A stretch of 64,000 nt of DNA from a virus (lineage: Duplodnaviria; Heunggongvirae; Uroviricota; Caudoviricetes). Positions within the stretch are counted from its first letter, which is position 1, and each line of letters begins with the position of its first letter. Positions 1 through 64,000 of this stretch are shown in pieces. The notes beneath the pieces are model-generated. The model saw only the letters and a program-made list of their open reading frames with translations, had not been told where the DNA came from and ran no database searches. The translations under genes and the position numbers were made by a program. The stretch is taken from IMG/VR virus record IMGVR_UViG_2913147268_000005. One strand, 5' to 3'.

Positions 1-780
1 TTATCTGAACATGGCGTTTGCGGCGCTTTTGCGTATCTTCTCTAGACCTTTTGTAGTCCATTTCTCTGGTACAGGTGTAAACCGTAGTGCAAAATCTGCC
101 TCCATATTATCACCACTGAAACGTGCCACTCCACGTTCCAATTTTGTTTGCCAAGTGACTTTTTTAGTTTTACCCTCTATATCTTGATATTCAATAATTA
201 ATTTTGGACCAGTGAATGATGAAGAACCGACTAATTTAAGTCTATGTGAAAGATATGCTATATTCAATAGAATATCAATTGCCGCGGTTGGTACAAAAAT
301 GTTTTTTGACTTCTTATCTATACTATATGGTAACGAAAAATCAATATCGTAAGGTGTCGATAAAGTATTGTACATATATACTTTTCTTTCTTTTATTATT
401 TTGAACATTCCATACTGGGAGTCGGTTGTAAAAGATTTATCTTCTTTTTTGAATTTTTTCGAAAACAACTCTAAATATAGATTTATGTTTTTTTTATAAT
501 TAAAATCCCAATGATATCTAAGTGAAATTGCCGCCCCCAATCCTATGTTTGAAAATTTTGTTTGTGGAAGCGTAGGGGCTTGTAAGATATCAACATGAAA
601 ACCGTTGAAATCGTTAACATTCATCTTGATATTTAAAGTGTCTATCACTAAATTGGGTTTATAAGAGAGCCTTCTTTGAAATATCGTTAACCATATTGCA
701 TATAATGCAGCAATTGCTGAAATGAAAGTACCAACTGAAGATATGTAGGTGATTAGTTTGTCGAATGTAATTGTAATCAA
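1..780 (-). CDS. Hypothetical membrane-anchored protein (259 aa), AT-rich cargo gene downstream of int
   Basis: Complete ORF (stop at 1-3); one N-terminal hydrophobic helix (ISSVGTFISAIAALYAIWLTIF) followed by a Lys/Asn-rich soluble part; clearly AT-rich relative to the adjacent integrase. Confidence 0.5.
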   Translation of the reverse strand: MITITFDKLITYISSVGTFISAIAALYAIWLTIFQRRLSYKPNLVIDTLNIKMNVNDFNGFHVDILQAPTLPQTKFSNIGLGAAISLRYHWDFNYKKNINLYLELFSKKFKKEDKSFTTDSQYGMFKIIKERKVYMYNTLSTPYDIDFSLPYSIDKKSKNIFVPTAAIDILLNIAYLSHRLKLVGSSSFTGPKLIIEYQDIEGKTKKVTWQTKLERGVARFSGDNMEADFALRFTPVPEKWTTKGLEKIRKSAANAMFR

Positions 781-821
781 CTTTAAATCCCCGATTTTAA
801 AAATGCGGGGATTATTAAATA

Positions 822-1994
822 TTAATTATGATTATGCAAATGATTTATCGATGTAAAGTTATCATACTCTTTAAGATACGAACCATAGTGCCTGAAAAGC
901 ATCTCCGGCCCTTTATGCCCCATTTGAGCTGCAAGCCAAAACAGGTTTGCTCCTCGGCTGATATGGCTGGTGGCGAATGTATGCCTGGTTTGATATGGGT
1001 TTCTGTAACGAATACCTGCTTTTCGCAATGTTGGCACCCATGCTTTTTTCCTAATTGCATCAGCACTTGCCCAAGGCTTATTGGTCTTTGGATCTTCAAA
1101 GACAGTAGCATCCTTCATGAATGTAAATGGCTTCTGATTTATCAGCGCCAACATTGCCTCTTCTGTCAGTTCAACTTTCCGAGTACCTGCTTTTGTCTTT
1201 GTCCCTTTGATAACACCGACAACACTTGCGCTCTGGACATGGGCAGTTTTTCCAACAAAGTCGATATCACGCCATCGAAGGGCACATAATTCAGAACTAC
1301 GCAGGCCTGTATGTATAGCGAACCGGAACAGATTTTCCCATTGTTTGTTTCCGGCTGCTGCTAGTAATGCATCAACTTCTGCTGGTGATAGCGGATCAAC
1401 CACGTAGCTGCTTTCTGCTTCTGACTTATCACTTTGGTAGCGCGAAGCAGTTACCAACGATACGGGGTTAATTTGAAGTACCCCATCGGTTACGGCTTCA
1501 TCAAGTGCTGACCGCAGGAAAGATAACTGGTTGCGAATTGTTTTTAAGGTCGTTTTCTGGCTTTGAATCCACGCTTTCAGGATTGCTGGTGTTAATTCAC
1601 TTGCAGGGCAAATGTGGAGTGAGGCTAACGCACTACGGCATTTTTTATAACCACCAATCGTAGAGGGTGAAAGTTTTCTCGTTTCGCAGATTTCAAGGTA
1701 TTCGTCCAGGTACATTTTTACCGTTTTGCCTGCAGCAGCATTACCAAAAATTTTCAAACGAGCAGAACGGGGAAAATATTCCGCATAAATGAATGTTCCC
1801 CTTTCGATCTTATTATGAATTTCGCCGAGTGTGCGCTCGGCGTATTTTATGTTCTTTGGTGTTACTTCCAGATTGGAAAGAGGCTCACGACATTTAACTC
1901 CTTTGTAGGTGAAAGTTATATTGATCGTTTCGCCCTGGCGGTGTTTCCTGATTGTTACGCCGCGCGGTAGTTTGAGCAGTTTTGTCTGGCCCAT
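822..1994 (-). CDS. int: Phage tyrosine integrase
   Basis: 390-aa ORF; C-terminal tyrosine-recombinase region (RHTFATSHISRGANLFWLAAQMGHKGPEMLFRHYGSY); ATG start; sits beside an excisionase-like gene. Confidence 0.9.
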   Translation of the reverse strand: MGQTKLLKLPRGVTIRKHRQGETINITFTYKGVKCREPLSNLEVTPKNIKYAERTLGEIHNKIERGTFIYAEYFPRSARLKIFGNAAAGKTVKMYLDEYLEICETRKLSPSTIGGYKKCRSALASLHICPASELTPAILKAWIQSQKTTLKTIRNQLSFLRSALDEAVTDGVLQINPVSLVTASRYQSDKSEAESSYVVDPLSPAEVDALLAAAGNKQWENLFRFAIHTGLRSSELCALRWRDIDFVGKTAHVQSASVVGVIKGTKTKAGTRKVELTEEAMLALINQKPFTFMKDATVFEDPKTNKPWASADAIRKKAWVPTLRKAGIRYRNPYQTRHTFATSHISRGANLFWLAAQMGHKGPEMLFRHYGSYLKEYDNFTSINHLHNHN

Positions 1995-2173
1995 TTTGCA
2001 ACCTCACTAAGATCAATCCACCTCTCCTTAACGCCTTCAACCTTTAAAACCTGAACACCTTCACGCCAAACACCGCGCTGTACACGTTTGTTTATTGCTT
2101 CAGGAGTTTCGCCAGTTTCTTTGCAATAAGTTGAGATTGGAACACAATCGAGGTTCAGCATATGTTTCTCCAC
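1955..2173 (-). CDS. xis: Excisionase-like small DNA-binding protein
   Basis: 72-aa ORF overlapping the int start; winged-helix Xis-like composition; canonical position immediately upstream of int. Confidence 0.6.
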   Translation of the reverse strand: MEKHMLNLDCVPISTYCKETGETPEAINKRVQRGVWREGVQVLKVEGVKERWIDLSEVAKWARQNCSNYRAA

Positions 2174-2220
2174 TTAGCCCGCTGCACACGGGCAGTAATA
2201 TCAAATTCCAGTCCTGATAA

Positions 2221-2436
2221 TTAATTTTGTTCCCTGGTTGCTACCTGTTTTATTGGCCTGATGCTGTCCAGTAGCAGACGGCGACGCATGTTAGGTGCCC
2301 CCCAACGGTAACCAGTCTTTTTGTCGTAGGATTCACAACGTCCGGCAACCCAGGACGTTTCAGTGGAATGTAATTTCATTCGCTTTTCACCGTCTCGGGT
2401 GATAACAATTCCTGTATGAGTTTTTATCACGCTCAT
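2221..2436 (-). CDS. Hypothetical phage early protein (71 aa)
   Basis: ORF in the early-left operon, stop overlapped by the start of the next gene. Confidence 0.4.
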   Translation of the reverse strand: MSVIKTHTGIVITRDGEKRMKLHSTETSWVAGRCESYDKKTGYRWGAPNMRRRLLLDSIRPIKQVATREQN

Positions 2437-2795
2437 TTCTTAGTCTCTGGTGCTTTCGGCATTACTGCCCAGTGAGTGATATTGACGTTTTCAAGGTCCC
2501 CGACCTGAAATGTCCACTGCCATTCTCCGGTTTCTTTTTGTCCCCAGGTGTACCAGAGAGAACGCCAGCCAATCAGCCAGCCTTCTCCGTTAGCATCAAA
2601 TAACAGAACACTTTCATTTGCTGGTGGCAGTTCAGCTGACACTGGTATTATTTTGCTTTCCAGTGCCGCACATTTAGCTTCAAGCGCGTCGAATTTACGT
2701 ACCAGGTACTCAGCATTTGTTTCGTTCACTTTCAGATCTCGCGGTACACATTTCCCGCGAAGAAACCCTTCCATTTCGAAAACATTTATGCGCAT
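2433..2795 (-). CDS. Hypothetical phage early protein (120 aa, YfdS-like by size and position)
   Basis: ORF overlaps both neighbours by a few nt in a co-directional early operon. Confidence 0.5.
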   Translation of the reverse strand: MRINVFEMEGFLRGKCVPRDLKVNETNAEYLVRKFDALEAKCAALESKIIPVSAELPPANESVLLFDANGEGWLIGWRSLWYTWGQKETGEWQWTFQVGDLENVNITHWAVMPKAPETKK

Positions 2796-3334
2796 TTGCG
2801 TAACTCCGATAATTCGTTAAAGCGTTCCATAAACATCCCGTAGGCATGGCCTGGAGCCAGTGGAATCACGTTGAACATCTCTGTTGCCGGGATACCTTCC
2901 AGCACAGGCCAGAAAGAGCCATCATCAAGCCCGAGATCGCGGCGTTCGGTTGCCAGCATGATGAGATCGGCATATTTCACGGGTGTACTCATAACCGGGG
3001 GTAACCCGTATTTCTCACGGATTACGGCGTCTATTTTTTCTTCCATCCGTTTATAGTCAGGAAGAAGGCGTTTCAGTGGAGCCGGGATGTCCTGGCAATA
3101 CGCTTCTGTTGCATCATGCATTAACGCTTCAAAAGCAAATTCCTGCGGTACCAGCTGGCTGCAAAGCACCGCATGTTGGGCGACGCTGTAGAAGTGTGAA
3201 AGATGGCCGGCAAAGCGACAGATATTTGAAAGGGAAACCGCGATATCGTTAATATCGATGTTGTCTTTATTTATCCTGTCATAGTAAAAATGCTTCCCGG
3301 AAAAAGTTTTAATAAATGACATTTTGTTCTCCAC
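2786..3334 (-). CDS. HD-domain phosphohydrolase (YfdR-like)
   Basis: 182 aa with His...His-Asp signature residues (HLSHFYSVAQHAV ... MHDATEAY) typical of HD-domain hydrolases. Confidence 0.7.
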   Translation of the reverse strand: MENKMSFIKTFSGKHFYYDRINKDNIDINDIAVSLSNICRFAGHLSHFYSVAQHAVLCSQLVPQEFAFEALMHDATEAYCQDIPAPLKRLLPDYKRMEEKIDAVIREKYGLPPVMSTPVKYADLIMLATERRDLGLDDGSFWPVLEGIPATEMFNVIPLAPGHAYGMFMERFNELSELRKCA

Positions 3335-3450
3335 GTTATATGCGCTGCACCGCGCTGAATTTTGGTTAAAGAAAACCCTCGCCTTCAGGCGATTATTGAG
3401 TCAATTACATTTCCATAAATGCCCCCGCAGGGGCATTTGCAGTAATGAAA

Positions 3451-4275
3451 TCAGGCGGTGAAAGTCCCAATAAAGGTTTCTACTTTGCTGTCCTTGAATT
3501 TCTCAACAAGCAGATCACGAAATTCGTTAGCCATATCTTCCTGCACCGCTTCCAGCTGAATAATGCGCAGAACCAGTACCGGACGATCGCCAGTGATAAT
3601 GCTGAGGCGTAATTTAAACGGACGTTCTTTCAGACCTTCAAACGGAACGCATTTAAACTCAAATGCCACTGGCATAATGTCTTTGGTCTTCGCTTCGACA
3701 GACTCCATCAGGGAGCGTTTGCCGCTGAAGTCATTATCTTCAAAATCAGCAGTCTGGTTTGCTTCAATCGTGATTTTACGGACCGCCGCAGCCGCTTTTG
3801 TTGCCTGAATGGCATCACCATTAGCATCAAAGCCCACAAGGTAGTCGGCCCAGTCTTCAATCCATTCTGCCAGAGACTTCTGGGAGTTACGCTCGCCGTT
3901 AACAGACAATAGTGCAGAGAACGGTGCTGTCTTTTTCAGTTTGAGAGTGGCGGTGTTATCTGCGTGACCTGGTTCATCAATAGTACCCAGGTTAAGCACA
4001 CTGACGGCACGCATATTATCGGCATCGATAAAGCAGCGGGTGCCTTCATCTGCAAGATCTTTAGAATAACGGGTAAAGTCATCGATGCTGGCAGTGGAAA
4101 GCGCACCACGGAAACGGAAGCGATTTAAATTAAATTTTTCCAGATCATGAATGCGGAAATTCTCAGGCAATGCCACAGCATCGGCACCAATCTTACTGAT
4201 AATTTCATTAACACCCTGAGCAGAAACAAGGGCATGGATTTGATTAATTGCGGTTGCGTCTAAGTTCTGAGACAT
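3451..4275 (-). CDS. Phage protein, YfdQ/DUF2303-like (274 aa)
   Basis: Size and position match the CPS-53-type early-left gene set; the family call is from recollection, not a search. Confidence 0.55.
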
Positions 4276-4340
4276 AATAAGTCCTCACTATATAAAGATA
4301 TTCAGTGATGAGATAAATAATCAGTTTATTAAGAACGATA

Positions 4341-4703
4341 TTAACGACCTGCTGCGCGGAGTTTTCCGTCAGGTTCACCGGCAAGAGTCAGTAATTGTCC
4401 CTGGTCTTCCTGCAGAATAGTCAGGCGACCACCGCGATTGACATACATCGGCGTTTCGGTGGTGTCTTCTTCAGAAATTTTCCCGCGGTTAGTCGGGCGA
4501 ACATATGAGAGTTTGTGTTTGATTTTCACACGGTTCTCATCAAATGGTTCGATTTCCAGGTTGAGTGAGACCTTACCTTTGGTTTTCGTGTTCATCACAC
4601 CGGAAGCGACTTCACTGAGAACTGCGCCGATTTTGGTTTCAAATACGCCGCCGTCCAGCTCCCCGATAAATGCCTGCACATCAGTACTGCGTTCGCTAGC
4701 CAT
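4341..4703 (-). CDS. Hypothetical phage early protein (120 aa)
   Basis: Internal ATG at 4703 preceded by a GAGGAG RBS; the longer 226-aa frame upstream lacks coding character. Confidence 0.5.
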   Translation of the reverse strand: MASERSTDVQAFIGELDGGVFETKIGAVLSEVASGVMNTKTKGKVSLNLEIEPFDENRVKIKHKLSYVRPTNRGKISEEDTTETPMYVNRGGRLTILQEDQGQLLTLAGEPDGKLRAAGR

Positions 4704-4754
4704 TTTGCTGCTCCTCATCATATCGACCCTGCAAGGTCGGTTAGTTTCTCCACA

Positions 4755-4840
4755 AAACAGAGAAGAACACCTGCGGTGACTGCCGCCCGGATGGATTGGG
4801 TTATGAGCCCGTCGTCCGGTGATGCTCTTCTCTGTTTTGT
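4755..4840. repeat. Perfect 15-bp inverted repeat (ACAAAACAGAGAAGA / TCTTCTCTGTTTTGT) enclosing about 56 nt; candidate structured RNA or DNA element
   Basis: Read directly from sequence; lies in a roughly 470-bp stretch with no convincing ORF. Confidence 0.45.
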
Positions 4841-5104
4841 AAAAAGGACGGTACCAGCCGGAAGCAAGGGTACAAGCTGGTACCGCCAAGACTACACACA
4901 GCATAAAGTTGTGGTGCCGGGTGCCTCCCGGTGCCTGGCGAAGGTTGCACACTAGGCGGGTGGGTATCCACAGAAGGTCGACTGTCAGCCTCAACCTTAA
5001 CCCGCGTGCGCTGAGCCGCATTCACCACAACGCTAAGGATTCTCTCTGGTTGAAAATACTTAGCTGTTATGTGCCTGCTTTTAGCCACATCAGGCGAGGT
5101 GGAC

Positions 5105-5156
5105 CTGGTTATTCCCCAACAACAAGGATTCGGTTAATCTGGTTATCCCCAACAAC
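5105..5156 (+). promoter_or_regulatory. Two direct repeats (CTGGTTATTCCCCAACAAC / CTGGTTATCCCCAACAAC) upstream of the 5172 gene
   Basis: Near-identical 18-bp repeats about 34 bp apart, ending about 15 bp before the RBS of the downstream ORF. Confidence 0.35.
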
Positions 5157-5171
5157 GCAAAAGGAAAAGAA

Positions 5172-5606
5172 ATGTCCGGTAATATCTATACGCTGTACAA
5201 ATCCCACTGTGAAAATGTTGGAAAGTATCGGGGCATTGAAATCAGTGGGGTAGTGTCATCAGTCGAAATAAGCAAAGTTGAATCAAGGGCAACATTACTT
5301 ACTCTTTTGGACCTTGTCTTACATGAGCACCGGAAGAAATTCGGCACTCCCTATAATCAGTTGAATGGGAAAAAGGCTCTGGTTCACCTTATTCTGATGA
5401 AGCATCACTGGATGCCAAAACAGATTAATGAGATGAAATTTGATGAACTTCTTCTTTCAATTCAGGATGAACTCACACTTGATAAAATAAGCGTAACCGC
5501 CCAGAAATTTTTAGATTATCGAGACTGGAGATCACAAATTCATCACTTTGATGATTTTGACGAAAATGAATGGGATCCTAATTTGTCTGCACAATATCTA
5601 AAGTAA
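5172..5606 (+). CDS. Hypothetical protein (144 aa), opposite-strand moron inside the early-left region
   Basis: ATG with AAGGAAAAG RBS; AT-rich; convergent with and overlapping the 3' end of the leftward small gene. Confidence 0.45.
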   Translation: MSGNIYTLYKSHCENVGKYRGIEISGVVSSVEISKVESRATLLTLLDLVLHEHRKKFGTPYNQLNGKKALVHLILMKHHWMPKQINEMKFDELLLSIQDELTLDKISVTAQKFLDYRDWRSQIHHFDDFDENEWDPNLSAQYLK

Positions 5607-5784
5607 CATCCTGTGATAAAACCGTGATTTCCTGATCCAGTTTTTTTAAGGAGTCTATTGTTTCCTGTCGATAAGACAGCACTTCACGAAGCTGGTTTAT
5701 AGCTGCCAGCTTCTTTGTCATCCACTCATAAATTTCCTCATCTGTGTAGCCAGGCGCGACGATTTTGGGTTCTGTTTTGTGCAT
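5578..5784 (-). CDS. Small early-left protein (68 aa) at the position of antiterminator N
   Basis: ATG at 5784 with GAGGAG RBS 7 nt upstream; first gene downstream of the putative leftward promoter; no recognisable Arg-rich N motif. Confidence 0.4.
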   Translation of the reverse strand: MHKTEPKIVAPGYTDEEIYEWMTKKLAAINQLREVLSYRQETIDSLKKLDQEITVLSQDVTLDIVQTN

Positions 5785-5843
5785 TTCACATCTCCTCAAG
5801 TTATCAGTTACTTGTTGATGGGGACCAGATTGTTAAAGAGCTA

Positions 5844-5866
5844 AGCGTCCTGTAGGGCGCTTTTTT
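5844..5866 (+). terminator. Intrinsic terminator candidate (stem AGCGTCC/GGGCGCT, then T6)
   Basis: Hairpin followed by TTTTTT on the plus strand, about 240 nt downstream of the 5172-5606 ORF. Confidence 0.5.
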
Positions 5867-5939
5867 GTTGCTAACGAATCATCCTGGACTTCATATGCCC
5901 CAGGCGGCTACTTCGTGGGCGTCCTGCCTGTTCGTTATC

Positions 5940-6031
5940 TTTGACATAAAATCTAACTTAACTTAGTTATTATGGCAAGAGAAAACACCAAACTTTTCTT
6001 AGTTCGGTGCCTTAGTTAGAGAAGAGAGGTC
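5940..6031 (-). promoter_or_regulatory. Putative leftward early promoter/operator region (PL/OL-like) with CTTAGTT repeats
   Basis: Repeated CTTAGTT / AACTTAGTT motifs immediately 3' of the repressor gene; same motif family as in the cI-cro intergenic region. Confidence 0.4.
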
Positions 6032-6658
6032 TTAGAGTTCGTATTGAACTCCTTTGACTACACCAATGATAAGGCAATTACCATTGATAGGGATGTTGGG
6101 ATACCGAGGATTTAATGGCACTAAAAACTTTTGAGGGCCATCGATGACTAATTTTTTTACTGTAGCTTCGTTTGTTCCATCAAGTCGAGCGATGACTATT
6201 TTTCCATGACGAGGTTCTGCATCTGGATCTACAATCACTGTTGCGCCTTCTGGTATTGTTGGGAGGCCATTAGGGTTAGTCATGGAGTCACCTTTAACCT
6301 CTAATGCAAATGAGTTATCACCAATCTTTAATGATGTATCTACCCACTTGTCCACTTCACTAAACACTTCTGCTGCCCTGCACTCAGTAAACTGCCCAGC
6401 CTGAACCCACGATATTACAGGAACTCTGCGCATGTTTGTGACGAGTTTGCCTTCAAACTCAGCACCATAAAGAATGTAATCTATTGACGTATTGAAGAAC
6501 TTCGCTAATTTCGAAAGTGCCTCCCCACCAGGGGTATTGATGTCTTTCTCCCAGTACCCCACAGCAACGTCGCTTACTCCACAAAATTTACCCAATTCTT
6601 TCTGGGACGTTCTGGTAACTCTTCTCAGAGCTTTTATACGCTGACCAACCGTTTCCAT
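6032..6658 (-). CDS. cI: CI-type phage repressor (HTH plus LexA-like S24 peptidase domain)
   Basis: 208 aa; N-terminal HTH (QKELGKFCGVSDVAVGYWE); C-terminal autocleavage domain with Ser (GDSM) and Lys (VIARLDG...KKL) regions; divergent from the cro-like gene. Confidence 0.85.
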   Translation of the reverse strand: METVGQRIKALRRVTRTSQKELGKFCGVSDVAVGYWEKDINTPGGEALSKLAKFFNTSIDYILYGAEFEGKLVTNMRRVPVISWVQAGQFTECRAAEVFSEVDKWVDTSLKIGDNSFALEVKGDSMTNPNGLPTIPEGATVIVDPDAEPRHGKIVIARLDGTNEATVKKLVIDGPQKFLVPLNPRYPNIPINGNCLIIGVVKGVQYEL

Positions 6659-6755
6659 AGGAGCACCATTTCTTTAATTACTAAGTAATCTTAGTTTTTA
6701 TTGACCAAAGATAGATTTGTAATTAGCATCTAATAAAACTTAGTTTGGAGGGCGT
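6659..6755. promoter_or_regulatory. Divergent repressor/cro promoter-operator region
   Basis: 97-bp intergenic region with the 13-bp palindrome ATTACTAAGTAAT and two CTTAGTT half-site-like repeats. Confidence 0.6.
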
Positions 6756-6956
6756 ATGACAACTGACGATATCGAAAGCTACTTCGGCAGTATTGAGAAA
6801 GTTGCTGCTTTTTTCGGCATAACAACTGAAGCCGTTTATCAGTGGCGAAACCGTCCGGGCCAGTTAATTCCAAAAGGACGTGCAGCAGAAGCTGCATATA
6901 GAACTTGCGGACGGTTGCCATTTAAACCTGAGCTTTATGAAAAATCTAATGGATAA
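6756..6956 (+). CDS. cro: Cro-type small HTH regulator
   Basis: 66 aa; HTH-like segment (EKVAAFFGITTEAVYQWRN); divergent from cI. Confidence 0.7.
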   Translation: MTTDDIESYFGSIEKVAAFFGITTEAVYQWRNRPGQLIPKGRAAEAAYRTCGRLPFKPELYEKSNG

Positions 6957-7546
6957 ATCGATTAACAGAAACCACAGAACGATGAGGCTAACCGTGGGTA
7001 AGCATCACTGGAAAGTAGAAAAACAGCCTGAGTGGTACGTGAAAGCTGTCAGAAAAACTATCGCAGCGTTGCCGGGGGGGTTACGCTGAAGCTGCTGACT
7101 GGCTGGATGTAACAGAGAACGCATTATTTAACCGCCTTCGTGCCGATGGCGATCAGATTTTCCCGCTGGGATGGGCAATGATTTTGCAACGTGCTGGTGG
7201 AACTCACTTCATTGCAGATGCTGTGGCGCAGTCTGCAAATGGCGTCTTTGTGTCTCTTCCTGACGTCGAGGATGTGGACAACGCTGATATTAACCAGCGT
7301 CTGCTGGAAGTCATTGAACAGATCGGCAGTTATTCAAAACAGATTCGTTCAGCAATCGAAGACGGTGTAGTGGAACCGCATGAGAAGACAGCAATTAATG
7401 ACGAGCTCTACCTCTCAATTTCGAAGCTGCAGGAGCATGCAGCACTGGTCTACAAAATTTTTTGCATTTCAGAAAGTAATGACGCCCGCGAGTGTGCAGC
7501 TCCGGGCGCCGTGGCGTGTCGTGACTGTGGAGAAACTAACGCATGA
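6937..7546 (+). pseudogene. CII/YdaT-like regulator gene interrupted by a frameshift at a G7 homopolymer
   Basis: ORF 6937-7089 and the frame ending at 7546 join into one ~203-aa product if the G7 run at 7074-7080 were G6; the downstream part (ENALFNRLRADGDQIFPLGWAMILQ) resembles CII-type regulators. Confidence 0.4.
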
Positions 7547-7881
7547 ACAGTTTAACAACACACTACCGTCGCTCGCAACTGATTGCGCTTCCTGTACCGG
7601 GTGGAAAAGCGAAGGTGGAATATTGCTATGCAGTGAATGTACCAGGTGACAGGGAAATTGTAACCCACAGCTTTGCAGAGTGGGCTGTGGGTGATTTCAA
7701 CCGGCAGAAGGAGACAGTCCTTTGCGACAAGTTAACCGCTGGTTCAAAGATCACTACGGAGTGCCCGTCAGAGTCATTCGTTGGGAGCCGGAAACACAAC
7801 GTGTTATCTACCTCCGCGAAGGCTATGAGCATGAGTGCTTCAGCCCGCTCGAACAGTTTCGTCGTAAATTCAGGGAAATAG
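7543..7881 (+). CDS. Hypothetical protein (112 aa); C-terminal frame uncertain
   Basis: ATG overlaps the upstream stop (ATGA); the last ~35 aa are low-complexity while the -1 frame over 7695-7901 reads protein-like. Confidence 0.4.
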
Positions 7882-7890
7882 AGGTCGGTC

Positions 7891-8832
7891 ATGAGCACTA
7901 AATTAACCGGCTATGTATGGGATGGTTGCGCTGCATCAGGCATGAAATTATCCAGCGTGGCAATTATGGCCCGCCTGGCTGATTTCAGTAATGACGAAGG
8001 TGTGTGCTGGCCATCAATTGAAACCATTGCCCGCCAGATTGGCGCGGGAATGAGTACCGTCAGAACGGCTATCGCACGGCTGGAAGCAGAAGGCTGGTTA
8101 ACGCGTAAGGCGCGTCGCCAGGGTAACCGCAATGCGTCGAATGTTTATCAGCTTAACGTTGCGAAGCTTCAGGCAGCGGCATTTTCTCAACTGTCAGATT
8201 CTGACCCGTCAAAATCTGACGCATCAAAATCTGACCCGTCAAAATTTGATGCGTCGAAATCTGGCAAAAAAGCGGGTTTTCACCCGTCAGAATCTGGCGG
8301 GGATCCGTCAGTAAAATCAAAACATGATCCGTCAGATAAAAAAACTTCTCGTCCGGACGCTTCGCAACCGGACACGCAGACGGCTGAACAGGAGTTTTTA
8401 ACTCGCCATCCTGATGCGGTTGTATTCAGCCCTAAAAAGCGCCAGTGGGGAACGCAGGATGATTTGACCTGCGCACAGTGGCTCTGGAAAAAAATCATCG
8501 CCCTGTACGAGCAGGCCGCCGAATGTGACGGCGAGGTGGTTCGTCCCAAAGAACCGAACTGGACAGCCTGGGCAAACGAAATTCGCCTGATGTGTGTGCA
8601 GGATGGTCGTACTCATAAACAAATCTGCGAGATGTACAGCCGCGTCAGTCGCGATCCGTTCTGGTGCCGTAACGTGCTCAGCCCGTCGAAGCTGCGGGAA
8701 AAATGGGATGAGCTTTCCCTGCGCTTATCGCCGTCCGTCAGCACGTACACCGAAAAACGCGAAGACCCGTACTTCAAAGCCAGTTACGACAACGTGGACT
8801 ACAGCCAGATCCCGGCAGGATTCAGGGGGTGA
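7891..8832 (+). CDS. Replication initiator, lambda O-like
   Basis: 313 aa; N-terminal HTH segment (MSTKLTGYVWDGC...CWPSIETIARQIGAGMSTVRTAIARLEAEGWL); an iteron array is embedded in the coding sequence as in lambda O. Confidence 0.8.
   Translation: MSTKLTGYVWDGCAASGMKLSSVAIMARLADFSNDEGVCWPSIETIARQIGAGMSTVRTAIARLEAEGWLTRKARRQGNRNASNVYQLNVAKLQAAAFSQLSDSDPSKSDASKSDPSKFDASKSGKKAGFHPSESGGDPSVKSKHDPSDKKTSRPDASQPDTQTAEQEFLTRHPDAVVFSPKKRQWGTQDDLTCAQWLWKKIIALYEQAAECDGEVVRPKEPNWTAWANEIRLMCVQDGRTHKQICEMYSRVSRDPFWCRNVLSPSKLREKWDELSLRLSPSVSTYTEKREDPYFKASYDNVDYSQIPAGFRG
8191..8345 (+). repeat. Iteron array, putative replication origin, inside the O-like gene
   Basis: At least seven repeats of the family CCGTCAAAATCTGAC followed by an A-rich tract; encodes a Ser/Asp/Lys-rich linker. 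Confidence 0.65.
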
Positions 8833-9323
8833 GCATGAGTCTTTTGAATGACGTTCAGAAATTCATTGAAGCCCATCCGGGCTGTACTTCCGGAGATATT
8901 GCGGATGCTTTTGCCGGTTACTCACGGCAGCGCGTTCTGCAGTCAGCAAGCAAGTTACGTCAGAGTGGGCGTGTGGCTCACCGTTGTGAAGGAGATACAC
9001 GCAGACATTTCCCGCGCCTGACTGAGAGAGCGCAGGAACCGGAACCACAACCAGTTCGTGAAACCAGACCTGTGCGCAATTTCTATGTCGGCACTAACGA
9101 TCCCCGTGTGATTTTGTGCCTGACCCGCCAGGCGGAAGAACTGGAGTCCAGGGGCTTATACCGTCGTGCTGCAACCGTGTGGATGGCGGCATTCCGTGAA
9201 AGCCACTCCCAGCCAGAACGAAACAATTTTCTGGCGCGTCGTGAGCGGTGCTTACGGAAAAGCAGCAAGCGCGCTGCATCGGGTGAAGAGTGGTATCTGT
9301 CAGGGAATTACGTGGGGGCTTAA
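8829..9323 (+). CDS. Winged-helix regulatory protein (164 aa), possibly PerC-like C-terminus
   Basis: N-terminus similar to the 38028-38294 protein (HPGC...GEIA motif); Arg-rich C-terminus; functional call tentative. Confidence 0.45.
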   Translation: MSMSLLNDVQKFIEAHPGCTSGDIADAFAGYSRQRVLQSASKLRQSGRVAHRCEGDTRRHFPRLTERAQEPEPQPVRETRPVRNFYVGTNDPRVILCLTRQAEELESRGLYRRAATVWMAAFRESHSQPERNNFLARRERCLRKSSKRAASGEEWYLSGNYVGA

Positions 9324-9976
9324 TGAGTAATAAATATTGCCAGGCGCTGGTGGAACTGCGGAACAAACCAGCCCATGAACTGAAGGAAGTGGGCGATCAG
9401 TGGCGCACGCCGGACAACATTTTCTGGGGAATTAACACCCTGTTTGGCCCGTTTGTTCTGGATCTGTTCACTGACGGTGATAACGCCAAATGTGCCGCGT
9501 ATTACACGGCGGAAGACAACGCGCTGGCGCATGACTGGTCAGAACGTCTTGCGGAGCTTAAAGGTGCTGCCTTTGGTAATCCCCCATACAGCCGCGCCAG
9601 TCAGCATGAGGGGCAATACATCACCGGCATGCGTTACATCATGAAACATGCCAGTGCCATGCGTGATAAGGGCGGGCGCTATGTTTTCCTGATCAAAGCT
9701 GCCACCAGCGAAGTGTGGTGGCCGGAAGATGCAGATCATATTGCTTTTATTCGCGGGCGTATTGGTTTTGAACTGCCTGTCTGGTTTATCCCGAAAGACG
9801 AGAAGCAGGTACCGACAGGAGCTTTTTTCGCTGGTGCTATTGCTGTTTTTGACAAGACCTGGAAGGGACCGGCAATCAGCTACATCGGGCGCGATGAACT
9901 TGAGGCATGTGGTGAGGCGTTTCTGGCGCAGGTTCGCCAGCAGGCGGAAAAACTGGTCAGGGAGATGGCGGCATGA
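9323..9976 (+). CDS. Phage Dam-type DNA N6-adenine methyltransferase
   Basis: ATG overlaps the upstream stop (TAATG); NPPY catalytic motif (FGNPPYS). Confidence 0.8.
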   Translation: MSNKYCQALVELRNKPAHELKEVGDQWRTPDNIFWGINTLFGPFVLDLFTDGDNAKCAAYYTAEDNALAHDWSERLAELKGAAFGNPPYSRASQHEGQYITGMRYIMKHASAMRDKGGRYVFLIKAATSEVWWPEDADHIAFIRGRIGFELPVWFIPKDEKQVPTGAFFAGAIAVFDKTWKGPAISYIGRDELEACGEAFLAQVRQQAEKLVREMAA

Positions 9977-10299
9977 CGACGTTAACTCAATGCCAGCAGC
10001 AGGTGCTGGATATGCTGATTTCTTATCAGAAAGAACGTGGCTTCCCGCCAACCAATCAGGAGGTGGCAACCATGCTGGGATACCGTTCGGTGAATGCAGC
10101 GGTGGAGCATCTTCGCGCACTGGAGAAAAAAGGCGTCATCACGATAAAGCGTGGCGTGGCCCGGGGGATAACGCTTCATACCGCGGTGAAGGACGACGAC
10201 AGCGAGGCGGTCGGGATTATCCGCGCACTGCTTGCCGGTGAGGAAAACGCAAGGCTGCGTGCAACCCACTGGTTACATGAGAGGGACCTGAAAGTATGA
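9973..10299 (+). CDS. LexA-DNA-binding-domain-like protein (108 aa)
   Basis: N-terminal winged-helix resembling the LexA DNA-binding domain; overlaps both neighbours by 4 nt. Confidence 0.55.
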   Translation: MTTLTQCQQQVLDMLISYQKERGFPPTNQEVATMLGYRSVNAAVEHLRALEKKGVITIKRGVARGITLHTAVKDDDSEAVGIIRALLAGEENARLRATHWLHERDLKV

Positions 10300-10685
10300 A
10301 GCTGATCCTGCCTTTTCCGCCCAGCGTGAACACGTACTGGCGACACCCCAACAAAGGGGCGTTTGCTGGTAAGAGCCTGATAAGCGCGGCGGGGCGAAAA
10401 TTCCAGAGCGCGGCGTGCGCAGCAATAGTTGAGCAGTTACGTCGTCTGCCGAAACCAACGTCGGCACCTGCTTCAGTGGAGATCGTGTTGTTTCCTCCGG
10501 ATAACCGGATCCGCGATCTGGACAACTATAACAAGGCGCTGTTTGACGCCCTGACCCACGCGGGTGTGTGGGAGGACGACAGTCAGGTGAAAAGAATGCT
10601 GGTGGAGTGGGGACCGGTTATCCCGGAAGGGAAGGTCGAGATCACTATCAGTAAGTATGAGAAAACGGCGGGTGCAGCCGCCTGA
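10296..10685 (+). CDS. rusA: Holliday junction resolvase RusA
   Basis: 129 aa beginning MKLILPFPPSVNTYW with conserved acidic residues (RDLDNYNKALFDAL). Confidence 0.85.
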   Translation: MKLILPFPPSVNTYWRHPNKGAFAGKSLISAAGRKFQSAACAAIVEQLRRLPKPTSAPASVEIVLFPPDNRIRDLDNYNKALFDALTHAGVWEDDSQVKRMLVEWGPVIPEGKVEITISKYEKTAGAAA

Positions 10686-10704
10686 TCAAGAGGAGAAACG
10701 AAGT

Positions 10705-11502
10705 ATGAATAATCTGATGGTCATTGATGGTATTGAAGTTCGTCGTGATGCTTATGGTCGTTACAGCCTGAACGATCTGCACAGGGCTGCTGGTTCTCTG
10801 GATAAGCATAAGCCCGCATTCTGGCTCCGCAATGAGCAAACTGAACGCTTAATAAGCGAGTTGCAGATTTGCAACTCGGTCAATATAGCGCCAGTTAATG
10901 TCATTCGTGGTGGAAATAACCAGGGAACGTATGTCTGCAAGGAACTGGTGTATGCCTATGCAATGTGGATCAGCCCGTCATTCCATCTGAAGGTGATCCG
11001 TACTTTCGACATGGTAACCAGCGCACCGGAAAAATTATCCGGACAGGCTGCTGACAAGATGCAGGCTGGTGTGATTCTGCTGGACTTTATGCGCCGGGAA
11101 TTAAACCTGTCTAACTCTTCAGTGCTTGGTGCCTGTCAGAAACTCCAGGAGGCTGTTGGCTTACCGAATCTGGCACCGCGCTATGCCATTGATGCTCCTG
11201 CTGACGCGCCTGATGGCTCAAGCCGCCCCACGCTGTCACTGAGTGCACTGCTGAAGCAGTATGGTATCCGCCTGACAGCTAATCAGGCATATCACCAGAT
11301 GGTGAAGCTGGGGATCGTCGAGCAGCGCGAACGATACAGCCGTACCGCGATTAACAACATCAAAAAATTCTGGTCGCTGACAGCGAAAGGCTGCATGTTC
11401 GGCAAGAATATCACCAGTCCCGCAAATCCGCGCGAGACGCAGCCGCATTTCTTCGAATCCCGATTCCCTGAGCTGTTAAAGCTGCTCGATACCGTTCATT
11501 GA
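10705..11502 (+). CDS. KilA-N domain protein (antirepressor-like)
   Basis: ATG at 10705 behind an AGGAGAAACG RBS; N-terminal KilA-N-like segment (VIDGIEVRRDAYGRYSLNDLHRAAG ... ELVYAYAMWISPSFHLKVIR). Confidence 0.7.
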   Translation: MNNLMVIDGIEVRRDAYGRYSLNDLHRAAGSLDKHKPAFWLRNEQTERLISELQICNSVNIAPVNVIRGGNNQGTYVCKELVYAYAMWISPSFHLKVIRTFDMVTSAPEKLSGQAADKMQAGVILLDFMRRELNLSNSSVLGACQKLQEAVGLPNLAPRYAIDAPADAPDGSSRPTLSLSALLKQYGIRLTANQAYHQMVKLGIVEQRERYSRTAINNIKKFWSLTAKGCMFGKNITSPANPRETQPHFFESRFPELLKLLDTVH

Positions 11503-11503
11503 G

Positions 11504-12115
11504 GTGACCGTGAGAGCACTACTGACCCCTGAAATTGCCCCGCGTATGGGGATCGTATTGTTCAGGCCAGGTTCAGAGTTGATGCCCCTGTTTATGCAGG
11601 GGCGTGTCCTGCTGGAGCCTGAGCCGGAACGTTATTCATCTTTCGCCAGTGGTGCAGTTCCGGCGGCATCACAACCGCTGGCGGATGATCCTGCCGTTCG
11701 GGCCGTGTTCCGCAATGAGGCAGTGATCCGTCGTGCTGGTGGCGTGGAATGTCTTGAAAGCTGGTTACTTCGTGAAAAAGGCTGCCAGTGGCCTCATTCC
11801 GACTGGCACAGCGAGAACATGACCACAATGCGACACGCTCCGGGCGCAATCCGTCTGTGCTGGCACTGCGATAACCAGCTGCGCGATCAGTTCACGGAAC
11901 GGCTGGAATCAATGGCAACGGATAACTGTGCCCGCTGGGTGTTGTCTGTTGTGCGTCGGGATCTCGGTTTTGATGACAGTCACGTTGTGACAATGCCGGA
12001 ACTGTGCTGGTGGCTGATTCGTAATGATCTGGCGGATGCCTTACCGGAAAGTGCAGCCCGTAAGGCACTGAGATTACCGAAGCCNNNNNNNNNNGTCTGT
12101 TACCCGGGAAAGTGA
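11504..12115 (+). CDS. N-terminal part of a nin-region protein (DUF968/YdfU-like); frame broken at the assembly gap
   Basis: GTG start; the ORF runs into the N10 gap and stops 19 nt after it, so the stop and the split are probably artefactual. Confidence 0.45.
   Translation: MTVRALLTPEIAPRMGIVLFRPGSELMPLFMQGRVLLEPEPERYSSFASGAVPAASQPLADDPAVRAVFRNEAVIRRAGGVECLESWLLREKGCQWPHSDWHSENMTTMRHAPGAIRLCWHCDNQLRDQFTERLESMATDNCARWVLSVVRRDLGFDDSHVVTMPELCWWLIRNDLADALPESAARKALRLPKXXXXVCYPGK
12085..12094. other. Assembly gap (10 N)
   Basis: Run of n characters in the sequence. Confidence 0.99.
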
Positions 12116-12119
12116 CCTT

Positions 12120-12500
12120 GTGCCTTCGGTTCCTGCCACCAGCATCATCCAGGATAAGGCGAAAAAGGTGCTGGCGCTGAAAGTGGATCCGGAGTCGCCG
12201 GAGTCTTTTATGTTACGCCCAAAACGTCGCCGCTGGGTTAATGAAAAGTACACGCGCTGGGTTAAGACACAGCCGTGTGCATGTTGTGGAAAGCCCGCTG
12301 ATGATCCCCACCACCTGATAGGTCACGGTCAGGGTGGAATGGGAACAAAAGCGCATGACCTTTTTGTGTTGCCTTTGTGCAGAAAGCATCACGACGAGCT
12401 GCATGCGGATACCGTGGCATTTGAAGAGAAGTATGGCTCCCAGCTGGAGCTGATATTTCGTTTTATCGATCGTGCGCTGGCAATTGGCGTGCTGGCCTGA
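12120..12500 (+). CDS. Cys/His zinc-motif domain (HNH-like), probably the continuation of the gene at 11504
   Basis: CACCGK...HHLIGHG...PLCRKHHDELH motif; GTG start 5 nt after the upstream stop. Confidence 0.5.
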   Translation: MPSVPATSIIQDKAKKVLALKVDPESPESFMLRPKRRRWVNEKYTRWVKTQPCACCGKPADDPHHLIGHGQGGMGTKAHDLFVLPLCRKHHDELHADTVAFEEKYGSQLELIFRFIDRALAIGVLA

Positions 12501-12502
12501 TT

Positions 12503-12859
12503 TTGTGGAGAAAGTTGATGCGTGATATGTATGAAGTATTGGACCGCTGGGGTGCATGGGCTGCAGCAGATAACAGTGGTGTGGACTGGCAGCCTGTTGC
12601 TGCAGGGTTTAAAGGTTTACTACCTCATGGAAAGAAAACACGCCAACAATGCGATGATGATGAAGGAATCATGATTGACAGCTGTGTTGCGCGATTGCGG
12701 AAATATAAGCCCGAAGAGTATGAGTTGGTTATTGCTCATTTTGTTATCGGCATCTCACTAAGAGCTATTGCAAAGAAGCAGAAGTGTTCTGATGGGACAA
12801 TAAGAAAAGAGTTGCAAACAGCTCTTGGTTTTCTGGATGGTGTGCTTTCAATGTTGTAA
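12503..12859 (+). CDS. Q: Late-gene antiterminator Q
   Basis: 118 aa with DRWGAWAA motif and a C-terminal HTH-like region; last gene of the nin-like region. Confidence 0.7.
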   Translation: MWRKLMRDMYEVLDRWGAWAAADNSGVDWQPVAAGFKGLLPHGKKTRQQCDDDEGIMIDSCVARLRKYKPEEYELVIAHFVIGISLRAIAKKQKCSDGTIRKELQTALGFLDGVLSML

Positions 12860-12871
12860 TATTAGGGGGAA

Positions 12872-13420
12872 TTACCCCCCTTTTTTTCTCTGTTGCTTTA
12901 ATAAAATTTTAATATTTTGTCTGATTATGATGAGGCAATGTAATAAAAGAAATACCGTTAGTATTGCAAGCCATACGCAAAATAAGCATGCATATAAATT
13001 AGTTGAAAGTCCAATAGTGAATTGTGCAATTGCTGTTGTGATAGAACATAATATTGATGTATTAATAAATGAGGATAAATTGTCTAAAGGTTTATAAAGT
13101 ACACTATCATTGATTTTGTCAATAGGTATACCAGTGGCAATGCTATAAATTTCCTTATATTCCTGAGTTGCAAAAACCTTATCGCGTAAATTTATTATGA
13201 CAAAGGTATGCAGGCTCAATAAAAATGAACCCACGGAAATAAAACCGGAGAAGAGATAGCCTCGTAAGTTTTTATGATAAAAATCAAAAAAGTTAACACT
13301 TACTTTAGGTGTGTTTCTGTACAATAGGTAAAGTGCAAGCAATGCCAGGATCGAGAATGCAAGCAGTGTAATGTACTGATACCTCAATCTTTTATTTATT
13401 AGCCATTCATATAAAGGCAT
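12872..13420 (-). CDS. Small four-helix membrane protein (182 aa), AT-rich cargo
   Basis: Four hydrophobic segments; start overlaps the stop of the upstream 308-aa gene by 14 nt. Confidence 0.55.
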   Translation of the reverse strand: MPLYEWLINKRLRYQYITLLAFSILALLALYLLYRNTPKVSVNFFDFYHKNLRGYLFSGFISVGSFLLSLHTFVIINLRDKVFATQEYKEIYSIATGIPIDKINDSVLYKPLDNLSSFINTSILCSITTAIAQFTIGLSTNLYACLFCVWLAILTVFLLLHCLIIIRQNIKILLKQQRKKGG

Positions 13421-14333
13421 TTTTATTCGTCCCGTTCAGCATTTCTTCTTTTATCATATCAAAAACAGGGTTTGTTGTATAATTATCGTTTGTCAATCCA
13501 TTGACTTTATCGGCAATTATATCGAAATCGTATGTTTCAAAAAAAACAGGGCAGTTCATAAAATCAATGGTTTTTTCTATTCCTGCATGGTTTACTGCAA
13601 TAACCTGTGCTTTAGCAACTCCACTCATAGAATTATAAATATTTGAAAGATTCTGAGATAGTTGTTGCACTTTTGTTCTGTCGCTAGAATTAAAATTCAT
13701 ATCTATTGTGGTGGTGTTAACAAATTGTTCAAGCGCAGTCATTGGTCCACCTTTAAAATCTATATAATTAAATTTAAAGCTTGTGCTTTTAATCTCTTTG
13801 AATTGACATAAAACACTCTGAATGTTGTTTTTATTTGTCATAAGGCTGAAAGTCAGTCTTTCTTTGTATTTTTTATTTATTGCAGTTACTTCTTTTTGTT
13901 TTGGTTTATCACCAAGTTTTTTTATTTCTTCTTTATTTTGATTTCTGATAAATTCATTACTTATTGTTTCTAAATGAGAAAAGAGAGTGTTCAGACTGCA
14001 TGAACCGTGGTGATACATATAGAGACCAGAAAGATTAGATTTTTTAATTAAGAAAAAGTTGAAATTAGCAAGTTTGTCACTTCCTTGAAGATCTTCAATT
14101 TTAAGCTGGAATTTACCATCAACAAATTGCGACTTACAGTTCTTTTTTTGGTTTCTGAATGTGACAACTAATCCATAATAGAAATCATTCACATCCGAAA
14201 TGAGAATTTTACGAGTATAGTCTGTGCGACTGTGTTCTCTGTTTGATGCGTTGATAAAAGCATTCATTACGTCAACGGTATTAATATTTTTGTTATTGTT
14301 ATTTATTGTAAATCCTATGCTTCTAACTTTCAT
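13407..14333 (-). CDS. Hypothetical Asn/Lys-rich soluble protein (308 aa), AT-rich cargo
   Basis: Long ORF with no hydrophobic segments; first gene of a two-gene minus-strand operon; no motif I can assign. Confidence 0.55.
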   Translation of the reverse strand: MKVRSIGFTINNNNKNINTVDVMNAFINASNREHSRTDYTRKILISDVNDFYYGLVVTFRNQKKNCKSQFVDGKFQLKIEDLQGSDKLANFNFFLIKKSNLSGLYMYHHGSCSLNTLFSHLETISNEFIRNQNKEEIKKLGDKPKQKEVTAINKKYKERLTFSLMTNKNNIQSVLCQFKEIKSTSFKFNYIDFKGGPMTALEQFVNTTTIDMNFNSSDRTKVQQLSQNLSNIYNSMSGVAKAQVIAVNHAGIEKTIDFMNCPVFFETYDFDIIADKVNGLTNDNYTTNPVFDMIKEEMLNGTNKNAFI

Positions 14334-14454
14334 GTGTATTCCAGGACCGACTAAAGATAGCGAGAATGGGGACGCATAGTTTATAAAAACCCTAACGCGT
14401 ACGCAAAAAGTATTATATCGTGTTAAGAGTGGTTACTTCGCCACACAACTTAAA

Positions 14455-14476
14455 CCCGCCGCTGAGCGGTTTTTTT
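14455..14476 (+). terminator. Short GC hairpin plus T7 (possible tR'-like terminator)
   Basis: CCGCCGCTGAGCGG followed by TTTTTTT; the same TTTTTTTGTACCTG tail recurs at 24385-24398. Confidence 0.4.
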
Positions 14477-14597
14477 GTACCTGTAAACCTGGTGCAGTAC
14501 AGTAAACACGCTGGTGGTCGTGAATACTGGCTTTTTATCTTGCTGGCTTTTTAGACAAGAGTTATTGGTATGTCATGTTAACCAGAAGGAAAAAAAC

Positions 14598-14801
14598 ATG
14601 CTAAAACAGCAAGATATGACAGAAACCGCCGCCGCAGTCCTTCATTTCTTACCTGCTGACAAGTGGGTAACGCCACGCATGATGACGAGAACTATCGGAG
14701 TAAGCGAAGCCCGGTGCCAGTTAATACTGACTCAGTTAGTTCTGGCGGGTCTGGCGAAGGATAACGGCGGGTACGGGAATAAATTCAGACGCTGCCAGTA
14801 A
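14598..14801 (+). CDS. Small winged-helix-like protein (67 aa) upstream of the methyltransferase
   Basis: ATG at 14598 inside the listed 95-aa frame; HTH-like segment (RTIGVSEARCQLILTQLVLAGLAKDNGG). Confidence 0.4.
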   Translation: MLKQQDMTETAAAVLHFLPADKWVTPRMMTRTIGVSEARCQLILTQLVLAGLAKDNGGYGNKFRRCQ

Positions 14802-14951
14802 TGGCGGTTTCCTGCTGTGAAAATGGGCGGCTGGTGGGTGTTGGTAGCACCTGCCAGCCATTCGCTCATGCTTACTGGTCACAAGCGAACCACGGCCCAC
14901 TGCTTTAGCGCAAAAGCAGAGTGAGCCTACCAGAGTTACGCTTACTGATCC

Positions 14952-16004
14952 ATGAAAAATACTGTAAAAATAAACAGTGTTGATTTAATCAACGCTGATT
15001 GCCTGCATTTTATTCAGTCCCTGCCTGATGATTCCATTGACCTGATTGTTACCGATCCGCCTTACTTCAAGGTGAAACCCAACGGTTGGGACAATCAGTG
15101 GAAAGGGGACGAAGATTACCTTAAGTGGCTGGACCACTGTCTGGCCCAGTTCTGGCGGGTGTTGAAACCTGCCGGAAGCCTTTACCTGTTCTGTGGGCAT
15201 CGCCTGGCATCTGATATTGAGATCATGATGCGTGAACGTTTCAACGTGCTTAACCATATCATCTGGGCGAAGCCGTCCGGACGTTGGAATGGGTGTAATA
15301 AAGAAAGTCTGCGCGCATATTTTCCTGCCACAGAGCGCGTTCTGTTTGCTGAACATTACCAGGGGCCATATCGTGGCAAAAGTGACGGCTATGCGGCAAA
15401 AGAAAGGGAACTCAAACAGCACATAATGGCACCGCTGATATCGTATTTCAGTGATGCTCGTGCCGAACTGGGTATAACGGCAAAACAAATTGCCGAAGCC
15501 ACAGGTAAGAAAAATATGGTTTCCCACTGGTTTGGTGCCAGTCAGTGGCAGTTGCCGAATGAGGCTGACTATCGGAAGTTACAGGCACTGTTTTCCCGTA
15601 TAGCGGCAGAGAAGTTTCAGGAACAACAACTGGAACAACCACACCACCAGCTGGTGGCATCTTATGATTCACTGAATCGCAAATATTCTGAATTGCTGGA
15701 TGAGTTTAAATCTCTCCGGCGCTATTTCTCCGTATCAGTCTCCGTGCCTTATACCGATGTCTGGATGCATAAACCCGTTCAGTTCTACCCGGGTAAACAT
15801 CCGTGTGAGAAACCGGCGGATATGCTCAGGCAAATAATCAATGCCAGTAGTCGACCTGGTGATCTGGTTGCTGATTTTTTTATGGGATCCGGTTCCACAA
15901 TAAAAGCAGCAATGGCGCTGGGGCGTCGGGCCTTAGGTGTTGAGCTTGAGTCAGAGCGGTTTAACCAGACAGTGAAAGAGATAAACGAGCTGGTGGGGAA
16001 ATAA
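14952..16004 (+). CDS. DNA methyltransferase (amino-methyltransferase family, DPPY motif), apparently orphan
   Basis: 350 aa; catalytic motif (LIVTDPPYF) and C-terminal AdoMet-binding region ([13 protein letters not shown]); no adjacent restriction gene seen. Confidence 0.85.
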
Positions 16005-16071
16005 TCTGGTGGCCACGTCAGGTGGCCTTTTTATTTCCATTACACAGCACCCGCATCTGCGAGGTGGGGTT

Positions 16072-16287
16072 ATGAAATCCATGGATAAGTTAACAACGGG
16101 TGTCGCCTATGGCACCTCAGCAGGTAGTGCCGGGTACTGGTTTTTACAGTTGCTCGATAAAGTCACGCCCTCACAGTGGGCGGCAATAGGTGTGCTGGGT
16201 AGTCTCGTATTTGGCCTGCTGACGTACCTGACAAACCTTTATTTCAAGATTAAAGAAGATAAGCGCAAGGCTGCGAGAGGTGAATAA
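16072..16287 (+). CDS. S: Pinholin, phage 21 S-like, with dual start (MKSM)
   Basis: 71 aa; closely resembles the S21 pinholin as I recall it ([19 protein letters not shown] ... [22 protein letters not shown]); GAGGTGGGG RBS. Confidence 0.8.
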
Positions 16288-16784
16288 TGCCTCCATCATT
16301 ACGAAAAGCAGTTGCTGCTGCTATTGGTGGCGGAGCAATTGCTATAGCATCAGTGTTAATCACTGGCCCAAGTGGTGACGATGGCCTGGAAGGTGTCAGC
16401 TACATACCATACAAAGATATCGTTGGCGTATGGACTGTATGTCACGGACACACCGGAAAAGACATCATGCTCGGTAAAACGTATACCGAAGCAGAATGCA
16501 AAGCCCTCCTGAATAAAGACCTTGCCACGGTTGCCAGACAAATTAACCCGTACATCAAAGTCGATATACCGGAAACAACGCGCGGCGCTCTTTACTCGTT
16601 CGTCTACAACGTGGGTGCTGGCAATTTCAGAACATCGACGCTTCTTCGCAAAATAAACCAGGGCGATATCAAAGGCGCATGTGACCAGCTACGTCGCTGG
16701 ATATACGCTGGCGGTAAGCAATGGAAAGGCCTGATGACTCGTCGTGAGATTGAGCGTGAAGTCTGTTTGTGGGGGCAACAATGA
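16287..16784 (+). CDS. R: SAR endolysin (lysozyme with N-terminal signal-anchor-release helix)
   Basis: 165 aa; N-terminal Gly/Ala-rich hydrophobic segment ([18 protein letters not shown]) followed by a lysozyme domain; follows the pinholin. Confidence 0.85.
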
Positions 16785-17248
16785 GCAGAGTAACCGCGAT
16801 TATCTCCGCTCTGGTTATCTGCATCATCGTCTGCCTGTCGTGGGCGGTCAATCATTACCGTGATAACGCCATCGCCTACAAAGAACAGCGGGATAAAAAA
16901 GTCAGTGAGCTGAAGCAGGCGACCGCCACCATTACTGACATGCAGCAACGCCAGCGTGCTGCTGATGTACTCGATGCTAAATACACGAAGGAGTTGGCTA
17001 ATGCGAAAGCTGAAAATGATGCTCTTCGGCGCAAGCTTGATAATGGTGGTCGGGTGCTCGTCAAAGGAAAATGCTCTGTGCCATCCGCAGCCGAAACTTC
17101 CAGCGCCTCCGGCATGGGCAATGATGCCACCGTCGAACTCTCTCCAGTTGCTGGACGAAACGTTCTCGGTATCCGGGACGGAATCATCAGAGACCAGACA
17201 GCACTGAGAACGCTTCAGGAATATATCAGGACGCAATGCCTTCGATGA
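16781..17248 (+). CDS. Rz: Inner-membrane spanin Rz
   Basis: ATG overlaps the endolysin stop (ATGA); N-terminal TM helix then coiled-coil-like region. Confidence 0.75.
17001..17207 (+). CDS. Rz1: Outer-membrane lipoprotein spanin Rz1, embedded in Rz
   Basis: +1-frame ORF inside Rz; AAGGAG RBS; lipobox (VVGCSS); Pro-rich mature part. Confidence 0.7.
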
Positions 17249-17421
17249 TAGCGATAATTTTACTCATCATCCTTCACATTTGGCTCTGTAGACAGGGTGG
17301 TGATCACTTCTGGAGTGAATCCAGATTAAACATCTCATTGCTGATGCTTGAAGTTGAGCATCTGGCGCGCGGTAAGGGGCTGCGTTGAGATAAGAGCCAG
17401 TCATTACAAATACCAGGATTT

Positions 17422-17484
17422 AGCCTCGTATTCGCGGGGCTTTTTATTGCCATTACAAAAGCCACTCCCTACAGAGTGGCTTTG
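17422..17484 (+). terminator. Two tandem hairpins downstream of the lysis cassette
   Basis: AGCCTCG...CGCGGGGCT followed by TTTTT, then GCCACTC/GAGTGGC followed by TTT. Confidence 0.4.
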
Positions 17485-18063
17485 ATAATGGCTTATACCC
17501 TACACGGGATAACTTAACTGATATCCCTTTTAACGGATAAAGGTATTCAAGCCTGACACATCATGCGCTGTATCGTCGCCGTATTCCCGTATTAACAGAG
17601 ACCGTAGCCCGACGGGGAACTCCTTCTGCGAGAGTGTGCGGGAATAATCAAAAACGATGCACACCGGGTTTTTACCGCGTTTATGGTTCGCGGGTTTGTC
17701 CCTCATGCTCGCCAGTCCTGTGCGGGGGTGGAAGAAACAGGATACTCACACAGATTCTTGTGGGCACGATGTTATTCCTTTCTGGATTATCCCGATGCCA
17801 TTCATGCAAGGCGCTGTATCAGACGTTCGTCATGGCTGTCAGGCTGACGGGTCCTCCCGGTGGGGTGGTCTGCCACGGGGCGGGAGCGTCGCGGAAAAAG
17901 GCTAGTTTTTGAAATTTCATTCGTCATCACCACTATTATAATATATTGATATTACAGTGGTTTTATTTTTGTGGTGTCGATTTTGATTGTTTTTTGTTCA
18001 TCACCAACACCGTTTGCCTAAAGTTGTTCGCAAGATGCATGTTTAAAACATTCTGGAGCGGGT

Positions 18064-18558
18064 ATGGATCGAGAGTTAAAAAATCTGACGCTGAATATTA
18101 GTCAACTGGCGGCACTGTCAGGTGTACATCGCCAGACTGCTGCGGCAAGGCTGCAAAATCTACCCGTTGCAGGGGGGCATGAAAGCAACCTCAAGCTTTA
18201 TCGGGTGGTTGATATTGTGTCGGCATTTCTGGCATTACCACCGCCGGTTGCAGAAGGCGAAATGGACGCGCATGAGCGCAAAGCCTGGTATCAGTCTGAA
18301 CGTGAGCGTCTTAAGTTCGAACAGGAAACGGCACAACTCATTCCGGCCAGTGATGTCAGACGGGAGTTTGCCATCTGGGCAAAAGCGGTCGTGCAGGTGC
18401 TGGAGACATTACCGGATATTCTTGAACGTGACTGCGGTCTGCAGCCTGCCGCTGTGAGCCGTGTTCAGTCCATTATTGATGATCTGCGCGATCAGATAGC
18501 CCTGCGGGTGACTGAAGCAGGTGCGGATGATGAGGAGGAATTACAGCAGGAGGAGTAA
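18064..18558 (+). CDS. Terminase small subunit
   Basis: 164 aa with HTH-like N-terminus and acidic C-terminus, immediately upstream of and abutting the terminase large subunit. Confidence 0.75.
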   Translation: MDRELKNLTLNISQLAALSGVHRQTAAARLQNLPVAGGHESNLKLYRVVDIVSAFLALPPPVAEGEMDAHERKAWYQSERERLKFEQETAQLIPASDVRREFAIWAKAVVQVLETLPDILERDCGLQPAAVSRVQSIIDDLRDQIALRVTEAGADDEEELQQEE

Positions 18559-20660
18559 TGCTGAATCAGGAAACCGCAAAGGCAGCACGAACCGATTCAG
18601 GTTATATCCTTCGCGCACCGAGACGAATGCGGGTTGCTGATGCCGTTGCTCAGTATATGCGGGTGCCCATGGGGGCAGGGAACTCAGTCCCGTGGGATCC
18701 GCTGGTGGCACCGTATGTTATTGAGCCGATGAACTGCCTGGCCTCGCGTGAATACGACGCAGTGATATTTGTTGGCCCGGCACGAACCGGCAAGACTATC
18801 GGCCTGATTGACGGCTGGGTGATTTACAACGTGATTTGCGATCCTGCTGATATGCTGATTATTCAGATGACGGAGGAAAAAGCCCGCGAACACTCCAAAA
18901 AACGACTCGCCAGAACGTTTCGCGTCAGCCCGGAAGTGGTCAGTCGCCTGAGTCCGAACAAAAATGACAACAACGTTTATGACAGAACATTCCTTGCTGG
19001 TAACTACCTGAAAATCGGCTGGCCGTCAGTCAATATCATGTCCTCATCAGATTATAAATGCGTCGCGCTGACGGATTATGACCGTTTTCCGGAAGATATT
19101 GATGGCGAGGGGGATGCTTTCTCTCTTGCCTCAAAACGTACCACAACATTTATGTCCAGTGGTATGACGCTGGTGGAGAGTTCCCCCGGCAGGGATGTGA
19201 AGGATGTGAAATGGCGACGGACTTCACCGCATGAGGCTCCACCAACCACGGGGATACTGTCGCTCTATAACCGTGGCGATCGCCGTCGCTGGTACTGGCC
19301 CTGTCCACACTGTGGTGAGTATTTTCAGCCCTGCGGCGATGTGGTTGCTGGTTTCCGTGATATTGCCGATCCCGTGCTGGCAAGTGAGGCGGCTTATATT
19401 CAGTGTCCTTCCTGTTCAGGACGGATTATGCCTGAACAAAAACGTGAGCTGAACGGACGTGGGGTCTGGTTGCGGGATGGTGAATCCATCAATGCGGATG
19501 GCAGTCGTTATGGTGATCCCCGACGCTCACGTATTGCGTCATTCTGGATGGAGGGTCCGGCAGCTGCTTACCAGACACTCTCGCAACTCGTTTACAAACT
19601 GCTTACTGCAGAACAGGAATACGAGACAACCGGAAGTGAAGAAACACTCAAGACGGTTATCAATACCGACTGGGGATTACCTTATCTTCCCCGCGCCAGC
19701 ATGGAGCAACGAAAAAGTGAACTGCTTGAGCAGCGGGCAGAGCCAGTTCCTTCCCGCAGTGTGCCGGATGGCGTTAATTTTCTTGTGGCGACAGTGGATG
19801 TGCAGGCGGGACGTCATCGCCGTTTTGTGGTTCAGGTAACGGGCTATGGCAGCCGTGGCGAACGCTGGATTATTGATCGTTACAACATCACGCAGTCATT
19901 GCGCGGTGACAGCGACGGGGAGAGCCAGCGAATTGATCCGGCCAGCTATCCGGAAGACTGGGATGTCCTGCTGACGGATGTTTTTCATAAAAGCTGGCCG
20001 CTGGCCTCCGATCCTTCTCAACAAATGCGACTGATGGCAATGGCGGTGGACTCCGGCGGTGAAGACGGGGTCACTGATAATGCCTATAAATTCTGGCGTC
20101 GTTGCCGTCGTGATGGCCTTGGTAAACGTATTTACCTGTTTAAGGGCGACAGCATCCGGCGCGCAAAACTGATCACCCGTACATTCCCTGATAACACCGG
20201 ACGAACGGGCCGACGGGCGCAGGCTGCAGGTGATGTGCCGCTCTGGCTTCTTCAGACGGATGCACTGAAAGACCGGGTGAATAACGCGTTATGGCGTGAC
20301 TCGCCAGGTCCCGGCTATGTGCATTTCCCTGACTGGCTGGGGAGCTGGTTTTACGACGAACTGACGTATGAAGAGCGGAGCAGTGACGGGAAATGGAGTA
20401 AGCCGGGTCGCGGTGCCAACGAAGCTTTTGACCTGATGGTGTATGCCGAGGCTCTGGTCATTCTGCATGGATACGAAAAGATCCGCTGGCCGGATGCACC
20501 GGAGTGGGCGAGCCGGGAAACCTGGCTGGAGTGTGTCCCGGACAGTATCGAACCGTCACCCTCACCGGAACCGGTATCCACGCCTGTTAAAAAACAAAAA
20601 CGGAAGAAAACAGTAACTGACGATGTTAACCCCTGGCTGACTTCCGGAGGATGGTTATGA
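18558..20660 (+). CDS. Terminase large subunit (lambda gpA family)
   Basis: 700 aa; Walker A (VGPARTGKT); CPHCGE zinc motif as in lambda gpA. Confidence 0.9.
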   Translation: MLNQETAKAARTDSGYILRAPRRMRVADAVAQYMRVPMGAGNSVPWDPLVAPYVIEPMNCLASREYDAVIFVGPARTGKTIGLIDGWVIYNVICDPADMLIIQMTEEKAREHSKKRLARTFRVSPEVVSRLSPNKNDNNVYDRTFLAGNYLKIGWPSVNIMSSSDYKCVALTDYDRFPEDIDGEGDAFSLASKRTTTFMSSGMTLVESSPGRDVKDVKWRRTSPHEAPPTTGILSLYNRGDRRRWYWPCPHCGEYFQPCGDVVAGFRDIADPVLASEAAYIQCPSCSGRIMPEQKRELNGRGVWLRDGESINADGSRYGDPRRSRIASFWMEGPAAAYQTLSQLVYKLLTAEQEYETTGSEETLKTVINTDWGLPYLPRASMEQRKSELLEQRAEPVPSRSVPDGVNFLVATVDVQAGRHRRFVVQVTGYGSRGERWIIDRYNITQSLRGDSDGESQRIDPASYPEDWDVLLTDVFHKSWPLASDPSQQMRLMAMAVDSGGEDGVTDNAYKFWRRCRRDGLGKRIYLFKGDSIRRAKLITRTFPDNTGRTGRRAQAAGDVPLWLLQTDALKDRVNNALWRDSPGPGYVHFPDWLGSWFYDELTYEERSSDGKWSKPGRGANEAFDLMVYAEALVILHGYEKIRWPDAPEWASRETWLECVPDSIEPSPSPEPVSTPVKKQKRKKTVTDDVNPWLTSGGWL

Positions 20661-20869
20661 ACCAGAATGATATCGAAGCCATGATTCAGCGTTATACGGA
20701 AGCTGAAATGGCGGTGCTGGACGGAAAATCCGTCACCTTTAATGGTCAGCAGATGACCATGGAAAACTTATCTGAGATCCGGCAGGGACGGCAGGAGTGG
20801 GAGCGCCGCCTTGCGGCTCTGATTACACGACGACGGGGGCATCCCGGGTACCGGCTGGCGAGGTTCTGA
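20657..20869 (+). CDS. Head-tail joining protein, gpW-like
   Basis: ATG at 20657 overlaps the terminase stop (ATGA); about 70 aa at the lambda W position. Confidence 0.5.
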   Translation: MNQNDIEAMIQRYTEAEMAVLDGKSVTFNGQQMTMENLSEIRQGRQEWERRLAALITRRRGHPGYRLARF

Positions 20870-22377
20870 TGGCAATTCTTGATGATGTGATTGGCGTTTT
20901 TTCACCAGGATGGAAAGCGGCAAGGCTGCGTTCCCGGGCGGTGATCCAGGCTTATGAGGCCGTAAAAACGACGCGGACACACAAAGCCCGGCGGGAAAAC
21001 CGAACTGCCGACCAGTTAAGCCAGTACGGGGCCGTGTCGTTACGTGAGCAGGCCCGTTACCTTGATAACAACCACGATCTGGTCATTGGTGTATTTGACA
21101 AGCTGGAAGAACGGGTGGTGGGGAAAAACGGGATTATTGTCGAGCCACATCCGGTATTACGCAATGGGGCCATTGCCCGTGATCTGGCTGCGGAGATTCG
21201 CACCCGATGGAGTGAATGGTCTGTCAGCCCGGAAGTCACCGGGCAGTTTACCCGTCCGATGCTGGAACGTCTGATGCTGCGTACCTGGCTGCGCGATGGT
21301 GAGGTGTTTGCCCAGATGGTTTCCGGGCGCATAAACAGCCTGACGCCTTCTGCCGGTGTTCATTTCTGGCTGGAGGCGCTCGAGCCGGACTTTATTCCCA
21401 TGACCAGTGATGAGAGCAACAGGCTGAATCAGGGCGTGTTTGTTGATTACTGGGGGCGTCCCGAAAAATATCTGGTGTATAAAAGCCGTCCCGTATCCGG
21501 ACGGCAGATGGAAACCAAAGAAGTGGATGCAGAGCGAATGCTGCATCTTAAATTTGTTCGCCGTCTGCACCAGATGCGCGGGACGTCTTTATTGTCCGGT
21601 GTGCTGATCCGCCTCAGTGCTCTGAAAGAGTATGAAGATTCTGAGCTGACTGCAGCAAGGATCGCCGCTGCTCTGGGGATGTACATCCGGAAAGGCGACG
21701 GGCAGAGCTATGAAGCGGATGGTAATGGCAGCAAGGATAAGGAACGCGAGCTTACCATTCAGCCAGGCATTATTTACGATGATCTGAAACCCGGCGAAGA
21801 AATCGGAATGGTGAAGTCGGATCGCCCCAATCCTAACCTTGAAACTTTTCGTAATGGTCAGTTGCGTGCCGTGGCGGCGGGCAGTCGTCTGAGTTTTTCC
21901 AGTACAGCGCGCAACTATAACGGCACTTACAGCGCCCAGCGTCAGGAGCTGGTTGAATCCACTGATGGCTACCTGATCCTGCAGGACTGGTTTATTGGTG
22001 CCGTCACCCGTCCGATGTATCGTGCCTGGCTGAAACAGGCTGTGGCATCCGGTGTTATCAGGCTACCCCGCGATCTTGACCGTTCTTCACTGTATACCGC
22101 GGTGTATTCCGGACCGGTGATGCCGTGGATTGACCCTGTTAAGGAGGCTGAGGCCTGGAAAATCCAGATTCGTGGTGGAGCGGCGACAGAATCAGACTGG
22201 GTACGTGCTGGTGGTCGTAATCCGGATGATGTCAAACGTCGGCGCAAGGCCGAAATTGATGAAAACCGCAAACTGGATCTGGTATTTGATACCGATCCGG
22301 CCAGTGATAAAGGAGGCAGCAGTGCCGCAACGAAACGACAGGAGCCGCAGCACACCGACGACCAGTCCGAAGAATAA
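20869..22377 (+). CDS. Portal protein (lambda B-like)
   Basis: ATG overlaps the upstream stop (TGATG); about 500 aa between the W-like and protease genes. Confidence 0.85.
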   Translation: MAILDDVIGVFSPGWKAARLRSRAVIQAYEAVKTTRTHKARRENRTADQLSQYGAVSLREQARYLDNNHDLVIGVFDKLEERVVGKNGIIVEPHPVLRNGAIARDLAAEIRTRWSEWSVSPEVTGQFTRPMLERLMLRTWLRDGEVFAQMVSGRINSLTPSAGVHFWLEALEPDFIPMTSDESNRLNQGVFVDYWGRPEKYLVYKSRPVSGRQMETKEVDAERMLHLKFVRRLHQMRGTSLLSGVLIRLSALKEYEDSELTAARIAAALGMYIRKGDGQSYEADGNGSKDKERELTIQPGIIYDDLKPGEEIGMVKSDRPNPNLETFRNGQLRAVAAGSRLSFSSTARNYNGTYSAQRQELVESTDGYLILQDWFIGAVTRPMYRAWLKQAVASGVIRLPRDLDRSSLYTAVYSGPVMPWIDPVKEAEAWKIQIRGGAATESDWVRAGGRNPDDVKRRRKAEIDENRKLDLVFDTDPASDKGGSSAATKRQEPQHTDDQSEE

Positions 22378-22390
22378 TTCCTGGTTCAGG

Positions 22391-24349
22391 ATGCAGGCTG
22401 GTCACCAGAGTGACGCGGATATTTATATTTATGACGAGATTGGTTTCTGGGGTGTTACAGCGAAGCAGTTTATCAGTGATCTGAATGCACTGGGCGATAT
22501 CACCCACATTAATCTCCATATTAATTCACCGGGTGGCGATGTCTTTGAAGGCATCGCCATTTTTAATGCGCTGAAAACACATGGTGCGTCCATTACCGTT
22601 TATGTCGACGGTGTGGCGGCGTCAATGGCGTCGGTCATTGCGATGGTGGGAAACCCGGTCATTATGCCGGAAAACACCTTCATGATGATTCATAAACCAT
22701 TTGGCTTTACGGGCGGTGATGCGGAGGACATGCGCACCTATGCCGACCTGCTCGATAAAGTTGAGGCGGTTCTGTTACCCGCTTATGCACAGAAAACCGG
22801 GAAAACCACCGATGAAATTGCTGCCATGCTGGCGGATGAGACCTGGATGTCCGGTGCCGAATGTCTGGCACATGGATTTGCTGATCAGGTAACGCCAGCC
22901 GTTAAGGCAATGGCATGTATTCAGTCAAAACGTACAGAGGAATTTAAAAAGATGCCGGAATCCATTCGAAACATGATTACTCCGCCACGCAACAGTGCTC
23001 CACGCGTACAGGATAATGAACCTGAAGCCTCCCGGACGCCAGTGCAGGCAGCAGCACCCGTGGTGGATGAAAACAGCATCCGTGCGCAGGTACTGGCAGA
23101 GCAAAAAGCGCGTGTAAACGGTATTAATGATCTGTTTGCCATGTTTGGCGGGCGTTATCAGACGCTGCAGGCTCAGTGTCTTGCCGATCCTGAATGTTCG
23201 CTGGAGCAGGCCCGCGAAAAGCTGTTGAACGAGATGGGGCGCGAGTCCACGCCATCCAATAAAAATACCCCGGCTCATATTTATGCCGGTAACGGTAATT
23301 TTGTGGGGGACGGGATCCGCCAGGCGCTGATGGCGCGTGCCGGATTTGAAAAAACCGAACGTGATAATGTCTACAACGGGATGACCCTGCGTGAATATGC
23401 CCGTATGTCACTGACTGAACGGGGTATTGGGGTTTCCAGTTATAACCCGATGCAGATGGTCGGTGCGGCGTTCACACACAGTACGTCTGACTTCGGTAAT
23501 ATTCTGCTGGATGTTGCGAACAAAGCCATTCTGCAGGGCTGGGAAGATGCCCCTGAAACCTATGAACAGTGGACGCGGAAAGGTCAGTTGTCTGATTTTA
23601 AAATTGCCCATCGTGTGGGTATGGGGGGCTTCAGTGCTCTGCGTCAGGTGCGTGAAGGGGCGGAATATAAATACGTCACCACCGGAGATAAACAGGCCAC
23701 TATTGCACTGGCGACCTATGGCGAGCTGTTCAGTATCACCCGTCAGGCCATTATCAATGATGATCTGAATATGCTGACCGATGTCCCGATGAAGCTGGGC
23801 CGTGCGGCGAAATCCACTATTGCCGATCTGGTTTATGCCATTCTGACGTCTAACCCGAAAATCTCCACAGATAATGTAAGTCTGTTCGATAAAGCGAAAC
23901 ATGCAAACGTACTGGAGAGCGCTGCAATGGACGTGGCATCGCTGGATAAAGCCCGCCAGTTGATGCGCGTTCAGAAAGAGGGGGAGCGTCATCTGAATAT
24001 TCGTCCTGCGTTCGTACTGGTACCGACGGCGATGGAGTCTGTTGCTAACCAGGTCATTCGCTCCTCAAGTGTCAAGGGGGCTGACATTAACGCCGGTATT
24101 ATTAACCCGGTGAAAGATTTTGCGACCGTTATTGCAGAGCCTCGTCTTGATGATAACAGCCAGACCACCTTCTACCTGGCTGCGTCAAAAGGCTCCGATA
24201 CGATTGAAGTGGCTTATCTCAACGGTGTGGATACGCCATATATTGATCAGATGGAGGGCTTCAGTGTGGATGGCGTGACAACGAAAGTGCGTATTGACGC
24301 CGGTGTCGCGCCAGTTGATCACCGCGGTCTGGTGAAATGTACGGCGTAA
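22391..24349 (+). CDS. Prohead protease (ClpP/S49-like) fused to scaffold/major capsid protein
   Basis: N-terminal ClpP-like region (HINLHINSPGGDVFEGIAIFNAL...AASMASVIAM) continuous with a long C-terminal capsid-like region; 653 aa from the ATG at 22391. Confidence 0.75.
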   Translation: MQAGHQSDADIYIYDEIGFWGVTAKQFISDLNALGDITHINLHINSPGGDVFEGIAIFNALKTHGASITVYVDGVAASMASVIAMVGNPVIMPENTFMMIHKPFGFTGGDAEDMRTYADLLDKVEAVLLPAYAQKTGKTTDEIAAMLADETWMSGAECLAHGFADQVTPAVKAMACIQSKRTEEFKKMPESIRNMITPPRNSAPRVQDNEPEASRTPVQAAAPVVDENSIRAQVLAEQKARVNGINDLFAMFGGRYQTLQAQCLADPECSLEQAREKLLNEMGRESTPSNKNTPAHIYAGNGNFVGDGIRQALMARAGFEKTERDNVYNGMTLREYARMSLTERGIGVSSYNPMQMVGAAFTHSTSDFGNILLDVANKAILQGWEDAPETYEQWTRKGQLSDFKIAHRVGMGGFSALRQVREGAEYKYVTTGDKQATIALATYGELFSITRQAIINDDLNMLTDVPMKLGRAAKSTIADLVYAILTSNPKISTDNVSLFDKAKHANVLESAAMDVASLDKARQLMRVQKEGERHLNIRPAFVLVPTAMESVANQVIRSSSVKGADINAGIINPVKDFATVIAEPRLDDNSQTTFYLAASKGSDTIEVAYLNGVDTPYIDQMEGFSVDGVTTKVRIDAGVAPVDHRGLVKCTA

Positions 24350-24372
24350 ACGTCGCAGACAACAACTCTGAT

Positions 24373-24391
24373 GGCCCGTAAGGGCTTTTTT
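24373..24391 (+). terminator. Short hairpin plus T7 after the capsid gene (attenuator-like)
   Basis: GCCC-GTAA-GGGC followed by TTTTTTT, then a second 7-bp-stem hairpin CAGCCCC...GGGGCTG at 24403-24421. Confidence 0.45.
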
Positions 24392-24435
24392 TGTACCTGA
24401 AATCAGCCCCTGAACGGGGCTGTGCGGAGACAGTT

Positions 24436-24759
24436 ATGGCAAAGAATTTTGTAGAAGAAGGAAAAACGGTGGCGATTGTTGCCAGTGCAGCCATCAGCAG
24501 CGGAGATCTGGTGCAGGTGGGTGATGTTTTTGCGGTGGCGCTGACCGATATTCCACAGGGTGAAACAGGCGACGGCATGACCGAAGGTGTGTTTATGCTG
24601 CCTAAGCTGAAAACGGATGACATGAAAACGGGTAAGAAGGTTTATCTGAAGTCCGGAAAAGTTCAGCTGACTAACAGCGGCTCTGATCCGCTGGTCGGGG
24701 TTGTCTGGGCAGATGCCGGAACCAGTGCAGAAGAAGTGCCGGTAAAACTCAATGTCTGA
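24436..24759 (+). CDS. Small head protein (decoration or cement-like)
   Basis: ATG at 24436 behind a GGAGA RBS; 107 aa directly downstream of the capsid gene. Confidence 0.5.
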   Translation: MAKNFVEEGKTVAIVASAAISSGDLVQVGDVFAVALTDIPQGETGDGMTEGVFMLPKLKTDDMKTGKKVYLKSGKVQLTNSGSDPLVGVVWADAGTSAEEVPVKLNV

Positions 24760-25027
24760 TCCCTTTTCCCGGCTGGCAGCGCGTATGGATGCGATCACGG
24801 TCAGAAAGATGGGAAAGACAGCCTCGATTAATGATGCCGATATGACTGTGATCCCGGGAGAAACACTGGCAGAGCTGAATGCTCTGTCCGGACCTGCGGT
24901 ATCTCTGGTGGTGTTTTCTTCGGGATACCGCCCACGGCGCGGGGATCGCGTTGTTTATGACGGACAACAATGGACGGTCACACGGCATGAACGTTTTAAC
25001 GGTAAGCCAATGATCTTTATTGAGTAA
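24752..25027 (+). CDS. Head-tail adaptor protein (putative)
   Basis: 91-aa ORF overlapping the upstream gene within the structural operon. Confidence 0.5.
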   Translation: MSDPFSRLAARMDAITVRKMGKTASINDADMTVIPGETLAELNALSGPAVSLVVFSSGYRPRRGDRVVYDGQQWTVTRHERFNGKPMIFIE

Positions 25028-25038
25028 AGAGGTGTGGG

Positions 25039-25617
25039 ATGAAGGGGCTTGAGAATGCCATCCGTAATCTGAACAGCCTTGATACCCGTATGGTGCCACA
25101 GGCCAGCGCATGGGCGATAAACCGTGTGGCACAGAAAGCGGTCTCGGTCGCCACCCGGCAGGTTGCCGGGAATACCGTTGCGGGAGATAACCAGGTGAAA
25201 GGGATCCCCCTGAAACTGGTACGTCAGCGTGTCCGGGTGTTTAAAGCCAGTCCGTCAGGAAAAATGACGGCCAGGATCCGCGTTAACCGGGGCAATCTGC
25301 CCGCTATTAAGCTGGGGACAACCCAGGTCAGACTGGCCCGGCGTGGTGGAAAACTGCAGTACCGTGGCAGTGTGCTGAAGGTGGGTAAATATCTTTTCCG
25401 GGATGCGTTTATTCAGCAACTGGCGAATGGTCGCTGGCATGTGATGCGGCGTATTGATGGCAAAAATCGTTACCCCATTGATGTGGTGAAAGTCCCGCTG
25501 TCCGGACCGCTGACACAGGCATTTGAAGATGCCCGCGACCGCATTATTGCTGCGGAAATGCCGAAACAGCTGGGGTATGCACTGAAACAACAACTGAGGT
25601 TATGGCTGACCCGATGA
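25039..25617 (+). CDS. Head-tail joining or tail completion protein (HK97 gp10-like)
   Basis: 192-aa ORF at the Z-like position; family call tentative. Confidence 0.5.
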   Translation: MKGLENAIRNLNSLDTRMVPQASAWAINRVAQKAVSVATRQVAGNTVAGDNQVKGIPLKLVRQRVRVFKASPSGKMTARIRVNRGNLPAIKLGTTQVRLARRGGKLQYRGSVLKVGKYLFRDAFIQQLANGRWHVMRRIDGKNRYPIDVVKVPLSGPLTQAFEDARDRIIAAEMPKQLGYALKQQLRLWLTR

Positions 25618-26015
25618 ACCGACATACACAAATCCGCCAGGCCGTACTGGCACGCCTTCGGGAACAGTGTGGAGACAGCGCCACGTTTTTTGACGGGCTT
25701 CCGGCATTTATTGATGCGCAGGAACTGCCTGCCGTGGCGGTGTGGCTGAGTGATGCTCAGTACACCGGAAAAATGACGGATGAAGATGACTGGCAGGCTG
25801 TTCTGCATATTGCTGTCTTCATCCGGGCACAGGCACCGGATTCAGAGCTGGATATGTGGATGGAGAGCACCATTTTCCCGGCTCTGAATGATATACCGGC
25901 ACTTTCCGGACTCATCGACACCCTGATCCCTCTCGGTTTTAACTATCAACGTGATAATGAGATGGCCACCTGGGCGATGGCGGAAATCACGTACCAGATC
26001 ACGTACACGAATTAA
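25602..26015 (+). CDS. Tail terminator protein (U position)
   Basis: 137-aa ORF directly upstream of the major tail protein. Confidence 0.5.
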   Translation: MADPMNRHTQIRQAVLARLREQCGDSATFFDGLPAFIDAQELPAVAVWLSDAQYTGKMTDEDDWQAVLHIAVFIRAQAPDSELDMWMESTIFPALNDIPALSGLIDTLIPLGFNYQRDNEMATWAMAEITYQITYTN

Positions 26016-26026
26016 AGGAGGTGGCA

Positions 26027-26770
26027 ATGACCACACCAAATCCACTGGCAAAAACGAAAGGTGCGGGAACGACGTTCTGGATGTACACCGGCAAGGGCGA
26101 TGCGTTTGCGAACCCTTTATCGGACACTGACTGGCTGCGTCTTGCGATGGTGAAGGATCTGCAACCTGGCGAAATGACCGCTGATGCAGAAGATGACACT
26201 TATCTCGATGATGAAGATGCAGACTGGAAAACGACAACCCAGGGGCAGAAATCCGTCGGTGATACTTCGGCGACGCTGGCCTGGCGTCCGGGTGACAGCG
26301 GGCAGAAAAAACTGGTTCAGTTGTTCGACTCCGGTGAAGTCTGCGCGTTTCGTATCAAATATCCCAACGGCACTGTTGATGTTTTCCGTGGCTGGCTGAG
26401 CTCACTGGGTAAAACCATTGCCTCAAAAGACGTGATGACCCGCACAGTGAAAATCAGCGGTGTGGGGCGTCCGCATCTGGCAGAGGAAGGCACTGAAACA
26501 GTGAGCGTTACCGGGCTGACGGTGGCACCGGCATCTGCCAGTGTAAAAGTGGGAGCAACCACCACGCTGACCTTTACAGTAAAACCTGACGGAGCCAGTG
26601 ACAAAGCGATCAGTGTGCATTCGACAGATCCACAGACTGCCACGGTGACCCTGAACGGGCTTGTGGCCACGGTGAAAGGCGTGAAGCAGGGCAGTGTCAG
26701 CATTGTGGGCATGACTTCTGACGGCGATTTTGTGGCCGTGGCTGCGGTGGCTGTCAGCGCCGCAGGTTAA
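26027..26770 (+). CDS. V: Major tail protein V with C-terminal Ig-like domain
   Basis: AAGGAG RBS 6 nt before the ATG; sequence parallels lambda V (KGAGTTFWMY ... YLDDEDADW ... NGTVDVFRGW). Confidence 0.85.
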   Translation: MTTPNPLAKTKGAGTTFWMYTGKGDAFANPLSDTDWLRLAMVKDLQPGEMTADAEDDTYLDDEDADWKTTTQGQKSVGDTSATLAWRPGDSGQKKLVQLFDSGEVCAFRIKYPNGTVDVFRGWLSSLGKTIASKDVMTRTVKISGVGRPHLAEEGTETVSVTGLTVAPASASVKVGATTTLTFTVKPDGASDKAISVHSTDPQTATVTLNGLVATVKGVKQGSVSIVGMTSDGDFVAVAAVAVSAAG

Positions 26771-26827
26771 CAGGACGATACTCATCATTTGCCCCGGTTA
26801 TCCGGGGCTTTTTTGCAGGTGGAGAAC

Positions 26828-27217
26828 ATGATGTTTCTGAAACAGGGCTCGTTTAATTATGAAAAGCAGTCCGTGGTGCTCAGTGAGCTGTCCGGGCTGC
26901 AGAGAATTGAATATCTGGCGTTTGTTCAGCAGCGAACGGCAAAGTTTGATGCCGAAGAGGGAGAACTGCCGGAGGCTGAACGACAGATTGCTTTTCTGCG
27001 GATGGGGATGGATATCAATGCCTGGCTGGTTTCCCGCTCACTGTGGAATGCGGAACAGTCTCAGGATGTTGAGACGCTTTGCGCATCCGTTATTACAACA
27101 TGGTCGTATGATGCCCTGGGAGCGGGGGCGGAGATGGTTCTGTCGCTGAGCGGTATGGGAGCCATTGAGAATGCCGGGGATTTGGAGCATGAGGTGCTGA
27201 CGCCGGAAAAGTCCTGA
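26828..27217 (+). CDS. G: Tail assembly chaperone G
   Basis: GGAGAACATG start; about 130 aa between V and the tape measure; the downstream overlapping frame is T-like. Confidence 0.75.
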   Translation: MMFLKQGSFNYEKQSVVLSELSGLQRIEYLAFVQQRTAKFDAEEGELPEAERQIAFLRMGMDINAWLVSRSLWNAEQSQDVETLCASVITTWSYDALGAGAEMVLSLSGMGAIENAGDLEHEVLTPEKS

Positions 27218-27555
27218 CGCGGGAAATGCAGTTTGTCATGCGGCTTGCCCGGGAGTTCCGGCGGGCAGACTGGCGGCGGATGCTGTCGGAAATGTCGGCC
27301 ACTGAGCTTGGTGAATGGGGCGATTATTTCCGGATGCAGAGCTTCAGTGATGTGTGGATGGATGCGCAGTTTGCCTCGCTGAAGGCATTGATCGTGAGAA
27401 TGGTGTCCGGTAGCAGTGATGCTGCGGTGGCTGATTTCAGCCTTTTACCGGAAGAGAACGGGATACCGGAGCGAACGGACGAAGAACTGATGCATCTTGG
27501 GGAAGGTATTTCCGGAGGTGTGCGTTATGGACCAGATAGCCAACCTGGTCATTGA
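27193..27555 (+). CDS. T: T-frame extension of the tail assembly chaperone (G-T product via -1 frameshift)
   Basis: -1 frame open from 27193 and overlapping the end of G; classical lambdoid G/GT arrangement; slippery site not pinned down. Confidence 0.55.
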   Translation, partial: GADAGKVLTREMQFVMRLAREFRRADWRRMLSEMSATELGEWGDYFRMQSFSDVWMDAQFASLKALIVRMVSGSSDAAVADFSLLPEENGIPERTDEELMHLGEGISGGVRYGPDSQPGH

Positions 27556-30500
27556 TTTGGGGATTGATGCGGCAGAGTTTAAAAATGAAATTCCCCGTAT
27601 CAAAAACCTTCTGAATGGTGCAGCCAGCGATGCAGAACGGTCTTCTGCCCGTATGCAGCGTTTTATGGAGCGTCAGACTCAGGCCGCCCGGCAGACAATG
27701 CAGGCGGCTTCTTCGGCTGCAACAGCCGCATCCGTCCATGCGCAGACGGTGGAGAAGAGCGCACAGGCTCATGAACGCATGGCCCGCGAGGTGGAGCAAA
27801 CCCGCCAGCGTATGGAGGCACTGAGCCAGAAAATGCGCGAGGAACAGGCGCAGGCCATGGCTCTGGCGGAGGCTCAGGATAAAGCGGCTGCCGCGTTTTA
27901 TCGTCAGATTGACAGTGTGAAACAGGCCAGTGCGGGACTGCAGGAATTACAGCGTATTCAGCAGCAGATCCGACAGGCCAGAAACAGTGGCGGGATTGGT
28001 CAGCAGGATTATCTGGCGCTGATTTCTGAGGTTACGGCGAAAACCGGTGTTCTTACGCAGGCTGAGGCAGAGGCTACCCGACAGAAAGTGGCGTTTATCC
28101 GTCAGCTTAAAGAGCAGGCAACCCGCCAGAATCTTTCTTCTTCTGAGTTGCTTCGTGCTAAGGCTGCCCAGCTGGGGGTAAGCAGTGCTGCAGAAGTGTA
28201 TATCCGCAAAATGGAGCAGGCAGGAAAAGCCACGCATTCGCTGGGTCTGAAAAGTGCAGCGGCCCGCCAGGAGATAGGCGTTCTGATAGGTGAACTGGCT
28301 CGCGGCAATTTAGGTGCGCTGAGGGGATCCGGGATAACGCTGGCTAACCGTGCCGGATGGATAGACACACTGATGTCACCGAAAGGCATGATGCTGAGCG
28401 GGGTTATTGGCGGTATTGCCGCGGCCGTCTATGGTCTGGGTAAAGCCTGGTATGATGGTCAGAAGGAGGGGGAAGAATTTAACCGCCAGTTGTCGCTGAC
28501 GGGGCATTATGCCGGAGTCACTGCCGGGCAGCTGTGGACGCTCAGTCGTGCTATTTCCGGGAATGGTATTACGCAACATGCTGCAGCCGGTGCGCTGGCT
28601 CAGGTGGTGGGGAGTGGTGCATTTCGTGGAAACGATATCGGTATGGTGGCGAGAGCTGCCGCACAGATGGAGCGATCGGTTGGCCAGTCGGTCAGCGATA
28701 CCATAAATCAGTTTAAGCGGCTGAAGGATGATCCTGTAAATGCCGCGAAGGCTCTGGACAATGAGCTGCATTTTCTTACTGCCACTCAGCTTGAGCAGAT
28801 ACGCGTCCTTGGGGAACAGGGGCGGTCCAGTGATGCGGCACGGATAGCCATGTCTGCACTGGCAGAGGAAACCGGTCGGCGTACTGCGGATATTGATAAT
28901 AACCTCAATGCGCTGGGCAGTACGCTGAAGTATCTGTCTGATTTATGGAGTCGTTTCTGGGATGCGGCCATGAATATTGGTCGTGAAGACTCGCTGGATG
29001 AACAGATTTCCGCTTTACAGGAGAAAGTGTCGCGGGCGAAAAGACTCCCCTGGACGGCATCATCTTCTCAGGTTGAGTACGATCAGCAGCGTCTTAACGA
29101 GCTTCAGGAGAAAAAACGCCAGAAGGATTTGCAGGATGCAAAAGAGCAGGCAGAGCGGAATTATCAGGAGCAACAGAAACGCCGTAATGCTGAAAATGCT
29201 GCACTGAACCGGATGAATGAAACGGAAGCAGCACGACATCAGCGTGAAATTGCGCGTATTAATGCCATGCAGTACGCCGATCAGGCTGTCAGGGATGCGG
29301 CGATACAACGTGAAAATGAACGTTACGAGAAAGCCCTGGCATCCGGTAAGAAAAAAACACGCGACCCCCGTAATGATGAGGCCACCCGGTTATTGCTGCA
29401 GTACAGTCAGCAACAGGCACAGGTGGAAGGACAGATTGCTGCTGCCAGACAGTCAGCAGGCATTGCCACGGAAAGGATGACAGAAGCGCATAAACAGCTT
29501 CTGGCTCTGCAGCAGCGCATCAGCGACCTGGACGGGAAAAAACTGACGGCAGATGAAAAGAGTGTGCTGGCCCGTAAAGATGAACTGATTCAGGCACTGA
29601 CGCTGCTGGATGTAAAACAGCAGGAGCTTCAGAAACAGACGGCACTCAACGAGCTGAAGAAAAAAACAATTCAGCTGACCAGTCAACTGGCTGAAGAAGA
29701 GCGCGCTCAGCGTCAGCAACATGACCTGGATATCGCCACGGTGGGTATGGGTGATCAGCAGCGGCAGCGATATCAGGTACAACTGAGTCTTCGCCAGAAA
29801 TACCAGCAACAGCTGGAGCAGTTGAGGCGGGATAGTGAGCAGAAAGGAACATATAACACGGATGACTACAGAAAGGCCGAGCAGGCGCTGACGGAGAGCC
29901 TGAACCGACAACTGAATGAGAATCGCCGTTACTGGCAACAGCTTGAAGTTGTGCAGGGTAACTGGAAAAACGGAGTCCTGCGTGCATTTCAGGATTTTAC
30001 CGTGGATGCAGATAATACGGCAGGAACAGCAGAACAGGTGTTCTCGTCAGCCTTCAGCAACATGGGAAATGGCCTGGCAACTTTTGTCACTACCGGCAAA
30101 CTCAATTTCAAATCCTTCACCTCTTCTGTGCTGTCAGATATGGCGAAAATCCTGGCGCAGGCAACCATGATGAAATCGATAAAAGGGATTGGCAGTGTAC
30201 TGGGATTTGATCTCAGCAGCCTTTCCCTGAATGCCAATGGGGGGATTTATCAGTCTGCTGATTTGAGTCGTTACAGTGGCACGGTGGTTAACCGTCCGAC
30301 GTTTTTTGCTTTTGCAAAAGGCGCGGGTGTGATGGGGGAAGCGGGACCTGAAGCCATTCTGCCACTGCGTCGTGGTGCTGACGGTAAGCTGGGGGTTGTG
30401 GCGGATATTGGTGGTTCAGGTATGGCGATGTTTGCCCCGCAGTACAACATCGAGATCAATAACGATGGCACGAACGGGCAGATAGGTCCGGCTGCCCTGA

Positions 30501-30592
30501 AGGTGGTTTATGACCTCGGGAAAAAAGCGGCAGCGGACTTTATGCAACAGCAGGCCCGTGATGGTGGTCGGTTAAGTGGAGCATATCGGTAA
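27527..30592 (+). CDS. H: Tail tape measure protein
   Basis: 1021 aa from the ATG behind a GGAGGTG RBS; Ala/Gln/Glu-rich coiled-coil body. Confidence 0.9.
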   Translation: MDQIANLVIDLGIDAAEFKNEIPRIKNLLNGAASDAERSSARMQRFMERQTQAARQTMQAASSAATAASVHAQTVEKSAQAHERMAREVEQTRQRMEALSQKMREEQAQAMALAEAQDKAAAAFYRQIDSVKQASAGLQELQRIQQQIRQARNSGGIGQQDYLALISEVTAKTGVLTQAEAEATRQKVAFIRQLKEQATRQNLSSSELLRAKAAQLGVSSAAEVYIRKMEQAGKATHSLGLKSAAARQEIGVLIGELARGNLGALRGSGITLANRAGWIDTLMSPKGMMLSGVIGGIAAAVYGLGKAWYDGQKEGEEFNRQLSLTGHYAGVTAGQLWTLSRAISGNGITQHAAAGALAQVVGSGAFRGNDIGMVARAAAQMERSVGQSVSDTINQFKRLKDDPVNAAKALDNELHFLTATQLEQIRVLGEQGRSSDAARIAMSALAEETGRRTADIDNNLNALGSTLKYLSDLWSRFWDAAMNIGREDSLDEQISALQEKVSRAKRLPWTASSSQVEYDQQRLNELQEKKRQKDLQDAKEQAERNYQEQQKRRNAENAALNRMNETEAARHQREIARINAMQYADQAVRDAAIQRENERYEKALASGKKKTRDPRNDEATRLLLQYSQQQAQVEGQIAAARQSAGIATERMTEAHKQLLALQQRISDLDGKKLTADEKSVLARKDELIQALTLLDVKQQELQKQTALNELKKKTIQLTSQLAEEERAQRQQHDLDIATVGMGDQQRQRYQVQLSLRQKYQQQLEQLRRDSEQKGTYNTDDYRKAEQALTESLNRQLNENRRYWQQLEVVQGNWKNGVLRAFQDFTVDADNTAGTAEQVFSSAFSNMGNGLATFVTTGKLNFKSFTSSVLSDMAKILAQATMMKSIKGIGSVLGFDLSSLSLNANGGIYQSADLSRYSGTVVNRPTFFAFAKGAGVMGEAGPEAILPLRRGADGKLGVVADIGGSGMAMFAPQYNIEINNDGTNGQIGPAALKVVYDLGKKAAADFMQQQARDGGRLSGAYR

Positions 30593-30921
30593 TGGAGACG
30601 TTTCACTGGAAAGTGCGCCCGGATATGAATGTGGTATCAGAGCCGAAAGTGGTGACAGTGAAGCTGGGCGATGGTTATGAACAGCGTCGTGCGGCGGGAC
30701 TGAATAACCAGTTGTCGATTTACAGCGTGACGATACGTGTTCGTAAATGTGAACACCCATCTTTAAAAGCCTTTCTGGAACGGCACGGTGGCGTCCGCGC
30801 ATTTCAGTGGACGCCACCTTATGACTGGAAGCCGATCAGGGTGGTTTGTCGTAAATGGTCGGCAAGCGTGGGGGCGCTGTGGATAACCATAACGGCAGAT
30901 TTTGAACAGGTCGTGGCATAG
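30592..30921 (+). CDS. M: Minor tail protein M
   Basis: 109 aa at the lambda M position and size. Confidence 0.9.
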   Translation: METFHWKVRPDMNVVSEPKVVTVKLGDGYEQRRAAGLNNQLSIYSVTIRVRKCEHPSLKAFLERHGGVRAFQWTPPYDWKPIRVVCRKWSASVGALWITITADFEQVVA

Positions 30922-30930
30922 GAGGCTCTG

Positions 30931-31629
30931 ATGCAGGATATTCCACAGGAAACACATCATGAGACGACACGCCTCACTCAGTCAGCCCAGGTGGTGCTCT
31001 GGGAAATCGATCTGACAGAGGTCGGTGGTGAACGTTATTTTTTCTGTAATGAGCAGAACGAAAAAGGTGAGCCGGTTACCTGGCAGGGGCGGCAGTATCA
31101 GGCATACCCCATTCAGGGGACGGGATTTGAACTGAATGGCAAGGGCAGTGCTGCCCGTCCGACACTGACGGTTTCTAACCTGCACGGCATGGTCACCGGG
31201 ATGGCGGAAGACCTGCAGAGTCTGGTCGGCGGAACGGTGGTCCGGCGTAAGGTTTACGCCCGTTTTCTGGATGCGGTGAACTTCGTCAACGGAAACAGTG
31301 ACGCCGATCCGGAGCAGGAGGTGATCAGCCGCTGGCGCATCGAGCAGTGCAGCGAACTGAGCGCGGTGAGTGCCTCTTTTGTACTGTCCACGCCGACGGA
31401 AACGGATGGCGCTGTTTTTCCGGGACGTATCATGCTGGCCAACACCTGCACCTGGACCTATCGCGGTGATGAGTGCGGTTATCACGGTCCGGCAGTCGCG
31501 GATGAATATGACCAGCCGACGTCCGATATCACGAAGGATAAATGCAGCAAATGCCTGAGCGGCTGTAAGTTTCGCAATAACGTCGGCAACTTTGGCGGCT
31601 TCCTTTCCATTAACAAACTTTCGCAGTAA
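30931..31629 (+). CDS. L: Minor tail protein L
   Basis: 232 aa with C-terminal Cys cluster (CSKCLSGCKF) as in lambda L. Confidence 0.9.
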   Translation: MQDIPQETHHETTRLTQSAQVVLWEIDLTEVGGERYFFCNEQNEKGEPVTWQGRQYQAYPIQGTGFELNGKGSAARPTLTVSNLHGMVTGMAEDLQSLVGGTVVRRKVYARFLDAVNFVNGNSDADPEQEVISRWRIEQCSELSAVSASFVLSTPTETDGAVFPGRIMLANTCTWTYRGDECGYHGPAVADEYDQPTSDITKDKCSKCLSGCKFRNNVGNFGGFLSINKLSQ

Positions 31630-31633
31630 TCCC

Positions 31634-32377
31634 ATGACAGAGACAGAATCAGCGATTCTGGCGCACGCCCGGCGATGTGCGCCAGCGGAGTCGTGCGGCT
31701 TCGTGGTGAGAACGCCGGAGGGGGAAAGATATTTTCCCTGCGTGAATATCTCCGGTGAGCCGGAGGATTATTTCCGGATGTCGCCGGAGGACTGGCTGAG
31801 TGCAGAAATGCAGGGAGAGATTGTGGCGCTGGTCCACAGCCACCCCGGTGGTCTGCCCTGGCTGAGTGAGGCCGACCGGCGGCTGCAGGTGCAGAGTGAT
31901 TTGCCGTGGTGGCTGGTCTGCCGGGGGGCGATTCATAAATTCCGCTGTGTGCCGCATCTCACCGGGCGGCGCTTTGAGCACGGGGTGACGGACTGTTACA
32001 CGCTGTTCCGGGACGCTTACCATCTGGCGGGAATTGAGATGCCGGATTTGCATCGCGGGGATGACTGGTGGCGTCACGGCCAGAATCTCTATCTTGACAA
32101 TATGGAGGCAACGGGTTTTTACCGTGTCCCACTGACAGAGGCGCAGCCTGGCGACGTGCTGCTGTGCTGTTTTGGTTCATCGGTGCCGAATCATGCCGCC
32201 ATTTACTGTGGCGACGGCGAGCTGCTGCACCATATTCCTGAACAACTGAGTAAACGAGAGAGGTACACCGACAAATGGCAGCGACGCACACACTCCCTCT
32301 GGCGTCACCGGGCATGGCACGCATCTGCCTTTACGGGGATTTGCAACGATTTGGTCGCCGTATCGACCTTCGTGTGA
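31634..32377 (+). CDS. K: Tail assembly protein K (JAB/MPN plus NlpC/P60 domains)
   Basis: HSHPGG metalloprotease motif and cysteine-peptidase region (TDCYTLFRDAYHLAG). Confidence 0.85.
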   Translation: MTETESAILAHARRCAPAESCGFVVRTPEGERYFPCVNISGEPEDYFRMSPEDWLSAEMQGEIVALVHSHPGGLPWLSEADRRLQVQSDLPWWLVCRGAIHKFRCVPHLTGRRFEHGVTDCYTLFRDAYHLAGIEMPDLHRGDDWWRHGQNLYLDNMEATGFYRVPLTEAQPGDVLLCCFGSSVPNHAAIYCGDGELLHHIPEQLSKRERYTDKWQRRTHSLWRHRAWHASAFTGICNDLVAVSTFV

Positions 32378-32922
32378 AAACGGGGGCTGAAGCCATCCGG
32401 GCACTGGCCACACAGCTCCCGGCGTTTCGTCAGAAACTGAGCGACGGCTGGTATCAGGTACGGATTGCCGGGCGTGATGCAGGCGAAAATGAATTATCTG
32501 CCCGTCTTAATGAGCCGCTGGCAAATGGTGCCGTGATCCACATCGTGCCGCGTCTGGCGGGAGCTAAAAGTGGCGGTGTGTTTCAGGTGGTGCTTGGGGC
32601 GGCGCTGATTGCGGTGGCATGGTGGAACCCTGTGGGCTGGCTGGGGGCCGCGGCTGTATCGGGCATGTATGCGGCAGGGGCCAGTATGATCCTGGGCGGA
32701 GTGGCGCAGATGCTGGCACCGAAAGCCAGGACGCCCACGGCAGCCAGTACAGATAACGGCAAACAGAACACCTATTTCTCCTCACTGGATAACATGGTTG
32801 CCCAGGGCAATGTTCTGCCTGTTCTGTACGGTGAAATGCGCGTGGGGTCTCGCGTGGTTTCTCAGGAGATCAGCACGGCAGACGAAGGGGACGGTGGTCA
32901 GGTTGTGGTGATTGGTCGCTGA
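32275..32922 (+). CDS. I: Tail assembly protein I
   Basis: Begins MAATHTLPLASPGMARICLYGDLQRFGRR as lambda I does; overlaps K as in lambda. Confidence 0.85.
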   Translation: MAATHTLPLASPGMARICLYGDLQRFGRRIDLRVKTGAEAIRALATQLPAFRQKLSDGWYQVRIAGRDAGENELSARLNEPLANGAVIHIVPRLAGAKSGGVFQVVLGAALIAVAWWNPVGWLGAAAVSGMYAAGASMILGGVAQMLAPKARTPTAASTDNGKQNTYFSSLDNMVAQGNVLPVLYGEMRVGSRVVSQEISTADEGDGGQVVVIGR

Positions 32923-32982
32923 TGCAAAATGTTTTATGTGAAACCGCCTGCGGGCGGTTTTGTCATTTATGGAGCGTGAGGA

Positions 32983-33750
32983 ATGGGTAAAGGCAGCAGT
33001 AAGGGGCATACCCCGCGCGAAGCGAAGGACAACCTGAAGTCCACGCAGCTGCTGAGTGTGATCGATGCCATCAGCGAAGGGCCGGTTGAAGGTCCGGTGG
33101 ATGGATTAAAAAGCGTGCTGCTGAACAGTACGCCGGTGCTGGACACTGAGGGGAATACCAACATCTCCGGTGTCACGGTGGTGTTCCGGGCAGGTGAGCA
33201 GGAGCAGACACCGCCGGAGGGGTTTGAATCCTCCGGCTCCGAGACGGTGCTGGGTACGGAAGTGAAATATGACACGCCGATCACCCGCACCATTACGTCT
33301 GCAAACATCGACCGTCTGCGCTTTACCTTCGGCGTGCAGGCACTGGTGGAAACCACCTCAAAGGGGGACCGGAATCCGTCGGAAGTCCGCCTGCTGGTTC
33401 AGATCCAGCGTAATGGTGGCTGGGTGACGGAAAAAGACATCACCATTAAGGGCAAAACCACCTCGCAGTATCTGGCCTCGGTGGTGGTGGGTAACCTGCC
33501 GCCGCGCCCGTTCAATATACGGATGCGCAGGATGACGCGGGACAGCACCACAGACCAGCTGCAGAACAAAACGCTCTGGTCGTCATACACCGAAATCATC
33601 GATGTGAAACAGTGCTACCCGAACACGGCACTGGTCGGCGTGCAGGTGGATTCGGAGCAGTTCGGCAGCCAGCAGGTGAGCCGTAATTATCATCTGCGCG
33701 GGCGCATTCTGCAGGTGCCGTCGAACTATAACCCGCAGACGCGGCAATAC
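32983..33750 (+). pseudogene. J: Host-specificity tail protein J, N-terminal ~256 codons only
   Basis: Begins MGKGSSKGHTPREAKDNLKSTQLLSVIDAISEGP as lambda J (about 1130 aa); similarity stops after ...SNYNPQTRQY. Confidence 0.85.
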
Positions 33751-34417
33751 AGGCATTCTGTTCGCGGAACATTATCAGGGGCCGTATCGTCCGAAAGATG
33801 CCGGGTATGCGGCGAAGGGCAGTGCACTGAAACAGCATGTGATGGCCCCGCTGATTTCTTACTTTCGTGATGCGCGCGCGGCCCTGGGGATAACGGCAAA
33901 ACAGATTGCAGATGCCACAGGAAAGAAAAACATGGTGTCGCACTGGTTCAGTGCCAGTCAGTGGCAGCTACCGAACGAAAGCGATTATCTGAAATTACAG
34001 TCGCTGTTTGCCCGGGTGGCAGAAGAGAAACATCAGCGCGGTGAACTGGAAAAGCCCCACCACCAGCTGGTGGATACGTATACGTCACTGAACCGGCAGT
34101 ATGTGGAGCTGCAGAGTGAATATAAGCATCTGCGGCGGTATTTTGGTGTGACGGCGCAGGTGCCGTACACGGATGTGTGGACACATAAACCGGTGCAGTT
34201 CTATCCCGGGAAACATCCGTGCGAAAAACCGGCAGAAATGCTGCAGCAGATAATCAGCGCAAGCAGTCGTCCGGGTGACCTGGTTGCAGATTTTTTTATG
34301 GGCTCAGGTTCAACGGTAAAAGCGGCACTGGCGCTCGGGCGTCGTGCGATTGGCGTTGAGCTGGAGACCGGACGTTTTGAGCAGACAGTCAGGGAAGTTC
34401 AGGGTTTAATCGTTTGA
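33751..34417 (+). pseudogene. DNA methyltransferase C-terminal fragment (paralog of the 14952-16004 gene)
   Basis: Roughly 80% protein identity to the C-terminal 220 aa of the upstream methyltransferase; out of frame with the J fragment; internal ATG at 33839. Confidence 0.8.
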
Positions 34418-34466
34418 AACGGATGAGATTGCAGAATTAATTACGCACCATTATTATTCTGCTCCC

Positions 34467-34542
34467 GGCCCTTTAGCTCAGTGGTGAGAGCGAGCGACTC
34501 ATAATCGCCAGGTCGCTGGTTCAAATCCAGCAAGGGCCACCA
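34467..34542 (+). tRNA. tRNA with CAU anticodon (ileZ-like tRNA-Ile2 or tRNA-Met)
   Basis: Cloverleaf with acceptor GGCCCTT/AAGGGCC, GTTCAAATCC T-loop, CTCATAA anticodon loop, 3' ACCA. Confidence 0.8.
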
Positions 34543-34642
34543 TCACAAACCGCCATTAGCTTATCAGGAAGAGCAGACGACACGATAACAGGGTTGTTGG
34601 TGCGGGGGCGGGTCCCCGATGGCGGTCCATTATCGGTATTCA

Positions 34643-34719
34643 GCGTTGTTAGCTCAGCCGGACAGAGCAATTGCCTTCTAAGCAATCGGTCACTGGTTCG
34701 AATCCAGTACAGCGCGCCA
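34643..34719 (+). tRNA. tRNA-Arg (UCU anticodon)
   Basis: Cloverleaf with TAGCTCAGCCGGACAGAGC D-arm, CCTTCTAAG anticodon loop, GGTTCGAATCC T-loop, 3' GCCA. Confidence 0.8.
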
Positions 34720-34826
34720 TATTCATTCTTCCAGATTCCTTCCGGCAGAGCCTTATACTGAAATATACCTGGCTCAGGATATTGTTGAAAATATTATATG
34801 TTTGTCAAAAATAAAAGTTCTGTTAA

Positions 34827-35183
34827 GTGTTGATTGAGTGTTTGTTATACGGTCTAATGGTTTTTTCAGCATTAAATATTTATCATTCATATGGTGTGGG
34901 TAGAGTGAATATTGATGAGGCGTCGGGGTGTTTCATCCTTAGGCAGCGTATTGATATAGTCAATGCAGCACGAGCAAAGGCCTTCAGCCGTTTGACAGTT
35001 TTGTTCTGTACTCCTGATCGTCTTTCGGGAAGAGACGTTATTATTCTGAATAGTGATGCTATACAGAGGGTTTGCGATGAGTTCATGGTGGCTAATTCAG
35101 AATTATTTACTCTTGTTCAGGAGTACAACAGAATAGCCAGGACCTGTGGTATGGATGAACTTCGGATTACTCATCTGGGGTAG
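34827..35183 (+). CDS. Hypothetical protein (108-118 aa), AT-rich
   Basis: GTG or internal ATG start; no recognisable motif; occupies the slot after the tRNAs. Confidence 0.4.
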   Translation: MLIECLLYGLMVFSALNIYHSYGVGRVNIDEASGCFILRQRIDIVNAARAKAFSRLTVLFCTPDRLSGRDVIILNSDAIQRVCDEFMVANSELFTLVQEYNRIARTCGMDELRITHLG

Positions 35184-35569
35184 ATACATATCTGGATTAT
35201 CACCGGTTACGGTAAAAAGTGATTGCTTACTGTTTTTGTGAATGGCATTGCTGCAGCCGGATAATGTCAGTGCTGGCTGACGGTGTGCTGGTGGCGGGTG
35301 TGGTGGTTGTTGCTTTCCCGTTGCTGAAAAAGAAAACGCCAGACTGTTAGCCGGGTATCAGTTAGCGGGAGAAATTTTTAAATACTTCACAATTCAGGCG
35401 GTTGATTGTTGTCTGGTTTGCGGGGAGTTTGTTAAAAGAAACTGGCATGGTGAATCCCCCTGTGCGGAGGGGCAATCAGCGAGTAGGTATATGGGATAAT
35501 CGCGGATTCAGGTGCTGGTACTGAATTCACCGGGAGGCACCCGGCACCATGCAATGGCACATAGCGCCA

Positions 35570-35600
35570 CTCTCCAGCCCCTCTCCGGAGGGGCTGTTTA
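35570..35600 (+). terminator. Hairpin (9-bp stem CAGCCCCTC/GAGGGGCTG) followed by a T-rich tract
   Basis: Perfect 9-bp stem with 4-nt loop; sits between the convergent 34827 and 35631 ORFs. Confidence 0.5.
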
Positions 35601-35630
35601 TATTGATTTTGTCAGATGTGAGTAAACTCC

Positions 35631-35966
35631 TTATGGACTTTGTTGTTTTAGTCCATAAGGACATATTTGCAGAGTGCAACGGTTATTAAAGCATTCATTC
35701 AATACGTTATCTGTATTTGTAGGGCATTCCTGGCTGTTTTTGATTAAATTCCAGAATGTTTTATTGAATGGTACTACGTTGTAAATGGTTACAGGTAGCA
35801 CTTTGTTATTGAGCATGATGCCTGTGTGAGTCAGTGTAAATATACTTTCAGGAGGTAAGAAAGCATCCGATTGATACCAGATTATTAATTTTATTTTACT
35901 CCATATGACTGAAAAAGATATTCCGCATGATGGCTGGATAACTGTATCAATCACAATCCACTTCAT
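35631..35966 (-). CDS. Hypothetical Cys-containing protein (111 aa), AT-rich
   Basis: ORF on the minus strand in an AT-rich island; no motif assigned. Confidence 0.4.
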
Positions 35967-36211
35967 TTAGTTTCCTTGTTTATGCCTTGCTGGTGATGTT
36001 CTGAAAAGTATAAATGATATTTTTGATTGTAAACCATAGAGCAGAATTATTTTTCTGATGTTGTTTATTGTTTATTTAAATGCAGGGTGGTTTATATCTC
36101 GTCTTGTAGTTTATCCATGCATATCTGCTTGATGATGAGGTTTTTATTTAAGGTATGGTTTTGTGTTTTTTCTGTATTACATGTCAGGTATTTTAAAGAA
36201 TCATTTTTCAG

Positions 36212-36705
36212 ATGGTGGAAAGAACCATGGCATTTAAACACTATGATGTTGTCAGGGCGGCGTCGCCGTCAGATCTTGCGGAAAAGCTGACACATAAACT
36301 GAAAGAGGGCTGGCAGCCGTTTGGTAGTCCGGTGGCCATAACCCCTTATACCCTGATGCAGGCGATTGCAGCAGAAGGTGATGTGGTCGTCAGTGGTGCA
36401 ACTGAGCCGGAGTGGTACTACGTCATCGTACTGGCCGGGCAATCCAATGCCATGGCTTACGGTGAAGGGCTTCCGCTTCCGGATTCATACGATGCGCCCC
36501 ATCCGCGCATTAAGCAACTGGCCCGTCGTAACACAGTGACTCCCGGTGGTGAAGTATGCGTATTTAACGACATCATTCCTGCTGACCATTGTCTGCATGA
36601 TGTTCAGGATATGAGTACGATTAACCATCCCCGGGCTGACCTGAGCAAAGGGCAGTACGGCTGTGTCGGACAGGGCTTACATATTGCCAAAAAACTGCTT
36701 CCGTG
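36212..36705 (+). pseudogene. NanS-p-like esterase, N-terminal fragment
   Basis: Matches the 54243 esterase through ...GQGLHIAKKLLP (including the GQSNA motif), then diverges into the antisense of another ORF. Confidence 0.6.
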
Positions 36706-37339
36706 CATTTTTGGTAATATCCGTCAGCGTCAGCGCATTCAGCCCCAGTGTCAGACTGTCTTTTATGACCTGGAATGCCGGGCCAGCCACTCCATTCAGT
36801 TTCGGAGTAACCGTGGCACTGCCGGCGGTGAACACCAGCTCCAGCGTCTGCCAGTCGTTACTGTAATTCCCGAACTCGCCCAACTTTGTGTTTCCTGCTT
36901 TCTTGTGATGCATCAGATTCAGTTTGCCGTCTGTGGTCTGGGTGAAGAACGACATCAGGAACGGGTTACCAGTCCCGGTCATCGCCACGACGTCAGGTAA
37001 CGCTACATCGGTATACAGATAAATTCCCAGACCGAACTGATTGTTGGTCAGTGCGCCTGACAGTCGAAACTTACAGCTCAGTCTGCCACCCCGTGTCAGC
37101 AGGGAGACTGCGTCATCCACCGGGCGCGTCAGGGACCAGGCTTTATTGCTCTGCTTGGTGATCTTAAATACACCATCTGACAACTGAATTCCGCCATTCT
37201 TAATGCTCCAGCCCTGCGCAGCAGCATCTCCGGCTGTCGGCAACAGGGAGATTGTGCGTACGGATGCATCTTCAGACGGCCCCGATGGCGTGTCGCCGCC
37301 GGGCGAGGGTTTGATTTCCGGTGCCTTACCACTAGTCAT
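36677..37339 (-). pseudogene. Inverted gene fragment (220-aa ORF) starting with the 56-bp repeat and ending in the antisense of the esterase fragment
   Basis: Begins MTSGKAPEIKPSPGGDTPSGP (the same peptide the 54243 ORF encodes at its junction); the last ~10 codons are antisense to 36677-36705. Confidence 0.45.
37278..37333 (-). repeat. 56-bp inverted repeat, left copy
   Basis: Reverse complement reads AGTGGTAAGGCACCGGAAATCAAACCCTCGCCCGGCGGCGACACGCCATCGGGGCC, identical to 55434-55489 by my reading. Confidence 0.8.
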
Positions 37340-37393
37340 CGGGCATTATCTGAACATAAAACACTATCAATAAGTTGGAGTCATTACCCAAAA

Positions 37394-37804
37394 ATGCACG
37401 CAAAAGAAGAAGGTATCATCAGAGCACTGAAAGAAATTTCAAAGACAGAAAACGAAGTAGCGAAAAAAGCCATAGCAAATAATCATATGGACGTCGCAAC
37501 CCACACACTGATAGTCGCAAGAGTCACGGCAGAAGCAGCCGAAATTATCGCAAAACAGGATGCTGAACTGGCGGTTCTCAGAACACAACCAGTCACCGGA
37601 CTGGATTTGTCTAACACCGGACGCCTTATTTACACAATTGGCTCGGAGCTACAGCGATACACCATTATCGCCGGGTTACAGGATAAATACCTGATCACTC
37701 CTCACCCCATAAGGGAATCAGAAATTCTGACAAATCTCCGCCTGATAGAGCGCTCTCAAGTCGCATTCATTGATGACGCACAGTGCACCGTATTTAACGC
37801 ATAG
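37394..37804 (+). CDS. Hypothetical protein (136 aa)
   Basis: ORF with ATG start at the left end of the P2-like module. Confidence 0.5.
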   Translation: MHAKEEGIIRALKEISKTENEVAKKAIANNHMDVATHTLIVARVTAEAAEIIAKQDAELAVLRTQPVTGLDLSNTGRLIYTIGSELQRYTIIAGLQDKYLITPHPIRESEILTNLRLIERSQVAFIDDAQCTVFNA

Positions 37805-37827
37805 AGTTACTGGACAAAGGGGGCGCA

Positions 37828-38031
37828 ATGGCAATTAAGCATTTTCCCGTCGTTCGCTTTACCTCCAGAGGGCGCGAATACGAGGTCGACGAACGCCTGA
37901 TTACCACTATCGACAAACATCGTTCGGAAAAGGATGCACACCACATCTACCTCACTGACGGCACTTACTTCTGCGCCACTAATGTGGCGCGGGTAAACCT
38001 TATCCGACAGGTACAGGAGCCACGCAGATGA
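37828..38031 (+). CDS. Hypothetical small protein (67 aa)
   Basis: ORF overlapping the next gene by 4 nt. Confidence 0.4.
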   Translation: MAIKHFPVVRFTSRGREYEVDERLITTIDKHRSEKDAHHIYLTDGTYFCATNVARVNLIRQVQEPRR

Positions 38032-38294
38032 CCATTCTGGACTACATCGCTACTCATCCGGGGTGTAGCGGCGGAGAGATCGCCGCAGCACTGAATACTC
38101 CAACCACAGCCATTAATGCTGAGTTACGCCAACTTTGGCGCGGCGGCTTAGTCATCAGAACAAACCGCAGCACAGGTGGTCGCGCTCGCAAAACTGGAGG
38201 CCAGGCTTCTTACCACGTAAACCCGATGCCGTTCGGGTGTAGCAATCCACTTACTCACATGTTTAACCAGCTACTGAAGGAAGCCAGAACATGA
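38028..38294 (+). CDS. Winged-helix DNA-binding protein (88 aa)
   Basis: HPGCSGGEIAAAL motif shared with the N-terminus of the 8829-9323 protein. Confidence 0.5.
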   Translation: MTILDYIATHPGCSGGEIAAALNTPTTAINAELRQLWRGGLVIRTNRSTGGRARKTGGQASYHVNPMPFGCSNPLTHMFNQLLKEART

Positions 38295-38590
38295 GCACCA
38301 TCAACCACCAGAAGCTACGCGAACTGGCATTTGCCCTGCAACGAATGGCAACACCTCAAAAATTACTGGCATTTCGCGCAATGCTCTCGCCGTCTGCTGC
38401 GCTGGCATTGCTGGATGAGCTGGAGCACGCCAGAACCACGGCTCCTGCCATTCGCCTGACGCTCCATCATGAAATCGCTGATTTCTGCGCGACATTGGAG
38501 GTGCCAGGCGAACCGGAAACGCCGGAAGCAATACAGCAAGAGCTGCTGCAACGTATTGACAAGGTTTTTGATTTTTTTCTGAACCAGTAA
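38291..38590 (+). CDS. Hypothetical protein (99 aa)
   Basis: ORF overlapping the upstream gene by 4 nt. Confidence 0.5.
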   Translation: MSTINHQKLRELAFALQRMATPQKLLAFRAMLSPSAALALLDELEHARTTAPAIRLTLHHEIADFCATLEVPGEPETPEAIQQELLQRIDKVFDFFLNQ

Positions 38591-38713
38591 GAAACCAGAG
38601 CATGCACACACAAAAAAACCGCTTGCCATGCCGCAATCAGTCAGGTTACATTTCCGCTGCACCTCATAAAACGGGTGCCGGGTTTCGCAGCCTGCTGACT
38701 ACACAAGCGCACA

Positions 38714-38733
38714 ACCGCGCCAGCGGTTTTTTT
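38714..38733 (+). terminator. Intrinsic terminator candidate (ACCGC-GCCA-GCGGT plus T7)
   Basis: Hairpin plus T-run about 125 nt after the 38291-38590 gene. Confidence 0.45.
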
Positions 38734-38912
38734 GTGCGTACTGTATTGCCACGTTTTTTTCGCGTCAGAATTATGGCGGGGCGTACGGGGCCGACTTCGG
38801 TCGGGCCGGGTTCTTGTGTAGCCGGTACTGCGAACCTCGTACGTCTCGCCACCCACAGTTTCGCAGCTCTGGATGGTGAGTTTTCACAACTTACTACACA
38901 AGGGGCCACACC

Positions 38913-39143
38913 ATGGCAAACCGCAAACAGCACCGCGCTATCGCGGAGCGTCGTCACATCCAGACTGAAATCAACCGCAGACTTTCCCGCGCATCACGCG
39001 TCGCGCAAATCATGCACATCAATATGCTGCATGAGCGCAGCCACGCACTATCAAACATTTATTCCGCCTCTGTTTTCAGCTATCTGGCGGATGATCTGCA
39101 CGAGCTTCAACAGCTCATCCAGCAGCAAAACAAACTCCATTAA
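38913..39143 (+). CDS. Hypothetical small basic protein (76 aa)
   Basis: ORF with protein-like composition; overlapped by a longer low-complexity frame that I reject. Confidence 0.35.
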   Translation: MANRKQHRAIAERRHIQTEINRRLSRASRVAQIMHINMLHERSHALSNIYSASVFSYLADDLHELQQLIQQQNKLH

Positions 39144-39215
39144 TTCCTGTTCCGGGCCTTTCCTGCACCTTGCGGCGGGAGGCCTTCGCACATCTGTAAC
39201 AAGAGGATTGCCGCA

Positions 39216-39581
39216 ATGATTCTCGCCAACGACTTTCTTGAATACCTGCTCAATACAGAACGTGATCTTGCCGCTCGCGTGCGTGATCGTTATGACATGT
39301 ACCTGAAATCCCTGCCTGTACCGCAGCTCGCTGACGGAAAGATTGTTATTGATGGTCGCTACATGATTGACAGCCACGAGGGAAATTACAGGCTTTACCG
39401 CATTGAAGGTGGCACCCCGTCCGTTATTGGCATTTACCAGCGCCCATCCTCTGCAATCGTCGATGTGATTGCCGACAGCATCCGCATCACACATCGCCAT
39501 GCCGACACAGAAGACACCGTGCTGGAAATTCAGCGGCTGGCTACAGTCTGCCGCGACACCCTGAATGGCATGACGAAGTAA
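39216..39581 (+). CDS. Hypothetical protein (121 aa) immediately upstream of the replication gene
   Basis: ORF ending 6 nt before the gpA-like start. Confidence 0.5.
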   Translation: MILANDFLEYLLNTERDLAARVRDRYDMYLKSLPVPQLADGKIVIDGRYMIDSHEGNYRLYRIEGGTPSVIGIYQRPSSAIVDVIADSIRITHRHADTEDTVLEIQRLATVCRDTLNGMTK

Positions 39582-39587
39582 ATCACT

Positions 39588-42410
39588 ATGACGGCAGAGT
39601 ACCTCAGGGACTGGCAACAACCGCGCCACGCAGTGGGGCGTGAAGGAACGGGGATCCCCGCTCCTGAATCCGCGCTTTCCTCCTGGCTGGATGCCTACCG
39701 GGCAGAGAACGAGCGCCGCCAGGAAATGGCTGATGCGGCGTTCTCAGCCACGCCGCTGGGCAACCTGATTAATAAAAGCCTGGACGCACAGGAAAAACAG
39801 GACAAAACCATCACACTGGCAGGAGACGCCAGAAAACAGGCACGTGGCGCGGTGGATGAAGCCATGGCCTCGCTGCGCCTGCTGCCGTCCTATCTGCGCG
39901 ATCCGCTTATTCGCCACCTCTCCTTCCTGCGCAAAAAACAGGAAGCCGATCGCCGGAAAGGCAAAAAGAGCTGGCAGGCGGAACGCTATGCACGCGGAAC
40001 CCTGCGCAAAATATTCGAACGTCTGGATAGCACTGACGGACGCTGGCTGACACCGGGTTATCGCTCCCTTGCCGGACGCGAACGCCTGGACGATTTGCTT
40101 TACCTGCCGCAGCTCAACAAACACCAGATACAGACGCTGGCCACCATGACGGCGGCGATGTTCAGCAGCACCTTCGAAAAACTCTGCGATGGCTTTGGCG
40201 CGACCGATGGCGAGCTGACCATGGATGTAACCCTGAAGGCGTATCAGATGCTGGCCCGCATGGCGTTACACCTGCACGCCATGCCTCCACATTATGACGC
40301 ACTGACAACAGACAAAGACCGGAGGAACGAACCGGACACGGAGCTGCTGCCGGGCGCAATCCTTCGCCTGACCTGTGCGGAATGGTGGAAACGCAAACTG
40401 TGGCTGTTACGTTGCGAGTGGAGAGAAGAACAACTCCGCGCCGCCTGTCTGGTTTCCAGAAAAACATCACCCTATCTGAGCCAGGACGCGTTAAGCGAGT
40501 TTCGCGCACAGCGCGAGAAAACACGCGATTTCCTGAAAAGTTTCATGCTGGAAAATGAAGACGGGTTCACGATTGATCTCGAGACAGTGTATTACGCGGG
40601 AGTAAGTAACCCGGTTCACCGTAAGGCAGAAATGATGGCCACCATGAAGGGACTGGAACTTCTGGCCGAAGCCCGTGGCGACAAAGCGGTGTTTCTGACT
40701 GTCACCTGCCCGTCAAAATACCACGCCACAACGGAGAACGGTCATCCGAATCCCAAATGGAACGGGGCCACAATGCGCGACTCCAGCGATTACCTGGTTA
40801 ACACGTTTTTTGCGGCGGTCCGCAAAAAACTGAACCGCGACGGCCTGCGCTGGTATGGCATCCGCACGGTGGAGCCTCATCATGACGGCACCGTGCACTG
40901 GCATATGATGGTCTTTGCACATCCGGAAGAAATCGACACCATTGTGTCCCATACCCGCGATATTGCCATTCAGGAAGACCGCCACGAGCTGGGCAATGAT
41001 ATTACTCCGCGCTTTAAGGTGGAGTATGTCGACGGCTCAAAAGGCACGCCAACCAGCTACATCGCCACCTACATCGGAAAGAACCTGGACAGCCGCGCCG
41101 TGGATGGCATCGACCCGAAAACGGGCAAGCCACGCGTGGACCACGAAACCGGAAAATCAATGGCCGAGAGCGTGGAGCGCGCCATCGGCTGGGCGCGCCT
41201 TCACCGGGTCCGTCAGTTCCAGTTCTTTGGCATCCCCTCCCGTCAGGTGTGGCGTGAACTGCGCCGCCTTGCCAGCCAGATGGCACGCAATCCGGAAGGC
41301 CCGCAACGGCTGAAAGATGATGCAATGGATGCGGTACTCGCTGCCGCCGATGCCGGGTGTTTTGCCACCTACATTGAAAAACAGGGTGGCGTGCTTGTTC
41401 CACGCAAGGACTACCTGATTCGCACCGCCTACGACCTCGCAGATGAGCTGAACGATTACGGCGAACAGAGCGTACAGATTTACGGGATCTGGTCACCACT
41501 CATCGGGGAATCCTCCCGTGTGTGCACGCATCCGGATAACTGGAAGCTGGTAAGACGTAAACCGGAAGCGGAAGACAGCGCCCGCGAAAATGGTTTTGAC
41601 CTTCAGGGCGGCCCTGCCGCCCCTTGGACTCGTGGCAATAACTGTCCCCGTGTACAGGAAACGGACAACAACGGGACAGAACAGCCGGAAGAACGGCCAG
41701 CACCGTGGCCGCAGCTCCCTGACGGCGTTGAAGTGAACGAATGGATGCGCTCACTGAAACGACACGAACGCCGGGCGCTGATGCGTTCGCTTCGTGACAA
41801 ACAGGCAAAAAACAGCAGCGATGAAATGCAGAGCTGGACACAGAGCCGCAAACAGCAGCGGCCTTTGCCTGATAACCACGAATTACTCGCTAAAGAATGG
41901 CGGGAGTCTGCTGAATCTCTCGGCCTGCATATCGGTGAACAACAGATGCAGCACCTGTTACGGGGCGGCAGTCTGTACGTTGACGGCAGCATCATTGCAC
42001 CGCAGGGATTTGAAATTGTACGCAAACCGGATACCCGCCCGGACAGCCGAATCACGCAGCTCTGGCAGCGCCTGAGCCGTAATCATGGCGTAAGCAGCAC
42101 GGAGATCCGCCATAACCCGGTCGCCAGCTATCTGGCACAGCTGGGGGCATCAGACCCTGAAGCCGCCGCACGCCTGGCATCCACACTTCAGCAGGGCCAG
42201 AACACCATGAAAACACCCGTTACCGTGCTTTCTGACATGCTGCGCGCCATCCGCGACGCAGAGCACGCACAGAGAATCAGTGAAACCACTGAACGCGCCA
42301 GCCGCAAAGCAGACCTGCTGCGGGGTGGCCTGACCAGTGGAAACAAAAAACAGACAGAAACGGGACTTACGAATCCCGTAAATGAGCAAAAAACGCGCAG
42401 CGATATATGA
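39588..42410 (+). CDS. Rolling-circle replication endonuclease, P2 gpA family
   Basis: 940 aa; HUH-type motif (GTVHWHMMVF) and paired tyrosines (SYIATYIGK). Confidence 0.8.
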   Translation: MTAEYLRDWQQPRHAVGREGTGIPAPESALSSWLDAYRAENERRQEMADAAFSATPLGNLINKSLDAQEKQDKTITLAGDARKQARGAVDEAMASLRLLPSYLRDPLIRHLSFLRKKQEADRRKGKKSWQAERYARGTLRKIFERLDSTDGRWLTPGYRSLAGRERLDDLLYLPQLNKHQIQTLATMTAAMFSSTFEKLCDGFGATDGELTMDVTLKAYQMLARMALHLHAMPPHYDALTTDKDRRNEPDTELLPGAILRLTCAEWWKRKLWLLRCEWREEQLRAACLVSRKTSPYLSQDALSEFRAQREKTRDFLKSFMLENEDGFTIDLETVYYAGVSNPVHRKAEMMATMKGLELLAEARGDKAVFLTVTCPSKYHATTENGHPNPKWNGATMRDSSDYLVNTFFAAVRKKLNRDGLRWYGIRTVEPHHDGTVHWHMMVFAHPEEIDTIVSHTRDIAIQEDRHELGNDITPRFKVEYVDGSKGTPTSYIATYIGKNLDSRAVDGIDPKTGKPRVDHETGKSMAESVERAIGWARLHRVRQFQFFGIPSRQVWRELRRLASQMARNPEGPQRLKDDAMDAVLAAADAGCFATYIEKQGGVLVPRKDYLIRTAYDLADELNDYGEQSVQIYGIWSPLIGESSRVCTHPDNWKLVRRKPEAEDSARENGFDLQGGPAAPWTRGNNCPRVQETDNNGTEQPEERPAPWPQLPDGVEVNEWMRSLKRHERRALMRSLRDKQAKNSSDEMQSWTQSRKQQRPLPDNHELLAKEWRESAESLGLHIGEQQMQHLLRGGSLYVDGSIIAPQGFEIVRKPDTRPDSRITQLWQRLSRNHGVSSTEIRHNPVASYLAQLGASDPEAAARLASTLQQGQNTMKTPVTVLSDMLRAIRDAEHAQRISETTERASRKADLLRGGLTSGNKKQTETGLTNPVNEQKTRSDI

Positions 42411-42486
42411 AGCGCGCACAAAACAGGCAAAAACGGGATTTCAGAATCCCGTAAACGATTAATTAATCAACATAAGGAAAAGCGAC

Positions 42487-43446
42487 ATGAAAATTTGTAT
42501 CGACGACGGCTCCACCAACATCAAGCTGGCATGGACTGAGAATGGCGAACGCCGCAACGCCATCAGCCCGAACAGCTTCAAGTCGGAATGGTCTGCGCCG
42601 TTCGGTGGCATGCAGCCCGCGAACTACATGCTTGATGGCGTGCGCTATGGTTTTGATCCGGTTAGCGATCGCTTTGTCCAGACGACCGACACGCAATACC
42701 AGTACAGCGATGTGAATGTAATCGCCATTCATCACGCGCTGGTCAAATCAGGCATCACGCCACAGGAGGTGGATGTGGTTGTCACCCTGCCACTGAGCGA
42801 GTATTTCGACACAAACGCACAGCCGGACATGGCCAACATCAACCGCAAAAAAGCGAACGTTATGCGCCCGGTGGAATACCAGAACGGCGAAGCATTCACT
42901 ATCCGTAACGTGCGGGTTATGCCTGAATCCATTCCGGCTGGCTTTAAAGCACTGGCTGACATGAGTCCGTTTGAATCCCTGCTGATTGTGGATTTAGGCG
43001 GAACCACGCTGGATGTGGCAAAGGTTCAAGGGCAACTGGCAGGTATCAGCCAGGTGTTTTGCGATCCACACGTAGGCGTTTCCCTGATGGCCGATGCCGT
43101 ACTGTCGGTGATGGCCACTAACGGTATGCGCACCAGTCACCACATCGCCAATACCATTATCGAACATCGCCATGATGAAGCCTGGCTGCGCCAGCACATC
43201 CACAATGACGCGCATTACGCCAGCCTGATGGCGGTTATTCGTGAAAAGGAAGAAACACTGAAACAACGCGTGATCCGCGCGCTGGCGGTTTTTTCGGGTT
43301 ACGGGCGGGTGATGGTTGTCGGTGGAGGGGCGGAGATTGTGGCACCCGCTATCCGCGAAGTCTGCGGAGTTAATGCGACTTTCATCGCGGACGGGGTGCC
43401 ACAGTTTGCTCTGGTTAATGGGCTGTACGCAATGGACAAGGAGTAA
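42487..43446 (+). CDS. ParM/StbA-like actin-fold ATPase
   Basis: Phosphate-1 (KICIDDGSTNIKLAW) and phosphate-2 (LIVDLGGTTLDVA) motifs of the actin/Hsp70 fold; 319 aa. Confidence 0.7.
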   Translation: MKICIDDGSTNIKLAWTENGERRNAISPNSFKSEWSAPFGGMQPANYMLDGVRYGFDPVSDRFVQTTDTQYQYSDVNVIAIHHALVKSGITPQEVDVVVTLPLSEYFDTNAQPDMANINRKKANVMRPVEYQNGEAFTIRNVRVMPESIPAGFKALADMSPFESLLIVDLGGTTLDVAKVQGQLAGISQVFCDPHVGVSLMADAVLSVMATNGMRTSHHIANTIIEHRHDEAWLRQHIHNDAHYASLMAVIREKEETLKQRVIRALAVFSGYGRVMVVGGGAEIVAPAIREVCGVNATFIADGVPQFALVNGLYAMDKE

Positions 43447-43450
43447 ACCA

Positions 43451-43765
43451 ATGACGACACCAACCAGACGGATAAGTTTCTATCTGAAGCCCGCCGCCGT
43501 CAAGAGTGAACAGGAGGCGTGCAATTACCTCGATAGCCTGCCAGCCTCCGAACGCAGCCGCGCGCAACGCGCGGCCTTTCTGGCTGGGCTAGCGCTCATA
43601 AAGCGCAACCCAGCATTTGCCTACTGGATGGCCGAATGGCCAGAGGACAACCTCCCCTTCAATACCGTTAGCATCAAGGAAACATACCAGGATAATCAGC
43701 CTAGCGGAGTTGAATGCAATTTTTATAAAATAAAAAAGAATATTCAGACCTTATTCCCAGAATAA
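43451..43765 (+). CDS. Small protein downstream of the ParM-like gene (ParR-like adaptor candidate)
   Basis: ATG at 43451 behind a GGAGTAAACC RBS; N-terminal RISFYL beta-strand-like start; assignment is positional only. Confidence 0.4.
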   Translation: MTTPTRRISFYLKPAAVKSEQEACNYLDSLPASERSRAQRAAFLAGLALIKRNPAFAYWMAEWPEDNLPFNTVSIKETYQDNQPSGVECNFYKIKKNIQTLFPE

Positions 43766-43848
43766 TCTGATAATTGTATGTGAACTAATAAAATACAGAC
43801 CAACACATCATTCTGGCACCCTTGCTAACAGGGTGCCAATGTTTCAAA

Positions 43849-44691
43849 TCATGATGAAATTGCCGAAGTTTTTTTATCGTGCTGAAGTACCGCAAATGCC
43901 ATTAAAACCTCAAGAGAATAGCGGCGATAATACTTAACAAAACCATAATAAAATACTCGGGATGCAGCAATACAAAACAAGAGAAGAAAACAAAAAGGTA
44001 ACAGTCTGATATTTATATCTATTAAAAAGGATAGAAGGAGCAGGAACATAAGCAACCAGACTGAAGCGAGAAAAACAAATGTAATGTTTCTACAAAAACC
44101 ATACAAAGCAACATAGTTTTGCATTTTCACCTGATGATTTTTAGAATGTTCATACACATAATGATAAGCAAGGCGAAAAAGATCGCCCCTCAAGCCCTTA
44201 CGTCGATATAGCGTAGATACAGAAAAAACATTTATATAACCATCTCGTATTTGCGGCCAAAAGACTTTAATAAGTATAGAATGCAGTGTGGTTTTATGAT
44301 GTTCTGCTTTATCAAAAGCTGATACAGGAAATAAAAAAACTCCACGAATAAAATTAACTATACTGAACTTAGTATTATGTCGTTTTATTTTCAGGGAGCT
44401 TCTTTTAGAAAACAGATAAATTGAAGGATACCCAAGTTTACTGTTCATGTATTTTTCAATTAAACAGGATGATAGAATAGATATGAAGTGACCTGAAATA
44501 TATGATAGAACGATTAATACCACATATATAAATACACTTATTATTTCTTTATATTTCAGGATATGGTTAAGAATACCTTCTATATAAACAGGGTTAATTT
44601 CAATAGAAAACAAAAAAAGGATAAACAGGAATAACCCACCTGGAATTAGATAGCCCAAAAAGTCATAAAATGAAAACGGATTCTGTGTCAC
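43849..44691 (-). CDS. Multi-pass membrane protein (280 aa), AT-rich cargo
   Basis: GTG start behind an AGGGGGAAGT RBS; two N-terminal and two C-terminal hydrophobic helices around a ~120-aa loop; second gene of a two-gene operon. Confidence 0.55.
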   Translation of the reverse strand: MTQNPFSFYDFLGYLIPGGLFLFILFLFSIEINPVYIEGILNHILKYKEIISVFIYVVLIVLSYISGHFISILSSCLIEKYMNSKLGYPSIYLFSKRSSLKIKRHNTKFSIVNFIRGVFLFPVSAFDKAEHHKTTLHSILIKVFWPQIRDGYINVFSVSTLYRRKGLRGDLFRLAYHYVYEHSKNHQVKMQNYVALYGFCRNITFVFLASVWLLMFLLLLSFLIDINIRLLPFCFLLLFCIAASRVFYYGFVKYYRRYSLEVLMAFAVLQHDKKTSAISS

Positions 44692-44730
44692 ACTTCCCCC
44701 TGTGTTACTTGTAAATTAAAGGGTAAAACA

Positions 44731-45228
44731 TTATTTGTTTTTCCGTAAAGGATTAGCTTTCCATCTTCTTACTAACCATTCGAATTCTTGATATGTAGTA
44801 TCCGAATTAATGCTTTCTCTGATTGCTTTAATTAATGGCTCGGCAATATCATATGTCTCTACAACTGTTGTGTAAGATGTTCTTTTTATCATTTTTTCAT
44901 CATAAATACCTTCACGAATACTTACAGCAACTCGCTCGTAAAAATTTAAAATATATTGAAATTTTCGACGCTCGGCCATTTCTTCATCTGTTATTATGCA
45001 ACCATCACAAGGAAAAACATAAGAACGAAATGATTTGCCTGAACGATGCACTTGTTTCAGGGTATGCAATGACTCTATATATTGCATATCTTGCCGACTC
45101 TCAAAAAGAAAGTTGGCCGTTTGAGTTTTTTTTGCGGTACGCACATTGTAGATAATGGTTCCAATGGCAACCAAAACGCCAAGCAGAACAATAGCATTGC
45201 TGATGATTTGTAGTGTTATTGGGTTCAT
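44731..45228 (-). CDS. N-terminally membrane-anchored protein (165 aa), AT-rich cargo
   Basis: One N-terminal TM helix (LQIISNAIVLLGVLVAIGTIIY) then a soluble domain containing CDGC; first gene of the operon. Confidence 0.55.
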   Translation of the reverse strand: MNPITLQIISNAIVLLGVLVAIGTIIYNVRTAKKTQTANFLFESRQDMQYIESLHTLKQVHRSGKSFRSYVFPCDGCIITDEEMAERRKFQYILNFYERVAVSIREGIYDEKMIKRTSYTTVVETYDIAEPLIKAIRESINSDTTYQEFEWLVRRWKANPLRKNK

Positions 45229-45248
45229 CCTATTTCATCCATAAAAAA

Positions 45249-45275
45249 GGCGGGGAGCAAATCCCCGCCTCATTA
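45249..45275 (-). terminator. Hairpin (GGCGGGGA/TCCCCGCC) plus U6 on the minus strand, about 15 nt upstream of the 44731-45228 RBS
   Basis: Perfect 8-bp stem with 5-nt loop; T-run on the minus strand. Confidence 0.55.
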
Positions 45276-45426
45276 GAGGTCAACGTAGCTTAGAAACCAT
45301 CAAATTCATCATACATTTTTTTCATATCAACCCCCTCATAGAAATCATAACCACGTTTTGTGGTTTTTGTGACGTATAAACTACATCAAAGGCAAGCCAC
45401 GGTCAAATATATAGGCATGCTTACCT

Positions 45427-45453
45427 GCACAAAAGTGCACAAATTTGCACAAT
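45427..45453. promoter_or_regulatory. Three direct TGCACAA repeats with 10-bp phasing
   Basis: TGCACAAaagTGCACAAattTGCACAA read on the plus strand; a TATATT -10-like hexamer lies downstream on the minus strand. Confidence 0.5.
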
Positions 45454-45951
45454 TTTTTTGAACGACTTTTTACCCTTCCGGCCCGCATGGCGGCTGGATC
45501 CGTCAAGGATCCGTGCGTGCACAAAAAAACGCGCTTTTTCTGCGCGCAGGTGACGGGGGAACAGCCCGCGTTTCAGGGGGTAAATAGCATTCCCTGAACG
45601 ATGTCGCAGAGACACAACAGAATGGCCATATTTCTCACGCTGAGCATGAAAAAGGCGTGAGGGCTTTTGATTTGATGGGGTGAAAGGTAAGGCCGTCAAA
45701 ATCGCACTGAGGCAGCGAGAACATGCAGTCAACGCGGTGGAATTGCGTAAGAGTCTGACCGTCGATGGTGGCGATAAACTGGAAGGCGTCGTGAAATTAT
45801 CTGATTGATACAGGAGCTGGAGAGCCGGGGCATAAATTTTTTATGCCCCGGCGAAGCAGCAGACAAGCGAAGCGCGTCAGCGATACGGCACCTTGCCGAC
45901 CATACTTCATAAGTGCAAAATACGAGCAAAGAAATCAATGGAGGCTGTCTT

Positions 45952-46476
45952 ATGGTCATTAATTACAAGCAGTTAAGAGAAAAACGGGAGCAGGTAAAGG
46001 AGAGCTTTCGCCGCAATGAAGATCTGACCCCGCTTGTACGCCTTGCCCAGGGCATTGTTGATGCTTATGAAATCTCGCTGGAGCTGCCATCACAGACCTG
46101 GACAGATAGCGACGGTAATCGCCAGCATTACGTTTCATGCGGACTGGAAGCAGCCGAAGGATTTCGCAGAATGCCTTTATCCCAGATCCCTGCCGCTACC
46201 CCCAAAGCACGGGGCAGCAATGATGAGCGAAAACTGACTTTTAGTATTGAAACGGTGGTTGACGACACACCTGGCGAAGTCGCGTTCGTGCACACTCCTG
46301 TTTCGATCGCAATGTATAACGATGAAATACAGGTTCGCGTTAATAATAATATCGTGCCACTTAAAGAAGGTAATTCACCCTACACCACCGTTTGTGAAGC
46401 CATTCAATATTACGTTCTCTCTGAAATTGATAATCTCAAGCCTGACGGCACCCAGAAAATGGTTCAACTCTGGTAA
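45952..46476 (+). CDS. Hypothetical protein (174 aa)
   Basis: ATG at 45952 with GGAGG RBS 7 nt upstream; followed directly by a strong terminator hairpin. Confidence 0.5.
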   Translation: MVINYKQLREKREQVKESFRRNEDLTPLVRLAQGIVDAYEISLELPSQTWTDSDGNRQHYVSCGLEAAEGFRRMPLSQIPAATPKARGSNDERKLTFSIETVVDDTPGEVAFVHTPVSIAMYNDEIQVRVNNNIVPLKEGNSPYTTVCEAIQYYVLSEIDNLKPDGTQKMVQLW

Positions 46477-46483
46477 AAAGGAC

Positions 46484-46510
46484 AGCCCCATCACGGGGCT
46501 GTTTTTTCAT
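46484..46510. terminator. Bidirectional intrinsic terminator (CAGCCCC-ATCAC-GGGGCTG plus T6)
   Basis: Perfect 7-bp stem flanked by an A-run and a T-run between two convergent genes. Confidence 0.6.
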
Positions 46511-47537
46511 CAAGAAGAGCATAAGAGTTAAAACGGATCACCTCTTCGCCAAGCCAGTCATTGATGTGCTTCATAGCCTCCATAACGGGCATCAGCTCGT
46601 TAATTGCGTAAACCCGCGCTGCCTTCTCCACATCGCCAAACGCACTTTTTTCGCCCGGCATCGCCCCCATCAGTTGCGGCGGAACGCGGTGCGCAGCCAG
46701 CACATCATCACGGGATGCCGCCTTAACATTCATGAATTCATCTTTTGCGGTGATCTGCTGGAACGGCAAAATTTGCACCCCCTCTTTGCCCCCGTTGGGC
46801 GCATGAATGAGCACGTTTTTAAACGCACCACCACCACGTGCCCCCTGTAGCGTTTCTTTCAGGGAGTCCATGCTTTCGCGGTTTACCTGCGCTGCACCGA
46901 TGTAGATGATGCACCCGGCGTGGGATCCGTTGTCGTAGTACAGTTTTCTGAACATGTCCGCCGAATGAGAAAGGCTGGCCGAGAGTAATGCGCCAAGATA
47001 TTCCGGCATGCCGTAGATTTCCTGGTTAATATCCGGATTCATCAGGTGGCACACTTTGCCAGGACGAAACTGAAACGCGTCCTTGCCATCCTGCACATAC
47101 CACCATGATTCAAGATCGCTTCCGCGTCGCATGTATTTCGCCAGGGCGTGCCGTAATTTAAGCGGTTCGCCGAGCATATTGCTTCGAAGCTCAAGGAATG
47201 CGTTACCGAACACAAACCAGTCCAGCGCCAGCGCCGAGAAATCCTGCCGGGAAAGCAGCGGGTGCGGGATGTAGCAACCGAGTAATACATTGCGCTTAAA
47301 GTAAAGCGCAGACTGATGCCAGGACGTTTGCCGGGCTGCTCTTGCCAGACCGTACCAGTCCACCGGGGTTTCATACCACCGCCCGTTATCAGCACAGTAC
47401 ATATTGTCCAGCAGGTCATGCCCGGTCAGGCGATAAGGACCATCAAATGTGAATGCACTGAGCGATGATTCTTTCCTGAGCGCATCAGCGAGATCAATGC
47501 GTGAACTCATGCGCACTTTTTTATTTTTTCTGCTCAT
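46491..47537 (-). CDS. Portal protein (P2 gpQ-like)
   Basis: 348 aa; adjacent to and divergent from the scaffold/capsid genes, as in P2. Confidence 0.85.
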   Translation of the reverse strand: MSRKNKKVRMSSRIDLADALRKESSLSAFTFDGPYRLTGHDLLDNMYCADNGRWYETPVDWYGLARAARQTSWHQSALYFKRNVLLGCYIPHPLLSRQDFSALALDWFVFGNAFLELRSNMLGEPLKLRHALAKYMRRGSDLESWWYVQDGKDAFQFRPGKVCHLMNPDINQEIYGMPEYLGALLSASLSHSADMFRKLYYDNGSHAGCIIYIGAAQVNRESMDSLKETLQGARGGGAFKNVLIHAPNGGKEGVQILPFQQITAKDEFMNVKAASRDDVLAAHRVPPQLMGAMPGEKSAFGDVEKAARVYAINELMPVMEAMKHINDWLGEEVIRFNSYALLDEKTAP

Positions 47538-49288
47538 CAGAACTCCATAACCATGAAACGCTCGTTTTCTCCTTCGCCGCCAATTGGTTCGTTAATGACA
47601 GCAAGCATGGTTGCCCACGCAAGGTCGCCGTGGCTGATCCCCCTCGCGCGGTCCGTTTCGTAAGTGATAAAGCCGCCCGGTGTTTTCACCTTACGCACGG
47701 CGTTAAAGGCCGCGACCAGCTCGCGTTCGGCGCGATCGTATTCCCACCGCCCGGCACGCATTATTTGCAGCATTTTCAGTACCAGCGACCGTTTTGATGA
47801 CAGCGTGAAGGTGTACGGAATAGCAGCAGGGAAAAACCGCTTCACTATCTGATAAACAGCCTCCCCGTTCCCGCCCGTCACATCAATGCCGATGTGTTCC
47901 ACGTTGTAGCGACACGTGAACTCTTCAATGACTCTGGCCTGTTCTTCAAACTCCAGCCCCTGAACGCGTCGCGTCTCCACCGTTCGAAAACGGCCGCCAG
48001 GAACAGCCGGAGGAACCACCACGGACACAGCGCCGCTGTCGCCGTTGCCACTACTGCCGTTTGCGTCATACCCAATCCATACCGGACGATTCCCCATCGG
48101 GCGGGGAGCAAAAGGTTTCCAGTCTTTCCAGTCGTCGTATCCGTCAACACCGCAGCCAATCAGGATATTCAGGTTAAATGCCGATTCCCCTTCGCGGACA
48201 AACTCACACATATAGAGATTGAGGAACTCGTCTTCGGTGTTTTCATCACGAATTTCGTCGATATCGGTGTGTTTCCAGCCGTGATTAACCACATCTTCCA
48301 GCGTGACAATTTGCCGCCACGTCCGGTCAGGGCAGATAAGCCCATTATGCAGCGTTTTCCAGTCCACAGAAAAACGCTGGCGTTTATGCGAGGCCTTTTT
48401 CTCGTTCCAGCGGTCGCCGTTCCAGTAGGCGTATGCCTCGTGCGTTTCGGTGGATGGCGTGGAGAAGTAGGTGCGCCGCAGTCCGCTGAGGGTTGCCATA
48501 GCGCCAGCCACCTTGCGCAGTTCAGCAAAGCGACTGACCCAGAAAAATTCATCAAAATAAAAATTGCCCGTATAGGACTGTGCCGACGCAGCAGAAGTGC
48601 CGAGAAAATGCAGCTCTGCGCCGTTGGAGAGGATGATTTTATCGCCCCCTTTCAGCTCCACATCAACTTCAGCCGCGGCCTTCTGAATAATGCTTTTAAA
48701 CTGGAACGCCTGACGACGCGACGCAGACAAAAAAATCTGGTTACGCTGGTAAGGTTGCGCCACATCGTCACGCAGCGCCATCAGCAGTGCTTCCTGTGCA
48801 AAATACCAGGTCGCCCCAATCTGTCGGGATTTCAGGATCATCCTGTTACGTATCCCGGCTTCCCTGCAAAGGGTCAGGGAGTCAAACCAGCCCCGCTGAT
48901 GCCACTCCAGCCTGCTGATGATTTTTTCCCGCAGTGCGGCAATCTGTTCCGGCGTGAAATGATTTTTGAGTTTTTTCGCCCGGCCTTTCTTTCCTGCGGC
49001 CATCACATCCGGCTGGCCATCATGCAGCTTTTTAAGCTGCCGGGTCAGCAGGTCTATTTCCTTAAAGTCACCGCCTGTTTTATTCTGTTTTTCAGTAAGC
49101 TGGATGAGGCGCGCATCGATGGACTGCGTGACACGCTGCACGGGTGGCGTTTCATCCCACTGGTCACGTTTTTTCCACGCATAAATCGTGTTCGGGTTTA
49201 TTCCCATCAGACGTGATATTTCTGCGGGCGGATAACCCTGCCAGTAAAGTTGCCGCGCACGCTGGCGCACAAAAGCGTCCTGAATCAT
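47537..49288 (-). CDS. Terminase ATPase subunit (P2 gpP-like)
   Basis: 583 aa with N-terminal HTH-like segment (LYWQGYPPAEISRLMGINPNTIYAWKK); co-directional with the portal gene. Confidence 0.85.
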   Translation of the reverse strand: MIQDAFVRQRARQLYWQGYPPAEISRLMGINPNTIYAWKKRDQWDETPPVQRVTQSIDARLIQLTEKQNKTGGDFKEIDLLTRQLKKLHDGQPDVMAAGKKGRAKKLKNHFTPEQIAALREKIISRLEWHQRGWFDSLTLCREAGIRNRMILKSRQIGATWYFAQEALLMALRDDVAQPYQRNQIFLSASRRQAFQFKSIIQKAAAEVDVELKGGDKIILSNGAELHFLGTSAASAQSYTGNFYFDEFFWVSRFAELRKVAGAMATLSGLRRTYFSTPSTETHEAYAYWNGDRWNEKKASHKRQRFSVDWKTLHNGLICPDRTWRQIVTLEDVVNHGWKHTDIDEIRDENTEDEFLNLYMCEFVREGESAFNLNILIGCGVDGYDDWKDWKPFAPRPMGNRPVWIGYDANGSSGNGDSGAVSVVVPPAVPGGRFRTVETRRVQGLEFEEQARVIEEFTCRYNVEHIGIDVTGGNGEAVYQIVKRFFPAAIPYTFTLSSKRSLVLKMLQIMRAGRWEYDRAERELVAAFNAVRKVKTPGGFITYETDRARGISHGDLAWATMLAVINEPIGGEGENERFMVMEF

Positions 49289-49442
49289 TGCTCCCCCTGA
49301 GTAATTACAGGAAGATTACCCGCGCGCGAAACTGTTCTCCTTAACCCTCTGTTCTGACTGTTTTCTTACAACAAAAGCCCTTTGTATCAGCCTGTTACGC
49401 TTTGCCATCATGACTGAAGAACCAGTCAGAGGGGCAAAAACT

Positions 49443-50279
49443 ATGGCTAATGAAAAAAAGACATCCCGCAAAAAGTTTCGCGTGGCTGTCTCCGGATCAA
49501 CTGTTGATGGCCGTGAAATCAGTCCGGTGCATCTGCGTGAAGCCGCCGAGAACTTCAACCCGGATGTTTACGCTGCCCGCGTGAACGTTGAGCACTATCT
49601 CTCGCCATGTCCGTCAAGCGAATTTTCCGCAATGGGCGATGTCACCGCACTGAGTACGGAAGACATTACGGAAGGTCCGCTGGCCGGACGTACTGCGCTG
49701 TATGCAGAAATCGAACCGACCGAGCGCATGAAGCAGCTTGTCGCTGACGGCAAGAAAATCTATTCCAGTATCGAACTGCACCCGCAGTTCTCCGTTAACG
49801 GGCGCGCCTATCTGGTCGGGCTGGCGATGACCGACACCCCGGCAAGCCTGGGCACTGAGCGCCTGAAATTCACGGCACAGCAACGTCAGGCGGTGATGAC
49901 GTTCAACAGTATCCAGGGTGAAGCACCGCTTATCTCCGAAGCCATCGAGTCTGAAATCATCGAAATGGCAGAACAACGCCAGGAAGAAGGCACCCAGTGG
50001 TTTAACCGCGTAATGGGGATTATTGGTCGTGGCCGCAAAGCGGATGACGCCAGTTTCTCCCGAATTCAGGAAGCGGTGGAAGGCGTTGCAACGTCACAGG
50101 CCGACATTATCGACCGTTTTAATGTGCTGGAAACCCGCCATCAGCAGGACCGCCAGAAAATCACGTCACTGACCACAGAGCTGACAGCATTGAAGGAAAA
50201 ACTGCGCACGCAGGACGGCGATCCGCAGAACCGCTTCACCGCAACGGGCGCAGCCTCCGACCAGCTGGCTGACTTCTGA
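49443..50279 (+). CDS. Capsid scaffolding protein (P2 gpO-like)
   Basis: ATG at 49443 behind a GAGGGG RBS; N-terminus (KKFRVAVSGSTVDGREIS...VNVEHYL) resembles P2 gpO. Confidence 0.8.
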   Translation: MANEKKTSRKKFRVAVSGSTVDGREISPVHLREAAENFNPDVYAARVNVEHYLSPCPSSEFSAMGDVTALSTEDITEGPLAGRTALYAEIEPTERMKQLVADGKKIYSSIELHPQFSVNGRAYLVGLAMTDTPASLGTERLKFTAQQRQAVMTFNSIQGEAPLISEAIESEIIEMAEQRQEEGTQWFNRVMGIIGRGRKADDASFSRIQEAVEGVATSQADIIDRFNVLETRHQQDRQKITSLTTELTALKEKLRTQDGDPQNRFTATGAASDQLADF

Positions 50280-50302
50280 TAAGACAAAGGAGCAAATTTT
50301 TT

Positions 50303-51355
50303 ATGAATCTGGTGATGTCAGATATTACCCGCAACAAGCTGGGTTGCTATATGGCGCAGCAGGCGTCGCTTAACAATATCCCGGTATCTGCACTGGTATC
50401 GCGATTTACCGTGGAACCCGCGGTGCAGCAGCGTTTTGAAAACGCCTCAAAGGAAAGTACCGAATTTACGAAAAGAATTAACGTGATCGGCGTGACCGAC
50501 CAGAAAGGCGAAAAAATCCTCCTGGACACCACCGGGCCAATTGCGCGCACGAATAGCAGTTATGACGGCATCAAACGCCGTAACCCGAATAACGTGATCG
50601 ATATGAAGTCTCGTCAGTACCAGTGCGAACAGGTGAACTACGATACCTTTATTTCGTACCCACAGCTTGATACCTGGGCGGCCCACAGCGATTTTCAGTC
50701 CCGTATCAGTACACAGATCGCCCGGCAGGTAGCGCTTGATCGCATCATGATTGGCTTTAACGGCACATCCCACGCCTACGAGTCTGATTTTCACACCAAC
50801 AAGCTGCTTCAGGACGTTAACGTGGGCTGGCTGGAGCACATCAGAACCGATGCCAGCGAGCGCGTAATGAATGACGTGACGCTGACCTCCCGCAACATGG
50901 ACAACACTGTGGCGCACGCGGGTAAGTATGCGAATGCCGATGCTCTGGTACAGGATGCGCGCTCATCCCTGCTGGATGAATGGCACAAGGAAGCTGACGA
51001 CCTCGCGGTGATTATGGGGCGCAACCTGTTTAACTCGCTGCGTCTGCCCGTGCTGAACAGCATCAGCGGCCAGAATCCCAATGCGGAATTACTTGCCGGG
51101 CAGCTCATCCTGTCATCGCGCACCATTGGCGGGCTGGGCGTGTTCCTTGCGCCGTTCTTCCCGGATGCAACGATGCTTATCACCTCGTTCAACAACCTGT
51201 CGATTTACTGGCAGAAAGGTTCAATGCGTCGCCTGATGAAAGACGAGCCGGAATACAACCGCATCGCCACCTACCAGTCCATCAATGACGCTTATGTCGT
51301 TGAAGACTATGGCAAGTGCGCGATGGTCACTGGCCTGAAGTTCGCCGACAGCTAA
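50303..51355 (+). CDS. Major capsid protein (P2 gpN-like)
   Basis: 350 aa; resembles P2 gpN (RFTVEP...QESxxFxxRINV... GFNG ... LITxxxNLSIY). Confidence 0.8.
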   Translation: MNLVMSDITRNKLGCYMAQQASLNNIPVSALVSRFTVEPAVQQRFENASKESTEFTKRINVIGVTDQKGEKILLDTTGPIARTNSSYDGIKRRNPNNVIDMKSRQYQCEQVNYDTFISYPQLDTWAAHSDFQSRISTQIARQVALDRIMIGFNGTSHAYESDFHTNKLLQDVNVGWLEHIRTDASERVMNDVTLTSRNMDNTVAHAGKYANADALVQDARSSLLDEWHKEADDLAVIMGRNLFNSLRLPVLNSISGQNPNAELLAGQLILSSRTIGGLGVFLAPFFPDATMLITSFNNLSIYWQKGSMRRLMKDEPEYNRIATYQSINDAYVVEDYGKCAMVTGLKFADS

Positions 51356-51400
51356 TCAACTCACGGCGGGCATCATGCCCGCCTGTAACGGAGAGAAAAA

Positions 51401-52201
51401 ATGATTACTCCTGCACAACAACACTGGCAGAACGTGATGGCACAGCGCGCAGGCCGGGCGAATGAAGGTGTGGACCACGCCGCGTGTACCGCGCATGAAG
51501 AGGTGCTGTATCGTCTGCGTCTGGCACAGGCCAGGCTAAAGGCCATACAGGCCAGAAGCGCGAAAGCCGCCATCAAAAAAGAGTTGTTGCCGGACTTTTC
51601 CGGCTGGATTGAGGGAACGCTGGAGGCTGACGGCGGGCAACAGGACGAAGTAATTGCCACGCTGATGGTGTGGGCGATTGACTGCGGCGATCTTCCGCTG
51701 GCGCTGCGTATTGGTGCATATGTGGTCCGTCACAACCTCATCATGCCGGATAACTTTGGCCGTACTGCTGCCACGGTACTGACCGAAGAAATCTGCAACC
51801 CGGTACTGACGCAGGCTGGGACGGATGCCGACGCGGATTTATCCGCCTTTATCGAACCACTGGACACACTTTGGGAAATTATCGCCAACCAGGACATGCC
51901 GGACGAAGTGCGCGCCAAATTATGCAAGGCGTGTGCCTTTGCCCGTCGTGGCCTGACCGATGCAGACAACATGGCCTCATCACTGAAGCTGCTGCGCGAA
52001 GCGATGCACCTGAACCCGAACGCAGGTGTGAAACGCGAGATTGCAACCCTTTCCCGCGCCCTGAAAAAAGCCGATTCCGCAGCCGAACCAGAAGACGCCA
52101 GCGCACAGCAGGCGCAGGACGAAAGCAGCAAAAGTAAAAAGACAACGCGGAAGCCTGCAACACGAAAAACCACCGCGACGCAGAAGGCAAAGCGCGGTTA
52201 A
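51401..52201 (+). CDS. Terminase endonuclease/small subunit (P2 gpM-like)
   Basis: 266 aa with MPDEVRAKL motif and a basic C-terminal tail, following the capsid gene. Confidence 0.8.
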   Translation: MITPAQQHWQNVMAQRAGRANEGVDHAACTAHEEVLYRLRLAQARLKAIQARSAKAAIKKELLPDFSGWIEGTLEADGGQQDEVIATLMVWAIDCGDLPLALRIGAYVVRHNLIMPDNFGRTAATVLTEEICNPVLTQAGTDADADLSAFIEPLDTLWEIIANQDMPDEVRAKLCKACAFARRGLTDADNMASSLKLLREAMHLNPNAGVKREIATLSRALKKADSAAEPEDASAQQAQDESSKSKKTTRKPATRKTTATQKAKRG

Positions 52202-52302
52202 CGACTGACCCCGTCAGCGGGCGGCGTGCGCGGTGTTCCGGTTTGACTCCGTGACCGTTTACACCGCGCACCCACCGCCCGATTTTTTCAGGAGTGAACC
52301 CC

Positions 52303-52797
52303 ATGAGTATGGTTGCCAGAACTAACCCCGGCCCCGCAGAGGACGACATCACCGACACCGATGATGGCGATACCCGTATTTCAGCGGGTGCATTCTGGCC
52401 GGATATTGTGCTGCGCGAGCTGCGTCTGGCGGTACGACTGCCGGGCCGCGTGACCACCTCCCGCCTGCTGCATACCGCCACCGGGGCCATAGCACACGTT
52501 ACCCGCGAGCTGGAAGCATGGCAGCAGGAACAACAGGCGGCTGGCTATCAGACGCTGGCCGATGTTCCGGCCCCTGTAATTAACGGAGAAAGCGTCAATC
52601 TCTGGCACTGGCGCAATGCTGTTTATACCGCCACACGCGCCCTGATTCTGGAGCGTTACCGCGATGCGGACACAACGGACAAGGGCGACCGCCGGGCGGA
52701 CGCACTGGATATACAGACATCGGATTTGTGGCGCGATGTGAGCTGGGCCATCTCTGACATTCTGGGACGACCGCGAATGTTTGCGGAGCTGTGCTGA
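52303..52797 (+). CDS. Head completion protein (P2 gpL-like)
   Basis: ATG at 52303 behind a CAGGAG RBS; about 165 aa at the gpL position. Confidence 0.7.
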   Translation: MSMVARTNPGPAEDDITDTDDGDTRISAGAFWPDIVLRELRLAVRLPGRVTTSRLLHTATGAIAHVTRELEAWQQEQQAAGYQTLADVPAPVINGESVNLWHWRNAVYTATRALILERYRDADTTDKGDRRADALDIQTSDLWRDVSWAISDILGRPRMFAELC

Positions 52798-52997
52798 TGA
52801 AAGTGAAGGCACTGGAAGGCGACACCGTGGATTCGCTCTGTTTCCGGTACTACGGCACGACACAGGGCGTCACCGAAAAGGTGCTGGATGCCAACCCCGG
52901 ACTCTGTCAGCAGGTATTTCTGGACGCCGGGCAGGAAGTGGAGATGCCGGAGCCGGAGAAGAAGAAACGAGAAATGATTCAGTTGTGGGGGGAGTAG
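52797..52997 (+). CDS. Tail protein X-like (LysM-like small protein)
   Basis: ATG overlaps the upstream stop (TGATG); 66 aa resembling P2 gpX. Confidence 0.7.
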   Translation: MKVKALEGDTVDSLCFRYYGTTQGVTEKVLDANPGLCQQVFLDAGQEVEMPEPEKKKREMIQLWGE

Positions 52998-52999
52998 CA

Positions 53000-53323
53000 G
53001 TGAGCACCATTCAAACAGGGATCACAGAGCAGGTTATTGCGTGGCTCTTTGACCACCTGCCAACGGTGTATGCAGTAGGCGCGGCGGTCAGCATTTCCGC
53101 GCTGATGAGTCTTTATGACGGACGAACACTGGTTCAGACCGTAACGGGATCGCTGGCGTGCGGCGTTCTTGCCATGGCCGTGGCCGGGTCGCTGCGCTTC
53201 TTCGGGATCCCTGAGGATGCAGTGACGTTTTTTGGTGCCTCAATCGGTTTTATGGGCGCAGAGAAAGCACGCGACAAGGTTATTGCAATATTTGATCGCA
53301 GGGTGAAGGAGAGGAACGAATGA
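53000..53323 (+). CDS. Holin (putative)
   Basis: GTG start 2 nt after the X stop; about 107 aa with two or three hydrophobic helices; directly precedes the endolysin. Confidence 0.55.
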   Translation: MSTIQTGITEQVIAWLFDHLPTVYAVGAAVSISALMSLYDGRTLVQTVTGSLACGVLAMAVAGSLRFFGIPEDAVTFFGASIGFMGAEKARDKVIAIFDRRVKERNE

Positions 53324-53712
53324 GCAACACATTTAAATTCAGCAGCCGGAGCGAAAAGAATTTGCAGGGTGTAAATCCTGATCTGGTGAAAGTGACCCGA
53401 CGGGCGCTGGAAATCTCGGAAGTGGATTTTGGTATCACCGAAGGATTGCGCAGTCGTTATCGTCAGAAGCAGCTCGTGACCACAGGCAAGAGCCAGACCA
53501 TGAACAGTCGCCATCTCACAGGGCATGCCGTGGATGTTGTGGCTTATGTCGGCAACCAGGTGTCATGGGAATGGCCGCTGTACGAAAAAATCGCAGCAGC
53601 ATTCAGACAGGCCAGCCAGGAACTGAATATTCCGGTGGAATGGGGCGGCGACTGGAAGACCCTGAAAGACGGACCGCATTTTCAGTTACCACACGGAGCC
53701 TATCCGGCATGA
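53320..53712 (+). CDS. Endolysin, peptidase M15 family
   Basis: 130 aa with His/Asp metal-binding residues (LTGHAVDVV ... GPHFQL) typical of M15 L-Ala-D-Glu peptidases. Confidence 0.7.
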   Translation: MSNTFKFSSRSEKNLQGVNPDLVKVTRRALEISEVDFGITEGLRSRYRQKQLVTTGKSQTMNSRHLTGHAVDVVAYVGNQVSWEWPLYEKIAAAFRQASQELNIPVEWGGDWKTLKDGPHFQLPHGAYPA

Positions 53713-54104
53713 AGCTCTGGCCCACGCTTGGCGTCGCTTTCCTTCTGATTACATCCATGCGTCTGTCGTGGTCGCTGGGCCGGGAGAACGCCAGAAACGA
53801 AGCGCAGGCCAGCACCCTGAAAAGTACCGTCGACACACTGAATATCATCAGCGCCGGGGTACAGGATATGCAGCAGGTGCTGGCTCAGCTCCGCGCGGAA
53901 AATCAGCAACGCAATCAGGACGGAGAGGTAAGACGTGAACAGCTACGCAACGATATTGCAAAAGATGAATGCGCCCACGCTTTGCCTGACGCTCGTTTTA
54001 CTGACAGGTTGCGCAGGCACGCAGAACGCGCCAGGGCCAGCGCCGTCAGTCCGGCTTATACCGCAGACGCTGACCATGCCGGTAACGCCTCCCCCCTTCC
54101 CTGA
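53709..54104 (+). CDS. Inner-membrane spanin (LysB/Rz-like)
   Basis: ATG overlaps the endolysin stop (ATGA); N-terminal TM helix then Gln/Arg-rich coiled-coil region. Confidence 0.6.
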   Translation: MKLWPTLGVAFLLITSMRLSWSLGRENARNEAQASTLKSTVDTLNIISAGVQDMQQVLAQLRAENQQRNQDGEVRREQLRNDIAKDECAHALPDARFTDRLRRHAERARASAVSPAYTADADHAGNASPLP

Positions 54105-54246
54105 CCCACCCACATGGGGAAACCTCGGAATATGGGGCGACCGCCTTCTGGATGCACTGGAAACCTGTAACGCGGATAAACGGGCCATTGCTGAACTGGA
54201 TAAGAGAATAGCCGAACTGACACACCAGACGGGAGTAACACAATGA
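53935..54246 (+). CDS. Outer-membrane lipoprotein spanin (LysC/Rz1-like), overlapping the i-spanin
   Basis: GTG start behind a GGAGAGG RBS; lipobox (LLTGCAG); Pro-rich mature region. Confidence 0.6.
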   Translation: MNSYATILQKMNAPTLCLTLVLLTGCAGTQNAPGPAPSVRLIPQTLTMPVTPPPFPDPPTWGNLGIWGDRLLDALETCNADKRAIAELDKRIAELTHQTGVTQ

Positions 54247-55706
54247 CCAGTAAGAACTTTGCACTGATTACAGCCATGACACAGGCTGAACTGACTCAAA
54301 AGGTGAATGAACATCTTGCGAAAGGGTGGCATCTTCAGGGGGAGACGCGGGTTGCCTACGAACCCGGCACCCCGTGGTATCTAATGCAGGCAATGGTGGC
54401 CGATGGCACTACAGACATCTCACCTGATTCCCCCCAGCACGGCAGCGTGCCGGAGTGGTATTACGTGGTGGTACTTGCTGGTCAATCCAATGCCATGTCA
54501 TATGGTGAGGGAATGCCGCTGCCGGATTCTTACGATGCGCCCCACCCACGCATTAAGCAACTGGCCCGTCGCAACACAGTGACTCCCGGTGGTAAAGCAT
54601 GCGCATTTAACGACATCATTCCGGCAGACCACTGCCTGCATGATGTTCAGGATATGAGCGCACTGAATCACCCGAATGCAGACCTGAGCAAAGGGCAGTA
54701 TGGCTGTGTCGGACAGGGCTTGCATATTGCCAAACGCCTGTTGCCTTACATTCCACAGAATGCCGGGATTTTACTGGTTCCATGCTGTCGTGGTGGTTCG
54801 GCATTCACCCAGGGCGCGGAGGGGACATTCAGCGAGTCCACAGGAGCCAGTCAGGATTCGGCTCGCTGGGGTGTGGGTAAACCTTTATATCAGGACCTGA
54901 TTTTGCGCACGAAGGCCGCATTGCAGAAAAACCCAAAAAACATGCTGCTGGCCGTATGCTGGATGCAGGGCGAATTTGACATGAGCGCCGCTACGTACTC
55001 ACAGCAACCTCCGCTGTTTACGGCCATGCTGAAACAGTTTCGTGCGGACATTACCGAGTTTAACACGCAGTGTCATGGAGGCAGAGCGGCAAGTGTGCCA
55101 TGGATTTGTGGTGACACGACGTATTACTGGAAAAACACCTACGGCACGCAGTACGACACCATTTACGGGGCGTACAAAAACAGGGAGAGCGACAACGTTT
55201 TCTTTGTGCCGTTCCTGACCGATGGTAGTGGCAACAATACCTCCACCAACGCACCAACGGAAGATCCGGATGCTGCAAGTGAGGGATATTACGGTTCGGC
55301 ATCCCGAACGAACAAAAACTGGGTATCATCAAATCGCCAGACGCATTTCAGCTCATGGGCGCGTCGTGGCATTATTCCCGATCGTATGGCAACCGCTATT
55401 CTGAACGTAGCCGGTCGCACCTTAGCCTTCATCAGTGGTAAGGCACCGGAAATCAAACCCTCGCCCGGCGGCGACACGCCATCGGGGCCCGGTGACCAGA
55501 CCGAACAGATTGGACACCGTCAGCGACGGTCTGGCACTGCTGCCCTTCCCGCTCATCTCAAAACCGCTGCCGTCAATCGGGTATGCCTGATATTGCCGCC
55601 CCTGCCAGGTGACCGGCTCCCCTTTTTCATTCAGCTCATTACAGAAAAAATACCGCTCACCGCCCTGTACCGTCAGGTCGATTTCCCAGAGTACCACCCG
55701 CGGTGA
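54243..55706 (+). CDS. NanS-p-like sialate O-acetylesterase (DUF1737 plus SGNH/SASA domain); native C-terminus lost
   Basis: GQSNA catalytic motif and a long SASA-type domain; from about 55490 the frame reads antisense through a truncated L gene. Confidence 0.65.
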   Translation: MTSKNFALITAMTQAELTQKVNEHLAKGWHLQGETRVAYEPGTPWYLMQAMVADGTTDISPDSPQHGSVPEWYYVVVLAGQSNAMSYGEGMPLPDSYDAPHPRIKQLARRNTVTPGGKACAFNDIIPADHCLHDVQDMSALNHPNADLSKGQYGCVGQGLHIAKRLLPYIPQNAGILLVPCCRGGSAFTQGAEGTFSESTGASQDSARWGVGKPLYQDLILRTKAALQKNPKNMLLAVCWMQGEFDMSAATYSQQPPLFTAMLKQFRADITEFNTQCHGGRAASVPWICGDTTYYWKNTYGTQYDTIYGAYKNRESDNVFFVPFLTDGSGNNTSTNAPTEDPDAASEGYYGSASRTNKNWVSSNRQTHFSSWARRGIIPDRMATAILNVAGRTLAFISGKAPEIKPSPGGDTPSGPGDQTEQIGHRQRRSGTAALPAHLKTAAVNRVCLILPPLPGDRLPFFIQLITEKIPLTALYRQVDFPEYHPR

Positions 55707-55757
55707 CTGCTCTGACTTAACCGACTCGTTCAGACTTTCTTCGCGAATATCCTGCAT
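55422..55757 (-). pseudogene. L: Minor tail protein L, N-terminal ~90 codons only
   Basis: About 80% identical to the L N-terminus at 30931 (VVLWEIDLT...GGERYFFCNE...PVTWQGRQYQAYPI), then diverges at the 56-bp repeat. Confidence 0.7.
55434..55489 (+). repeat. 56-bp inverted repeat, right copy
   Basis: Identical to the reverse complement of 37278-37333 by my reading. Confidence 0.8.
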
Positions 55758-56098
55758 CAGTTCACCACCTGCTCAATCGTACAACTGAAATCACTGTGCC
55801 TGGCGTTATCTGTGACGCTCCACTCCCGGCACACCACCCTCACCGTCAGGTTATGTTTCGGCGGTCGCCACAAAAAGGCACGGTAACCACCATGCCACGA
55901 TAAAAATTCATCCAGCCAGCGCCGGGTTGGTTCATCCGTCACCCGGAACACCGCCTGAAACGTCTTCAGTCTGGCATTAAGTCCCGTCGGTCGGCGCTGT
56001 TCATAACCGTCACCAAACCGAACCCTCACCACCGACGGTTTCTCACTCACCTGCATCCCTTCACGCGGGACCAGATGCAGCGTTTTTATCTCAGCCAC
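55757..56098 (-). CDS. M: Minor tail protein M
   Basis: 113 aa; shares GDGYEQRR and HGG..AF.W.PP motifs with the M protein at 30592. Confidence 0.85.
   Translation of the reverse strand: MAEIKTLHLVPREGMQVSEKPSVVRVRFGDGYEQRRPTGLNARLKTFQAVFRVTDEPTRRWLDEFLSWHGGYRAFLWRPPKHNLTVRVVCREWSVTDNARHSDFSCTIEQVVN

Positions 56099-64000: not shown

Follow-up and report, generated by a model that had tools for sequence, protein, structure and literature searches.

A conserved ParM/ParR pair beside the replication gene of P88-like integrating phages

Partition systems are usually taken as a signature of plasmids, including by the tools that classify phage-plasmids. Among the nearest described counterparts of the phage locus considered here is ParMRC (StbA/StbB) of R1/NR1 and IncF-type plasmids, in which both protein families and the gene order are the same as in the phage pair. 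In R1-type parC, arrays of 11-bp iterons flank a strong, autoregulated promoter, whereas the phage has instead two boxes, one of which lies inside the upstream coding sequence; in a plasmid homologue, too, the upstream element consists of two parts spaced 73 bp apart. Well-studied type II centromeres contain many repeats, as compared with only two boxes here. The phage cassette differs further from the R1-type plasmid loci in lying behind gpA in integrating phages, and its ParM falls within a separate clade that contains no plasmid records except for the six discussed below. Among phage records, the only other R1-type ParM is that of D6 (48% identity), whose own annotation points out a resemblance to the "phage P88 StbA protein." The D6 prophage is maintained as a plasmid, with classical TCTCA-type iterons upstream and extra ParA-like genes, whereas the P88-like phages integrate.

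Two further systems are known from elements that reside in chromosomes. A type II-like partition locus, srpMRC of the SXT/R391 ICEs, belongs like the phage cassette to a normally integrated element; it stabilizes the excised ICE circle and is co-expressed with mobility functions, its effects on the ICE are only modest, and the transient circle is replicated by a rolling-circle (relaxase) enzyme (PMC4489591). SrpM and SrpR are distant from R1 ParMR, whereas the phage proteins are close relatives; srpMRC occurs on an ICE in an operon with int, whereas the phage parMR sits beside a replication gene; and the function of srpMRC has been demonstrated, whereas for the phage cassette we infer it. In Corynebacterium, the integrated C. 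glutamicum prophage CGP3 encodes an early-induced actin-like ATPase and DNA-binding adaptor (AlpAC/alpS), the adaptor binding upstream of its own operon (PMC4446434, PMC5539076), and the excised circular phage DNA depends on AlpAC to replicate efficiently (PMC4446434). AlpC itself is highly diverged among actin-like proteins, and it comes from an actinobacterial element with another gene order.

The features of the phage locus are collected in Table 1, with positions given for the window, that is, the whole 64,000-nucleotide stretch of DNA analyzed here.

Table 1. Features of the parMR cassette and its surroundings, in window coordinates
Feature	Position	Strand	Description
gpA	39588..42410	+	940-aa rolling-circle replication endonuclease; Pfam Phage_GPA, E 4.9e-131
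Upstream repeat unit 1	42344..42385		42 nt, within the gpA 3' end; holds box 1
Box 1	42360-42379		ACGGGACTTACGAATCCCGT, form GGG-N10-CCC; first G lies 125 nt upstream of the parM ATG; candidate ParR-binding site
Upstream repeat unit 2	42417..42458		42 nt, in the gpA-parM spacer; holds box 2
Box 2	42433-42452		ACGGGATTTCAGAATCCCGT; first G lies 52 nt upstream of the parM ATG; candidate ParR-binding site
parM	42487..43446	+	ATG start, 319 aa; actin-fold ATPase, R1 ParM/StbA family
parR	43451..43765	+	ATG start, 104 aa; adaptor, Pfam Plasmid_stab_B, E 7.7e-29
Inverted repeat	43814..43838		Perfect 9-bp arms, TGGCACCCT-N7-AGGGTGCCA; between parR and convergent minus-strand cargo genes

On the evidence of domain and structure matches, parM encodes a full-length R1-type ParM and parR encodes a ParR/StbB adaptor. 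Residues 1-157 of the ATPase match Pfam StbA_N (E 2.7e-82) and residues 159-316 the ParM C-terminal domain PF21523 (E 1.1e-68); the protein aligns end to end with structures of plasmid R1 ParM (1MWK and others) at 47% identity (E 1.1e-92). As read off these alignments, all of the phosphate-1, phosphate-2, and adenosine motifs of the nucleotide site (IDDGSTNIKL, DLGGTTLD, and GGGAE) are kept, being identical to or conservatively substituted from those of R1 ParM. The first-pass annotation had described an ATPase with both phosphate motifs of the actin/ParM fold followed by an ORF of ~100 aa; both ORFs are found as described, and profile search places the ATPase with ParM rather than with sugar kinases or Hsp70-like proteins. 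The start of parR lies 4 nt past the parM stop. Its suspected membership of the ParR/RHH families is borne out by the Plasmid_stab_B match and by a weak alignment of its N-terminus with the pB171 ParR/StbB structure 2JD3 (E 0.012). In ParR, a predicted ribbon-helix-helix-type DNA-binding region (residues ~5-60) is joined through a hypervariable linker (~65-94) to a conserved tail, KKNIQTLFPE. This C-terminal motif, (K/R)xN(A/I)xxLFP, is kept in all phage lineages, and we take it to resemble the tail of R1 ParR, which binds ParM. The list of ORFs extends the parR reading frame upstream to a TTG start at 43316.

The P2-like sequence in the window is an 18.1-kb fragment (37389-55489) that lacks integrase, repressor, and tail genes and abuts lambdoid prophage DNA at either end. 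The fragment is 99.9-100% identical to ST131 prophage records, with 6903 nt at 100% identity to phage vB_EcoM-705R2 and an ST131 prophage (records ON470623 and PV468777), and phage P88 (NC_026014) matches at 97.6% identity with 63% of the query covered. By these nucleotide matches, the phage in the window belongs with the P88-like phages, genus Xuanwuvirus, Peduoviridae. Because the cassette here is embedded in a rearranged fragment, it probably does not function as part of a viable phage in this window.

Elsewhere, the cassette is widespread and its position is conserved. ParM is present in all 14 of 14 P88-like phage records, and public records (phage P88, phiSM, and RefSeq genomes) already annotate a ParM or partition protein. 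P88-like Xuanwuvirus carriers were found in E. coli, Salmonella, and Citrobacter. Within E. coli, about a quarter of the complete genomes (1303/5426) contain the cassette, with up to three copies per genome. ParMs of 54-62% identity occupy the same slot in P2-like prophages of Plesiomonas, Hafnia, Serratia, and Enterobacter, in the order Phage_GPA, ParM, Plasmid_stab_B, cargo, and portal/terminase; an integrase is present wherever the flank of these prophages is visible, and two distant relatives have one or two small ORFs between gpA and parMR. ParM homologues at 52% identity or less belong to plasmids or conjugative elements, beside Rep3, ParAB, or Tra genes, and the phage ParM copies form a single clade (16 of 107 tree tips). 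The first-pass annotation regarded a partition cassette as anomalous in an integrated P2-type phage; rather, it is conserved across a clade of integrating P2-like phages. The ParM/ParR pair is a hallmark of P88-like phages, and not odd cargo or a relic.

Among 88 sampled loci, parM is intact in every one and parR in 86, and pN/pS is 0.068 for parM as compared with 0.30 for the gpA C-terminus; within parR, values are 0.13 for the N-terminal domain, 0.5-0.7 for the linker, and 0.06-0.16 for the C-terminal tail. The parMR pair is under strong purifying selection. A decaying remnant left by a former fusion of plasmid and phage, and now without function, might account for the absence of R1-type iterons and promoter and for the fragmentary state of the phage in this window. 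Such a remnant is hardly credible, however, given the intactness of both genes, selection on parM that is stronger than on the gpA C-terminus, and a position conserved across genera at 54-62% identity; the partition relic offered as one option by the first-pass annotation is contradicted by the 88/88 intact parM copies and their pN/pS of 0.07.

The same annotation placed the cassette next to gpA, which is correct (gpA ends 76 bp upstream of parM), and within the variable cargo, which is not: sequence variability begins only inside parR, at about codon 19, and extends downstream from there. A variable cargo system of another kind is likewise contradicted, since the cassette is conserved and fixed in position while the genes downstream of it swap. 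A more specific form of this idea would be that the cassette is host-directed or competitive cargo, with ParR and/or ParM expressed from the lysogen to hinder plasmids or related phages, or to regulate transcription; interference through centromere/adaptor incompatibility, as exclusion or defence, would be the route. The cassette does border the cargo hotspot between gpA and cos, a region occupied in P2 by tin and old; the ParR linker and N-terminal class (of which there are two) are highly polymorphic, as at loci under conflict; and a genome may contain as many as three copies. We nonetheless consider competitive cargo very unlikely, as its position and presence are invariant beside swapping neighbors, and exclusion that had no need of the ATPase would not require the conservation seen in ParM (pN/pS 0.068). 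In addition, a PADLOC scan returned no defence-family match for ParM or ParR, the cassette has no evident promoter of its own, and the boxes are unlike the CTCA-type iterons of related plasmids, making cross-binding to those plasmids unlikely.

Since plasmid partition is the canonical function of the ParMR family, the P88-like phages might be facultative phage-plasmids that persist as low-copy circular plasmids partitioned by ParMR, for instance where attB is absent or occupied. Consistent with this, a complete, circular P88-like genome of 34,461 bp has been deposited as plasmid pZ1323PEC0009-2, the next closest phage ParM (48% identical) is from the P1-like plasmid prophage D6, and the element carries a C4 antisense RNA module of a kind that belongs to the immunity region of phage P1. 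The circular contig could equally be explained by spontaneous induction, however, and the distribution of the cassette argues against a plasmid state: its places in the 5426 complete E. coli genomes are 1441 chromosomal versus 2 plasmid, and only 6 of 72,556 plasmid records hold this ParM clade, just one of them phage-sized. Among the other five, three represent integrated copies or chromosomal pieces, and two are uninspected records of 0.44-1.4 Mb; ParMs between 53% and 95% identity are absent from the plasmid records. Complete relatives encode a tyrosine integrase, repressor, and Cox; a plasmid-type Rep gene is not annotated in them, according to annotation and Pfam labels; and their sole replication gene, gpA, belongs to the lytic early operon. 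The P88-like phage phiSM integrates into the chromosome experimentally (PMC6456863).

A search for circular-junction evidence, which had been proposed as a check on an episomal form, identified no contiguous attP junction in the 5426 E. coli genomes, though junctions at the start of a record escape this search. The lone known circular record has its junction at that very place. Several records that might have passed as evidence of plasmid life—the "542-kb plasmid" CP054248 and records of IncC and IncHI2 plasmids—were rejected, as they reflect chromosomal genes or integrated or IS26-bounded pieces of prophage. Of the earlier suggestion that this element can replicate as a plasmid, one weak datum is left, the 34,461-bp circular record; the 1441 to 2 division of places and the near absence of the clade from plasmid records stand against it. 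A plasmid lifestyle is therefore poorly supported, and facultative phage-plasmids of this kind seem to us unlikely.

Classical centromere-like direct repeats, for which a search upstream of parM had been suggested, are absent: repeat searches and Tandem Repeats Finder, applied to the window and to one complete relative, recovered no R1-type array of ~11-bp iterons in or around the cassette and no other array elsewhere in the phage that could serve as a centromere. A different, conserved element is present in their place. Repeat unit 2 lies 73 bp downstream of unit 1 and is 83% identical to it, and each unit contains one GGG-N10-CCC box, the first falling within the last ~65 nt of gpA; both boxes are candidate ParR-binding sites, each a putative half of parC. 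The window contains just two matches to the box motif, against 0.02 expected, and the background density of GGG-N10-CCC is 0.1-0.4 per kb. Exactly two boxes, spaced 72-73 bp apart, occur in each of three phage lineages, the Plesiomonas and Hafnia phages among them, at -125/-52, -131/-59, and -128/-55. In the Hafnia phage both boxes lie within an upstream ORF other than gpA, which indicates that they move along with parMR rather than gpA. The Serratia and Enterobacter relatives lack the boxes and carry a different long inverted repeat. The candidate centromere spans only about 110 bp.

Alternatively, the upstream palindromes could act as nucleic-acid hairpins, either as a minus-strand terminator or as a single-strand replication signal linked to gpA, with the ParMR site located elsewhere or lacking altogether. 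The P88-like boxes fold stably (-8.7 and -10.7 kcal/mol), each precedes a T-run on the minus strand and is called terminator-like there, and some box variants retain G-U pairs on the plus strand. In the Plesiomonas and Hafnia phages, however, conservation is limited to the GGG/CCC triplets and the 10-nt distance between them; the inner arms lack complementarity and the predicted folds are weak (-4.2 to -4.9 kcal/mol). No minus-strand gene reads across parMR into the boxes, the different upstream ORF in Hafnia unties them from gpA, and the phage offers no alternative centromere-like array. Hairpins thus appear a decidedly unlikely explanation of the boxes.

Other sequence signals were evaluated near the cassette. 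A 10-bp array of TGCACAAnnn (45427-45455) was rejected as parC because it is also present in a ParM-less phage; it lies in the cos/packaging region. Phasing of A-tracts upstream of parM at ~10.5 bp (score 0.68) was matched by 1 of 13 comparable background windows and is not significant. No co-variation was seen between box sequence variants and the two N-terminal classes of ParR; this is the expected outcome if the DNA is read by the invariant beta-strand TRRISFYLKP, but the comparison lends no positive support to ParR binding at the boxes.

A crude consensus scan detected neither a promoter nor a plus-strand terminator between gpA and parM, though a weak or activator-dependent promoter could escape it; in one plasmid homologue, an 11/12 promoter match lies between the iteron clusters. 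The arrangement suggests that gpA is the upstream gene of the parMR transcription unit. The inverted repeat downstream of parR possibly marks the end of this unit; it is allele-specific, is not conserved in P88, and was not called by the terminator scan. Supplements of O157:H7 proteome and transcriptome studies yielded no usable expression evidence for prophage CP-933T, which, from the EDL933 annotation, presumably carries a cassette of this kind. For the ParM of P88 or Xuanwuvirus, a literature search returned annotation-level mentions only, with no expression, binding, or phenotype data.

On balance, we lean towards a functional type II ParM/ParR segregation module that an integrating P2-like clade has kept in its early replication operon, and that serves the transient circular genome rather than a plasmid prophage. 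Upon infection or induction, read-through of the early operon would yield gpA, ParM, and ParR together, and ParR dimers would bind the two boxes on every circular phage genome. The conserved C-terminal tail of ParR would then capture ATP-ParM filaments, the growth of which would push circular copies of the phage apart and so distribute the transient extrachromosomal circles. P2-type replication gives monomeric circles, which are plasmid-like substrates. Copies would thereby be neither lost nor clumped before integration, replication, or packaging, and the cassette would serve the brief period that an integrating element spends as an episome. A low-copy pushing system may add little once circles are many. 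By analogy, we infer a role parallel to those of srpMRC and AlpAC, in which a transient circular genome is segregated; if so, active partition of transient circles would extend from the SXT/R391 ICEs and CGP3 to common enterobacterial phages.

A more far-reaching proposal is possible, though we hold it only tentatively and think it doubtful: the clade may have domesticated an R1-type machine with a minimal, non-iteron, two-box centromere, wired into a rolling-circle operon, with which the phage would actively partition its own genomes as lysogeny is established or in lytic growth, or, as a more radical variant, would switch between integrated and plasmid lysogeny. Were this the case, chromosomally resident ParMRC would be common in E. 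coli, in about a quarter of complete genomes, and the boxes would represent a natural minimal centromere for ParR-ParM coupling, with only two sites. The distribution and selection data indicate that integrating phages can carry R1-type ParMR as a component that is stable and under selection, and that is found on about a quarter of sequenced E. coli chromosomes; because of this, the presence of ParMR alone does not indicate a plasmid lifestyle. Both phiSM and P88 are cultivable, so the cassette is readily testable.

The two ORFs described in the first-pass annotation, a 319-aa actin-fold ATPase and a small protein following it, are both present, and the pair is correctly identified as ParM/ParR, belonging to a known kind of system. 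Both Pfam ParM/StbA domains span the entire larger protein (E 2.7e-82 and 1.1e-68), and solved structures of plasmid R1 ParM align with it end to end (E 1.1e-92, 47% identity), with the phosphate-1 (IDDGSTNIKL), phosphate-2 (DLGGTTLD), and adenosine (GGGAE) motifs retained; these matches confirm the ATPase as ParM and exclude a sugar kinase or Hsp70 identity. Pfam Plasmid_stab_B (E 7.7e-29) assigns the downstream protein to the StbB/ParR family, and a weak alignment (E 0.012) links its N-terminal ~55 residues to the pB171 ParR structure 2JD3.

Coordinates of the partition cassette (parMR) and surrounding features
Feature	Coordinates	Strand	Remarks
Left lambdoid flank	33753-37334		SASA-esterase gene inverted in its 3' part at 36704
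Two tRNA genes, STnc100 sRNA	34467-34539, 34643-34716, 35416-35605		STnc100, 132 bits
56-bp perfect inverted repeat	37278-37333 / 55434-55489		brackets the phage fragment
P88-like fragment	37389-55489		18.1 kb
isrK Hfq-binding RNA	38659-38733		Rfam, 65 bits
C4 antisense RNA	38769-38856		Rfam, 83 bits
"Derepression protein" gene	38913-39143
gpA	39588-42410	+	940-aa Phage_GPA rolling-circle endonuclease (E 4.9e-131); ends 76 bp before parM
Box 1	42360-42379		-125
Box 2	42433-42452		-52; 73 bp from box 1
parM	42487-43446	+	319-aa ORF
parR	43451-43765	+	104-aa ORF; starts 4 nt past parM stop
Two-gene cargo	43849-45228	-	31% GC (low); converges on parR
TGCACAAnnn 10-bp repeats	45427-45455		three in tandem
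Fourth TGCACAAnnn copy	45519-45526		~70 bp further on
GGTGACGGGGGAACAGCCC	about 45549-45567		follows the repeats
Right lambdoid flank	55488-64000		tail and head genes, opposite orientation

We sampled 88 loci of P88-like phages (integrating P2-like phages of the genus Xuanwuvirus) from IMG/VR, species-representative genomes, and phage or plasmid records. The 319-codon parM ORF is intact in all 88 and parR in 86, the remaining two being frameshifted in one case and cut by a contig end in the other. Mean pairwise pN/pS is 0.068 for parM; the final 300 codons of gpA give 0.30. The suggestion that the cassette is a partition relic is thus contradicted by the intactness and low pN/pS of parM, and decay appears extremely improbable. 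Nor does the cassette behave as cargo of another kind, as had also been proposed, since parMR keeps a constant position while the cargo 3' of it varies among phages. Within ParR, pN/pS is 0.13 in the N-terminal DNA-binding part, 0.5-0.7 in the linker, which is nearly free of constraint, and 0.06-0.16 in the C-terminal tail, a pattern that, at the level of sequence, is expected of a working adaptor. The parR alleles fall into at least two N-terminal classes with several unrelated linkers; the N-terminal strand TRRISFYLKP does not vary among them, and all share the C-terminal tail NI-x-x-x-FP-(E/D/K/Q). A mosaic boundary lies inside parR at approximately codon 19 (43505 in the window): in many E. 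coli genomes, the match to the window covers parM and extends 55 nt into parR, beyond which a different parR allele and different cargo take over.

From gpA to portal, the window shares 6.9 kb at 100% identity with Escherichia phage vB_EcoM-705R2 and with an E. coli ST131 prophage record. Over the same stretch, cargo excepted, identity is 94-98% to phage P88, Citrobacter phage phiSM, and other Xuanwuvirus (Peduoviridae). Xuanwuvirus records already label these genes "plasmid segregation protein ParM" and "partition protein", an annotation in phage-plasmid D6 points to similarity with "phage P88 StbA protein", and the phiSM paper lists the gene as a "fitness" ORF (PMC6456863). Searchable papers yielded only such listed-gene mentions and no functional study of a P88-like ParM. 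Among 50,697 phage records, a protein search recovered the window ParM only in 14 P88-like records (at least 95% identity) and D6 (48%).

Homologs of intermediate identity were drawn from a search of 5.8 billion proteins, and genomic context was read for seven. Four occur in P2-like prophages: parM directly follows Phage_GPA in Plesiomonas (62% identity to the window ParM) and Serratia (59%), and is separated from it by one small ORF in Hafnia (62%) and by two in Enterobacter (54%). The others belong to a plasmid-like region with Rep3/ParAB/umuDC in Mangrovibacter (50%), a conjugative element with TraG/TraU in Dickeya (49%), and a Rep3 plasmid in Pantoea (52%). In all four phage contexts, parM is followed by a Plasmid_stab_B gene, cargo, and portal and terminase genes; integrase, repressor, and Cox are found wherever the flank is visible, and two of these loci sit on contigs of 0.47 and 2.3 Mb. 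A neighbor-joining tree, indicative only as it carries no support values, places the phage-context ParMs in one clade (16 of 107 tips). Given the multi-genus phage contexts and this single clade, the gpA-parMR linkage is old and spans several genera.

In related plasmid and D6 cassettes, the intergenic region of ~290 bp carries two clusters of ~11-bp CTCA-type iterons; in the plasmid examined, these lie 73 bp apart and flank a near-consensus promoter (11/12 matches). Neither iteron clusters nor such a promoter were seen at the phage cassette in repeat and promoter scans of the window and a complete relative. The search for centromere-like repeats proposed in the first-pass annotation therefore had a divided outcome, with classical iterons absent but a two-box direct repeat present upstream. 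A 42-nt sequence occurs twice, 73 bp apart, once in the last codons of gpA and once in the 76-bp spacer, and each unit contains a 20-bp palindrome, ACGGGAyT-N4-AATCCCGT, found at just two sites in the window (0.02 expected) and likewise at just two in the complete relative. What the lineages have in common is limited to the outer GGG and CCC triplets and the 10 nt between them; exactly two GGG-N10-CCC boxes lie at -131 and -59 in the Plesiomonas phage (spacing 72 bp) and at -128 and -55 in the Hafnia phage (73 bp). Background frequency of the motif is 0.1-0.4 per kb, and the 18.1-kb phage segment of the window contains no others. As both Hafnia boxes are contained in a different upstream ORF, the boxes travel with parMR and not with gpA. 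Folded as hairpins, only the boxes of the P88 group are stable (-8.7 and -10.7 kcal/mol), those of the other lineages being weak (-4.2 to -4.9); this points to a site bound by protein more than to a structure formed by RNA or by a single strand.

Judged by sequence, the two boxes are the best candidate for parC and operator. That they are something other than a centromere seems distinctly unlikely. Box variants showed no co-variation with the two ParR classes, and an A-tract phasing test gave no significance. Serratia and Enterobacter phages have a long inverted repeat of another kind at the box position, and their ParR strand reads NRKISFYL, as compared with TRR(I/V)SFYL elsewhere. In one of the IMG/VR loci, recombination between the two upstream repeats has deleted precisely one 73-bp unit, so that one box remains and the 3' end of gpA is fused again: a natural one-box mutant.

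No promoter or plus-strand terminator was recognizable between gpA and parM. We consider it somewhat more probable than the alternatives combined that parMR, as part of the early operon, segregates circular phage genomes via the boxes and ParM filaments. The operon would transcribe parMR together with gpA upon infection or induction, ParR would bind the boxes on each circular genome, and its tail would capture ParM filaments that push genome copies apart. P2-type replication yields double-stranded circles in monomeric form, and packaging uses these as its substrate too; during replication the phage is therefore much like a plasmid population. The closest functional precedents, both on integrating elements as are P88-like phages, are srpMRC of SXT/R391 ICEs, which is expressed on activation only and stabilizes an excised circle replicated by relaxase (PMC4489591), and AlpAC of prophage CGP3, which is induced early, has a binding site upstream of its operon, and is needed if the excised phage is to replicate efficiently (PMC4446434).

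The first-pass annotation also raised replication as a plasmid. Of 5426 complete E. coli genomes, 1303 carry the cassette; its places number 1441 on chromosomes and 2 on plasmids. Among 72,556 plasmid records, six contain a ParM of at least 95% identity and none a ParM between 53% and 95%. A 542-kb "plasmid" record was set aside as a mislabeled chromosome piece with dmsABC and focA. Two of the six records are 0.44 and 1.4 Mb in size; context was read in the other four. An IncHI2 record carries a prophage integrated beside pheA, and IncC plasmid pC-Ec2-KPC (NZ_MK439959.1) a prophage fragment bounded by IS26. At least 15 kb of the latter matches the window's fragment at 100% identity, with gpA, parMR, and the cargo all shared; this copy begins beside IS26, ~290 bp to the left of where the window's fragment has its left breakpoint. 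The sole phage-sized circle, pZ1323PEC0009-2 (NZ_CP148288.1; 34,461 bp), deposited as a plasmid of a cat E. coli isolate, is a complete P88-like genome with integrase, gpA, parMR, structural genes, Hok, and methyltransferase, and may be either a true episome or an assembled product of spontaneous induction. None of the 5426 E. coli genomes searched showed an attP junction of this phage type uninterrupted within a record, a design that would pass over a junction at the very start of one. Facultative plasmid lysogeny thus appears unlikely. Three features are not described in the searchable literature: a ParM clade that is specific to phages and stays linked to gpA in several genera, a chromosomal cassette in approximately a quarter of complete E. 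coli genomes, and the exchange of iteron centromere and promoter for a conserved two-box element.

P88-like sequence in the window is limited to a fragment 99.9-100% identical to the ST131 prophage; its left side lacks integrase, repressor, Cox, and early ORFs, and its right side lacks all tail genes. Its junctions are abrupt, between oppositely oriented lambdoid pieces, and the bracketing inverted repeat derives from homologous DUF1737/SASA genes of two prophages. The left flank is a lambdoid prophage end with a DNA methyltransferase, tRNAs, IraM, and the SASA-esterase gene; the IraM anti-adaptor gene, near the tRNAs and STnc100, was recognized by homology to strain razor3. No complete E. coli genome contains the left junction in one piece. 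The arrangement is either a real multi-step inter-prophage rearrangement or a misassembly; in both cases, the window's cassette is outside any self-sufficient phage.

The cargo encodes a 280-aa multi-pass membrane protein, with a weak PADLOC match to Csx27 (E 1e-5), and a 165-aa DUF4760 protein (Pfam E 1.8e-34), and is a candidate for defense or exclusion. Interference with plasmids or other phages by parMR itself, the neighbor of this cargo, seems very unlikely. The cargo fills the slot between gpA and cos, where P2 has tin/old; in other P88-like phages this slot holds different genes, such as those for a ClpX zinc-finger protein, HicAB, or a KAP NTPase. The TGCACAAnnn repeats were set aside as a partition site; the block from 45426 onward is common to the ParM-less P2-like phage 500465-2, and so the repeats probably belong to cos/terminase recognition. 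The sequence following them, GGTGACGGGGGAACAGCCC, is similar to the P2 cohesive end. The isrK and C4 RNAs occupy the non-coding gap directly upstream of the "derepression protein" gene and gpA. We take C4 to be the antisense RNA of the P1/P7 immunity region; if so, the early/replication region and P1-like phage-plasmids have both C4 and ParMR in common.

Follow-up and report, generated by a model that had tools for sequence, protein, structure and literature searches.

The region analysed here raises the question of what is encoded by two adjacent, AT-rich genes for small membrane proteins, lying between the replication and portal genes of a P2-like prophage, and whether the two work as a pair. 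Within the window of 64,000 nucleotides, the two genes belong to a P88-like prophage (Xuanwuvirus, P2-like) that is common in E. coli ST131. Our analysis demonstrates that the cassette is composed of two separate single-gene modules and is not a conserved pair. We give a probability of roughly 50% to the reading in which these mobile modules form a minus-strand unit and each protein would be a lysogen-expressed phage-exclusion determinant acting alone at the inner membrane. The initial annotation had seen a candidate undescribed two-gene anti-phage system; what it observed (ORFs, GC content, TM helices and slot) holds, whereas its interpretation has to be revised in part, with regard to family, novelty, pairing and the neighbouring 174-aa gene.

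The setting of the cassette is defined by the following features.

39588-42410: replication gene (gpA)
42487-43765: ParM/StbB-like partition pair, between the replication gene and the membrane genes
43597-45425, unstranded: variable cargo slot A, delimited by blastn against P88, PhiR44_2, Shae_phiSM and Chuche
45426-45880, unstranded: conserved cos-proximal backbone block of 455 bp, 93-99.8% identical in 4/4 phages compared
45881-46515, plus strand: slot B, a separate 635-bp indel containing the 174-aa gene (45952-46476)
46491-47537: portal gene

Homology with the four P88-like phages ends at 43596 and restarts at 45426 (45402 in Shae_phiSM) according to blastn, and the cargo between these edges differs among P88, PhiR44_2, Shae_phiSM and Chuche, in agreement with the proposed P2-like exchange slot between the replication and portal genes. 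Slot A contains here a divergent stbB-like 3' end, the Csx27-like gene, DUF4760 and the DUF4760 leader. Its GC content is 0.27-0.39 over 43700-45350 against 0.50-0.62 in gpA, ParM and the portal gene, bearing out the AT-richness against the flanks (27-39% against 50-60%) that had been judged by eye. Linear phage records begin at the equivalent of window positions ~45426-45473, placing a linear genome end (cos region) inside the 45426-45880 block. The initial annotation had suggested that the 45952-46476 gene may belong to the same cargo. This gene (phrog_5091) has no defence match in PADLOC and no Pfam match, and we reject it as part of the membrane cassette because it occupies its own indel beyond the conserved cos-proximal block. 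The indel is missing in P88, Shae_phiSM and Chuche, where 45880 is joined straight to 46516, and is present in PhiR44_2 alongside a different slot-A cargo.

The exact pair had been supposed to be undescribed, yet Rousset et al. 2022 count it 1,102 times and list it as P2-hotspot system #3 (their Table S5B). The hotspot in that work is the one holding tin and old, and several cargo systems tested from it protect against phages; the pair is missing from the tested-system Tables S2A and S2B. Identical DNA was found in three sequenced P88-like phages and in 279 out of 5,426 complete E. coli genomes.

Within and around slot A, the following elements were located.

43815-43837, unstranded: hairpin GGCACCCTGTTAGCAAGGGTGCC, in the gap that separates the 280-aa gene from the convergent stbB-like gene
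43849-44691, minus strand: Csx27-like membrane protein gene, 280 aa, with GTG start and Shine-Dalgarno GGGGGAAG; phrog_12528, PADLOC Csx27
44731-45228, minus strand: DUF4760 gene, 165 aa; Pfam PF15956, phrog_2284, RefSeq WP_001068329
45241-45271, minus strand: intrinsic terminator predicted by a terminator scan and an RNA fold; GC-rich stem of 10 bp (GAGGCGGGGA/TCCCCGCCTT), loop of 5 nt, then T6
45290-45325, minus strand: micro-ORF of 11 codons, MKKMYDEFDGF-stop, with Shine-Dalgarno GAGGGGG in front
45344-45373, minus strand: sigma-70-like promoter candidate, GTCACA, 18-nt spacer, TATGAT, upstream of the micro-ORF
45349-45365: small inverted repeat ACCACAAAACGTGGT, overlapping the promoter candidate

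The hairpin GGCACCCTGTTAGCAAGGGTGCC is likely to be the end of the minus-strand unit, a terminator function that we infer since it has no strong T run. Both ORFs are real genes rather than chance ORFs, with pN/pS values between 0.07 and 0.26, more than 1,100 clusters in the family of the 280-aa protein and a 119-bit profile match for DUF4760. The TM topologies described initially, one helix in the shorter protein and 2+2 around a loop in the longer one, agree with hydropathy and with the AF2 helices.

The 165-aa protein, which had been called unplaceable in any described family, belongs to DUF4760. It matches PF15956 at 119.3 bits (cut-off 25; E 1.8e-34), with residues 12-156 aligned on profile positions 2-141 of 141, and carries the same name in RefSeq (WP_001068329). 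Hydropathy predicts one N-terminal TM helix, followed by an all-helical domain of ~130 aa that is predicted to be cytoplasmic, and the AF2 model has a pLDDT of 94. A pN/pS of 0.07-0.12 against natural variants implies purifying selection. A sequence search of the PDB with the DUF4760 profile gave no match, and the best PADLOC hit, PDC-S35 at E 0.014, is negligible. In the literature searched, a single paper mentions DUF4760, in passing, and neither of the RefSeq accessions WP_001068329 and WP_000193205 was found. Other E. coli proteins with the DUF4760 annotation are among the defence genes predicted by DefensePredictor. In Pseudomonas phage D14E the gene directly follows cI, and an Acinetobacter phage has it next to the integrase.

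The 280-aa protein is a member of a large four-TM family that matches the Csx27 model and is otherwise unannotated, an assignment resting on profile comparison. The protein itself matches PADLOC Csx27 weakly (E 1.1e-5, 23.9 bits, residues 6-244; a model without curated threshold), and 45 of 60 diverse relatives do so at E 0.01 or better, the best at 1.3e-8; 15 of the 60 also match a second VI-B-associated model, tm_4. The family comprises 1,114 clusters at 50% identity, and the gene has a pN/pS of 0.26 against natural variants, indicating purifying selection. Pfam has no family for the protein, and the 60 relatives give scattered chance matches only. Hydrophobic blocks at ~8-78 and 198-252 flank a basic central loop (79-197; 20 K+R against 6 D+E), and the AF2 helices at 8-27, 48-86, 187-224 and 230-278 (pLDDT 70) agree with four TM helices. 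Both termini and the central loop are predicted to be cytoplasmic. In prophages of Enterobacter and Klebsiella, family members directly precede xis/int; the neighbours seen in further prophages are AbiU, a PD-T4-6-like kinase and a type II restriction enzyme.

Csx27, the accessory membrane protein of type VI-B1 CRISPR-Cas13b, shares with this protein four predicted TM helices and a similar size, alongside the weak profile match. Unlike Csx27, the 280-aa protein is a stand-alone prophage moron found in prophage accessory regions: no cas13b, CRISPR array, natural-transformation, ubiquitin-like or WYL-HTH gene was detected in the window or in ~85 loci of its relatives. A further comparison is with membrane effectors of abortive infection such as Rst_2TM_1TM_TIR of the P2-like phage AC1 (Rousset 2022), a system of the same hotspot whose small TM proteins lack enzymatic domains and are presumed to be membrane effectors. 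It differs in that slot A contains no TIR ORF, and hhalign of DUF4760 against the AC1 TM protein gave a probability of 0.4%, i.e. no similarity. Among the PADLOC 2.0 models (old, tin, Kiwa, RexAB, PD-Lambda-6 and others), only the weak Csx27 hit, PprPIWI (E 0.056) and PDC-S35 (E 0.014) appeared at E 1 or better, and the latter two were judged to be noise. Neither protein matched NCBIfam. In line with the lack of a catalytic motif remarked on in the initial annotation, profile searches of Pfam, NCBIfam and PADLOC find no recognisable enzyme domain in either protein.

New in this work are a deeply conserved micro-ORF and an intrinsic terminator before DUF4760, the wide occurrence of the DEFDGF-stop micro-ORF in phages without DUF4760, and a likeness in fold, unsupported by sequence, of the DUF4760 model to the plant EDS1/PAD4 EP domain. 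The MKKMYDEFDGF-stop pattern has a single match within the window. Of 71 distinct regions preceding DUF4760, 60 contain a micro-ORF ending in D-E-F/Y-D/E-G/W-F-stop, even where protein identity falls to ~38%. Synonymous codon changes that leave the residues intact imply selection on this micro-ORF at the amino acid level. Between the leader stop and the DUF4760 start, 59 of the 60 leader-bearing loci have a terminator-like hairpin, separated from the micro-ORF stop by 14-22 nt and by up to 46 nt; across clades, the stems are unrelated in sequence yet self-complementary. In the present element the terminator ends ~15 nt ahead of the DUF4760 start codon, leaving no space for a promoter in between. 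The promoter candidate upstream of the micro-ORF is weak, its 9/12 consensus match being no better than expected from shuffling, and repeats resembling ACCAC(N5)GTGGT are found upstream of the DUF4760 leader in other loci too. At least 53 phage contexts that lack DUF4760 also contain the DEFDGF-stop micro-ORF, which in some of them is the last gene before a convergent gene.

This arrangement, a short ORF conserved to its stop and then an intrinsic terminator directly before the regulated gene, is shared with the leader-peptide attenuators pheL, tnaC and the erm leaders. The DUF4760 leader differs from these in that the same micro-ORF is also found without a downstream gene, and no conserved antiterminator pairing was found: RNAalifold over 21 leader regions recovered the terminator alone. 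In a single-sequence fold, the leader Shine-Dalgarno is predicted to pair with a conserved ACCTCT spacer. Rfam gave sub-threshold noise only over 43700-46000, PHROGs had no match to 21-aa micro-ORF products, and our literature search found no paper containing FDEFDGF. The DEFDGF-COOH end resembles the tip of E. coli SSB (...MDFDDDIPF-COOH, sequence checked) in its acidic-aromatic stretch and C-terminal Phe, a likeness limited to composition and end group. We take this resemblance to be a lead towards SSB-partner biology.

The closest solved folds to the confident DUF4760 model are the plant EP domains of EDS1, PAD4 and SAG101 (Foldseek E 0.25-0.6), and the model appears to have an EP-type all-helical fold. 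The EP domain of these proteins (Pfam PF18117) is the receptor for TIR-made ribosylated nucleotides. PF18117 does not match the DUF4760 protein at E 1 or better, and hhalign against the EP alignment gave probabilities of 4.4% and 3.8% with shallow and deeper DUF4760 alignments (P ~0.01), a short local match that is not significant. DUF4760 also differs from the EDS1 family in having a TM anchor, no N-terminal lipase-like domain and no TIR neighbour, and is ~100 residues shorter than the EP domain. We found no paper describing a bacterial EP-domain counterpart. One could imagine DUF4760 as such a counterpart in bacteria and phages, a membrane-tethered cytoplasmic receptor for a small acidic molecule or peptide, in which the x-D-E-F-D/E-G-F-COOH peptide would contribute to switching, be it as a nascent-chain sensor gating read-through or as a trans-acting ligand; we regard this proposal as improbable.

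As to function, we infer that membrane-acting phage exclusion or abortive infection is the most likely role. One minus-strand transcription unit would be built from two independently mobile modules, whose spacing suggests co-transcription. The first would comprise the promoter-like site, the MKKMYDEFDGF micro-ORF, the strong intrinsic terminator and DUF4760, which could be transcribed only via terminator read-through, so that its level would be kept low or conditional. DUF4760 would be a single-pass inner-membrane protein whose cytoplasmic helical domain may sense an infection cue, after which self-association of the TM helix would perturb the membrane and lead to abortive infection. The second module, placed 39 nt behind DUF4760, would contribute the Csx27-like four-helix protein in a channel-like or DNA-entry-blocking role. 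In favour of this reading, nearly all of the conserved mass of both proteins is predicted to be cytoplasmic, no enzyme domain is found, and the DefensePredictor listing lends outside support. Against it, almost nothing of either protein is predicted to face the periplasm, where a classical external block of DNA injection would be expected to act.

That two separate modules are involved has to be weighed against an obligate two-component membrane defence system, with the 1-TM and 4-TM proteins in one complex that is active only together. The cassette itself seems to invite such an interpretation: the genes, at the positions first described, are confirmed to be adjacent and co-directional on the minus strand, with a gap of 39 nt from the DUF4760 stop (44731) to the 280-aa start (44691) and no terminator-like site inside; hundreds of E. 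coli genomes carry the two side by side at 95-100% identity, and Rousset 2022 treated both as one 'system'. Against this, among 162 loci in other genomes and phages the two families are found together solely where the present element recurs at 95% identity or more, and the 144 loci of more distant relatives (19 genome and 125 viral) include no case of one family within 5 kb of the other. Around DUF4760 relatives of at most 90% identity, the 280-aa family lies within 5 kb in 0/19 genome and 0/58 viral loci; in the reverse search, DUF4760 lies near relatives of the 280-aa family in 0/9 and 0/67 loci. The co-inheritance in E. coli thus reflects one recently spread element and not repeated co-selection. 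Each gene is also found by itself, DUF4760 even in the same slot, in Citrobacter phage Shae_phiSM and in P2-like prophages of Kluyvera, Xenorhabdus and Dryocola, and outside the present element each family is solitary in temperate-phage moron positions. Solo copies of the 280-aa family have their own AT-rich upstream region and no DEFDGF leader, and a leader common to both modules is therefore rejected. Altogether, we consider the obligate pair very unlikely, and the claim of a two-gene system is not supported.

Two further explanations accept the modules and change what they would do. The order of micro-ORF, terminator and effector would produce a large excess of the peptide over DUF4760, as in toxin-antitoxin stoichiometry; with the amino-acid-level selection on the peptide and the partition pair ParM/StbB directly adjoining the cassette, this could suggest maintenance or addiction, where DUF4760 would be a membrane toxin checked by low read-through or by an abundant, unstable, antitoxin-like 11-aa peptide, stabilising a prophage that is also plasmid-capable via ParM/StbB. 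Most DUF4760-plus-leader units, including the chromosomal islets, nevertheless have no partition genes nearby, and the phage contexts in which the micro-ORF occurs without DUF4760 argue that it is not a dedicated antitoxin, making this explanation rather unlikely. A non-defence accessory role, in lysogenic conversion or envelope physiology (stress tolerance, transport, modulation of DNA uptake) or as phage-cycle factors, is unlikely as well, although it draws on several observations. Many copies of DUF4760 form islets of one gene amid the core chromosome (next to transporters, nrdAB-yfaE/glpT or two-component regulators); in Enterobacter, Atlantibacter, Franconibacter, Rahnella and Buttiauxella the flanking core genes serve metabolism and transport. 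These islets have no defence neighbours, so a housekeeping or stress role is conceivable. For Csx27-family proteins, a function as ssDNA channels with a link to natural transformation has been proposed (Makarova 2019, as summarised in PMC7642515), and no PADLOC defence model matches either protein. On the other hand, both families are strongly tied to temperate-phage accessory positions and hotspots, both genes are AT-rich relative to the host and the phage backbone, and both families are missing from the sequenced virulent phages found, which are the usual signatures of anti-phage lysogen morons.

As cargo of the E. coli P2-like hotspot, the pair is surpassed in frequency by partition genes and an RM-like system alone, and the cassette is present in ~5% of complete E. 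coli genomes, chiefly in the pandemic ST131 lineage. That its modules are separate changes the testing needed: each gene should be assayed by itself, both with the leader and without it. Should one of the genes exclude phages, the finding would be relevant to phage therapy against ST131, and single-gene membrane determinants would be added to detection tools that now miss them. Of possible wider interest are the DUF4760 leader peptide and terminator travelling together across genera, the widespread phage micro-ORF with its DEFDGF-COOH end, and a putative link at the level of fold, seen in the model, from a prokaryotic protein to the EP domain of plants. If the reading of DUF4760 as an EP counterpart were true, the SSB-tail-like peptide, encoded alone in many unrelated phages, would constitute a previously unrecognised family of phage micro-proteins.

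The two membrane-protein genes lie in a bona fide cargo hotspot of a P88-like prophage. As the initial annotation had proposed, the site falls between the P2-type replication gene and the portal gene, and its contents differ among relatives. The slot layout was defined by blastn against four relatives (P88, PhiR44_2, Shae_phiSM and Chuche).

Features of the cargo region
39588-42410, P2-type replication endonuclease gene
42487-43765, ParM/StbB-like partition pair
43597-45425, slot A, a cargo site whose gene content varies between phages
43849-44691, minus strand, 280-aa ORF, GTG start
44731-45228, minus strand, 165-aa ORF (DUF4760), ATG start
45271-45241, minus strand, 10-bp GC-rich hairpin and T6 run, about 15 nt 5' of the DUF4760 ATG
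45325-45290, minus strand, 11-codon ORF MKKMYDEFDGF-stop after a Shine-Dalgarno sequence, upstream of DUF4760; 18-nt spacer from its stop to the hairpin
45426-45880, conserved 455-bp block where backbone homology resumes, kept in 4/4 relatives
45881-46515, slot B, a second, independent indel between the cos-proximal block and the portal gene
45952-46476, plus strand, 174-aa gene (phrog_5091, function unassigned), the content of slot B

Backbone homology to the four relatives stops at 43596, within the stbB-like gene. The 455-bp block is taken as the cos end because its equivalent is the first base of the linear phage records. Slot A holds a ClpX-zinc-finger-like gene and one further gene in P88, four small genes in PhiR44_2, genes for 268 and 88 aa in Chuche, and DUF4760 without other cargo in Shae_phiSM. 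Portal, terminase, scaffold and capsid genes follow 3' of the partition pair and cargo. The 174-aa gene, which had been suspected to belong to the membrane cargo, has its own strong hairpin directly after it (46482-46502). Since P88, Shae_phiSM and Chuche lack the slot B insert and PhiR44_2 carries it with other slot-A cargo, this gene is a separate indel outside the membrane cassette. P88-like homology is lost about 170 nt before the partition gene stop codon (43597-43765), and therefore the C-terminal third of the stbB-like protein is lineage-specific, probably swapped in along with the cargo.

Sequenced P88-like phages (Peduoviridae; relatives classed as Xuanwuvirus) match the 3.2-kb stretch at 100% identity, and about 275 of the 5,426 complete E. 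coli genomes carry it at ≥99% identity; the matches listed include named O25b:H4-ST131 and other human-isolate strains. In the GenBank record of phage vB_EcoM-705R2 (ON470623), the DUF4760 gene (4332-4829) is unannotated and antisense hypothetical ORFs, corresponding to 44835-45155 (+) of the window, are annotated instead, which looks like a mis-annotation.

Several of the initial observations hold. The two minus-strand ORFs are spaced by 39 nt, in which a search for a terminator-like site gave none, and the GC content is 0.27-0.39 across about 43700-45350 versus 0.50-0.62 in the replication, ParM and portal genes. Hydropathy and predicted helices agree on the proposed membrane layout, with a single N-terminal hydrophobic stretch in the 165-aa protein and two hydrophobic blocks (2+2 helices) flanking a basic loop at 79-197 (20 K+R versus 6 D+E) in the 280-aa protein. 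Neither inner-membrane product has an enzymatic domain, consistent with the earlier failure to see a catalytic motif, and the conserved parts of both are predicted to face the cytoplasm. Because pN/pS against natural variants is low (0.07-0.26 for both genes) and the homologue sets are large, both ORFs are genuine genes. In DUF4760, synonymous sites are near saturation, yet the protein remains about 80-88% identical; both families are under purifying selection.

The locus is not undescribed, as had been supposed, but is an abundant, already catalogued cargo that combines a DUF4760 module with a Csx27-like one. In Rousset et al. 2022, Table S5A contains the same arrangement (WP_001068329, WP_000193205, WP_000236495), with accessions identical to the RefSeq accessions of the window genes. 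Their Table S5B lists exactly these two protein sequences as 'System # 3' (Pfams DUF4760; '1 TM in protein 1, 4 TM in protein 2'), with 1102 occurrences in the P2 hotspot, outranked only by the partition pair (4,592) and an RM-like system. Neither sequence appears in their tables of validated and further tested systems, and the pair is not among the eight further P2 systems that the main text reports as tested, three of them active. A literature search for the accessions found no naming paper.

Both proteins can also be placed in described families, contrary to the first impression. The 165-aa protein belongs to Pfam DUF4760 and to phrog_2284, with a full-length Pfam match of 119 bits (cut-off 25). 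The 280-aa protein had no match in Pfam or NCBIfam; it belongs to phrog_12528 and to a family of 1,114 clusters (50% identity) at E ≤1e-3, or 242 at E ≤1e-30, with the conserved motifs QNPFSxYDFLGYLIPG (N-terminal), GDLFRLAYHY, HQxKIQNYVALYGFCRN and FYxGFVKFYRRY. The Csx27 profile of PADLOC aligns weakly with residues 6-244 of this protein (E 1e-5) and also hits 45 of 60 diverse relatives (best E 1.3e-8); a second VI-B-associated membrane model, tm_4, also matches 15 of the 60. Csx27 is described as a four-TM protein of an expansive family and a proposed channel former (Makarova 2019, as cited in PMC7642515). Neither cas13b nor the published partner genes were found at any locus examined, and we file the protein as Csx27-like rather than Csx27.

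The examined portion of the DefensePredictor supplementary table (PMC13092281) places larger E. coli proteins annotated DUF4760 (332-339 aa), weakly similar to PD-Lambda-6, among its predicted novel defence genes. That portion was not found to contain the 165-aa protein, which the PADLOC PD-Lambda-6 models do not match.

The proposal of a two-gene system fails on co-occurrence. Relatives were sampled as one genome per species plus IMG/VR, and each locus was searched with profiles of both families. The 280-aa family lies within 5 kb of DUF4760 at 0/19 genome loci, and DUF4760 accompanies 280-aa relatives (45% identity) at 0/9. Among viral loci, only 9 of 76 for the 280-aa family and 9 of 67 for DUF4760 contain the other gene, all ≥95% identical to the window. 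As a rule DUF4760 is monocistronic elsewhere: it is the sole cargo of this slot in P2-like prophages of Kluyvera, Xenorhabdus, Dryocola and Citrobacter, is convergent with a Dam-type methylase gene in ten P2-like phages, lies directly 3' of cI in a Pseudomonas phage, adjoins the integrase in an Acinetobacter phage, and forms one-gene AT-rich islets amid core chromosomal genes in several genera. In prophages of Enterobacter and Klebsiella, members of the 280-aa family lie directly 5' of xis/int; in a lambdoid prophage of E. coli, one follows a yfdR-like gene. In other prophages, members of this family directly adjoin known-defence genes, namely AbiU (E 7e-112), a PD-T4-6/Stk2-like kinase whose neighbour is PP2C-like (phosphatase-like), and a type II restriction enzyme accompanied by a cytosine methylase, and have their own AT-rich upstream region there. 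Uncharacterised PIN-like proteins (447 and 301 aa) also adjoin relatives at loci L097 and L113. Both families are temperate-phage accessory genes that occur repeatedly at hotspots beside known defences. Since the pair is absent beyond near-identical copies and each gene occurs alone elsewhere, the window contains two morons joined in one lineage, and the seeming conservation of the pair in E. coli is the spread of one element.

The cassette is one compact minus-strand unit in which DUF4760 sits behind a translated micro-ORF and a strong terminator. The same leader design is present in 60 of 71 distinct DUF4760 upstream regions, including homologues down to about 38-45% identity and in other orders. 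Over these 60 leaders the last six residues are D (56), E (59), F/Y (59), D/E (60), G/W (60) and F (51), and the codons vary freely at synonymous positions (GAT 41/GAC 15; GAG 30/GAA 29; GGC 32/GGT 20). A terminator-like hairpin follows in 59/60, with stems that are always self-complementary and unrelated in sequence across clades. The space 3' of the terminator leaves no room for a promoter, so DUF4760 must rely on read-through, as must the 280-aa gene in this unit. No conserved antiterminator was found at DUF4760 leaders, and an Rfam search of the leader region returned no family. The peptide may act in cis, through arrest or coupling, or else in trans.

An IS4-family element (IS421) interrupts the hairpin at about 45247-45260 in some of the ST131 genomes and viral contigs (GGGGATTTGCTCCC / ATAAGCGCTAACTTAAGG...). 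It parts the leader from DUF4760 and destroys the terminator, so that expression of both membrane proteins could change. An inverted repeat, ACCAC(N5)GTGGT, at 45349-45365 (-) just 5' of the leader Shine-Dalgarno overlaps a promoter-like -10 hexamer, and repeats of this type with other loops (ACCACAGAAAGTGGT, ACCACTGCGCGTGGT) occur at several DUF4760 loci; the element might serve as an operator or form a small hairpin.

The micro-ORF extends beyond DUF4760. A degenerate DNA pattern for DEFDGF-stop, which occurs once in the window, matched at least 120 IMG/VR contigs, where we estimate only a few by chance. The matches listed comprise 88 distinct contexts, 73 of which are ORFs of ≤25 codons; 20 of the 73 lie ahead of DUF4760 and the other 53 in different contexts, and hence the peptide is probably functional in its own right. 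Among the latter a terminator is often next, and sometimes a convergent gene.

Examples of DEFDGF micro-ORFs
MNDEFDGF-stop, another P88-like cargo slot, unrelated genes downstream
MKDEFDGF-stop or MAKRDEFDGF-stop, then terminator, then convergent gene
MYDEFDGF-stop, lambdoid phages, between Q-like and lysis genes
21-codon versions, jumbo phages
Tandem DEFEW/DEFDGF units

For this micro-ORF, neither PHROGs nor Rfam gave a family, and no describing paper was found. The peptide resembles the SSB tip (...MDFDDDIPF, sequence checked) in having an acidic-aromatic C-terminus, which we regard as a lead only.

The predicted DUF4760 model is of high confidence (pLDDT 94, pTM 0.81) and has a long N-terminal helix, comprising the TM segment and an extension, and then a compact helical domain, which is predicted to be cytoplasmic from RTAKK after the TM helix and 23 K+R in the remainder. 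Foldseek places the EP domain proteins EDS1/PAD4 first (query TM-score 0.51-0.57, probability ≤0.98, E only 0.25-0.6), all other matches having TM ≤0.30. Sequence comparison does not back this: a PF18117 search gave no match, and hhalign against a 50-sequence EP alignment gave a probability of about 4% (P ~0.01), leaving homology unsupported. We therefore describe a fold-level resemblance rather than membership. The sole local hhalign match, DUF4760 105-130 with AtEDS1 428-472, falls on the EP signature motif and pairs GIYDE..MIKR / TSYTTVVETYDIAE with GVFDEVLGLMKK / TRYRRLVEPLDIAN. The 17-residue EDS1 insert between its halves holds a conserved LPDEFEG, similar to DEF(D/E)GF of the micro-ORF; this likeness is insignificant (P ~0.01) and may be coincidence. 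The 280-aa model (pLDDT 70) gave no informative match in a fold search, and its predicted topology places the N-terminus, conserved loop and C-terminus in the cytoplasm.

We assign a probability of about 0.5 to the reading that the two genes are independent membrane-acting exclusion determinants. In a lysogen, most transcripts would end at the terminator, so that the membrane proteins would be kept at a low or conditional level, and each protein would act alone. The helical domain of DUF4760 might sense a cytoplasmic cue, and self-association of its TM helix could then act on the membrane, giving late exclusion or abortive infection. The Csx27-like protein may be a channel-like or entry-blocking factor. 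Within this exclusion reading, an abortive, membrane-perturbing action is somewhat favoured over an entry block or another exclusion step.

Other readings were also weighed. The compact arrangement would suit an obligate pair, which is very improbable beside the solitary occurrence of each gene elsewhere. If the peptide were an antitoxin-like partner, the cassette could be a maintenance or addiction module, a reading that would draw on the conserved leader; with the peptide also encoded apart from DUF4760, we consider it unlikely. A non-defence accessory function is considered somewhat unlikely.

Prophage hotspot morons coding for membrane proteins are of a known kind. The new points are the independence of the DUF4760 and 280-aa genes, the Csx27-family link of the latter, the conserved leader and terminator of DUF4760, its predicted EP-like fold, and the wide DEFDGF micro-ORF family. 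That DUF4760 is an EP-like receptor gated by, or binding, the conserved micro-peptide seems improbable at present, and would be of high interest if true.

Follow-up and report, generated by a model that had tools for sequence, protein, structure and literature searches.

Phased TGCACAA repeats beside a DUF4760 cargo operon are probably part of the cos module of a P88-like prophage, with the cargo behind a separate uORF-terminator leader

Introduction

The closest described relatives of the locus studied here are the cos sites of phage P2, satellite P4 and phage 186. These comprise 19-nt cohesive ends and a 55-bp core (Ziermann & Calendar 1990, as reported in PMC3931495, PMC5694545 and PMC9594776), and the sequence that opens the published P2/P4 core, as cited in the same three papers, is TGCATTAAAA. 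The accessible portion of the literature on P2-family cos describes the 55-bp core alone; of the repeats considered below, the core takes in the proximal copy and leaves the distal block outside. P4 has only cos in common with P2 (PMC9122126, PMC9594776). In P2 the interval between gpA and gpQ, beside cos, is a defence hotspot (Rousset et al. 2022, PMC9122126), which in P2 itself is occupied by old and tin. Another P2-family phage, phiCTX (NC_003278), has repeats R3-R6 annotated as flanking its cos. In the cosB site of phage lambda (R3-I1-R2-R1, acted on by gpNu1 and IHF), several short repeats are grouped to one side of the nick, in a stretch of about 120 bp. A different kind of element is represented by the leader-peptide and arrest leaders trpL, pheL, tnaC and speFL, in which a short, well-translated upstream ORF (uORF) is followed by a terminator and then by the regulated gene; in TnaC, conservation of the peptide reaches the stop codon.

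Here we compare with these systems an intergenic region in which a first-pass annotation had noted a phased repeat array and a hairpin upstream of a two-gene membrane operon, and had read both as control elements of that operon. The region lies in a 64-kb stretch of DNA, all of which was analysed and which is referred to below as the window. We find that the repeats are probably a conserved part of the DNA-packaging site, cos, of the phage backbone, and that the operon probably forms a separate module of promoter, uORF and terminator that is expressed by read-through.

Results

The prophage and its gene order

The window is a P88-like P2-family prophage (Xuanwuvirus, Peduoviridae) of E. coli ST131, and positions 43800-46500 are 100% identical to E. 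coli ST131 prophages and to phage vB_EcoM-705R2. Its gene complement includes gpA, ParM/ParR, the cargo, portal Q and terminase P (Table 1). The cargo, between ParMR and the array, is A+T-rich and runs on the minus strand. It is followed by an interval of 1.26 kb (45229-46490) that is devoid of backbone genes and holds the array and the hairpin, plus an optional ORF at 45913-46476. The array therefore has the position of a P2-family cos, in the interval from the gpA-side accessory region to portal gene Q, with the same order of elements as in P2, P4 and 186.

The cargo itself is poorly characterized. Literature on DUF4760 is essentially nil, the domain appearing in one unrelated paper, and PADLOC returned no match for the DUF4760 protein. 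The second gene product gave a weak Csx27-like PADLOC match (E = 1.1e-5); this partner gene is found only in the present cargo and is absent at the other DUF4760 loci compared.

Table 1. Coordinates of the genes and of the predicted sequence elements in the window
Feature	Position	Strand	Remarks
gpA replication endonuclease	39588-42410	+	
ParM (StbA_N/ParM) and ParR-like Plasmid_stab_B protein	42487-43765	+	
Cargo gene 2, 280-aa multi-pass membrane protein	43849-44691	-	phrog_12528
Cargo gene 1, DUF4760 protein with N-terminal transmembrane helix	44731-45228	-	Pfam PF15956, E = 1.8e-34; phrog_2284, no assigned function
Predicted intrinsic terminator (stem-loop 45271-45247, U-run 45246-45241)	45241-45271	-	18 nt past the uORF stop
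Shine-Dalgarno GAGGGGG (45337-45331) and 11-codon uORF MKKMYDEFDGF (ATG to TAA, 45325-45290)	45290-45337	-	peptide motif conserved in 10 loci
Candidate sigma-70 cargo promoter (-35 TTGACC 45406-45401, 17-nt spacer, -10 TAGTTT 45383-45378)	45378-45406	-	hexamer positions kept in plasmid pCREC783_47k
Distal repeat block (TGCACAA at 45426-45432, 45436-45442 and 45446-45452, then T7 run)	45426-45459	+	
Proximal (fourth) TGCACAA (45518-45524) and A-run	45518-45528	+	-31 from cosN; equivalent of TGCATTAAAA
G+C-rich inverted repeat ACGCGC-tttttct-GCGCGC, directly before cosN	45529-45547	+	P2 counterpart CCGCCCC-gtgaa-GCGGGCGG
cosN-like 19-mer GGTGACGGGGGAACAGCCC, putative cohesive-end sequence	45549-45567	+	similarity to P2 GGCGAGGCGGGGAAAGCAC
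Portal Q	46491-47537	-	
gpP large terminase	47537-49288	-	N-terminal Terminase_5/HTH_23 (residues 6-63), Terminase_6N and Terminase_6C; candidate repeat reader
gpM small terminase	51401-52201	+	Phage_term_smal, E = 2.4e-37; candidate repeat reader

Layout of the repeats and the neighbouring parts of the proposed cos

The three exact TGCACAA heptamers reported at 10-bp spacing are indeed present, at exactly that spacing, and the distance to the operon, earlier put at about 200 bp, is 198 bp to the ATG (45228) of the first cargo gene. A single TGCACAA is not enriched in the window (11 copies vs 15.7 expected). Three exact heptamers in 10-bp phase, however, are seen a single time in the window and in 0 of 200 block shuffles. 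Beyond the T-run, a poorly conserved spacer of about 58 bp leads to a fourth TGCACAA, a copy absent from the first-pass annotation; the distance from the last distal copy to this proximal one is a constant 72 bp, about seven helical turns. The order of TGCA repeat, A-run and G+C-rich inverted repeat upstream of cosN, familiar from P2, P4 and 186, is found at 45518-45547. The 19-mer that follows is related to the G+C-rich 19-mer of those phages and also resembles RSA1 GGTGAGGCGGGGTCCAAC (PMC5694545) and the ends of AP3 (PMC5247547) and Smp131 (PMC3931495). From this similarity to P2-family ends we infer that 45549-45567 is the cohesive end. None of the public P88-like records begins at the proposed cohesive end, and LR595891 begins 78 bp to the left of it.

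Conservation of the repeats with the proposed cos

Comparison with differently loaded phages places a sharp boundary at the array. When P88-like phages with other cargo (P88, PhiR44_2, 520873, 500465-2 and 503458) are aligned by megablast and blastn, every match begins at 45426, where the first heptamer itself begins. The alignments to 45420-45580 have their start at 45425-45427 in 1139 of 5426 complete E. coli genomes. Across 43 loci, ungapped identity stands at the random level, 0.26, over the 80 nt left of the array and at 0.68 within the 150-nt module.

The geometry is fixed as well. An exact-pattern scan with one genome per species recovered about 25 Enterobacterales loci, in Yokenella, Kluyvera, Erwinia, Pantoea, Mixta, Kosakonia, Citrobacter, Enterobacter, Brenneria, Klebsiella, Izhakiella, Arsenophonus, Salmonella and other genera, and the cosN-like 19-mer is kept in every array-bearing locus. 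Among the loci that could be scored, about 20 species have TGCACAA at -123/-113/-103 and -31 from GGTGACGGGGGAACAGCCC, while the sequence between the heptamers has diverged; in Arsenophonus the heptamers are retained within diverged intervening sequence, which amounts to a phylogenetic footprint. A lineage with GGCGAGGCGGGGGAGC (the Klebsiella, Brenneria, Yokenella type) has TGCACAA at -121/-111/-101 and -38/-29.

The same layout is seen in the reference phages with the unit TGCAT in place of TGCACAA, and with cosN GGCGAGGCGGGGAAAGCAC where the window has GGTGACGGGGGAACAGCCC. Measured from the annotated cohesive end, TGCAT stands at -123, -111, -101 and -29 in P2 and at -124, -111, -101 and -29 in P4 and 186; the corresponding positions are -120, -111, -101 and -29 in PSP3 and -129, -110, -100 and -29 in Ralstonia phage RSA1. 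Taken together with the window, the TGCA-core repeats of P2, P4 and 186 thus agree at -123 or -124, -111 to -113, -101 to -103 and -29 to -31. In phiCTX the repeats are of the type (T/C)GCAG, with GCAG-core copies at about -109, -99, -82, -36 and -27 from cosN; motif and host differ there, and the layout superimposes only approximately.

Satellites provide a further line of evidence. P4, for all that it shares with P2 only cos, nevertheless carries the distal TGCAT block. A satellite-like family of three loci (L015, L023 and L033) has the TGCACAA module and encodes an integrase, an 889-aa Toprim primase, an Ash-family protein and a P2-family capsid homologue, without portal or terminase; its members presumably depend on a helper terminase. 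The similarity between this family and a phage resident in the same Izhakiella genome (L035) extends from the first heptamer to about 10 bp beyond cosN. A divergent E. coli match (H140) inspected as a possible TGCACAA-type P4-like satellite turned out to be a Novemvirus-like phage. In one metagenomic viral contig (L068) a deletion of about 95 bp has removed the distal block, and this counts against an assignment to cos.

The boundary, the fixed geometry, the layout of the reference phages and the satellites are four independent lines, and because of them we assign the repeats to cos and not to regulation of the cargo. We regard as likely the combined reading in which the array is a conserved part of cos and the cargo a separate promoter-uORF-terminator module that needs read-through.

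A uORF-terminator leader precedes the cargo genes

On the cargo side of the array, the minus strand has a candidate sigma-70 promoter (Table 1). The TATATT previously proposed as a -10-like element is on the minus strand as described, at 45411-45406, although it is not a -10: it lies directly against the upstream edge of the -35 in the best conserved promoter candidate, TTGACC-17-TAGTTT. A consensus scan missed this promoter, the -10 of which matches TAnnnT only, and proposed GTCACA-18-TATGAT at 45373-45344 instead. Support for our candidate comes from plasmid pCREC783_47k, in which promoter hexamers occur at the same positions (TTGATA-17-TAGCTT) around a spacer of different sequence.

The hairpin reads, on the minus strand, GAGGCGGGGA-tttgc-TCCCCGCCTT followed by TTTTAT. 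The perfect 8-bp hairpin with a U-run that had been described is thus found; its G/C-rich core extends to 10 pairs including G-U/A-U (7 G-C) around a 5-nt loop, together with TTTTTTAT, and has a predicted energy of -18.9 kcal/mol. By these sequence features it is a canonical intrinsic terminator. Only 12 nt separate the end of the U-run from the ATG of the DUF4760 gene. Because this gap leaves no room for a promoter, the downstream genes would be transcribed only through the terminator, and a consensus scan of the window sequence found no promoter between hairpin and DUF4760. The earlier proposal that the operon needs read-through therefore holds up: the predicted intrinsic terminator is strong, and the arrangement is kept upstream of distant DUF4760 genes. 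A permissive Rfam scan of 44900-46600 gave sub-threshold terminator-like matches only (SorX, isrP and UptR) and no family match.

An 11-codon uORF before the hairpin had gone unnoticed in the first pass. It has counterparts upstream of DUF4760 genes in Citrobacter phage Shae_phiSM (DUF4760 identity 78%, peptide MKKVFDEFDGF), Serratia (73%, MIKFDEFDGF), Rahnella (66%, MEAMFDEYDWF), Lelliottia (62%, beside an integrase, MKKFDEFDGF), a chromosomal locus of an Enterobacter/Kosakonia-like strain, Enterobacter sp. R4-368 (59%, MKKCDEFDGF), the Logan-assembly contig ERR12361518_334 (53%, MEKFDEYEGV), Entomohabitans (52%, MRYSDEYEGL) and, in a different prophage type, Providencia (47%, MVNYIRDEFEGF). 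The peptide motif D-E-[FY]-[DE]-[GW]-[FLV]-stop is found in 10 loci, and over the last six uORF codons there are 98 synonymous vs 68 non-synonymous differences. A strong Shine-Dalgarno precedes the uORF across all loci. Judged from these patterns, the uORF is probably translated.

The terminator part of the unit is conserved in a similar manner. In 7 of 10 homologous leaders the hairpin leads into a U-run. Despite differing stem sequences, all 63 stem pairs compared (9 loci x 7 pairs) are standard, and six of the seven stem positions have GC/CG and GC/AT swaps, a pattern of compensatory change, in an alignment that is anchored on the loop and is not proof of orthology. Since both the array and the hairpin are conserved in distant relatives, both stand far above chance.

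Whether this unit acts in cis on DUF4760 is a closer question. The hairpin could instead be the terminator of an independent gene for an 11-aa peptide or an RNA of about 125 nt, with DUF4760 expressed through constitutive leak-through and no sensing. In keeping with such a gene, the terminator of which would do no more than hold membrane-protein output down, pCREC783_47k carries the promoter-uORF-terminator unit free-standing, with no DUF4760 sequence nearby. The uORF has no runs of a regulatory codon, and there is no convincing antiterminator: when the 5' arm was blocked in constrained folding, weak structures were left. The 3' arm can pair with the Shine-Dalgarno region of the uORF in only 4 of 9 loci, and in the window this alternative pairing is predicted at -9.8 vs -28.9 kcal/mol. 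Against an independent gene, 9 of 10 loci, of unrelated context, have the unit in tight linkage with DUF4760, and the spacing is steady, with a stop-to-hairpin gap of 16-18 nt in 7 of 10 loci and the DUF4760 start 12-47 nt past the stem in the eight loci in which the stem could be located (L075 being left out). This tight linkage and steady spacing fit a cis-acting leader. We give the independent small gene a serious chance, a little short of even, and rate it about equal with a cis-acting attenuator.

Other readings of the repeats

If the repeats are part of cos, they could still be read by something other than the terminase: they might be intrinsically bent DNA, or be bound by an architectural protein of the host, such as IHF, or by some phage protein besides the terminase. 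An A/T tract comes after each heptamer, in phase with the helix, and the series closes with a T7 run; an IHF site near cos is annotated in the phiCTX record. Lambda cosB requires IHF bending; in the window cos no IHF site was identified. Curvature alone sits badly with the observation that an exact G/C-containing TGCAC core alternates with A/T spacers of varying sequence (aag, tag, acg, aaa), which argues for base-specific recognition, and a host factor sits badly with the switches of motif (TGCAT, TGCACAA, GCAG), which track the phage lineage and not the host. We consider such a role improbable.

The proposal that a regulator of the DUF4760 membrane operon binds the array along one face of the helix fares worse still. 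The array does stand upstream of the candidate cargo promoter, about 20 bp from its -35 and at some -55 to -81 relative to the predicted start, and the equivalent TGCAT block of P2 overlaps the -35 region of the old-tin promoter, with annotated starts (33424/33426) about 150 bp from cosN. As the block adjoins or overlaps a promoter in both cases, a bound protein could have a secondary effect on cargo transcription. But the array belongs to the phage backbone. It is kept with unrelated cargo, including cargo of the opposite (+) strand that ends in terminators pointing at the array, and it is kept in satellites; its distance is fixed to cosN and not to any promoter; and DUF4760 cassettes elsewhere have the uORF leader without a TGCACAA array. 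An operator is therefore very unlikely to be what the array is.

That the repeats are the centromere (parC) of the phage ParM/ParR system is scarcely credible: the prophage does encode ParM with a Plasmid_stab_B ParR-like protein, with just 76 bp upstream of parM, and parC of plasmid R1 does consist of phased short direct repeats, but the array lies 1.7 kb downstream of parR with variable cargo in between, whereas iterons are normally upstream of parM, and its distribution contradicts the model, since phages that have no ParM/ParR in the interval from gpA to cos (phiT5282H, Klebsiella CP052639, L035 and L079) carry an array of identical geometry, and P2, 186 and P4 carry its TGCAT form.

Four other candidates were set aside. 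The TGT-N12-ACA dyad of an Ogr/Delta activator site is missing from the array. A Cox-box array does not fit repeats common to P2 and 186, whose Cox and Apl differ. Against a replication origin, that of P2 is located inside gene A. A weak plus-strand terminator (GTGCAC..TTGCAC plus T7) is not general in the TGCAT lineages.

Discussion

We conclude that the repeats probably are an ordinary, if poorly documented, component of a known type of element, the P2-family cos, in a TGCACAA variant. The novelty lies rather with the conserved uORF-terminator leader of the DUF4760 cassettes.

For the distal block, the most likely function, by analogy with lambda cosB, is that of a terminase recognition element. 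In both systems several short repeats, all found to one side of the nick in a stretch of about 120 bp, would anchor the terminase and bend the DNA; the sequences and the terminase families are unrelated, and the copies in the window are all direct and helically phased. A single orientation, helical phase and a constant 72 bp to the proximal copy are characteristic of a multimeric protein wrapping or looping DNA beside a cleavage site. The P2-type terminase acts on monomeric circles. We propose that it would bind the same-orientation, helically phased TGCA-core repeats, either through its small subunit gpM or through the N-terminal helix-turn-helix of the large subunit gpP. Occupancy of the distal block and the proximal copy would then bend or wrap the DNA and place the nuclease on cosN, in the way that gpNu1 makes use of the R sites of lambda cosB.

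Comparison of the two candidate readers with their P2 counterparts does not choose between them. The window gpM is just 37% identical to that of P2 by BLASTP local alignment and 36% by global alignment, and gpP about 45%; across the TGCACAA lineage the identities to P2 are 32-36% for gpM, 45% for gpP, 45% for Q and about 40% for N. The helix-turn-helix of gpP is nearly invariant inside the TGCACAA lineage, and its divergence from P2 is similar to that of the remainder of gpP. Between the two repeat types (TGCACAA and TGCAT), gpM and the gpP helix-turn-helix have diverged no more than portal or capsid, so that co-variation does not single out a reader.

The cargo transcript would start at the promoter around 45406-45378 (minus strand), run through a translated 11-codon uORF and the terminator at 45271-45241, and then enter DUF4760 and its membrane partner. 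The membrane proteins would be made from read-through transcripts only, at a low and possibly conditional level, and the cargo operon may in this way be under inducible control. The leader resembles trpL, pheL, tnaC and speFL in its order of a short uORF (its translation here predicted), terminator and downstream gene, and TnaC in the conservation of its peptide up to the stop codon. It differs from them in having no runs of regulatory codons and no robust antiterminator, and its predicted terminator is intrinsic and not Rho-dependent.

A bolder scheme, which we offer tentatively and hold to be rather doubtful, has two separate parts: an undescribed leader-peptide switch that sets read-through into DUF4760, and a recognition code of P2-family terminases written in the TGCA-core repeats. 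In the switch, a cellular signal would cause the ribosome to be arrested or let go by a conserved nascent peptide of 10-12 residues that closes with DEF(D/E)G(F/L/V)-stop; examples of such a signal might be phage-induced stress, membrane status or translation status.

The cos reading has several consequences. An intergenic repeat that could pass for a promoter operator would, in about a fifth of the complete E. coli genomes, be part of the cos packaging signal of a P88-like prophage. Because packaging would need the module intact, cos forms a fixed right-hand border of the cargo hotspot, and the first heptamer would mark the border of this cos-proximal P2-like defence hotspot to the base, which aids the extraction of cargo. 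The -123 to +19 layout, found from E. coli phages to a Ralstonia phage and in P4, suggests that the functional cos unit is about 150 bp and not 55 bp. A unit of that size would be relevant to the design of P2/P4 cosmids and transducing particles and to predicting which satellites are packaged by which helper (TGCAT or TGCACAA types); if the recognition code is real, the range of satellites packaged by a helper would be set by the repeat variant, TGCACAA or TGCAT. The uORF-terminator leader, for its part, gives a handle on the expression of DUF4760, a widespread prophage-borne membrane protein, and if the proposed switch exists, a short peptide would govern the DUF4760 carried by prophages and small islands across the Enterobacterales.

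Leader of the DUF4760 operon and its disruption

The minus-strand DUF4760 gene of the cargo is preceded by a short upstream open reading frame (uORF) of 10-12 codons with a strong Shine-Dalgarno sequence. Its encoded C-terminus, DE[FY][DE][GW][FLV]-stop, is conserved between the window and nine of the compared loci, and the terminator follows 16-18 nt downstream. Many Enterobacterales have DUF4760 genes with such a uORF, in prophages as well as in chromosomal islets. With its acidic and aromatic residues, the C-terminus of the peptide loosely resembles the acidic tips of the SSB type, a likeness that we offer as speculation. In several ST131 and related genomes the terminator hairpin is interrupted by an IS421 (IS4-like) element, with the junction …GGCGGGGATTTGCTCCC/ATAAGCGC…, and at these loci the insertion cuts the DUF4760 operon off from its promoter and uORF.

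Features of the window around the cargo and the cos site
Feature	Position	Strand	Remarks
ParM/ParR pair, R1-type, complete (StbA/Plasmid_stab_B)	42487-43765	+	immediately 3' of gpA in the P2-like prophage
280-aa multi-pass membrane protein, DUF4760 partner	43849-44691	-	weak PADLOC match to Csx27 (E = 1.1e-5)
IS421 insertion in the hairpin	45247-45271		genome matches H17-H19; loci L046, L058, L062, L065
uORF with Shine-Dalgarno sequence	45290-45337	-	also in L010, L044, L069, L071, L072, L075-L078
Perfect 13-bp palindrome, GCCGGGGCATAAA-ttt-TTTATGCCCCGGC	45824-45852		between cos and the portal side
187-aa ORF, phrog_5091	45913-46476	+	between cos and portal gene Q

Cargo and variable intervals beside the cos site

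The 280-aa partner of DUF4760 is confined to the cargo variant of the window; Csx27, its weak match, is a type VI-B CRISPR-associated membrane protein. Only 76 bp are available for a centromere ahead of the ParM/ParR pair. The presence of this pair in a P2-like prophage hints that the phage has a plasmid-like phase or that its DNA is segregated while it replicates. In two Novemvirus-like phages, that of E. coli AMR2684 (L079) and phiT5282H (L008), the cargo directly adjoining the array of TGCACAA heptamers is an AAA ATPase with an S8 peptidase, annotated as FtsH-like and as a 734-aa protein; this pair probably represents a defence system carried in that hotspot as well.

On the other side of cos, the 13-bp palindrome is kept in P88-like phages (L002, L010) and is followed by no U-run on either strand. 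The cos-to-Q interval holds a second small variable spot, in which the phrog_5091 ORF is carried by the window, PhiR44_2 and STEC2018-553; P88 and P88_4B11 lack it, and homology picks up again at the portal gene end.

The cos module in satellite-like elements and at cargo promoters

Three compact satellite-like elements (L015, L023, L033), to which flank similarity added L018 and L026/L030, encode an integrase, an 889-aa Toprim primase, an Ash-family protein, two uncharacterised proteins and a major capsid homologue, while portal and terminase genes are absent from the three. The capsid homologue is of the P2 family and the elements' own; it measures 432-468 aa and is extended at its N-terminus. 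The TGCACAA cos module is the only part that these elements have in common with P2-like phages. Such a capsid-encoding P4-like satellite may merit separate study.

An IMG/VR metagenome contig (L068) carries a deletion of about 95 bp, equivalent to window positions ~45395-45490, that removes all three distal heptamers together with the -35 element of the candidate cargo promoter; the proximal copy is retained, as is cosN. This contig offers a natural test of whether the distal block can be dispensed with. In P2 (33424-33500) transcription of old-tin has been mapped to starts about 150 bp from cosN, which makes the -35 region of the old-tin promoter overlap with the distal block of TGCAT repeats. 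Cargo promoters may habitually adjoin the cos repeats, and occupancy of these repeats could block them.
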